From Schmidtea nova (taxonomy: Eukaryota), in assembly GCA_044892505.1 (NCBI GenBank), contig CM097882.1, positions 97,278,001 to 97,342,000 on the forward strand: a DNA stretch of 64,000 nucleotides, in the 5' to 3' direction. The stretch's first letter is position 1, and each line of letters opens with the position of its first letter. The translations under genes were made by a program, and so were the position numbers. This document shows positions 1-64,000 of the stretch, piece after piece. The notes under the pieces were generated by a model. The model worked only from the letters and a program-made list of their open reading frames with translations, was not told the DNA's origin and did no database searches.

Positions 1-2650
1 GGAAATAACATGCAGAAAATTATATAAATACCGCCATCAAAATGGAGAGAATCAGAATTTGCGAGAATTTGCTAAATAATTTGAACGAAAATTTTGAGAA
101 ATTTCTGCGAAAGTGAAATTTTGAAAATTTTTATAAGACCAACTGGGAAAACCGATAAAGCCGAACCCTCGAAAAGTTCCTGAAACAATCAATCAGTTTC
201 CAACGTGCAGAATCCGAAGGTTTTGCGGAAATTCCAAAACACATAAGTGAGGATCTCGAATTTTTTCTTTTATGCAGGCTAACAAAATCATGCCTTTATT
301 ACCCTGCGATAGATATTTTAATTGACTTTTCGAGTGGAAAATTGGTAATATGTTATTATACTTTGTAATATGTTCCAAATTTTAATTTTTCTATTAAAAT
401 TTTCATTTAAGCTTGTCACATTTTCTCAAACTGATATCATTTTATTGCTATTTATCATATATACATCTATATTTTTTATGTACTTTTTTATTTACTTACA
501 TAGGAAAATTAGAAGTAAAAATTTTATCATAATATAAATCCACAAAGTTTAAATTTAATTATTTATAAAATCTTATAAATATAAAAATTAAATTACTATT
601 ACCTAGAATTATACAAATTATTGTTTAAGCATAACCATCATTTTATAGTTTACCCCATCCAAAAATAATCCATAAAAACCTTTTTTGGAAAACATTACAT
701 CCATATCATTCAATAACACCAGCCATATCTAATACCTCATACAAAATCTATTTAACTACAATATACACATACCACATCGTTTCACTCATTAACATCCATC
801 AGCATCATACATCCAGAAAATTCACACAGGCACTCACCCAATCTCATTTATCATTGAATTGCTCATTTTATCCATCACACGGTCACTTACAATCAGCATG
901 CTACATCCGGAAAATCTATGAAGAGATCCAGTTATAAACCATCTCACTCAGCGACTCCCCATAAAAATTTTACTCATTTTTATCTTTAAATCAAATTCAT
1001 CAATGCATCAAACAACATCTCATGCCGTAACTCGTCACATTCAAAATTCCTCTACCTAGCCTAACTCTTAGTGAACAATAAAGATAGTAAACCGTATCAT
1101 CATACAATTCGAGTTTTACTTAAAATTTCTCCAACGTGAATGGTAGTAATGGTAAGTAGCGAGACTTATTTTATAAGCGGCAATATCTATCATACTCAAT
1201 ATAAAATTCAACCAATTCACCTCTAGTTTACCCTTATAATGTTTTATAACGTCCTGGGAAATGTAAATTGGAAAAACTAAGGCAAGAAAGCCATCACATG
1301 TATAGATATATAAAAGTAGATATAAAGTATTATATAGATATGTTATTCAGATATATAAACATACATATAGTTTAATATATAGATAAACTATATAGACATG
1401 TAAACCACTTAAATAAAATCTACCACTAAAATGCTGTACCAGCATATATACATCACTTCAGGTTGCATCATTTTTAATGGGGTTTATAATTACTTTTTTT
1501 GCTGGAGAATTTAAATGAATTTATTGCCAAATAAATAGACCCCGCAAAGCTGTAGAAATGACAATACCGGGTCGGCATAAATAACCAAAAACGGGACAAA
1601 TTAAACTTTATTTATTATTCGACATCAGATCAAATGTGGTCATCGGGATTTACAGGCAAACTTTCAGTGTCTAATAGGCAAATCGGAACGAGATATACAC
1701 GAAACGAGATTATGATTAGGAGATAAACATCCATCAATAGAATATAATACATTTTCTGATGAGGGGAAAAATAATCCTGAAATAGATCTTCGCTTCCTCT
1801 GAATCGAAAAATTTCCAATAAGTATATTGTTTGCATCTCTGTTCCACAAAGTCCTGGAAATTTCATATGTGAATAACTTAGACATTAATTTGAGTTAAAA
1901 TAAATTACTTGATCAATTTCAACTCTGCTGGGAATTTTTCTACATCCATAGGTAAATAGAACGAAGTCATCTATACCGAAAATTAGGTTTAAAATAATAA
2001 TCAAGATGAAAATTACCATTTCAACCCATTTCGTAGAGAATGTCCACTGATCTGAATGAAATTCCATTCTAAAAATATCTAAAAGGGGAGAAAGAAAAAT
2101 CAATAACTTTATTATATTAAATTAAAAGTGAATATTATAAATTAGCCAATTAAAAACAATAAATTTTGCACTTACATTTATATAGTTTTCTTTTATCCAG
2201 ATTATATCTATTGAATCGACATCGGGACGCTTAAGAATTGATTTTATTAGTTTGAAATTCACCCGAAAACTCAAAGATTGAAATTAAAACTGTAAAAACT
2301 TGAATAAAATCTGTAGAATAATTAAATAAAAATTTTGGAAGATTTGATATCGTTACCGTTGCTAGGGCCTCAGCAATTTTTTGAAAAGTCCAAATAATAA
2401 ATTTTAATAAAATGCTAAAGATTTATAATAAGCAAGATAGACATTAGGTATAGGGAATAAATGGAGTTTAGTTAAATTTCCTGACACAAAAAATAAAGAA
2501 ATTTAAAAATCGGGAAAATATTGGTAGTTTAGTCAAAATCAACATAAATTGTATACACTGATTATGTGTAATTTTGAAGAAATATTTGATCCCGAATTGA
2601 GTTGCGATGATATGCTTGAGTATGAGCTCGCGAATAAAAATGGGATCCGG

Positions 2651-2737
2651 ACAATTCACCGTAAATTATTCACCGTATAGGAAATCACCGTATAGTAATT
2701 CACCGTATAGTAATTCACCGTATGAATAATTCATCGT
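2651..2737. repeat. ~15-bp tandem array (AATTCACCGTATAGT-like) x6, running into an N gap
   Basis: Direct reading of the repeated units. Confidence 0.85.
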
Positions 2738-3320
2738 TNNNNNNNNNNNNNNNNNNNNNNNNNNNNNNNNNNNNNNNNNNNNNNNNNNNNNNNNNNNNNN
2801 NNNNNNNNNNNNNNNNNNNNNNNNNNNNNNNNNNNNNNNNNNNNNNNNNNNNNNNNNNNNNNNNNNNNNNNNNNNNNNNNNNNNNNNNNNNNNNNNNNNN
2901 NNNNNNNNNNNNNNNNNNNNNNNNNNNNNNNNNNNNNNNNNNNNNNNNNNNNNNNNNNNNNNNNNNNNNNNNNNNNNNNNNNNTTGTAAATTACTTCTTT
3001 TCTTAGTAAAAAAAGTACTTTAACATATTTACAAATTTACAAATTCAAACGTCTTTTCGCTCACTGATTGCGAATACCCACCCATTTGTTGCATTACCAA
3101 TGTTACATTGTGACGGGCAACAAGATGATTAATCTAATGTTTTGTATGTTGAGTTGTTGATGTGAGCCATAACAACGTCAAAGTCATATTGTCGATCAAC
3201 AACCCACCAATATATATATATGGCTCATGACCTACTACAAAACGTCAAACGCCTTTTTCGAGACGATAAACCAACCCGATCGAATTTTTAGTGAAACAAT
3301 AGATAGATAGAATTTTATTG

Positions 3321-4800
3321 TCTACAAAATGGCCTGATTCAAAATTCAAAATGTTGTGTATATTGCTGTGCATATGTGTTTAATTTCCTATGTGTTTAAT
3401 TTCCTAGAAAATGGTTTGATTAGAAAATTAGTTTGTTGGTGTTTTTGTAATGCACACGTGTTTTGTAATTAATTTTGCATTTTTCATAAATATATATAAA
3501 ATAGATTTATTGAGTTTTCATTGTAACAAATTAAATATGAAATTTAAATTTCTATAAAATCGCTTGATTCAAAATTTAAAAGTTGTCGTTTTTCGTGTTA
3601 CACACGTGTTTTGTTATTAATTTTAGCATTTTAAGCTATCTAAAGTAACTTTAGTGAGTTTTCATTGTAATTACATATAGATAAAATTTAAGTTTCTATA
3701 GAATGGCTTGATTAAAAATTTGGTTTGTTGGAGTGTTAAAATACACACACATGTTTTGTACTTAAATTTCCATATTTCGTCTATATAAAGTAATTTTAAT
3801 ACGTTTTCATTGTAATATTGTAGAGATAAAATTTAATTTTCTACAAAATGCCTTGATTAGAAATCTAAAAGTTGTCGTATTTTGTGATGCACACGTGTTT
3901 TGTGATTAATTTTGTAGGATTTAGCTATTTTAAATAACATTATTGAGTTTACATTGTAATAAAGTATATATTTAAAATTTAAATTTTTTTAAAATTGCTT
4001 GATTCAAAATTTTGTTTGTTGGTGTGTTTGTAATGCCCAGGTGTTTCGTTATTAGTTTATTATTTTTCATCTAAATGAAGTAATTTTTTTGAGTTTTCAT
4101 TGAAATAAAGTATAGATAATGTAGTGCCTCCGTCATTTATCTATTATTTATATATTAAAAGTAAATAAAATTTAATAAAATATATTTTTAATGATATAAT
4201 AAAAANNNNNNNNNNNNNNNNNNNNNNNNNNNNNNNNNNNNNNNNNNNNNNNNNNNNNNNNNNNNNNNNNNNNNNNNNNNNNNNNNNNNNNNNNNNNNNN
4301 NNNNNNNNNNNNNNNNNNNNNNNNNNNNNNNNNNNNGAAGAACAACACTTTTTTTCTCTTTTCAAACTCAAAAGCAAGCAAGAAAAAATACAAATATAAA
4401 TCGACGATTTTAGAACAGTTTCAGAAAATACAATTACAGAAATACAATTATAAATCTACAATTACAGAAATTCAATCTAAAATCATCAATTTCAGAAATA
4501 CAATAATAAATCAACAATTCCAGTAAATTCAAATCATAACTACCCTTTCAGTAATTCGAAGCATCAACAACCATTGGAATTAAATAAATGTTTACGTATT
4601 TTTTAGCTTATTTGATTTTTATTTCAGTAGCTAAAGATAACATTTATTTGCCTACAAAATAGCTTTATTAAAAATTAGGTATATCGATATGTTTGTGATG
4701 CACATGTGTTTTGTAATAAAATACTGGATTTTTTCGGCTACTTAGCAAAGATTTATCGAATATTTATTGTAATATTGTGTAGATATAATTAAATTTTCTA
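3321..4800. repeat. ~145-bp satellite: 5-6 tandem units (3321-4120) plus an orphan unit at ~4650
   Basis: Unit starts at ~3403, 3551, 3695, 3840 and 3987 share TCTA(T/C)AAAAT..TTGATT..CACACGTGTTTTG..GAGTTTTCATTGTAA. Confidence 0.88.
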
Positions 4801-7681
4801 TCATATACTAATGAAAATTATAAAAGTTATGATGTATTTTATCATAATTAATTAAAATAATTTTTATAACAGACGTAATTATTGAAATGTAATATAATTT
4901 AGATGTAATTCACTGAAATATTTAGTCTAATATATTTTAATAATATGAAATGTATGGAATTCATTGAAATATTTTATAAATTTGATGTAAATTATGATTT
5001 GTTGAAATAATATGATTTTAATATAATATGATTTTATTATAATAGCGTCAAATCTTGTTTTAAAAAATTATTTAGTTTTTAAAAAATCTGCAACGTAATA
5101 TATATTTAGTCATAATTCTCTTTCCTACCTTTACTGCCTCTTACTCGATTCTGATTGGCTGATAAGAATAAATTTCCTACCCTTTAATCGATTTTTATTA
5201 ACTAAACTTTGATATATAAACAATAATTTTTCATTCATTATTCACTTTAACATATATTAAACATTTAAAATGAACATTATAACAAGTTTTATGAATGAAA
5301 ACTCAAGTGACAGAAAATGGTAAATTTATTTTTTAATTTGTTATCATTTAGTATTAATTTAGGTAATATCAATAATTCAATTGAGAAATCGATTTTAGAA
5401 AATGCGGAAGAAAATGATACTTAATCATTAACTTAGTAAATTATTTAACTTTTAATTTAGGTGATGTCATTATTACTGAACAAACTACCGTACAAACTAA
5501 GATTGTTGATGACGAAAATATTACGAATAAAGGAGTTATTCATGATGTGATATTGAATGCACCATGTAAGTTTTGATTAATTTTAATTAATTTGATTATA
5601 TTTTGATAATTATTTTAATTAATTAATATTTTGTAATAATTTAAATAATCTTTACTTTACGTAGAGTTAATTTAAACAAATTTCTTTAATATTATTTTGT
5701 AATAAGTTTTATATTAAATTTTAATTTGTTTAGTATTTATTATATTTAAATAATATTTATCTTAAATTTCATATTTATTTTCTAATAATTCATATTTTTA
5801 TTAATTTATTTTAATGATTTTTTGATAAATTTAAAGATATTTCATATTTAAGGTAATTTATATGCGAATTATTGTAAGTCGTCAAATCATAACGACTGCC
5901 ACCAATTAATGGAACGATACTATCGTCTTATAAATAACCAAGTCCCCTTCTTTATATGTCCTACATGTAAGAGTGCCCAAATTATAACATATATGGATTT
6001 TTATTTCTAACATTATCTCCATTTAAATCAATTCTCATGTACTAAGAAAAGTCTTTTCTCATTAATTACTAAAAATAAAAGACGAACTGTTACTGTTTGT
6101 ACTAAACCGGCTAAAATAATTATAATTTCCGATGATGAAGATGTCCATTCATCAAATGACGATGTTTTAGTTATTCCTAATTTACATGTTGTCCAATATG
6201 GGGGTTCTGTTGAACCTTTGGTTAAATATAATCTGAAAAAATCTCATGTCATTGTCAAAATTGATGTGAATTCCTTAAATTTAAATAAACTAATTATCCT
6301 GTCATCTTTATTAAATAAATTTCATTCAGTTATTTCCGAAATAAGGTATGTAAAAGTACAATTTTGCATTGATGTAGAATTTGAAAAAGATAGAAAATTC
6401 CAATCTTTTATAATATCAAATTCTGCAAAACCAATGAGTGATACCTTTTTAGATTAAGGTATTGCTCTATTAAGTGAAAAAATTACTAAAGTCTGCGAAA
6501 ATGGCAGCAATTGGTCAATTAATAAAATTAAAGAAATAAGCTTTAAACTTACAAAATATTCACAGATAAGTAGATTGAGTGGTAACGGTTCTTGTTCAAC
6601 CCCATCATCATTGTACTGTCAATGTAAAAAATACCGATAAATTGTGTTTTATATATAGTATTTTGGCAATTTTAAAATACAAGGATGTGAAATCTAATAG
6701 AAGTAAGTCTTATAATTATAATATTTCAGACCTTGATTTTGATCCTTCTGATCTTCTAATGAAATTATGTAATATTCCCAAATTTGAAGCAAAAAACCCT
6801 GGGCTGACTATAAATATCATTTCATATGACGAATATGATTTAAATAATATTAATGAGGAGGAGAAAGTCATGAAACATCCATTTGTAGATATTATTCATA
6901 GGTCAAAGGTTGTAGGTGTCACTCCAATTAATTTGATTTTGTTAGAGGAAAGTGACTCTTTTCACTATATAGAAGTTACTATTCTTGACAGGCTCTTGAA
7001 TTGTCAAACTCTTGAATTGTCAAACTCTTGAATTGTCAAACTCTTTCTGATGTTAGAATTCAGAGCATTTGGTGCGAGCGTTACTTAAATGGTTTTAGAT
7101 TGACTGAAGCTTTTGAGAAACATCCGGCTTTATGCACAAAAAACTAGTTAGGTACAACTTTATACACTTTACCTTCAGATAAGAACTTGGAATTTAAAAA
7201 TTGTTACCCCTCTTTTCATTATATATGCCGATTTTGAGACTGTTTTACCCAAGGACGATAAGTATTTTCAACGTCACTTGCCTATTTCTGTTGGCTTGTT
7301 GCTTATTAATAACTTTACCGGAGAAAAAACGTATAAAAGCTTTTATGGTCTTAACTGTGTAGAAGAGTTTTTGACCGAAATCAATGATATAGGAGAAAAA
7401 GTAGTTTTGCCTTACTTTATAAAGAATTCCAAAATTAAAATGGAATATCTTTCCCCTGCATAAATAAGATCATTTCGTAGTTCTACAATTTGTTCTTTGT
7501 GTAATAAACCTTTGAAAAATCCTGTTAAAGATCATGACCATTATACAGGTAAATACTTGGGCGCGGCTTGCTTTAAATGAAATTTTTCTCGGTAAATAAA
7601 ATTCATCATGCCAGTAATATTTCATAATTTACGCGGATATAAAATAAATTCGATTTAAATAAATTCGATAAATGAGATATA

Positions 7682-8753
7682 CCGTATTTTCGCGCAAATA
7701 ACCCTCGGGTTATACAAGTTTTTACAAACAAACGGTCGCTGTGCGGTGTATACAAGGGTGCGGGGTTTACAAAAATAATTTTACTCATAAAACTTTTACC
7801 TTCAATAGAGGTTCACGCATTTATCCACTGTGTTAAAATCTGTAGTTTTGCTGTGTGGCTCTCAAATGTAAAACGAATACACAACAAACACTCCCTGTGG
7901 CAGTTTCTCAGGTGGCATTGTCACTCGTTTGAATATAACCATTGGTTTCAACTTCTCACCAGCAGCTGAGCATGCCAGGACAACTGTGAAACATGTGCGC
8001 TCATGTCCAGTTGTGGTAATAGGAACCGTTTTAGAACCAGTATTTGCGACAGTGCGAGTGGCTGGAATATCAAAAGACATAGGCACCTTATCCATGTTAA
8101 TGACATCGCAAGGATTTAAGTTCTGTTCTGCAATATCTCTTCTAACAAATTCCTGAAAGTCGTCTACTTTCTTTTCCCAATTCTCTGGTAGTTTCTGGCC
8201 AACCGTTATGAGTGCACGAACGGAAAGTTGATTACGTCTCATGAATTAAAAAACCCAGTTAATGCAGCCATTATTTTCGCTTTCAATTTAATACCAACTG
8301 TTGACAGTGCCCTGTTGTTCTCACGCTGAGAGCGAACCCATGCTGAAAAGTTTGTCTCAATCTGCGGCCATCTAACCTTTCCCCCTCGGCAAGCTCTTTT
8401 GCGTGGATTAATCTGCTCTAAACATTTAAAGTCTTTTCGTCATTCACGAATAGATTTTTCATTAACATCATACTGTCTCCCAGCGGCTCTATTCCCCATT
8501 GTAGCAGCAAGCGCATAAACTTGTAGCTTAAAATAAGCGGTATAAGACTTGCGCTTTGGCATTTTAGGCGTAACAAACACTACTGAATACCTATAATGAA
8601 TGTTAATGATTATTTAATGATTAATGATTAATGATTAGTTATCCTTGCACATATGCGGGGCATACATAGGTGCGGGCTATACGATTTCTCTATACTTATT
8701 ATTTAATTTGTGCGGGTTATATGCGTATGCAGGTTATATGCGCGAAAATACGG
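7682..8753 (-). mobile_element. pogo-family (POGK/Passer-like) DNA transposon, internally deleted
   Basis: TIRs CCGTATTTTCGCGC / GCGCGAAAATACGG with TA duplication; minus-strand transposase from ATG 8562 (MPKRKSY..., HTH, DINMDKVPMSFD, TTGHERTCFTVVLAC, KPMVIFKR). Confidence 0.93.
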
Positions 8754-9820
8754 TAAGTTGTATTTCTACTACAAGCGAAAAGCTTTTGACTTTATATGCA
8801 AGAGTCGATAGTTTAACTATTAAATTTATCGATTCTTGCCAATTTTTAAGCAGCAGCTAAAACGATTTTGTAAAGACTTTAACAGATTTTCCTCTTACTT
8901 CATCCGAATTTCTAAGGACTATTAATACTTCCAAAGGTATATTCCCATATAATTTTGCAACGTCGTTAGAGATTTTACAAAATACATATGAATTGCCACC
9001 GATTTGGGAGGGAGTTAAGATCGACGAGTATGAAAAAGCTCAACATATATGAGATGAATTTGATTGTGAAACATTGTTTGATTAAATGATGTTATACCTG
9101 AAATTGGATCTTTTCTTACTTGCCGACTTATTTCAACAATTTAGGGAAAAATCTATTGAACATAACCGACTTGAGCCTCTTAATTTCTTGGGAATTCCAG
9201 GCATGTCATGGAATTCCGCTTTGATGACTTTGAAATCTCTTATCGAATTTCTTCAAGATATGGAGATGTATAGTTTTTTTGAAGGGGGGATTCGTGGTGG
9301 GTTAACATTTGTTAACAAACACCATGTAGTATCTTCCGACGACACTGAGCTACTTTATATAGTCATTAATAATTTATATGGGTGGGCTTTAAGCCAAAAA
9401 TTACCTTATAAAGAATTTAAATGGGTAACTGATAGGGAAAAGTTAAATAAAATGTGAATCTGCTGATTTAAAAGTATTAACATTTGGGTTTACATTAGAA
9501 GTCGATTTAAAAATTCCTGATTCGATTCACGACAAACTGGATTATTTTCCAGTTGCCGCTAAAAAGATGTGTTCACCTGGCACAAAGGTTGAGAAGTTGA
9601 TGCTTACGCATTATTCCAAGAAGAACTATGGTCTTCATTGGAGACTTCTCAAACTTTATTTTTTTCTTGGAGTAAAAATAACTCATGTCCATAGGGTAAT
9701 TATAATTAAACAAACATGTATTTTTAAGGAGAACATCGATACCAATACCAGACTTAGAGCAGAATCAAGTAATGCTCTGGGTAAAAATTATTATAAATTA
9801 TTAAATAATAGTCTCTACGG

Positions 9821-10467
9821 CAGTGGTTCTCAACCCGTGTTCAGCGGAACATCAGTGTTCCGCGAATCCGCTTTCAGTGTTCCGCGAATCCGCTTTCAGT
9901 GTTCCGCGAAAAAATCTGCATTTTATCTTTAAATTTGCATTTAAGATACATATCATTAAAAATCTCAATTATTTTTTTATAAGATGATTCAATAAGAAAC
10001 CCGTTACACAGATATATAAACATACAAAGATAAACTAACAAATATAAAAACTAAAATGCGTGAAAGAATGGGGAATTTAGAAGAGGAAATGAGAGTTGCG
10101 TTGTATTTTATCCAACCTGATATTTCTGAAATTTGCAAGAAATACAATTCAAATATATCACATTAGTTTTTTTACTGTTTTACTTTTGTTGTATATATGT
10201 TTGCGTGTTAATTGCACTGTGAATGTTTATTTCTTTTTCGTGTAAGTATTTCTTTGTTGAATAAATTTGTTTTTTTGGTAATGTGCGTTTATATTTAATA
10301 TCTTCAAGACCATTTATTAATAGAGGATGGTTCAAAAGTCGTTTCATTAATCAAAAATGAAATAATATGTTCGTTTGTGAATTTTTTAATATATTTTTTG
10401 ACAGTGTTCCGCGTAAAAAAATCATCTGAAGGGTGTTGCGCGCTTTTAAATTAGTTGAGAACCATTG
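9821..10467 (+). mobile_element. hAT (Charlie/Buster-like) non-autonomous element
   Basis: TIRs CAGTGGTTCTCAAC / GTTGAGAACCATTG; 8-bp TSD CTCTACGG (9813-9820, 10468-10475); C-terminal transposase remnant NLEEEMRVALYFIQPDISEICKK..ISH. Confidence 0.94.
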
Positions 10468-10599
10468 CTCTACGGTAAAACCGTAGAGAATCTTAAAAAC
10501 GCATAAATATAAGATCATGAAATTCGACTTCTAGGCTGATTACATATACTTCTAAGCCACCAATCTGGGTAGGTGTGATTTAAGCTGAATATGACATGG

Positions 10600-10885
10600 T
10601 TCAAATTATTTGGAAGGAATTCCAGTGTCAAACTCTTTGTTAATAAATGATAATCTATTTAAAACTTGATGTGTTTCTTTTAGCCGACTTTTTCCAACAA
10701 TTTAGAGCTAAATCGATTGCTCACAATCGACTTCAACCTTTGAATTTTCGGTGATTCCAGTTATGTTGTGGGCTTTTGCGTTTATTGCCTTGAATGAACG
10801 ATTTGCTACAGGATATAAAGATTTTTAATGTTTTCGAAAGAGGGATCCTTGGTGGTTTGACATTTGTCAACAAGCACTATGTAGT
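10600..10885 (+). pseudogene. Second, diverged polB fragment paralogous to ~9050-9330
   Basis: Reads EFQCQTL..YLKLDVFLLADFFQQFRAKSIAHNRLQPLNF...FERGILGGLTFVNKHYV. Confidence 0.85.
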
Positions 10886-11009
10886 TTTTTTCAGATTAAA
10901 ATTGTATAAGTATAGATAAAAAATGTTTTCGTTTGTTAGCTATAAGGTTTATCATTTGATAGTATGACCTTTGCATTAGATAGTTTTTATCTTTTTTATT
11001 AGTTATAAG

Positions 11010-11460
11010 AATGACATACAATACGATGGACCATATAAGATTGTTAGATTTTTGTCGGAACACCAGATCGAGCTACAATTTCCAGATGCTAGACAACCGA
11101 GACGGATAGAGTGGCTGAAGAGATGGCATCAAAGTCGAGGAGGGGAAAGTAATGTAATGATTATTAAAAAACAATGTTGTTTAAATAATCAACAAGAACG
11201 AGTTGTTTTTAAAATAAATATTATTATTCTTGATGTCTGATATTAAGATAGTTACTGGCGACCACGCCGAAATTAACGCAGTTAAAACACGTAGTCAAGA
11301 TAAGAAATCGGCAAGAGATGTTTTACCAAAGAAGGCTCAAGAAATCTTAGACGTTGAAATTCGTAGATACGATGGATGATGCGCTAAGGAATCAGAAAAA
11401 TGGATTAAAGCGATCGATGATTGGATTATAAGAAATGATCTAAAACGGACCAAAGAAATT
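11010..11460 (+). mobile_element. Ty3/gypsy remnant: integrase tail, PPT, ~103-bp LTR, PBS, start of gag
   Basis: QYDGPYKIV (GPY/F motif); GAGGAGGGGAAAG PPT at 11137-11149; TGTAAT..GTTAC LTR at 11153-11255; TGGCGACCACG PBS at 11256; then gag-like DVEIRRYDG..EKWIKAIDDWI. Confidence 0.75.
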
Positions 11461-11750
11461 TTGATCAATAGCCATTCAATTATTAATAAGTTAATTATTG
11501 ATTTAAAAATTTTAATAATCTATTTAAAAATAAATTAAAGTCATCAGATTAATAAATGATATAGTTCATTTATAAATTAAAAATTATAAAAAATTTAATA
11601 TAATCTATAATTCTTTCACTATTGTTTATTCACATTACTTTAATTAAATTAAAATTGAAAACATTTAATAAAGTAATTTTCTTATAGTTTGAAAATAATT
11701 TATGATAGTTTATTTTCGACAGCAGCTCATTTCAATCAATCTATCATAAA

Positions 11751-11828
11751 ATGGAAGCCGAACTCAATAATGAACCACCGACTGAGTTGCAGATGATTCA
11801 ATTTAAAATGAATGCCGCCACAGATGAG
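11751..11828 (+). CDS. snap25: SNAP-25 coding exon 1 (MEAELNNEPPTELQMIQFKMNAATDE)
   Basis: ATG at 11751, 26 codons, GT donor at 11829; resembles the SNAP-25 N-terminus (TEL...ADE); joins exon 2 in phase 0. Confidence 0.92.
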
Positions 11829-11908
11829 GTTTATTTCATCATAAACCATATTTCTCAATGCTTACATCAAAAACTTTAACGACAATTTTAACTTTAATTT
11901 CATTTCAG

Positions 11909-11950
11909 TCTTTGGAAAGTACAAGAAGAATGCTGGCAATGTGTGAAGAG
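11909..11950 (+). CDS. snap25: SNAP-25 coding exon 2 (SLESTRRMLAMCEE)
   Basis: catttcAG acceptor, GTGAGT donor, 42 nt; diagnostic SLESTRRML motif. Confidence 0.97.
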
Positions 11951-12027
11951 GTGAGTATTAGATAATATGTTTTTTTGTTTTAATTAATAAAACACGATTG
12001 CTTATTTAATTCTTTTAAAAATCAAAG

Positions 12028-12076
12028 GCCAAAGAGGCAGGCATTTCAACATTGGTTATGCTTGATGACCAAGGAG
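12028..12076 (+). CDS. snap25: SNAP-25 coding exon 3 (AKEAGISTLVMLDDQG-E)
   Basis: AG/GT bounded, 49 nt, ends in phase 1; SNARE motif 1 with the zero-layer Q. Confidence 0.96.
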
Positions 12077-12448
12077 GTAATTTTATTTGAATTGGTCGTT
12101 CTGTTGCAATAGATAAAATTGTCGTGATAAATAATTTATGTAGTCCATTTGTGTTTGATTGTATTGATGTTTGCAACACATCATTTCATTGGAAATCATT
12201 TTATAACTGTTAAATATTATTTATAGTTAGACAAAAAGTTAATAATATTTATATTCGTATATAATTATTCTTTATACTTTTGATGGTATTATTATACCGG
12301 GTGCTTTCCTCTTTTATGATGATGATAATAATTAATAAAAACGCAATTCAAACAACCTCTTTTACGATATATTTCAACAAATTCATCATTAAATAAAAAA
12401 TAAATTTTTAATATTATTTTAAAAAAACATTTTACAAAATTAAAATAT

Positions 12449-12726
12449 CTATTATCATAATTTGATATTTTTTTTAATATATTCTTTAATTTTAAAATAA
12501 CTAATTTTATTATTCAATATATAAACAAATTATTGATATCAGCCTAATTATTTAAAAACATTCACAATACACGTTATCATTGTGTTCTATTATCATAATT
12601 TGATATTTTTTTTAATATATTCTTTAATTTTAAAATAACTAATTTTATTATTCAATATATAAACAAATTATTGATATCAGCCTAATTATTTAAAAACATT
12701 CACAATACACGTTATCATTGTGTTCT
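12449..12726. repeat. Near-exact 138-bp tandem duplication
   Basis: CTATTATCATAATTTG...TGTGTTCT present at 12449 and 12587. Confidence 0.9.
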
Positions 12727-14375
12727 GTGCAATAATTTTTGGATTCAACGATCGTTTCAAAAGATAACATTTTAAAATCTGTCACACCTTTACTCATGCA
12801 ACTTTTATTGTAGTAACTAATATTGGACACAATCTTCGATCGACAATGTTAAAGAACTCGAGTACAGAGTTTGGGCAGTCTCCAATGTATATAGAATTAC
12901 ACCTGGTACATATAAATAGATAAACGAGAGCCGAACGAAATCTTATTTGAGTTTAAGATTTACTATCAAACATAGTGCATTCTTTGTACAAATTGGATAC
13001 AGTCATAATGTTTAAATTACTCAACTGCTTAATGATCTTCCTTTTGTAATAGGTATACCCCCATAATACCAATATAAAGAATGCTTATAGTTATGACAAT
13101 AAATGATGACAATAAATACCAATATAAAGAATGATTATAGTTATGACAATAAATCATACTTTTCACCTTATTTTTTATATTTTCCTTTCACATAGTCTTA
13201 AACAATAATTCACTCGCCCTACGCAAAGTATTTGAAGAAAACTCGAACAGCTGCTCAAAATATGCACCCTAATAATTAACCATAATACTTACTAAAGCTG
13301 GGAATTATCATGAGAGAGCGATGTAGGATTAAAAAATTATTTCTGAGAGGTAGAGGTGATGTTGGCAAAGGTAACGCAACATTATTTTAGCTATCATAAT
13401 AATCTTTTTTTTATCATAATTATCTTTTTTTAACCTTTGATCTTTTTTATTTATATCAATAATTTTCATAATTGTATGACTATAGGTCAAAAATATTTTT
13501 TGTGTTTTTTGGTTGTTAAGTACACGATATTTTGGCACAGAATTTATGAAAATTATTGATATTATTTTAGCTATTTTATAAACGGATATTAGACACAAAT
13601 ATACACATATTTGCTTGTTTCTCAGTCTTTTCATCAAATAAACAAAAAGAAAACAACGAAAACTTGACTTATCTAAAGCAGAAGTTGTCCCATTGACCAA
13701 TAAACCTATATTGCTTGCGAGAGTACTCCTAAACTTAGTTGGAATGACCCAACGACTCTATTTATCTGCATATCTGTGTTATAAAAGTTGCAAATGTAAC
13801 GAAATTTCGTTTTCTTAAGAATAACAATTAAAAAATGTACAGTTTTTTAAAAAAGGGTTTGATAAAAAATACATTCCAATATCTTCGATCGACGAAAAAA
13901 TTTTAAAAAATGAAATAAAGGTAATATACATAAAGATAATATGAAATAAGAATAAAATAAATATAATATCACAGATGTCACAAAAATGATATTTTACAAA
14001 AAAGAAAACATTGTTTACCGGTTTTTTTGTAGAAACTGCCTCGTTCAGCCAGTGACTTTTCCCAAAAGTAAAGAAGAAAGAATCCGTGTATTATTAAATA
14101 AAGACAACTTTTAAAAACCATATATTTGTTTGAAAATACCCAGTGAATTACGTTCGGTTATCAGAAGACGTCATATGACGTTCCCAGTCAGCAGCGTATG
14201 TGTATTAAAAGGCATCTCCCGTCATTAATGTGTTAAAATCCGTAAATTAACAAAGTTGTGTTGGCATTTAAAAACATTTTCAATTTTCAATTTGCAAATA
14301 TCTAATATGTATTTGTGCTGAAATCCTTGATAACTATTGAGGTTTCACATTTTAATGTGATTGTTGAGTTTAATA

Positions 14376-14567
14376 CAGGTAACCCTCGTTTAACCCGGTA
14401 CTTTGAGAACACGGATTTTAAATGTTAGATAATTCTTTTCAAAATATAATTAAATTTTTACTTCTTTTCTTATTATAATTTTTTTATTAAAAGTAAATTT
14501 TTAGTTTTATTTAACCTGGTTTAAGATAACACGGAACCTGTAAACCGCGTTAAACGAAGGTAGCCTG
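14376..14567. mobile_element. Tigger/pogo-type MITE
   Basis: TIRs CAGGTAACCCTCGTTTAAC / GTTAAACGAAGGTAGCCTG with flanking TA; second copy inverted at 47792-47972. Confidence 0.88.
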
Positions 14568-15206
14568 TATTGTTTTATGTTAATTTGCNNNNNNNNNNNN
14601 NNNNNNNNNNNNNNNNNNNNNNNNNNNNNNNNNNNNNNNNNNNNNNNNNNNNNNNNNNNNNNNNNNNNNNNNNNNNNNNNNNNNNNNNNNNNNNNNNNNN
14701 NNNNNNNNNNNNNNNNNNNNNNNNNNNNNNNNNNNNNNNGTCCCGATTTGCGTTGTTTCGAAGTTGTGTCGTTTTCTATTTGGGTTTCTTAAATTTTAAA
14801 CGGGGATTCCCAATTTTTTCAGTCATATCTAACAAAATTAAAATTTTTCTGTTATAGAAAGAGAAAACACAATTAAACCACATCTACAAATGTTTTACTG
14901 GAACCGTGGAGTGAGTCATAATGTAATATATTTCTAGGAATAAATAAAAATGGAGGATGGGCTACACAAATATTATCAAACATAAACATTTTATTAGAGA
15001 ATTCAGAAATTTTCTTTAGATTTGTGTTTTTTTTATTCTGTCTAGTCTATGTTGTGAGTATAGTTTTGTTTCATTATTTCAAAAATTCGTTAAATACTCA
15101 CTCGTTCTAAGAACTCGCAATAGTTCAAATTTTTATGTAAAAAAATTTAGTTTTGAATAATTATTACTGCAGTAAGGTTAATGAAATTTAGTTAAAAGAA
15201 GTTAAA

Positions 15207-15765
15207 ATGAGCCAAAAGCGAAAAAAATTAGTTTGGAACAAAAATTAGAAGTTTAAGCGATTTAAATCTGGAGAAAAAGCCGTTGACATTGGAAGAAATC
15301 TTGGTTTAGCTCCTACTACAGTAAGAACAATTTGTAATCGAGATGCTGATCAAATAAGAGAGTTTGCTAAAACTGCTTTACCATTACAATCTAAACAAAT
15401 TACCAAAATAAGAAGTTCTACTATGGTAAAAATGGAGTCTCTTCTTAGCATTTGGATAGAAGACCAAAGTCAGAGAAGAATGCCACTGAGCTAAATGGTG
15501 ATTCAAAACAAAGCTATTAGTATTTTTACTGATGTTCAAAAAAATTCATCATCATCTAGCAGCGAAAATTTTAAAAAACTTTGAAGCCAGCCAAGGTTGG
15601 TTCGAACGTTTTAAAACTAGAGCAAATTTGCATAATGTTGTGTTGAAAGGAGAAGCAGCCAGTGCGGATATCTCCGCTGCAAATAAATTTAAACTTGAGC
15701 TTAAAGCAATCATTGAAAAAGGTGGATATTATGATAAACAAGTTCTAAATGTCGATGAAAATCAA
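15207..15765 (+). mobile_element. Tigger-like (CENP-B/DDE_1) transposase 5' fragment
   Basis: psq-HTH (IGRNLGLAPTTVRTI), MESLLSIWIEDQ, FEASQGWFERFKTRANLHNV..GEAASAD, VLNVDE; breaks at the start of the DDE domain. Confidence 0.9.
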
Positions 15766-18700
15766 TTAAAATGCGTGATATTCTTTTCGTTACAATTAAA
15801 TTCAAGCTGCTGAAGCCACGCTCGCATTCTGAAGAACTGAAAGCTATAATTTTAGAATATTTTTTAACGTTTCCAAATCGTCTGAAATGTTACGACCACC
15901 ACAAGCCAAGTAATCTCTAAAGGCATTTAAAAATATCCCCAAAAGTAAATTAAAGCGTTTGCAGAGAGATTCTACTTTTTTTTTCTCCAAATTCCATATT
16001 AATTTCAGATGGCCAATCGGTTGGTTCAAGAATTTGCAATTCTTTAACAATGTCGGAACTGTCGAAAGTCAAAATTCCGTCTAAACCTGAATAATTTGCA
16101 GATGTAGTGTTAAGCCTATTCCTCATACTATTAATAATATAACTAATTAAGAATTGATTTATGTGAATCAATTTTGCCATTTTATTATCCGTCAACCGGG
16201 CCCGGCGCCAGGAATGAATCAATGGGGGGGGCGACAATTACTGATACTGGTGGGCAACCCCTTAAATTTTAAATTACAAAAAAATACGGTCCAATCGACA
16301 TTTGTCTTAATGTCTGAGAGTATCATCCTATATTTATCATCATATTTAGAACCCTTTGCTCATCCATATATCAAATATTGATAGATAAAAGCCAATATTG
16401 GTATATTCTTCTTTAACAATACAAGAATATAAAAAACACATGCAGCATGTGTTCAACATCAGTATAAAAGCAGGCTTTACAAAATCAGACACCGACTACT
16501 CTCCTGAAATAATGGTAGAACATATTCGTAACTGACGAGCTTCGATTCTTCCTTCTCATAAGCTAATAACGCCAGGTCTAGTTTTCTTTGCACAGCCTTG
16601 CACTTTCAGTAGGGCGACATTAAACTCGTAAATATTGAGAATGTTGCCTCACATGTTACTGTGGAAGCCGGCAACAGAAGAGAGCAACAGATAAGGTGAT
16701 AAAAGTGTGGGAATGCATCTCTGTAATTTGACATGAATGAAGCAAGAACATCTAATTTTTTTGAATTGACAATAGATGATTTGTTAATAAGCTTTTTCGC
16801 GACGACAATCTCAGCAGTCAGGAATTTGTCAGTAAATTTCTTATCACTTGCAGCTACAAGACTTTTCAATGGTTCAATCTTTTGTTCCTGAAGGAAAATG
16901 ACTTTGTTACCAGGTAAAAGTGCATCCAGCGCCGCAATCAAATTGCAGTTTGATTTGGAAAAACGTGACTGAAATTCATTAATTACTTCATCCAAAATCT
17001 GGAAAAACTCTTGACGATTGCCATTTACATGGAATTATTTTCGTCTTCGCAAACTGCATTACTCAACGTGCTCATAATAAGGCTGCAGTGAAGTCTTTCA
17101 GGAATCTTGCGTGACCGTTTTTGTAGAGGTTGAGGAGTTAAGGAATGTTCCTGAACTTTTGCTAACAAATTCTGCATTTCATGTGCAGTATACTTAGCAT
17201 TAGCAGGTATCGTTTGAGAAATCTCGTTCAATTTGGGATCAATATCAAGTGTGTATTTACACATTTGAAGAAATTTCCCACTATTTACATGTCTCAAAGC
17301 TTCAACATCTCCACGCGAAGCCAGCTCATTAACAGCTATCCATTTTGCAATTTTAACAAGCTCACAAAAATAATATTTGTTTCGCTCAATTCGGATAGAT
17401 CGCAATTGTTCCCCTATTGTTTTGCCTTGCTTTTCTCTCATTTTCTTTTCTTGCCAACATTTCATCGCATTTAAATGAACTTCTTAACTCTCGTGTTTAC
17501 TTAAACTATTCTTTTGATCTGTACCACTTTCCGAATTAGAGTAACCAGCTACAGTAAAAGTGTCTACATTTTCATCAGAACAATGTGCGAATTTCCGACA
17601 AGCAAAACAAAAGCCATTATCTGATTGGCTCGAATACTTCAACCAAGGATGACTGGACCACCACTTTGATTGAAAAGAACGATTCACTCCTTGTATTTTG
17701 ATTACTGGGTAATTTCGTTTAAGAAGTTGCATTGGTTTGTCATCGCCAAAGTCATTCGGAGGAATCTTTGATAAAGATGTGAATTCTACGAAAAAGGCAT
17801 AAAGGCGATAAAGCTCAAATAATGTTACTCACCGTTTGCAATTTCGCCCTGTTGGCCTGCTTGATTTGCTTGAGCATGAGAAGTTAGACCAGGAGAAGCA
17901 ACTGAAGACGTGGTCCCCACACGAACAGAACAAGAACAGTAATCCATCAATGGTTTTTGTTGCTTTGACATCTGGTTTATCCAAAGCAACACGTTAACTT
18001 TTTATAATATACAAAGTTGCAACACTTACTCTTATAGATCACAATGCCTTGCAATGAATGCCAGCTGTCACACTGTAGTAACAAGGAAGACAATTGCATT
18101 GATAATACATACACCGCTAGCAAGCCAATCCTGGAAGAAGTTATAAGTCGATCGCTGATTGGTTTCAAAGTGATATTATAAGTCTGCGCGTGTATGAGAA
18201 GGGCTATAGTGTTATGAGAGTACATTCATAAATAAGAAAGGTTGTATTACAATATAAGCGGTGAGTGGTGAATGCAGTAGCCTGAGATGTGTGAGAAATC
18301 AATGCATACTCTATTTAGAAAACAGAAAATTTATTGCAAACAGCAGTGTTTGCCATCGTAGTAGAAAAATAGGCATCTCCATTTGGGGGGCATTTTCCTT
18401 TTCATGAGGGGCATTGCCCCAAATGCCCCCTGTGGCGCTGGGCCCGCCGTCAACGAAATTGAAGATAATTGCATTATTCCACAAGCAGGAACTGTTTCCA
18501 ACGAAGTTCTTTCCTTTCTGAGGATCTTAAATATTCTAAATAAGTGATTAAAAATATTTAAACTACCTTCAGTTTATTTTATTTAAAAGGGAAAAATAAA
18601 CAAGACACAAAAAGCAGGATAAATTCTCTGTTAATTAACACATTTTTTGAAATGTTTTTGCGAATTCGCCAATTTAAAATATAATTTTTATTTGAAATTA

Positions 18701-18795
18701 AAAAACAGACTACTAAAAAAGTACCGGAACGCGTTTTGTTTCTGAAAAAAGGTGCCAGAACGTCGTTTCGCCGCGTCCCCTCCAATACACCACTG
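15765..18795 (-). mobile_element. hAT relic (outer element), left end lost
   Basis: Right terminus, reverse complement CAGTGGTGTATTGGAGGGG, ends at 18795; minus-strand transposase (..SSSECERGFSSLNLIVT) reads through once the nested element is removed (LETVPACGIMQLSSISLTDNKMAK). Confidence 0.75.
16197..18446 (-). mobile_element. hAT (ZMYM1-like transposase) nested in the outer hAT
   Basis: TIRs CGGGCCCGGCGCCA / TGGCGCTGGGCCCG; 8-bp TSD CCGTCAAC (16189-16196, 18447-18454); TTF-type zinc finger (RSFQSKWWSSHPWL..FCFACRKF), DUF4371-like segment and dimerization motif (LLLPASTVTCEATFS). Confidence 0.93.
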
Positions 18796-20385
18796 TGAAA
18801 AACCATATATTAATTGTATAATAAAGTTTGAATTGTTATTTGTAAAACATTTATTAATGCGATTTAATTTTTTGAAAAGTCATTTAATTTAATTGAAATT
18901 ATTACAATTAAATAAGTTGTGCGAATGTTAATTGATGATGTTTGTTGTATTGGTTATTTATATATTACTGCATTGAAAGAAATTCTAAAGTCAGTTTTTT
19001 CTAATAATATTATTGATTAGATAATCTTTTTCAGAAAATAAAACTTATAAAACTTTTAGTTATGGATGTTATCAATAAATAAATTACAACAGATTCATGA
19101 TGCTGTTTTTAAATTTATTAAGTTACTATAAATCCGGTGAAAATATTTGAAATCAAAAATATTTTCTCTGAGCATTATTTACTCTATAAACAAACAAGCT
19201 ATTTATTGAAAAATGTTTACTCATCCATTATTCTTGTCGTTGAAATTATGTACTTTATCAGTTTATGCTGTCGTGGTAAACTGCAGATTTTGTCTTCAAA
19301 TAACTACGGGGGCGTTAATAAACTTTACTTAGGCTGTCCATTTTGGTAGCTTAACAGGACAGTTGGTAATTTCAAGAAATAATTGTTGATCGGGTAAAGA
19401 TCAAGGACGATTAGCTGCGTAGTCTTAAGAAGAATGCATGTTATGTAGCTAGAAATTTGTGATGGGTATCAAAATTCAAAGTAGCAGAAAAATTCAATGT
19501 TGTAACAGTCTTTTGCCTCGGAACATCAAAGGTCTGATAATGTTGTGTGTGTGTGTGTTTAACCATTCTAATGCGTACTCTCACATCTAGGCATACGTTC
19601 GAGATACCTTATTGAAAGTTAGTCGTTAAGTGAATTGCTGTAAAACGAATCGTTTATTTTCATTTAAAGCCATACAAAGATATAGGAAAAATTTATATAA
19701 TCACTAGATTTATGGTTGAAAAATGTATTTTTGTTTTTTATTTCATTTAAAAATACCATTAATTATCAATAAAAAAATATAAAATAAGACTAATTTTTAA
19801 AAGATGAGTTAGATAGACTTACATTAAATGCAACACTATCAAATTTCAAGTCATTAAATACAAAGAAAATTCAAAAAAAATTCAAAATAAAAGATTTTTT
19901 AAGAAAATTAAAATTAGTTATATCATACAATCATCATAGGTAAGGAACAAAATTTACGCCTTTTCAAAGGAAATTGAGTACATTAAGAAATCAATCATTT
20001 TTACAGTGAAATAATAAATGGATGATTTTGTAACAATATTTTTATTGAAAATAACAAAGATAGTTAGCTTTCCTTACAGTTATTATTAATGAAATTTCTT
20101 TGCTTTCAACAAAGCAAATTCATTAATTATTTCATCAAAATTAACTTTATATGCAAAATCAGATTCAATTGAGATAATGCTTAAATCTGTTAATTTTTCT
20201 TGCTGTCATTTTGATCTTAAATAGATTTTATTAATTTCAATTTTATTAATTTCACCATTAGGAACCTAGTTTTTTCGTTATATTTTTGTATGAAAATAAC
20301 TTTAAGAAAATATCTAATGAATTTGAAAATTTTAGGAAAATCTATTGAAAATGTGATCATTATTCGTCTAGCCATCTTACAGGTG

Positions 20386-20386
<1 letters not shown>

Positions 20387-20451
<65 letters not shown>
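20387..20451. repeat. (TA)n microsatellite
   Basis: Direct reading. Confidence 0.95.
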
Positions 20452-20455
<4 letters not shown>

Positions 20456-20559
20456 CTGGTTGGACGTGGTGACTTTAATTTATTATTGCTCTCGGATCTA
20501 GGGTTAAGTCAAAACGCATAAATATACCCTGTGCGTATACTCATAGTTACTTTTCCCAT

Positions 20560-21235
20560 ATAACTTGTTCGTTCAATAATGCCTCGGACTAACTTAAGAA
20601 AGAAACACAACACAAAAACTGAAACAACTTTTATTAAACTATATCAAATACTAGTTTATACAAACTTATTCCATTGAATAACCAAATCTTGAAATGCATC
20701 AGCAAAAAATGCAAACAGCTGTTCAACAAATTGTTGGAGTGCATCTGATGTCTCAAAATGATGGCCACGTAATGCTTTCTTCAGGTGCTTGAACAAAAAG
20801 AAGTTGCTCGGAGCAAGGTTAGGGCTATAAGGTGGGTATTGGAGAAGTCTAAAACCACTCTTTTCTGCTCAACTTCGTGCAAGATTGTTTGCATGGACAG
20901 GAAAATTATCAACAAGGAGACAAAGAGGAACATTTATTGGTTGCCGTTTCTTTGCACGGCATTCTTCTACCAATTAGGTATAGTATTGACCATTTATTGT
21001 TTGTCCATTAGGCAAGAGTTCTAGGTAAGTGACTCCACTTTTGTCCCAAAACACTGATAGCATCAGTTGTTTTCGATGTGAGGTGCCACTTCTCATCTTC
21101 AGAGGAGGTTTCTCTTCTACATGTCTTTGGTATTATATACGACATTCGAATGCCCGTAGCCAGGTGAGCACCTGTGTTAGCACTACTCCTGGCTTCATCA
21201 TTCTGAGTTAGTTCCGATCAACCGATAGGAGGTCT
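20560..21235 (-). mobile_element. mariner transposase 3' remnant
   Basis: Minus strand VDNFPVHA...LLQYPPYSPNLAPSNFFLFKHLKKALRGHHF, a YSPDLAP-D homolog; TIR-like GTTCGTTCAATAATG near 20565. Confidence 0.85.
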
Positions 21236-21239
21236 TACG

Positions 21240-21620
21240 CGTCTAATTACTTTCTTCCTCCAAAAATTCTCTTAAATTTGTCAACTCTTAACTTTCTATA
21301 TCCTCACTTTATCTTTTTTAAATCTACACCTATTTATTCACAAAAATATCCAAATAACACCACTTAATTTTTTTTCCCAAACCATTCTATATAATTTAAT
21401 ACGCCATGGTCAGAAGCCTCTACCCGACTATTCGACACAAGAACCTTTAAACGATTGGGAACTCGGCATGTGAGCCAACAGATCACCTCTTAATTTAGTT
21501 TAATTTGGGATTTTTTGAGAAACATAACAAATAAAATTTTAATTCAAATATTTATTATTGATTACAAGAACAATTTAATAATTACCAAAAATTACAACAT
21601 GTATAACAAACAAACATAAA
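21240..21620 (-). mobile_element. Penelope-like element terminal (pLTR-like) fragment
   Basis: Reverse complement matches 33780-33970, which follows a GIY-YIG ORF. Confidence 0.65.
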
Positions 21621-22363
21621 AACATACGTGTTAGTTCGTTCCGCTCGACTGAATAAATTCAATATATACCGGTGTCGGACTGTAAGATCAAAATTCACAA
21701 ACGTCTTCTTACAAAAGTAAGAAATTAAAGTTAAACTATCTATTCGCAAAATTTATAGTTAAAAGTTAAAAGTTTTTAGCGTCTATTTTAACCATTCTGT
21801 TCATTAAAAAGAATATTTACAATTTAATTTAAATAGTTATTTTAATATTTTAATTACTTATTTTAATAAATGATTATTTATTAATTTTCCGTAAATTTAA
21901 TTTTATAGTTTATTTACTAAATATTTATTCTTAATTCCACTAAATTATGCACGTTGGCATGCGCGCGATAACTGATTAAATAATCGAATTTTCCTATTTT
22001 TGTTCTTATCTCTGTATTTTTAAGATATTTTAATGGAGATTTCTTCTATAATTTTTAATAAATTATTTTCTTTTGTTTTAATACCAATTTTATTCTTCGA
22101 TCATGCTTTACTAGCAATGATCTTCCCCATTAAATTATCGTGCGGTCTTTCGTGCTCTTTTGAAAAGCCTCTTTTTTATCGTTTTATCCTACCTCGACCA
22201 ACTTATGAATGCAGTTCGCAAGTTTACTATTTGTACTTTAATATTTTATATACTTTTTTGTTATTTTTCTGTTTAACGCTTTTATGTATTATCACGAGCC
22301 TCTTTTTGCGAGTATTTAATTTTCGATTTATTAAAATAAAAATTTTATTTCGCTTCTACCAGC

Positions 22364-22366
<3 letters not shown>

Positions 22367-22412
<46 letters not shown>
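22367..22412. repeat. (TA)n microsatellite
   Basis: Direct reading. Confidence 0.95.
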
Positions 22413-22414
<2 letters not shown>

Positions 22415-23719
22415 CAAATGAATATTATCAGAGCAAAGTATACATTCAATTAGAAAAAACACGAGACCAGATAAATTTCGTATTTGAGTGATCAGGACCT
22501 ATTCTAGGTCGAGTGTTCAAAGTTCAAATAATAAAAATGAAATTGGCCTACCTATTTATATGTAAACGCAATATGGAATGAGATATATGTTAGGAATGGT
22601 CGACCAGCATAGTAAATATGTATCACTTCATGCCATTAAATATATATGCGAAAACACCGCTGCCATAATATTTCATTCAAGTCCTTATTATCATTCAGTA
22701 AACGAACAAAATGAAAAATAATATAGGAAAATTAGAAACGCAATTCATATTTCCTTGAAAGACAAAAAGTATATGAAATCGGCTGAGTTGTTACTAGAAA
22801 TTGAGTCTATAGTAAACTGTAGCTTCCAAAGACGGCTGGCCAACCTTGAAATGAGAAATATGAGACAACCATTGCAAGGCGTTTCACAGTTGTATGAGAA
22901 GTGCAACTAACGAGATACATATACACATTGCCGGATAACGTGTTGGAGCTGCTTATGTAACGGCATGGTCTGATGAATGGCAACGGGTGCCAGTCAGACC
23001 CGGCTACTATCCCGACCAGCCCTGTCACGCATCTGCCCTAAACCCCGCAATAATTTAAATAACCGAATTTCAGTAATTTATAGAAAATCCGAATAAATCC
23101 TAAACGAAAAAGATATATTTTAAATAAATATTTCCTTCTCAGATGTACTACTGTATTGATTTTCCATTCCTGTCAGGGAATGATTGACTCTATTTGCCAA
23201 TTGATTCCATTTTAATCCGCATGGATTCCCATTACCATTTCATGCTTGTTCACTGTGGGCTTTTCTGCAACAATAATAAATAATTAATTACATTTTGTTC
23301 AGTTGTCGTGCTTTATCAATTAACTTCGGTGACTATTCACAGCAGTTTTGTTGTGGAATTGTCATAGATAGCACCAGGCAGCTTATAGATTTATTGAATT
23401 GTTGACAATAATAAGGTTCCCTTTTATTGCATACAGTCATTATATACAACCATGTTAGAAAATCGTAAAACACTGTAGAGCCGCAAGATTTTTAATATAA
23501 CTTAAATTAATTTTTATTACCATAATTAATTACTGAATAAATGTATTTTATATTATTTATGAAAAATTTATGTTTACTTACATCTACGTAGGCGTTCTTA
23601 AATAAAATTCCTAAAATTTCGTTTACATATTAAAATTTTAGTTACAACTTAAACTATTGAGCCGCAAAAAAAATCAAAGAGTCGCAGTTTGAGCACCTCT
23701 GGCCTTTAGGATCATTTGT

Positions 23720-24400
23720 AATAAATGCAAAGAAAATTACATCGGAAACACCTTTCGGACTCTGCATCAGAGAATTAAAGAACATTTTGATCCTNNNNNN
23801 NNNNNNNNNNNNNNNNNNNNNNNNNNNNNNNNNNNNNNNNNNNNNNNNNNNNNNNNNNNNNNNNNNNNNNNNNNNNNNNNNNNNNNNNNNNNNNNNNNNN
23901 NNNNNNNNNNNNNNNNNNNNNNNNNNNNNNNNNNNNNNNNNNNNNNNNNNNNNNNNNNNNNNAGCGAAAAAGACAACAAAATCTCAGACTGAAAGAAGCT
24001 ATTCTCATTAGAGACAAACACCTAAAAATTAACTCTAAATAGGAAGTTTGCGAAATCGCCCACTTACTACCTTGTTAAAAAATATTTTTGTTTTACAAAG
24101 GAGAAAGAAAAAAGGAAATAAAAGAGAATGTACAGAAAATATATGGGCATTTCAAAGAGATACATTTTTCATGTATAATTAAATTAGTTTTAAAATTTAA
24201 ATATAATGGGTTAGAAAATTAGAATATAAAATACAAACTTAACTAAAGAATTTCAAATTTATGAAAAGATAATATTTTGCTTTGAAATTGAGAAGATTTT
24301 TTTAAAATAAAAAGTAGATTTATATTTATTTCTAAAAAATTTTTAATTTTAAAGTTTTTTTTATTTAAAAAAATATTAAAATTTATATTAATCAGATTTA
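23720..24400 (+). mobile_element. Penelope-like element: GIY-YIG endonuclease end and 3' flank (gapped)
   Basis: KCKENYIGNTFRTLHQRIKEHF before the gap and LRLKEAILIRDKHLKINSK after it; the same 3' segment occurs inverted at 35823-36430 and 57052-57620. Confidence 0.8.
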
Positions 24401-24547
24401 CATCCAATAATAACCGTAAAACATAGTTTTTAAAACTCTCTATATTTCACTCTTAATTTTTATCAAAACTGAAATTTCAATATGCGTTCTCAATGCTATG
24501 AAATATTTATTCAAACTTATATAACATATTTTAGATATAATTACGTT

Positions 24548-24826
24548 ATCTCATTAATCCGAAGTTAATGAATAGATAAGAATTTATATTAAAATAGGGA
24601 AATAAAACTAGATTTGACAAATTAATATGTTATTTAAATTAACCCATTTTCCGTGATCGGATCAATCTGAAATTTTGATAGCATGCAGTGTTCTCGACAA
24701 CGAATCTACTTGCCAAATTTCAGCTCGATTCTATCACAGGAAGTGGGTTAATTTGCCGTCGCAAAATTTGCGTGGCACAATCAATCAATCCATCAAACGC
24801 AAAGTTAAAATAAAGAGAGTAAAAAA
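24548..24826. mobile_element. Non-autonomous Helitron/Helentron-like (DINE/HINE-type) repeat, copy 1
   Basis: Homologous to 27721-28014; internal inverted repeat TTAACCCA..TTCCGTGAT / ATCAC(A/G)G(G/A)A..GGTTAA and a microsatellite-like tail; class assignment is inferred. Confidence 0.55.
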
Positions 24827-26002
24827 CAAGGTAATTCACGAGAAAGGTTGATAAGGATTATTTTATAATCAAAAATTTAAGCAGAAATCGCTTATTTTGT
24901 TATTTATTAATTATTTAATACTTAATTAATACTGTTACCAAGAAATCACAATTTTATATGTTTTTATATGTTATATTTTATATTTTATATTTTTTTATTT
25001 TTGTTTTTTTTTTAATTTTAGATTTAATAAAAGTTCTTGAACAAAGGTAGTGCCAAAATTCGAGACATTTTGATCTATTTATTTAACATGAAAATATATG
25101 ATATTGAAAAAAGATCAAATGTTTTTTAAACATTACATTAAAGATATTAATAATAATAAATCTTGTTGATTCTAAAAAGATTTTTTATTTAAATTGTTTG
25201 AATATTTTTATTTTGCGAAAACTGTTACCGGGAAAAACATGAGGAAGAAAAGATTTAATTACAAAATGTTCTGAATTTTGTAATAATATAAAAAGATTTA
25301 TTTTTCAGATAAAATAAAATCAAAGTTTTTCGCTTTTTTATAGATGGCACAGTTTCCATCCTACCCTTCTTTTTGCCTTGAAAATTCCCCCTAATTCTAA
25401 TTCTAATTCCAAATTCAAATCTATTATTTAAGTTTTCAATTATCTAATTCACATTTCTCTCTTTTAAAGTTTCTATTTTATCTTTCAGTAATGAAATTTT
25501 TTTCGTATTTTATTCAATTAGTGATAATTTTATTTTTTAAGTTTTCAGTTTGTTTAATTTTATTCAATTTTGTAAAAATTTCGAGAACTGGTTTACCTAT
25601 ACTCTTTAGTAATGTATTGTAAAGAATTTCTGCCATTGACTATTTGTTGTTTTTTTTTCAAATAAAAAAATGTTTATTTTTATAGAAATTAATTAAATGA
25701 AATTGACTATTTATTGTTTATTGCAATTGACTNNNNNNNNNNNNNNNNNNNNNNNNNNNNNNNNNNNNNNNNNNNNNNNNNNNNNNNNNNNNNNNNNNNN
25801 NNNNNNNNNNNNNNNNNNNNNNNNNNNNNNNNNNNNNNNNNNNNNNNNNNNNNNNNNNNNNNNNNNNNNNNNNNNNNNNNNNNNNNNNNNNNNNNNNNNN
25901 NNNNNNNNNNNNNNNNNNNNNNNNNNNNNNNNNACTATAGATCAAAATTTTTTTTTATAAACAATAACACAATATTTCGGCACAGCCTTTATCAAGAAAT
26001 AC

Positions 26003-26035
26003 ACACTTGATAAAGGCTGTGCCGAAATATTGTGT
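26003..26035 (+). ncRNA. Minimal type I hammerhead ribozyme motif, U3-A8 core variant (PLE-associated)
   Basis: ACAC-UUGAUAA-A-GGC(UGU)GCC-GAAA-UAU-U-GUGU; stem I extends via AAUA/UAUU; palindromic AUAU stem III. Confidence 0.7.
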
Positions 26036-26432
26036 TATTGTTTATAAAAAAAAATTTTGATCTATAGTCATTATGAGAATTATTGATAATAATAATAAAA
26101 AAAGATCAAAGGTNNNNNNNNNNNNNNNNNNNNNNNNNNNNNNNNNNNNNNNNNNNNNNNNNNNNNNNNNNNNNNNNNNNNNNNNNNNNNNNNNNNNNNN
26201 NNNNNNNNNNNNNNNNNNNNNNNNNNNNNNNNNNNNNNNNNNNNNNNNNNNNNNNNNNNNNNNNNNNNNNNNNNNNNNNNNNNNNNNNNNNNNNATTGTA
26301 CAGAGAATTGTAGCTTTATATATTCATAAGGCGGCAGACTCCTTATAATTTTTTGATAGCATAAGAACTAAATGTTGAAGATTTATAATTAAATAAGTAG
26401 AATTTGTTATATAAATTCTAATTGACTTGTAG

Positions 26433-26550
26433 AGCAACTCGATCGAATCGACGAGGGCATGGATAAAATCAACCAGGACATGAAGGATGCCGAGAAAAAT
26501 CTTGATGATTTGAATAAATGCTGCGGGCTGTGCATTTTGCCTTGGAACAA
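26433..26550 (+). CDS. snap25: SNAP-25 coding exon 4 ([39 protein letters not shown])
   Basis: ttgtAG acceptor, GTAATA donor, 118 nt; end of SNARE motif 1 plus the palmitoylation Cys cluster; phase matches exon 3. Confidence 0.97.
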
Positions 26551-27720
26551 GTAATAATTTGTTTTATAGTATTTTAATAATAACTGAATATTTAAATTTT
26601 TCATTTTCGAATCTGCACTGAAAAANNNNNNNNNNNNNNNNNNNNNNNNNNNNNNNNNNNNNNNNNNNNNNNNNNNNNNNNNNNNNNNNNNNNNNNNNNN
26701 NNNNNNNNNNNNNNNNNNNNNNNNNNNNNNNNNNNNNNNNNNNNNNNNNNNNNNNNNNNNNNNNNNNNNNTGGATATGAGTAAATATTCATTCAATATTT
26801 CACACCCTCCCGCCGAACATAGGCTAATTTGTCGCTTCCATCGGCCGAATGCTAGCCTTGCACGAACTACTTCATTATCTAATTGATGGACTTAATGAGG
26901 GATTAGCTGTGAATAAAACCGGGAGATTCAATTATTCCATAGAACTCCTGTTTGTTCGGTAGAAATTTCATAAATAATCGAGTTAGAATTGTCTCTCAGT
27001 CTGTTAATCGAAATCCACTGGAAAACCTTTTAGAAATTTTGAAAATAATTTTAATATATATTGTAATAAATGACAATTTTTATCATAAGATTTATTCACT
27101 AAATGCTTCTATTTTTGCCTATAAATTTTCCCGTTGATTGGACTTCGGTTTCTTTAATAACTTCTACGACTTGTTCGACTTCAGTAAAAACTTTAATGAT
27201 TTCGTTTGACATTATCAAATTGGATTTTGTAGCTTTCTACATCAATATTTTGAAATTGGAAAAGATTTATGTAAAAGAGACTAAATAAGCAATACGGTTT
27301 TAATATAATAATAAATTTAATATAAATTTAATAAATAAAATTTTAATTAGGCATCCCGAGTAAACTTTTCTAAACTTTTATTTCATTTAACAAAAGGAAA
27401 TAATACTCGGTGATTTCAATTTCTTTAATAATTTCTAAATGACCACGTATTTTCACGCAAAATGATGTTCCGTTTTGTCAGAATAGTGTAATATATTTAA
27501 AAAAAATATTTACTAGGAATTTTTTATAATAATAATTTTTATTTAAAAAATTTAATAAAGTAATCATAAAGTATTATAACATTTTACTTTAATATTATTT
27601 AGATGCGATCACACGTATATGTACAAATAAGTTATGAAAACCAACCATCAAAAACATGGGTTTTCAAACTCTCTCTCTCAAGTATTGCTCAAAGAATGAG
27701 CCAACAGCAATAATTAGGCT

Positions 27721-28014
27721 ATCTCATTAATCCGAAGTTAATGAATAAATAAGAATTTATATTGAAATAAGGAAATAACACTAGATTGGACATTTCAATA
27801 TTTTTTTTAATTAACCCACTTTCCGTGATAGGATCGATCTAAAGTTTTGACAGCATCGAAATCTACTTTTCTCGACATCGAATCTACTTGCCAAATCTCA
27901 GCTCAATCCGATCACGGAAAGTAGGTTAATTTGGCTTCACAAAATTTGCATGGCACATACAAACAAACAACCAACATACATACATCAGCGAAGTTAATAT
28001 AGAGAGAGTAAAAA
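27721..28014. mobile_element. Non-autonomous Helitron/Helentron-like repeat, copy 2
   Basis: Homologous to 24548-24826; inverted repeat at ~27811-27834 / 27906-27929; related fragment at ~61065-61170. Confidence 0.55.
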
Positions 28015-29130
28015 TGTCAATCCTTCTTTTACATATAAGTTGTAACCATCATTATTATTTTGCCAAACTAACTATTATAAGCATTACCGTTTCACCTAAA
28101 TTCTCGTTAGCAGCAAAAGATCATTTCCAAGTGTTTCTGAAACTAACCTAAAACGGATATATGCGTCAATGGGTTAATGATTATCTTGCTTCTGATAAAC
28201 GATAGCGTATAAATTTATTTTAATTGAAGTCAGGATTGGTTTATTCTGTTACTTGAATTTCATAGAAGGAACTGCTAAATCCACTATTTCGAAACTCCTT
28301 GAAATATTCTGGATGTGACGGGTCACCCATAAACAACGCCTCTGCTCATGAGAGTACACTTAGCCATAAATTTACGCGGTTAGATTGGTTCCTCAAAAAT
28401 GCCCTGGAAATCGAAACCGTACTGTTAGTAATTAAATATAAATTTTATTGAAAAAATATGTGTGTTGAATCTAAAGTAAAAGAATTTATATTACAAATTT
28501 CTTTTTAATAAAATAAATATATTTTGATATTATAAGAATGTAGTTTCCGCATTTCTTCAATCGTGTTAAACCGAAACCATGCAAATCGAGGGCTAAGTGT
28601 TTTGGATAGTTAAAATGTGAACAAGAGGAGCGGGATTAAAAGACCACAGAATTCCCGTAATCTAATAAGGTTTCTTGTTTAATGTGATATCCTACATGAA
28701 TAGATGGTTTCGGAATCAAGACTGTTGTAATACATTTAGAAACTATTTATGATAGTTTTAAAACATAAAATACAAGCTGAATTGACAGTTAGTTCTGAAA
28801 TTCTTAACTCTATTCTATGTAATTCACCTTCAACTTCTGCAATTGAGAATGGTGTTTAATGGCCTCCCGGTAGTTGGCAACTTGTGTCACTGGCTATGAT
28901 ATATGTATGTTAAAATTGAGTAAAGCAATGCCGGTCTATCGGATTTAGTTCGTTGTGAGGTGCCAAATTTAGTTCTTTCTTGAAAAAAAAGGGAAAAACT
29001 AAACAAGAGAAGATAGTTTAAAAAATTTACATTTTTGTGAAAGTTCTTTGTGGAAAATCCTTTATAAATAAAAATACGTTAAATTAAATTTACCAATCGA
29101 AAGATCACATAAAAATTAATTAGTTTAAAG

Positions 29131-29340
29131 CAATGGTTTTTAACCTGTGGTGCGCGTACCCCTGGGAGTGCGAGAGAATTTTATAACGCTGTAAATCTTT
29201 TAATTTGTTTAATGCAAAAAAATAAACTATCTTGCAATAAATGTATTTTCCTAAGTAAAAATTAAAAACACATTTTTTTGAAGGGGTGAGAGAGCTTGTT
29301 TTCAGATTCAAAGGGGTGCTGACAACTTAAAAGGTTAAAT
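29131..29340. mobile_element. hAT MITE, degenerate
   Basis: CAATGGTTTTTAACCTG start, AAAGGTTAAA end, GGGGTG subterminal motifs. Confidence 0.6.
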
Positions 29341-29634
29341 TAAATAAAAATTTGAAGATTTTATTAAATCATACTTCTTATATTAGATAGTGATTAAAAT
29401 TAATAGGAGAATACAGAGGAATCAAAATAGTATCACAAGCCGACACTAATAATCACAAGTTGTAACAGGTAGTATGTTTACTATGAATGGGAGCAATAAA
29501 TTTCATCACTGACAAAATAATATTTTTTTAATGATGTCGGTTTTCTGTACAAGATTATTCTGTGTTAGTTCAGGTAAAGAATTAGGATGAGCTGTGTTGT
29601 TTCCTACGTGGTCCGGATCAAGTTGGGTGTTTAA

Positions 29635-29859
29635 CACTAGACATACCAGAGTGGTCAAATGACCGCTTTTTATACTTTGATCAAAATTTTTAAATTCAAT
29701 ATTTTCAACTTTTTATGACTTTTCCTGTAATATTTAAATATTTAATTTTTCAATATCAATCTCTCTTTTTCTTTCGTTGTTGCTGATAATCTTATCCACT
29801 CTACCGTTATCTACCGTGAGTGATATTTTACTAAATATAAAATTCCGGTAGGTTTAGTG
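29635..29859. mobile_element. piggyBac-type MITE
   Basis: TTAA duplicated at 29631-29634 and 29860-29863; TIRs CACTAGACATACC / GGTAGGTTTAGTG. Confidence 0.82.
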
Positions 29860-30197
29860 TTAATGAATATTGTTATTTTCCTTATTTTATATTCATAATT
29901 AAAACTTAAATTATCTCTTATGCATAATTTTAAATTTTTTATAAAATAAATAATTAAGGTAATAAAAATTAATTAATAGACATATTTTTTATTTTCAAAA
30001 TTTTTATGGTTAACCAGTAAAAAATCAAAAAATTATTTATATTCATATATGGTATCTTAATATTACGGGATGAATAATGTTCCGAGTATTCGGGAATATG
30101 TTTTTCGGCACACCAGAATTAGTTCTGGATATGTGTAGGCTGTCATCAGTTATACTTACGGCTTTAGGATAGTTGAAAAATATTGTATCATCTATAC

Positions 30198-30433
30198 CAG
30201 TGGTTTCCAAACTTTATTTTACCAGAAGTCCCTTAAAAATATTTAATCATATAGCGCCTCTCTTCCATTTTATAAAATACTACAAACACAAGGGTAGCAT
30301 CAGCAACATAGTAGTTAATATGTACCTATATGTTACGTATTGTATTAGCTGCACGTGCACTTTTTTGTCAATCCTGGCTAATATTTGCACCTCCCTTTAG
30401 ACTAGTCCATGTCTCCCAGTTTGGAAAACGCTT
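30198..30433. mobile_element. hAT MITE, degenerate
   Basis: CAGTGGTTTCCAAACT / AGTTTGGAAAACGCTT ends; imperfect TSD ATCTATAC / ATCTACTC. Confidence 0.6.
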
Positions 30434-31439
30434 ATCTACTCAATATGAACAATAGACTTAATTGGATAATGTATGTATATTTTTGTTGAAATCCCTATAA
30501 TTATTAACACCTCGGTGATTTTAAACGCAAATATTGTAGAACATGAGGTTCAGATGAACTAAATTGAAAATAACTATATACTTACTAAGAAAGAAAAGGA
30601 AAGAGAATATTCAGAAAAAGGTGATAAGTCAATTTGAAAGAATTTCGTATTGGAAATAGAAATATTTCATCAAATAAACATTGCAGAGAAATGCTTAACA
30701 CGTCTACCTTATTATTACACATATATAATAATATTCCATTAAGACAACAAATAAATAAAAATGACTTACGTTCCGTTGCTACTGGTAAGTCTGACCGTGT
30801 ATTTGCGATAAATATAAATGAGGGCGGTGCAAAATTATTTTTTCTTTTTGTCCCGACAGCTCACATCCACCTGTTTAACTATTTATACCAAAGCTATGAA
30901 GGTACATTATATGAGTTGTTTTTCGAAATACCTCATTTCTATAACTAATGTTGAACAAGAGAGCTTAGTAAGTTATCAGAAAATCATAATATTCTTTTAG
31001 CGATGTTACTTGATTTTGCCGTCAACATCTTTAATTTTGGTCACCTTTGCCTGTTTTTTCAAATTCAGATATTTTCATATTTTAGAAGAAATAAACATTT
31101 GAAAAGGGCAGTGCCGACAATTTGTGTTCGAATTAAAAAATCTTTGATCTATTGTCTTAAAAAATACAGTAAAATTTCTATTATCAAAATTTTTTGGAAT
31201 TACTTTTTTCAAATGATTCGGATATGGAAACATAAAGTTATACAATTTTTTTTGATAAATTCCATTATTTTCATTTGTTTACATTCCTCTCTCCTTTTCA
31301 GTCTTCATATTATGAACAATAATTGTATTCAAATTTTCATATTTAACCATTTTATTATAATATCTTTAGCTTTAATCGCTTCACAACGTAAAACTTTGCC
31401 CCCAAAAATTTTGATTGACTTTTGATTGTCATTTGATTT

Positions 31440-33120
31440 AGTGTCACCTTCAAAACCATTCAACGCCATTTCTACAATCTCAACGCTCAAGGTTGCTCTT
31501 GTAAATCACACTTCGTTCATGAATAAATATCCAACCGCATCTCCTGAAAATCCAAATCTTCAAATCAAATAAATTCATCCGACTTATCTTTAAACGGATC
31601 AACCTTTGAATTTTAATAGTTCCAGCTTTATTTGCACATAGCGTAAAAGTTGTTCTAACCTTTTTTATTTTGTAACCAAGTGCTCTCATCTCTTTACTAT
31701 AAGCCGTTGTTTTCCCAGCAGTGTCTTCCAAAAAGGCTCGTTTTTATCCCCCTTAAAAATAAAATCATTGCATACTTTTACGAATTCAATAAAAGCTTTG
31801 GACCAACCTGTTTTTTGACCCATTGGGTCAAAAAACCGGGTTGAATAAAAATTAAATAAAAATGATATTTATTGAAATTTTAACAGGGCAAAATACATAT
31901 TAATTAATTTTTTAATCCCCTTAAAATGGATATCGATAGAATAATTAAAATGAATGAAGAAGAACTCATATATTTTATGAAAGACAATGGCATGTTAGCG
32001 AATGAATTAAAATGCTCTTCTTACCAAAAAGAAATGATACTAGTAAAGACAAAAAGAAATTATGATGGTATGTGTTGGAGATGCCGATTATCTGAGTTTA
32101 GAAAACGAGATTATTATGTTTCGGTTAGAGAAAATAGTTTTTTTGAGAAGATGAGGATACCTCTCAAAGAAATTTTAAAATTTCTATTTTATTGGTCGAA
32201 AGGGTTGCAAAGTGCTGAAATTTTGAAGTTTGTGAAAATTAAAGAAGATTCAATACGAAAGCTAAGACGATTGCTTATTTCAGCAATCAAAATCCATAAC
32301 GAAGCGCGTCGTTTTATGTTAGGAGGTCCAGGAAAGCTCGTGCAGGTAGACGAAACCATGCTGAATCACAAGGTGAAGGCACATAGAGGAAAAGCCCCAA
32401 AAAACAAATTTGGGCATTGGGTATTGTTGATTGCTCTTTTTCACCAGCGAAAGGCTACATGTGCCTTGTTCCTGATAAGAAAGCTGAAACTATAATACCA
32501 ATTATAAAGAAATATGTGAGAAAAGGTTCAATTATCCATACAGATGAGGCAAAAATCTATAGCCAAGTAGATAAAAAGGCATCTTATGAACACAAATCAA
32601 TTGTTCATAAATATAAATTCGTGGATTATAAAAATGGAGTTCACACCCAGAACATCGAAAGTTACAATAACAAAATAAAGCTAAAGATAAAAGAAATGGG
32701 GGTATAAAAAAAGATTGCCGAGAAGATTTTCTTGTGGAGTTTATGTGGTTGGATAATAACAAAAATGATTGTTTTGAAAAAACATTACATTTGATTAAAA
32801 AGTTCTAAGTTATTAATTTGTTATGTTATTAATGTTTAAAAGATATTTTCTGATTTTATTTTAAATAATAATATAAGTTATAATTTATTTATAAAAAAAA
32901 TTTCTGGGTCAAAAAATCGGGTTGATATCGAAATGGGTCAAAAAGTCGGGATGATCCAAAGCTTTTTCAGTAAAAATAAAATTGTCAATTTTATCTGTAT
33001 CGGCAAATGAAGATTCACTAGTTATCTGAAGTTCCTGAATATCATGCGCACTTTTAAAATTATGCAATCACCCATCGCTTAATTTTATGTCTTCCCTACC
33101 ACCCATTTCTTCATTAAAAA
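31440..33120 (-). mobile_element. Tigger-like transposase relic split by the Merlin element
   Basis: Right of Merlin: LSDG*LHNFKSAHDIQELQITSE..AD; left of Merlin: FWKTLL..KKVRTTFTLCANKAGTIK...VIYKSN. Confidence 0.75.
31800..32957 (+). mobile_element. Merlin (IS1016/ISXO2-like DDE) transposon, full length with a frameshift and a stop
   Basis: GG-starting TIRs GGACCAACC..TTTTTGACCCATT / AATGGGTCAAAAAGTCGGGATGATCC; 8-bp TSD AAAGCTTT; ORF from 31926 with GGPGKLVQVDET, IIHTDE, VHTQNIES. Confidence 0.95.
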
Positions 33121-33124
33121 TAGA

Positions 33125-33970
33125 GCCTTTTTGCACAATATAGAGATTACCTTTCTTAAATGACACTACAGCCAATAAAATCACCAACATTTTTGACCAT
33201 ACAGATTTGCTATCCACATCCGTCTTACTTTCATAACCTCCGCACCGTTAAAATCACAACTCCGAAAGCCACCGATTTCCAACATCTCCAAACATAAATG
33301 TATTTGCCGTTCCATAACCAGATGCTTTTGCTTTTCCAAAAATATAGTATATAAACTTTCTTGTCAAAGATTTGACGCTACTTACATAGGAGAAACACAT
33401 AGAACTTTTCGCACCCGATTTAATGAACGTACTAAAAACAAAACCAGTAATTATTAGGAACACTGGGAAAAGTACATAAAACAACTTCATTTATAGAAGA
33501 AACGAAATGCCAGATTCTACAAGAGGGATTCAAAGATTCATTACAAAGATTAGCTTCCGAGACTTTTTACATCAAAAAATATCAAACCGTCAATCAACAT
33601 TCAATTCGCACAAAAAAATCATGTTTATAAAGAATATTAAAATAATTTTTTTCCATCCAATAAGATCTTTATAAAATATAAAATAAATAATTAAGGTTAC
33701 TATTTATGATTAAGTTAATATAAGGATTGAAATACACACTTGATAAAGGCTCTGTCGAAATATTGCGTACTTGTTTAAAGAAATTTTGATCTATAGTCTT
33801 AGCATTATGGGAATTATTTATATTAAAATAATTAAGTTGTTCTTGTAATCAATAATAAATTTTGAATTAAAATTTTATTTGCTATGTTCTCTCAATTAAT
33901 CCCCATTTAAACTAAATTAAGAGGTGCTATGTTGGCTCGTACGTCGAGAGTTCCCGATTTGTTGGAGGTT
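33125..33970 (+). mobile_element. Penelope-like element 3' part: GIY-YIG endonuclease, pLTR and hammerhead motif
   Basis: IVYKLSCQRFDATYIGETHRTFRTRFNE at ~33343; hammerhead-like motif at 33736-33768. Confidence 0.85.
33736..33768 (+). ncRNA. Hammerhead motif, U3-A8 variant, slightly degenerate
   Basis: ACAC-UUGAUAA-A-GGC(UCU)GUC-GAAA-UAU-U-GCGU; one G-U pair in stem II and one mismatch in stem I. Confidence 0.6.
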
Positions 33971-35822
33971 TAATAGTATTTAATAGTATTTAATAGTATT
34001 TAAATAATAATAATAATATTATTTATTTATTATTTATTTATATAATTTATTATATAATAGTATTTAATAGTATTATCATATAATAATAATATTAATAATA
34101 ATAATAATAATATTAATAATAATATTAATAATTTCATTCAATTTTGTGAACACATATAAATCCCGAAGGCCGCTTGAAATTACCAAAGTAATTGTTTTTT
34201 CTAATCAATTTAAACGGACAATTGTGAATAATTGATTTTTAAATAGAGAAATGGAAAAAGCAAATTCTCTGTGAAATCCTCGCACCTTAGAGTTCCATTA
34301 TCGATTACAGACATTTCCTGTATCATACGCTCACTAGCTCATCTGTTAATTTGTCAGATTTTCGGGTTTTTTTCATGTGCTCTACAAATTTTGGTTTTGC
34401 ATTAATAAAACGAAATTTGACTGAGTAATAAATAAATAAAACTCTTATCCTTCCAATAGGATGTATTGATTTTATCGATTATTTCCCATTGAATAAAATT
34501 ATTGATTTCAATTAATTTCATCATTCAAAGACAAAAATGAAAAAAAATATTGATTTGAATTTAGAAAAAAAATAGTTTTCTTTTAAATAAGTTTATATAC
34601 TACTTTTTAACAATAAGTTCATAACCAATAAAGTTTTGACTTCGAGTCAAGAGGACGGAAAAAAGAAGANNNNNNNNNNNNNNNNNNNNNNNNNNNNNNN
34701 NNNNNNNNNNNNNNNNNNNNNNNNNNNNNNNNNNNNNNNNNNNNNNNNNNNNNNNNNNNNNNNNNNNNNNNNNNNNNNNNNNNNNNNNNNNNNNNNNNNN
34801 NNNNNNNNNNNNNNNNNNNNNNNNNNNNNNNNNNNNNNNNNNNNNNNNATTTCATCTTTAATGTAAATTCAAATTAATAATTTTTATTCATTATTTTCAT
34901 TTTTATCTGGAATTCTTGATAAGCGATCAGCAGCAAAATTTGATTTTTCTTATTAGGTATTTAACTTGACTGCCTTACAACTATTATTAAACTGTCCAAT
35001 TTTACGTATCTTATCAAATAGTGGCTTCCAGGGGCGTTGACAGGTCTTTTCTAAAAGGGAGAGAGCAGAAAATATATTTTCGTAAATCATTTATTGTGAA
35101 ATTTTCAACAAATGCTTACTAAAAATTATTCTAGTATTAAATTTTCTCGTATTAATAAAAGATGTAGAATTTATATTTACTTATGTAATAAAAATATTTA
35201 TACAAATACCAAATTGTTAATAGAGAAGATCAAGAGTTGTGAGTAGTGTTCTGTCTACACCATCAGACCTCTCTCCCACTTAAAATCAAATTTTAAGGTA
35301 AAAAAGCATGTCAAGTTCGTTTTAAGGACAAATTTTAAGACTAAGTTCGATTTAAGGTCATCATTAGGACAAAGTGGTGCTAAAAATCACAATTAGTTAC
35401 AAGATTTAAGCTATGTTAAAACATAATATATTTCTTAAGTAGTCATTATTAACACGAAGACTTTAAAATTTGTACACAAAAATTAATTCTCTTAAAGATG
35501 GTTTGAATATAGTTTTGTCTACATTTTGTCTACGCATGTTTTTTGGAAATATATTTAGAATATTTTCTGTAATATAGAATTTACTATAATAAACCTAAAA
35601 TTTATTTTTCCCTAAATGTTTTGTTTTTAAATTGTATAAGAACAAATCACCAAATAAAAANNNNNNNNNNNNNNNNNNNNNNNNNNNNNNNNNNNNNNNN
35701 NNNNNNNNNNNNNNNNNNNNNNNNNNNNNNNNNNNNNNNNNNNNNNNNNNNNNNNNNNNNNNNNNNNNNNNNNNNNNNNNNNNNNNNNNNNNNNNNNNNN
35801 NNNNNNNNNNNNNNNNNNNNNN

Positions 35823-36430
35823 CTTGGTAGCAGCATTAAGTATTAAATTAATTAATAAATAAGTAACAAAATAAGCCTTTGCTGCAAAAACAATTTTATT
35901 AAGTGAGAAAATTTTCGATTATAAAATAATCCTCGTCAATCTCTAATTTGGCATATAACTGGTATCTTCATTCATTGTGCTGTTTTTTTTTCTCGTGAAT
36001 TATCTTCCTTTTCACTGGATGGTAATCTGATTAATATAAATTTTAAATTGTTTTCTAAATGTTTTTTGTTAAAAATTTTAAATATAAAATTTAAAAAATT
36101 TTTCTAAAATTTTTTTCCTTTTATTCTATTTTTAATTTTTTTTCCAACCCTTTATATTTGAATTTTTTTTGAATTTAATTATATCTCTTTTAAATGCACT
36201 TGTATTCTCTGTATTTTCTCTTTTCTTCCCCATTTTTTCATTTTCTTCATTTTTTCTTTATGTTTTTAACAAGATAGTACGTGGCCGATTTCGCTAACTT
36301 CCTCTTTAGAGTTTATTTTTGGGGTTTGTCTCTAATGAGAATAGCTTATTTAAGCCTGAGATTTCTTTTTTTCGTCATTTTCGCTTGTCAATATTCTTAC
36401 TGATATTATTTTTTTCCCTTATTTTCCACC
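35823..36430 (-). mobile_element. Penelope-like 3' fragment inserted in the left arm of the Polinton derivative
   Basis: High similarity to 57052-57620 and, inverted, to 23985-24400. Confidence 0.75.
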
Positions 36431-36681
36431 TGACATTGTAATAATAATAAATATAATAATAAAAATAAAAATAAAAGTTTAAAATTATATTAAAACCACG
36501 GGTTACTAAATTAAAAACTTCACTATAAAAACTCCAACAGGTCACTATACTAAAATTGTTAACCAATAAAAAGAAAATAAATATCACAGGTCATTATATA
36601 AAAGAAAATAAATGATATAAACAAAAATTATATTCTATCCAAATTATATATTTAGACTTGATCCCCTTCATCCGGTACATG

Positions 36682-37255
36682 TTAATGGTTATAGTTTGAT
36701 TGATAATTTTCATTCATGGTATGTGAATTAAAGTCTGTATTGTCATTAATTTGTAATCGAAGATTTGAATCGGAATTTGATTGAAGATTATCTATAATAG
36801 AATTAACTATTCTATAATGCCCATATGCATAGCTAATGTTCGGACCCACCCATTTACGCTTATCGTCTTTATTTGATAGAGATAATTTATTATTTTTAAT
36901 TGTGTACAACTGGTGGTTTTTACTAGTGATTCGAGTTTGTGGTACCACAAACATCGGATTATTATGATAACAATCCAGGTATGATGAGTTAATTCAAGGC
37001 CTTTCATTGTTACCCCTTTAGATTTCATGTTATCTACGCCCAAACTATAACATTTCGGCCTAAGGAATACTCACTCATAATATTTGAGTATTTTTTTCCT
37101 CATCTTTGAACTTGTCAAGATCTTTAGAATATAATTGATAAGTATTGCCATAATTCGATGTATCGATTAAACGCTCTCGAACCATTGCCGGTAAAAGCAC
37201 ATCTAGTTTACAGCCTTTAATTTGCAAAAAGAAAGAATCTGTGTACATCGGTGGG
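36682..37255 (-). pseudogene. pPolB C-terminal fragment (motif C to the end)
   Basis: MYTDSFFL..IDTSNY..DKFKDE..LRPKCYS..KSKGV..SKNHQLYTIKNNKLSLSNKDDKR..YAYGHYRI. Confidence 0.88.
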
Positions 37256-37621
37256 ACTGAACATTAGCATTATAGAATAGTTAATTCTAATTTAGATAAT
37301 CTTCAATCAAATTCCGAAGAAGATTCATAACCACAATTACAAATTCACGACAATAGACTTGAATTCACATATCGTGGATGAAAATTATCAATCAAAATAT
37401 TACCATCTACATTTCCCGGATGAAGGGGATCAAGTCTAAATATATAAGTTGTATAGAATATAATTTTGTTAATTTCATTTGTTTTTTTTATATAATGACC
37501 TGTGATATTTATTTTCTTTTTAGTGGTTAACAATGTTTAGTATAGTGACCTGTTGGAGTTTTTATAGTGAAGTTTTTAATTTAGTAACCTGTTGTTTTAA
37601 TATAATTTTAAACTTTTTTTG

Positions 37622-37627
37622 TTATTA

Positions 37628-37702
<75 letters not shown>
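37622..37702. repeat. (ATT)n microsatellite within the right Polinton arm
   Basis: Direct reading. Confidence 0.95.
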
Positions 37703-37703
<1 letters not shown>

Positions 37704-38588
37704 GTGACCTGTTGGAGTTTTTATTTGGTGATTTGTTCTTATACAATTTACAAATAAAACATGTAGGGAAAATAAATTTTAGGTTTCTTGCAGTAAATTC
37801 TATATTACACAGAAAATAATCTAAATATATTTCTAAAAAACATGAGTGTAGTAAAGTCAAAACTATTTTCAAGCCATCTTTTTGAGAATTAATTTCTGCG
37901 TATAGATTAAAAAGTCTACGTGTAAATAATTAGTACTCAAGAAATTTATTACTTTTTAAAATTGCTTAAATCTTGTAAATCTTTTTGGTTTTTACACCAC
38001 TTTGTCCTTATGATGACCTTAAATCTAACTTAGCCTCAAAATTTGATCTTAATGGGGGTCTAGCCGTGTAAACACTAGTCACTACTATCAAGTTACAATA
38101 TTTTAGCTACAGTTTAAATGTTATCCATTACTGTGAGTCACATCAGTTGTCCATATATGATAATTCTAACTAGTCTACTTCAAATGAGTTCAATTTATAA
38201 AATGCAATTCTTACGCCATGGGTATAGTTCCAGTAAATAAATTATACTAGCCACTATATTTATATTTAATCTTCGTCACTTTGGAACTTTTTCCGATTTC
38301 ATTTATTTTCATATTTTAGGCAACAGATAAAAAATTTCTTTTATTCAGCAAAAATTTTTGATACTGCCTTTTACAAGTATGAATTATAAATATTTGAAAA
38401 AACACGCCGACAATTTGTGTTAAATTGAAAATATTTTGATCTATCGTCTGAAATAATTAAAACAAACCTGCTAAGATATCACAGAAATTCAACGTTATAA
38501 AATATCCTTATCTGCCAGACAATAATCAAGTGTATCTCCTTTTCATTATTTTCATTATTATAGATGTTTTTATTTTTTTACTTCATAG

Positions 38589-38711
38589 GGTGAAGCGCGA
38601 CGATTATGACAAAACTTGGAAGAAAGAGGAAGCTGGGAAAGACAACGCAGACGGTCCGAGGATTGTGATCGATCAAAATGGGATGGGCGTGCAAGGAGGA
38701 TACATCACAAA
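38589..38711 (+). CDS. snap25: SNAP-25 coding exon 5, linker (VKRDDYDKTWKKEEAGKDNADGPRIVIDQNGMGVQGGYIT-K)
   Basis: ttcatAG acceptor, GTAATT donor, 123 nt, phase 2/2; ends in the GGYI linker motif. Confidence 0.93.
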
Positions 38712-39844
38712 GTAATTCATTCCTTAATTGAATCAATTTCCCTGTTAGTCAATTATTTGCCACCTATTGGTTGATGAGAATGTTGTATGTGCTTGCAAGT
38801 ATCAGTTTTCAATAGTTTCCTCCCAGTTACTGATGATATATTTTATTTTGCTGCAGTTCTCCCCATCATTATCTAAAAATTGAAACCAATTTGTTTGTAT
38901 CTTTCAAACACAAAAGACGACATCAAACTGAATTTTTTGCAGAATATTGAGGAAAATTAATGATGAATATATTTTTTAAAATTTTTCTTATTCATTTTTT
39001 GTCTATCAAAAGTTGATTTTGCCACTTAATTGCCCGTATATCAGTTCATTATACATTACTTCTATTGTATACGGTTGGGGAATAGCACTGTATAAATGGA
39101 TATCAGACTGACTCATTTTTAATTATGGACCACTGGATGTTGCTCTTATACAACAAGGACCGCGTGAACATTGCGTTAATTGTCTGGGAAAGGGGATATT
39201 TCAATATTTATTGTTTGTGTTCTTTTATGGGCGTGTCTTGGTAACACATTTATCCCGTGATCTTTTTATTTAGTGTTTATAAATATAAATATTCCCGTAC
39301 TCAATCTCACCTCGGCCGATAGAACACGCGCAATAGTAGCATCAGTATGTCTGATGGGGAATATTCATCTACATTCGTTATATTACCAGGAGGTGCGAGA
39401 AATTGGGTTTTTGATTAGTATATTTAATCTTCATGTAAGCTTACACGAGTATTGTTCTCTACGAATTCAATTAAGGCAAGAATTTTCGAAGGGTTTATTA
39501 ATTGAAATATTTCGTGTGGATATAAGAAAAGTAAAAGTAATCAAAGAGTCAATCGGAAGAACATAAGATCAGTTAAAATTTGTGTTTGAGTGACCTGGAC
39601 CTATTTTATTTAAAAAAAATTAATAAACCCTTCCAAAAAGACTTAGCTTAATAAAGGTAATAACAATCAATATATTAATAAAAATTGTTATTTGCAATTA
39701 TATTACACTCGTTTTCTTCTGAAGACATAATTAGATTTTAATAATAACAAAATTTAATTCCAAAAATTATGTTCTTTTTGAAACATATTATTCAAACAAT
39801 ATTTAGCAATAATATTATTTGAATATTTTTCTGAAGCATCAATA

Positions 39845-42460
39845 AAACTGTCCAACAAATTTTAACCTTCAAAAAAATTCAAAAAAGTTATCATGTGTTC
39901 CAGGGTAATTCGATGCCGCTGATTTCGAATCTGAGGTTCGTTATTTTCTCGCACCCTTGGTTTCTTTGAAAAATATACAATCAGTTTTTCATTTTTACCA
40001 TTTTTTACCCTTTTACAAAAGAAATTGCAACGTAGTGGATGGGTTCAATGACTTAAATTACTTGACTAAATTATTACATGAAGCATTAGATAACATAAGT
40101 TCCAGCAGTAGTTTGCAAGCATTGTTGGGGACCATTAGCTTTTATAGCGTTTCTCCATAGCAGCGATATCTTGGCGGAAACGCTCCTTTATGTTCATCAC
40201 TGACGCTACTTATGTTCTTTGGGAAGAAATCCAGCTGGGACATTAGAAAATGAAGTTTCAAGGACATTGCATTTTAAAGCTTCATATGCATGGAGTAGTC
40301 GATGAACAAGTTTAGCGCAATTGGGAGAAAGATGATTTCTCAAGAATCCTTTGCACACTGTTTGAAAGTCTTTCCATGTGACCAGTTGTAGAGGATTCAC
40401 GGTCTGCTCAAAATGGTCATCTTGTAGAAGGTCTCTGATTTTTGGCCCAATGAATATTCCTTCCTTAATCTTTGTCGTACTGATTGATGGTAATTTTTGG
40501 CTAAGATAGTAAAATGCTACGCTTTCCCTATCAAAGTCTTTCGTTAGCTGCTTTATTAAGCCAAGCTTAATGTGCAACGCTGGTAGGATGATTTTGCGTC
40601 TGTCAATCAAAGAGTGATGGATGACGCTGCTTGTTCCGGGAACGCTGACACTGTGCAGTGGCCAATTTCTCTGTGTGAAATGGTTGAAACGGTCTCGGCT
40701 GTTCTACAAACAAATGAAGCAGCAGTATTTTGTGTATTCTAGCTAGAGTCCAGTTAGGATGGTGACAACTTTTAAGCCTACACAGATGTCCTATTTCTTT
40801 TCATCATAGCGAATACACTGAAAAATCTTTTTTATGTTTTCGTAGTTCTCTCGCATACAGACAGAATAAGCCACAGGTACTGATGGGTATCTGTTACCAT
40901 TGTGAAGGAGGACGGCCTTGATACTGAAAATAGATGCATCGATAAAAAGACGCCATTCTGTTTTCTCATACTCAATATAAAATTGTTGGATCCAAGCAGG
41001 GATGCTGTTGCAGTAGCAGAGATCGTCGCTCATTAAAAATAATGTTTACAAGCTGTAGTTCGTTTCCAGAAAAAAGTGATTATGGCATTGGGATCTAACA
41101 AGATCCATCCTTGGAGTCGTGACGCCAGGAGCTCTCCTTGATCCTTTGTAGGATTCAAATCTCTCATTGAGTCACTCAGCTCCCCTTGCGTTATGATATG
41201 AGGCAGTGATAAAGGTGTATCAGGAACTGGATGAAATGAGGGATCAGTATTTTCAGTTATAATTGCCGATGAAGTGTCACTAGAGGAGGTTATCGGGAGA
41301 GATACAGGTGGTGGAGGACTAACAGATAATTCGATGGAATGCGGGATTGAGCAAATAACGGGAGGAAGGCTGGGATACGAAACATTTTTCCTGTATTTAT
41401 CACGAAAACAGGTGACAGGCGAGGCACAGAAGTAACAGTCAGATGATTGATCACGCTGTTCACACCATATCATGGGAACTGTGAAAGGAAGAGGTTTTTC
41501 ATTTCTAGACCAGGCGTAAAGCTCTGATGTACATCTCACTCAGCAAATGTGGATAACCTATGATTTATCTTGCTCGCCAACTGCGCCGCTGATGTACATG
41601 TTGTAGAGTTGAATGACCTTCTTTGTGAGTGTACGACGATAATTCTTTATGCTATATTCGCCACAGATGTAGCAAAATTTGTCAGGATGGTTTAAGCAGC
41701 CTCGTGAAACCATTGCAGTGTGAATCTAAAAATGACAGATGTAAGGGAGTAATATAATACTGAGGTATAAATATGAAACTTCTGTTTCGTCTCTCAACTG
41801 TACAATGTAAGCCACTAATATTTTATGTTTCATCGTGCCCCTTCACATGAATGTCTCACATATTACCCTATACTTTGCCATCGTGACAAACCTACTATCA
41901 CGGTTGATATGTAGCACTTGTGACAAGTGTTACGTATCAACCGTCACAACTCGTGTGTATGTGTGTGTTATGTGTATGCCTGTTCCCGCAACGTATTTGT
42001 ATGAGTCATAATATAATACGTAGTCGCTCGCATACAGGGTTATGCGCATGAACACACATATCACACACTTATCTTCTAAATCCTCTATATTATAGAGTCT
42101 ATAAATATGTGAGGATGTAACTACGTCAACATGACGATTTGGACAGTTTATTTCAACATGTTGCAATATTACAGGGCGGGACAATAAAAAGGACCATTTT
42201 TGAAAAAAGGCAATAATTTTAATTCATTATTTCTTTATGTCAGCCTTCGCCGATTTTGATGCGGTTTGTTATATTATAAAGAGCATTAAAATATAATTTA
42301 TTATTATCTATATATTGCAACAATCTGCATCCAAATCGGCGAAGTAAAATTATCTATTTTTTACAAAAATAGTCTTATTTTGGCCCAAAATGTACTATAT
42401 TCTCTTTTTCACGAAATTGGAAGGTGCCAGTTATAAACGAACTTCAGATTCGGAACCTGA
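39845..42460 (-). mobile_element. CMC/Chapaev3-like DNA transposon relic (transposase ~41713 to 40060; element ends uncertain)
   Basis: MVSRGCLNHPDKFCYICGE, PMIWCEQRDQSSDCYFC, WRLFIDAS, VLLHNGNRYPSVPVAY, LPALHIKLGLIKQ, SVSDEH..RQDIAAMEKRY; family assignment from recalled motif pattern. Confidence 0.75.
42172..42392. mobile_element. Tc1/mariner-type MITE with an internal palindrome
   Basis: TACAGGGCGGGAC start, GCCCAAAATGTA end; internal inverted repeat TTCGCCGATTTTGATGC / GCATCCAAATCGGCGAA. Confidence 0.55.
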
Positions 42461-44109
42461 ACTTTGTTTTTCTTCAATAATGATTGATGGCATCAATGAA
42501 TTTTTAATTAATAAGTTTGTATTTTTTCCCTACATCTTCTTTCAATTGGATATTATTCGCTATACATTTATATTTTTAATTACCATCCATTTCCGGTTTG
42601 CCTGGCTAAAATATGTTAATTTTTCAGTCTGTAATTCAATTAATAATTTTTTATTAATTCATGACACCTGTTATGTGCCCGTTTTAATTTGTTATTAATT
42701 TCCATAGTAATATTTTTTTGCAAACCCTACACTTAACAAAAACACCTTTTAACTTCTCCAATTTATAAATAAAGTATTTTTATAGAGATGGTATGCGTCA
42801 TTAGCCTCATAAATTGAGAAATGTCAAACAATAACAACTTTAATAAGACAACCATAACATCTGCAGATATCTATTTTCTTATTTTCCATAAATATAATCC
42901 TACAATTAAAATAATTATCACAGCAGCAAGAAAAAGCAAAATTTTTATTCTAAAAATGAGTAGAATATTTTCATTATTGAAAAATATTTCTTTTAAATGT
43001 TGGATTTCCGTTAAGAGGGCCATATTCAATTTTTATCACTAGTCTCATTGCGGCTGTAATGCAATGCCAAATAGACGATTCCGATTGGCTTATTCCAGCA
43101 TCATAATGGCAGCTCTAATTATTTATCTATGGATTCAAATATTTTAACAAAGTTTCAGTAAAACTATATTTAATATGTATTGATTTTATTGGAAAATTGG
43201 GATTTTTGGTGTGCTTAAAAATTCCAAAATTAATCAAATTTAATCAAATACACTGATAAAATACTATTCCTGTAATATTTTATTTTATTTAATTGAATAA
43301 ATTGATATTATAATTTATTAATAATAATTAGACGAAGAATAATAATAAAAAATAAATGATAATAATAAATTAATAAACAATAATAATAATAATAAATAAT
43401 AATTAAAATAATAATAATAATGATTATTCTGTTGTTTATTGTAAATTGGTTTAAAAAGATTTTTAAAATTGAAATTGTTCATTTTTCGATGTGGTCGAGC
43501 TAACCGGAAAGTACCTTTAATAGATTTACTAATACAATGTAGTTTACAAATAAAAAATGGAATGTTACCATAGAAAACCTCAGCAAAGAAAGAATTATTT
43601 TAGTGGACGTTTGATCAACAACAAATGTCTTTAAATAGGTATGCCATGAAAAGCCTGTATCTCAACCAGCAGTGACAAAATTCTTGATTAAAATATTTTA
43701 TTTATAATCAGCTAGAATCTCTCAAATAATGATAATATGTTATTTGAAAGTTTTTCATATGTCAATATTAGGAAAAGCTTGATTTTGAAATGAAAGATCA
43801 ACCCCAAATGCGCCAGCCCAAACAATTTGGATTTACGATTCTGACAAATCTGGTCAAACACCATAGGTTTTGCCTATCTCGATCTTTAACATAACATTTT
43901 GATGCACATATTAGCATCTTACACGAAAAATAAAATTATAAGATTTTATAGATTAATTTTCTCTAACAAAAATGATTTCTTAGACCACTTATCTGAAAAA
44001 ATGTGCATTAAGAGATTAAACAACATTGGGAACCAGTCGACACTGAGCCATAATTTAGGTTTTCCTGATTTGTCTTTAGCCAAGTTTGTATGTTAATAGT
44101 TATGCCAAT

Positions 44110-47100
44110 CACCAAATTTTGTTTTGACAAAATGGTAAATTCTCGATCAATTGGCAAATAAGTTCGTAAATTTTGCAGGTGTCAAACAGGAAATAATACT
44201 AACTTCCCTGTTAGATTATGACCTCAGAAAGAAATATAAAAGCATCGACATAAAGATCAAATTCTACAAAGAGAGAATGAGGACGGCATTTAAAACGGAA
44301 AGAACAGTATTACAAGCTATCAAACTAGCACTGGCATACAAGCAAACAAACGAAGAACTCGAATGATACTTCGAGATAATAGACAAAATTGTGGATAAAA
44401 TCTTTGAACGAGAATGGACAAAAGAAGATCTGAAGGAGAAGCTCTTAATATGTGAGAGCTCTTAAATGTGAAAGAGTTAAAAAGGAAGTATGTCTAAATC
44501 AGATCAAAAGAATAGACCAGATAAAATTGAAAATCACAAGGTTACACGAGGCATATAAGATGACGGAGGATATTATGGTCATAGAAAAAGTAGACTAGAA
44601 TCAGAAAATGTAAGAAGTTACAGAGATGCAGCCAGAAAGAAGAACAATAATACACAGAGACCATATATGCAAATCAAAGCAATACTATAAGCCGGAAGTA
44701 AGAAGAGATTACGAGAATCAACAAAACAAGAAAGAGATGGAATGTTGGACTTTTCACCAAGTAAGTCATTTAAGTCGAGACTGCCCAAAAAAGATGACCA
44801 CGTGCTTCGGATGCGGAAAAGAGAGAGATATCAGAAGAGAATGCTCAAATATAAGATACAGGAGATGTAAAAGAAAGGATTTTAAAGAAGCTGTGTTACA
44901 CAAATTTAAACCGACAAGAAACAAGAAGATTAAATTTGAACGAACAGTATCAAAGAAATGGTTGATATCAAAGAAAAGGTGGATATCAGAAATATGTAGA
45001 ACAAGGATGAATGAGAAGAAAATCAAGGGGAACCAGAGATGGATATGTAGCGAATATCGAGGAGAAGTTTTCAGGAAATGGAGAGTTTGAAGATCGCAGA
45101 TACCCAAACGATAATGATCCGACAGAAGATGAGATAGTCGGAGTAATATATTAAATAAATGGACAAACTCCAAAATTATGAATTATTATAGTATAAGTAA
45201 TATATTACCTATTATTGAGAACACATTAGAGAGTGAGCTGACAAACGAGGAAATTGTATGCACAGCAAATAAAGTAAACATATTTTTGAAGAAGGATTGG
45301 AGAATCGGTAAAGGTAAAAGGAATGCGACTGATGAAAGTATAGATATTATGGATTTAGATAAACAGAAATATAATATAATAAGATATGACAAAATGCAGG
45401 GCCGACCAAGTGTAACAATCGAGATCAATGGAGAAGTCATGGAGTGTTTATTGGATACCGGAGCAAAGGTTAATGTTATGAGCTGGAAAAAAATTAAGAG
45501 ATTGCGAGGTTTTGGACAAGGACAACAATAACACACCGGTGTGCAAACGATGGAAAATTAGAAATAAAGGATAGTGCCGAAATGAACGTCAATTTGAATT
45601 GTATGGAGAGAGAAATAAAGTTCACAATAGTTGAACAACTAACACCAGAGGTTATCGGAGGCATTGAGATGCAACGGAAATTTGGCATTGATTTAAAGTT
45701 TAGTAATACTCATGACGAAACAGAGACAAACAACCACGTTGGGAACATAGAAGCCAAATTTGGGAGAGTTATTACAGAAGGAGAACGGTTTCAGAAGGCC
45801 AGAGATACAATGAAGATAAAAGATCCGAATATTATAGAATTATTAAGGAAGAAACAGAATGGGATTATGGCAGATAAATGGGATACATAATGTCAAAAGT
45901 TATTGAAACATAGAATTCAGACACAATATTAAGCCGTGGAGGCAACCGATCAATTTAGAAGGAAAGATTGATAAGCTGTGGGAGAATAACATTATCAAAA
46001 AGTTTAATTCACCTTGGAACACGCCGTTAATTTGTGTGTGGAAAAAAGAGAAACAGGATGTCAGGCTGTGTCTAGATTTTAGACAGTTAAATTTAGTAAC
46101 GGTGGACATGCTTTCCCAAATGCCAAATATATCAGAATTATGAGATAAACTGGGGAGCTCAATACTTTACTTCGATTGACCTGGGCATTGCATACTATCA
46201 GGTTGAGCTGGATGAAGAATCAAAAGAAAAGACAGTTTTTTCAACGAAGGTAGGACAGTTTTGCTTTAATAAAATGACATTTTGGAATAGCAGCAGCACC
46301 AGGAAAGTTTCAGGAGCTCATGCTGAAAGTGTTGGAAAACAGAGCCGGTTTACTTGGACGACATCTTAATATTCACAAATTTATTCAATGAACACTATCA
46401 AGTTCTGGATGACGTATTAAAAAGAATAGGGAAAGCTGGTTTGAGAAATAATCCGGAGAAATACCACATTTTGCAAAAGGAGGTTAAGTTCCTGAGGCAC
46501 ATCATCAATGAAAAGGCCATTCAGACCGACCCAGCAAAAACAGAGTCAATACGATCGTTTCCAAGACAAAAATGTATCAAGAGTTTGAGAAGCTTCCTAG
46601 GGATATGTAATTATTACAGTAGATTTATTGAAGGATTCATGTAGATTATTGGAAGGAATTTGAATAGTGAGCAATATCAGAAATGACAACGTCGATTGGG
46701 AATAGAAACTTTGCTTTTCAAGTCCATACCATCAAAGTACGAACGGTATCATAGAGATGCAATTCAGAACGATAAGGGATTACATAAATACGTCACTGAA
46801 GGAGAGGAATAAAACAGATTGGGCAGAAATATTGCAGAAATATAATTTATACTGAATGCAACAATAGAGAAGTCGATTGGTAAGAGTCCAGTAGAAGTAA
46901 TATTTGGACGTAAAATATTTAGAGAACGATGAAACACAAGGCATGGACTGCAAATCAGAAAGTCGGAGCTAAAATGAGGAACATCTGAACAGATACCAAC
47001 AAAGAGGTCTTTCAATCAAGGAGAAAAAGTGCTAATCAAGGTAGGATCAAAAGCGAAAGAAAGAGATAGATATGAAGGGCCGTACGAGATTAAATAGAAA

Positions 47101-47400
47101 ATACACGACAGGAGATATCTGTTGCTAGACAATTCGGGAAAGACGATACAAAGAAATGTTGAAAAGATGAAGAAATATTTTAAAGAAGGGGAATGTGATA
47201 CGCAGTTCATTGATTAAAATAGCAATCCAAAAATTTATAAAAATTTGTGAGAATTTTTATAAAAAATTTATTTTGAATTAAGAAATTTTAATTTTGAAAA
47301 AAATTAAATGAAATTTATAGAAATGTTTATTTTGATTAATGAATTGAAAGTTTGTTTAAATACTAATTGAAATTGAAGGCAATTTAAATAATTAAACTAT
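44110..47400 (+). mobile_element. Ty3/gypsy LTR retrotransposon relic (gag-PR-RT, RNaseH/integrase core deleted, integrase tail, PPT, start of 3' LTR)
   Basis: Degenerate zinc knuckles, LLDTGAKVNV protease, YLDDILIF RT motif, SLRSFLGICNYYSRFI, then KSPVEVIFGRKI and RYEGPYEI; PPT AAAGAAGGGGAA before TGTGATA at ~47193. Confidence 0.92.
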
Positions 47401-47454
47401 TCATTTTGGTTTAATAAAAATTGTAATAAAAATATGACTTGATTTTCAAAATGA

Positions 47455-48553
47455 GACGACTGACAGCTTCGTTGCGGCTAACAGGCATTGTGACAAAAGG
47501 CAATGTCTGGCCAGAAGATGTAATGTCACTGGTGTAATAGCCATCAAGAAATGGTCAAAGGCGCTGCTTACAGACATTCTTTGATGTAAATGTTTACCTT
47601 GAGGGCCTCAGAATTTGATTTTCGGAGTAAAAATAAGTATATTCCATGCAATGAACACTACAGTTCATGCCAATACTTTATTACAAAGTTTTTCACGGAA
47701 TTTGGGGAGTATCTCATGTGGAACATTGTGCCTTTGCGCTGAGAAACGTAGTATCCTTCATTTGTGAGCCAGTGAGTGTGAAGTATATTTACAGGCAACG
47801 CGGTTTACTGGTTCCGTGTTATCTAAAACCGGGTTAAATAAAACTAAAAATTTACATATAATAAAAAATTTATAATAAGAAAAGAAGTTAAAAATTTAAT
47901 TATATTTTGAAAAAGATTATCTAACATTTAAAAAATTTTAGTTTAAAAACCGCGTTAAACGAGGGTTGCCTGTATTCATCCAATACAAACTTTGTCTTCG
48001 CTTTTTCAATGCAGGAATTTTTCAAAATTTCGATTTGCATAGACTGTCAGATTTGTAGAGAAGATTTTATTTTAGGGGCCTCAACTCTCTTTCTATACAA
48101 CATCCGCTTCTTTAAATACTTTGGCAACATAGGACTTCGAAATGTTTAATTTTCCTGTAAGGTTTCTGAGACCTTGGAGTACCACTAGCCTCTTTCACTG
48201 GCATTTGCCCATTTTTACACATTTTCTGCAACTTCCAAACCTTCTTTCAACGGTAACGTCTTCTGCACATCTCTGTATGAACTTTTAAATACCTCGTCTT
48301 GCCAAAAGGCCTGCAAATTTATTTACAGTTACAGCTTTAGAATTCACTCTTGTAGTACAAAATGATATCATTTGCCAAGCTCTTCATGCTCAAATCTTTG
48401 ACAAACAACGAAACCAACAAAAATTATGTAGTAAAACAAGGATACATTTTAAATGCAAATTAGAAATTTTAGTTATTAATAGAATAAATTAAAGACCAAA
48501 AAGTTATACACATTTTAAATTTTGTGAACTATTTTAGTGGACACACCTTATGT
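47455..48553 (-). mobile_element. Tc1/mariner (ITm-type) transposase relic
   Basis: Minus strand KFVLDE, VNIYIKECL, HYIFWPDIA; TIR-like end, reverse complement TACATAAGGTGTGTCCACTAAAATAG; split by a MITE. Confidence 0.65.
47792..47972. mobile_element. Tigger/pogo-type MITE, same family as 14376-14567
   Basis: TA-flanked TIRs; inverted homolog of the 14376 copy. Confidence 0.88.
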
Positions 48554-48958
48554 AGCTTGTGGACAAATTGTTCTACATGCTTTCATATTAAGGGTCACAG
48601 TTAAAACTGATATTTTCTTCATATTAAAATTTGCTTGATTTTTTTCTAAACGCGGTTGGTTTACCAATTTTTAGTTGAGAATTTATCCAATTGACTTTTT
48701 CAATATACGCAACGCTCTCTAGACTACATAATTTTTTACTTCGTTTTAAGAGCGAACAAGTGTGATCAAGTTTACAAAATCCCTCAAAGAAAATTGATAA
48801 ACTTGTAACTCAAATTGCTTATAAATTAACTATTATCCTTACTTTAATGCTTGAAGCAGCATTACGGATTCTGGTAAGCGTTCTAGTAATTGCTAATGAT
48901 GGCAAGATACCCACACTGCTGTTATTGTTATTAATTTTATTCGGATTTTATTTATAAG

Positions 48959-48963
<5 letters not shown>

Positions 48964-49036
<73 letters not shown>
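48964..49036. repeat. (TA)n microsatellite
   Basis: Direct reading. Confidence 0.95.
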
Positions 49037-49040
<4 letters not shown>

Positions 49041-49299
49041 AAACAATAATAAGTGATTAAAAATACTTGAGTGGCAGGATCACTGAAAAATATTTATGCA
49101 AACAACCAATGAGACCAGTAAAGTGGCACGTTAAGAGGTCTTGTTGCCAGTGATATTCATCTCTAATTTCTACTTGCAGTCACGGAACATTATTTATCTG
49201 AGACGCGAATGAAATTATTTCTGTAAATAAAATAATAACACGTTATTAAGATCAGTTTATTGAATTTCGTTAAATCATTAGTATTTATTCTCATGGTAA

Positions 49300-49650
49300 T
49301 TGGTGCTGCCGATTTCCATGAATTCAAGGAAGTCCAATATTATGCTTGGAAATTCCGCGTTAGAAATTCCACCTAATGTGAAATGACCTACAGGAATCAG
49401 CAGTTAGTGGAGAACTGCGAGATTACATGCATCGCTCGAGGTAATTGGTTGCAAGTGGCACACCTGTGGCACACCTGCAGCTGGAGGGGGTGTAATTTAC
49501 TGGTGATCAGTTTCATTACAAATCTTCACTATATACCACGCAAATAACTATAAGATCGTAATGGCTTTTGAATAAAGCCGATAAAGTTTTATTTTCTTTT
49601 TTAGTGCAGTGAAATCTCTAAAGCAGAATCTTAAATGTGGATGTATTACA
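49300..49650 (+). mobile_element. Gypsy 3' end remnant: PPT and ~160-bp LTR
   Basis: GGAGGGGG PPT directly before TGTAAT (49491); LTR ends ATTACA (49650); contains AATAAA. Confidence 0.7.
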
Positions 49651-51149
49651 AGAAAACATTTCTAATACTGCCTTTTACACCAATGATAGTTTATGTCTGT
49701 ACATTTCCCTCATTAATCTGTCTATTTCACAGAACATTTTCTTTCTTTCGCATATCATGATATAATCACTTTCAATCATCAGATCTTTACGAGTTTTTTT
49801 TTGTAAAATTTTAATCAGATATACTTTACCGTTTTTTTAATCTTTACGTTCTTTTGAGTAGGTAAAACGTTATAGTTTGATCTCATGGGGATTCTGTGTA
49901 GGGTAATACTAATAATTAATAAATCAACACTTTTGAAATAAATAGAGTCCTTTTCAGTTAGAATACAATTAATTAAAGTAATTAATTAAATAGCAATTTA
50001 ATAAGGTATAGTTTGAATGTATGTTGTTAATTGATGATGTTTGTTGAATAACTTTTTTGAAAAAAAAACTTTTTTAAAAATTTGTTTAAATAATATTATT
50101 AAGAGAATCCTTTAAACAAAAAAAATTTTGATTTGACATTTTCTAATGGTCGTTGCAAACACAAATTAGAATGTTGCTAATACAAGATGCACAGTTTTGA
50201 CATTTTTATTCAATCTGTATAGAAAGTACACAATCGGACTCTAGATACGATCCTAATATAAGAAGCCTTATACGTAACAGGTCATTTAATAATCGTTATC
50301 ATTGGTCAAATGTTTCCCTATATCTACTTATTAACGTTAAATGTGGTTTTGTGTTTTATTTATTAGGAGCGTATTGAGAACACTAAAGCAAAAATATCTG
50401 AAAAATATCACAAAACACATAGAATTATTTTTGAGAAAATCATCCGTCAACTATTGTATTTCTACCGGAATAACGCCTATAAGCAGCTAATAGAATTTTC
50501 TATGAAATTCATAGTATGATTTGATAGTTCGTTGGTTAATTAAATTCCCGATCAGCAGTTTTGATCGCTGAAATTCAATTATCAAACGCATGTCGTATCA
50601 CGAGTTTCCCCGTCTCGGGATAAATTAGATAATATTAAATTATCATTATAATATAAAATAGAAGAACGCAAAATATTATTGCATGATTATCAAACATTTC
50701 AAGCGTTTGTCCGCTGATTTTTGTCAGTTTCGATGAAAATGGGATTTTTCTAATGAAACTATTTTGTGAAATTCGTTTGTAAAATCTGATGATATTTTCA
50801 GCAGTTTCATTAGGCAAATCTACTGATTGGGAAAGCTGAGAAATATTAATTTCTCTGAATGAAAACTAAGGAATAACTTCCGTTATGCAGTTGACAATCT
50901 GATTGAAATAAAACCAGGAAAATAAAGTGATGAGCTTACTTAAGTTGTCAACAATCAGATAATATTACCAAAATAGACTAGAATTTTCTTAAATAGTTGT
51001 AAAAAATGTTTTCAAAATTACCTCATTAGTCCAATTTAGGATTCCATGTATCTTAATTCGGACCATGCATTTCCTAAATTAGACTATATATGGCTAAATG
51101 GGCTATAACGCCAGGGCGCAAGCCTTTTGGAGCGGTAATCTTTTTCTTT

Positions 51150-64000: not shown

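Follow-up and report, generated by a model that had tools for sequence, protein, structure and literature searches.

A Polinton-derived foldback fossil with precise boundaries in intron 4 of a planarian snap25 gene

An intron of the planarian snap25 gene contains a 2.85-kb element with Polinton-type ends, long inverted arms, and a fragment of a DNA polymerase gene (polB), which raises the question of whether a small element integrated here ready-made or whether a longer Polinton collapsed after its insertion. The initial annotation had favored the former, proposing that the element was integrated as a unit in trans and represents a MITE-like or defective-interfering satellite. The window, i.e., the entire stretch of 64 kb that was analyzed, consists of AT-rich animal DNA with 13 N runs in all. 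Mapping of a planarian SNAP-25 protein on the window yielded six exons with 88–100% identity (that of Dugesia japonica, which among flatworm proteins matches exon 4 best), which confirms the placement of the foldback in intron 4, ~500 bp before exon 5, in a Dugesia-like planarian (Table 1).

Table 1. Coordinates of the foldback element and of the snap25 exons in the window.
Feature	Position	Strand	Remarks
Left copy of target site duplication (TSD)	35229–35234		ATCAAG, 6 bp
Left terminus and outer left arm	35235–35660	+	First ~300 bp (to ~35535) more diverged, likely the original terminal inverted repeat (TIR)
N run	35661–35822		162 N over continuation of left arm and one edge of insertion
Later insertion	35823–36438	-	Likely Penelope-like retroelement (3' fragment), beside AAT-rich tract
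Inner left arm	36439–36857	+	Non-coding except last ~50 bp (3' end of polB)
C-terminal remnant of polB	36808–37244	-	~Residues 1075–1228 of a 1242-aa relative, motif C to end
Unique loop	36858–37242		Within polB remnant
Foldback junction	37243–37245		polB motif C joined to inverted copy of polB 3' end
Right arm	37245–38086	-	842 bp, unbroken; inverted polB end (37245–~37290) and (ACT)2 terminus
Right copy of TSD	38087–38092		ATCAAG
snap25 exons 1–3	11751–11828, 11906–11950, 12028–12075		SNAP-25 protein mapping
snap25 exon 4	26432–26551	+	SNAP-25 protein mapping
snap25 exon 5	38590–38712	+	SNAP-25 protein mapping; start approximate
snap25 exon 6	59689–59838		SNAP-25 protein mapping

The outer boundaries of the element are well defined. 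The hexamer ATCAAG abuts both termini, exactly as the initial annotation had claimed, and the chance that two random 6-mers of the window match is 8.5e-4. The right end is an exact (ACT)2 and the left end differs from (AGT)2 at a single base (5/6), which agrees with the reported presence of intact Polinton-type ends; the two termini are identical at 14 of their 16 outermost bases. The pair (AGT)2//(ACT)2 is the commonest end motif of Mavericks, and (AG)3//(CT)3 also counts as such (PMC8097293). Together, the polB remnant, the ends, and the 6-bp TSD support the Polinton origin of the element. The exact TSD and the Polinton-type ends suggest that the insertion was catalyzed by a Polinton integrase; the TSD shows only that whatever integrated at this site had the present outer ends, not that it was already small.

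The core of the element encodes the last ~155 residues at the C-terminus of a polB of the Polinton type, in a frame disrupted by stops, small deletions, and a pair of frameshifts. A polB fragment from elsewhere in the window fetched 30 polB proteins, which were then used as queries; 24 of them match the minus strand at 36784–37242 (best E 3e-26), DNA_pol_B_2 proteins among them. The last 62-aa frame of the core alone finds 123 proteins (best E 3.7e-17); the 57-aa frame with motif C has no homolog in a word-indexed search and required the full-length polB queries. Three frames of the core have no match in Pfam, and scans of viral contigs gave none. Remnants of an integrase, ATPase, protease, or capsid are absent from the element, which is matched by the 752 frames of 52 metagenome loci with polB relatives only in polB. 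With polB as the sole gene remnant, the element must be considered a Polinton derivative rather than an autonomous member; it has no intact coding sequence, and a function is not evident.

The arms form two blocks of inverted copies (35235–35660 vs. 37718–38086 and 36439–36857 vs. 37243–37650) with 84–89% identity (BLAST); mismatches amount to ~12% over 757 aligned columns, with many indels. Long terminal inverted repeats are present, because the right arm of 842 bp is matched by the split left arm at ~88% identity. The inverted pairing had been recognized by the initial annotation, as had the split of the left arm by an insertion and a gap, which is the run of 162 N, but the inner limits given for the arms (36815 on the left and 37265 on the right) have to be corrected. 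The nhmmer alignment of 36440–36855 reaches 37243, past a deletion of 13 nt in the right arm, so that the arms run to 36855–36857 on the left and 37243–37245 on the right (nhmmer, BLAST), ~40 bp deeper than first described. The right arm therefore carries an inverted copy of the 3' end of polB, and the unique core, correctly identified as polB, measures ~390 bp instead of ~0.45 kb. The final conserved codons of polB are thus present twice, and their inverted copy is joined to motif C with a microhomology of 2 nt, which is located in an imperfect palindrome of ~20 nt, where 13 of 18 aligned bases pair. Of 12,060 control pairs from the core, 0.6% pair as well at 20 nt but 13% do so at 12 nt and 2% at 30 nt, in a post hoc test that is weak at the latter two lengths. 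Minus the insertion, the unit comprises ~2.1 kb, i.e., two 842-bp arms and a 391-bp loop.

The right arm also contains a (TAT)27 tract at 37622–37702, which is flanked by two 29-bp repeats. An interpretation of the arms as decayed genes was rejected: they have no blastx match below E 0.36 among the 752 frames of the 52 related loci, and a profile of seven small genes located near polB in the relatives gave a best E of 0.09. Rfam returned no matches at E 0.1, and no counterpart of the arms was found in the 52 metagenome loci. The strong predicted DNA fold (z -18.5) restates the presence of the inverted arms.

The insertion in the left arm (616 bp) is likely, rather than proven, to be the 3' fragment of a Penelope-like element. 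Its positions 35828–36410 are 78% alike to a sister copy at 57052–57638, which adjoins a GIY-YIG-like frame with a Pfam E value (0.0015) below the curated cut-off; a reverse transcriptase was not seen there. The insertion reported by the initial annotation is real, and its assignment to Penelope-like elements is likely. Further fragments of this likely Penelope-like family are present at 23660–24942 (related copy 23963–24942) and 57052–57771, each beside an N run.

The core is matched by 38 of the 52 metagenome loci with polB relatives. L005 encodes an integrase, and L004 has both an A32-like ATPase and an rve integrase, which identifies the clade of the core as a true Polinton clade. The surroundings of polB were examined in 32 of the 52 loci; where the DNA downstream is long (L004, L005, L019, L031, and L041), polB points inward at other genes and not at a terminus, so that these relatives give no example of a parent with polB 0.85 kb from its end. 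In our own reading, the genes that it faces would encode capsid proteins, and Pfam gave no label. Even close relatives differ in gene order around polB: a block that is 7 kb away in L005 adjoins polB in L006, in inverted orientation, and an ATPase-like gene follows polB in L010. These differences among L004, L005, L006, and L010 suggest that inversions of modules are common in the clade. An inverted duplication inside a related polB (L030:1–509, with 1–173 vs. 337–509 at 90%) represents either a foldback or an amplification chimera.

The window contains a second degraded Polinton polB at 5909–10628 (+), which covers residues 1 to ~1000 of the relatives at 35–64% identity and is broken by a piece of a DDE_1-like transposon (~7680–8750) and another insert (~9820–10460). 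It is followed by a 70%-alike duplicate of 8995–9330 at 10556–10885 and preceded by a tandem array of a 144-bp repeat with five copies and an outlying unit (3395–4119, 4632–4828), which has no match to the foldback arms. An assignment of this polB and the core, which starts at residue 1075, to a single element was rejected: they are 26 kb apart, on opposite strands, and separated by four snap25 exons.

The copy number of the foldback was assessed with four public sequencing runs from one organism and one study, which contain 50–59% of the sampled words of the window. The survey of contig depth covered 36640–37465 (826 bp of the element) at a likeness limit of 80%, and the summed contig depth does not equal copy number. 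The bin just past the junction (37256–37283) has depths of 48.5, 8.2, 13.6, and 14.7 in the four runs, approximately those of single listed contigs. Relative to this bin, the median depth is ~40–110-fold (42–108-fold) for the polB core in all four runs, 1–4-fold for the left inner arm, and 3–9-fold for the right inner arm. Copies of polB are thus plentiful, while the arm is part of a subfamily that is small and has a few related copies. A depth peak of ~1,200–4,000 times the junction bin at 37032–37087, a conserved polB motif, is present in all four runs and points to a very large Polinton-related load in the genome.

At a likeness of at least 80%, none of the four runs of this study revealed the junction a second time, and the 64-kb window contains no second copy of the element. 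The other DNA windows compared contain no look-alike of the core (the single match was to a phage locus, with 3 of 84 words in common), and the foldback appears to be a single copy. In X1, X2, and X3, the three runs with listed pieces over the junction, it is crossed by contigs with 0–1 differences, which argues that the junction is not an assembly chimera. Loose contig ends at 37244 occur in three of the four runs (8, 4, and 5 contigs), exactly where the polB homology starts, and show that other copies leave the element there, most likely with polB running on. In other contigs, with a likeness of ~85%, the end of polB is continuous with DNA of the inner arm (36691–36910), so that the left side is a natural layout of a small subfamily. 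Two opposite-strand joints (36920/37179 and 37018/37399) are present in all four runs at the depth of a single contig. The former has a microhomology of 5 nt and shares its axis of symmetry with the element itself (sums 74099 and 74100); it may reflect a further foldback or else an inversion that affects a different copy. The latter, which involves a near-identical core, is likely either an allele that lacks ~36693–37017 (~0.33 kb) or a second copy.

The divergence of the arms bears on the order of events. If the foldback had integrated ready-made, its arms would have been identical at the start and should have decayed evenly. However, mismatches affect 47 of 242 columns outside ~35535 and only 44 of 515 inside (p 0.002 in a permutation over all splits, which takes columns as independent). 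With columns near gaps removed, the counts are 40 of 218 for the outer and 43 of 458 for the inner part (p 0.025). The outer ~300 bp are thus 18–19% diverged and the inner part 9%, an approximately twofold difference, although a first split, fixed at the outer 426 bp, had reached no more than p 0.064. Such unevenness argues against arms of one age at the time of integration, but clustered changes or later gene conversion between the arms could be the source of the step, and conversion could mimic it. The pattern is better explained by a history in two steps, in which ~300-bp TIRs have diverged since insertion and an inner portion of ~540 bp was copied later. The unevenly diverged arms and the single-contig depth of the junction in all four runs do not support the proposed integration as a unit in trans as a MITE-like or defective-interfering satellite.

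Tentatively, we favor an origin by collapse in place, in which a longer Polinton inserted at this site and lost its interior by template-switch repair that copied its left end onto the right. To judge from the TSD and the ends, a Polinton integrase would have inserted the longer element and duplicated ATCAAG, whereupon the TIRs of ~300 bp began to diverge. After a break in the interior, the right end may have paired with the left TIR as a repair template, been extended by ~540 bp further inward into the 3' end of polB, and been joined at the 2-nt microhomology to the left fragment at motif C, with the loss of everything in between. The Penelope-like fragment, frameshifts, and small indels, which are evident from the structure, would have accumulated thereafter. 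Such a collapse is suggested by the exact TSD and end motif, the inverted polB codons that end at the junction, the depth of the junction, and the step in arm mismatches; the loose ends at 37244, the 85%-alike contigs with the layout of the left side, and the palindrome at the junction point in the same direction. What counts against it are the p value of the fixed split, the assumption that columns are independent, the post hoc nature of the palindrome test, and the reach of the depth survey, which comprises one study and 826 bp and gives summed depths rather than copy numbers. The inward orientation of polB in the relatives is a weakness that this account shares with the two alternatives considered next.

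With the sequence of one end at both ends and a loop in between, the element has the anatomy by which PMC13506859 defines copy-back genomes. During extrachromosomal, protein-primed strand-displacement replication, a nascent strand might have folded at motif C and copied back to its end, yielding a two-ended product of ~2.1 kb that was integrated once in trans by a Polinton integrase. The microhomology and palindrome at the junction, the exact TSD, and the single-copy depth are all compatible with such an origin, and the polB end duplicated in the right arm would speak for it if the native TIR stops short of polB. The arms should then be of one age, however; given the twofold higher divergence of the outer ~300 bp, a later conversion of the inner arms would be needed, and we consider a one-off copy-back somewhat unlikely. 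A plain internal deletion, with breakpoints in motif C and inside the right TIR of a parent whose long TIRs already held the polB 3' end, would be consistent with the lengths of up to 1,447 bp documented for Polinton TIRs (PMC8097293), with the TIRs of ~2 kb that contain duplicated core genes in Pieris (bioRxiv 2025.02.07.637071), and with the TIR-like subrepeats of the right arm. Yet among the best-supported loose ends listed (there are 256 weaker rows besides), no TIR edge is evident within the end of polB, and the divergence step would go unexplained, so that we consider it unlikely. For the amplified family mobilized in trans that the initial annotation envisaged, one can cite the depth of arm-like DNA (1–9 times that of the junction), which shows that a few related copies exist, the additional single-depth opposite-strand joints in all four runs, including the axis-symmetric 36920/37179, and the fact that non-autonomous Polinton families are named in print (PMC9341505). 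This reading is nevertheless very unlikely, since no amplified family with this junction was seen at a likeness of at least 80% in the four runs, a limit that old, diverged sister copies could escape, and since the window and the other windows compared revealed neither a second copy nor a look-alike of the core. A foldback chimera of the assembly would be in line with the N run in the left arm, the limited share of sampled words in the runs, and the joint suggesting that the runs may lack ~36693–37017, but it is hardly credible in view of the 12% distance and many indels between the arms, the near-identical contigs across the junction, and the exact TSD.

A more far-reaching possibility, which we regard as quite unlikely, is that the subfamily repeatedly makes copy-back genomes, which fold within the 3' end of polB and become integrated in trans; the element and the joint 36920/37179 would then be fossil defective-interfering genomes of a polintovirus. 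If true, such repeated copy-back genomes would be evidence of extrachromosomal panhandle replication. Likewise, several independent foldbacks with TSDs of their own, if found, would indirectly support the assumption that Polintons replicate through a panhandle. Panhandle replication figures in a title in the reference list of PMC9863843.

The foldback resembles Polintons or Mavericks in its (AGT)2//(ACT)2-type ends, 6-bp TSD, and long inverted ends (PMC8097293) and in its protein-primed polB, which is reduced to a C-terminal remnant but has relatives located beside an rve integrase and an A32-like ATPase. By contrast, its length is 2.85 kb instead of 13–25 kb (PMC8097293), remnants of an integrase, ATPase, or capsid are lacking, and most of it consists of arms that duplicate the polB end. 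General features of Polintons are described in bioRxiv 2023.08.22.554363 and PMC6431247. According to PMC8097293, 96% of the vertebrate Mavericks are degraded fossils, and one toad Maverick has outward-pointing modules.

Names such as Polinton-1N1_DR denote non-autonomous repeat families, and Kapitonov and Jurka reportedly described non-autonomous Polintons in 2006. The foldback shares with them the presence of Polinton ends without working genes, but whereas those are known as repeat families, no second copy of the foldback junction was found. The name Polinton-1N1_DR appears in PMC9341505, Tlr1 elements are sometimes termed non-autonomous polintons (PMC5499653), and no non-autonomous Polinton copies are reported for the anole (PMC3014272). 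The partial Polintons of Caenorhabditis elegans have polB beside a TIR without an integrase at 10 loci, including a TIR-driven rearrangement in a host gene; the available portion of this source differs in that it does not describe a foldback with a duplicated polB end (bioRxiv 2024.01.15.575659). Copy-back defective viral genomes are similar in that one end is reverse-copied onto the other and a loop is left (PMC13506859), but the foldback in snap25 is chromosomal and old, has unevenly diverged arms, and exhibits no sign of amplification or interference. A literature search over a partial collection of papers listed none on a planarian foldback Polinton.

The element is a real, well-bounded Polinton-derived foldback fossil, and its status as a family or satellite is not supported by the present evidence. 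A single collapsed fossil matters little on its own, as most Mavericks are degraded; a junction mapped to 2–3 bases in combination with arms of two ages, however, offers a clean test of in-place repair versus copy-back replication. Other mobile elements have also left traces in the introns of snap25, where a degraded gag/protease-like piece of an LTR retroelement and a piece of a hAT transposase occupy 44614–45890 and 16606–17828. Short, near-perfect palindromes are present at 25934–26068 (135 bp, 93%) and 42245–42344 (100 bp, 76%), the former of which is related to 33729–33831.
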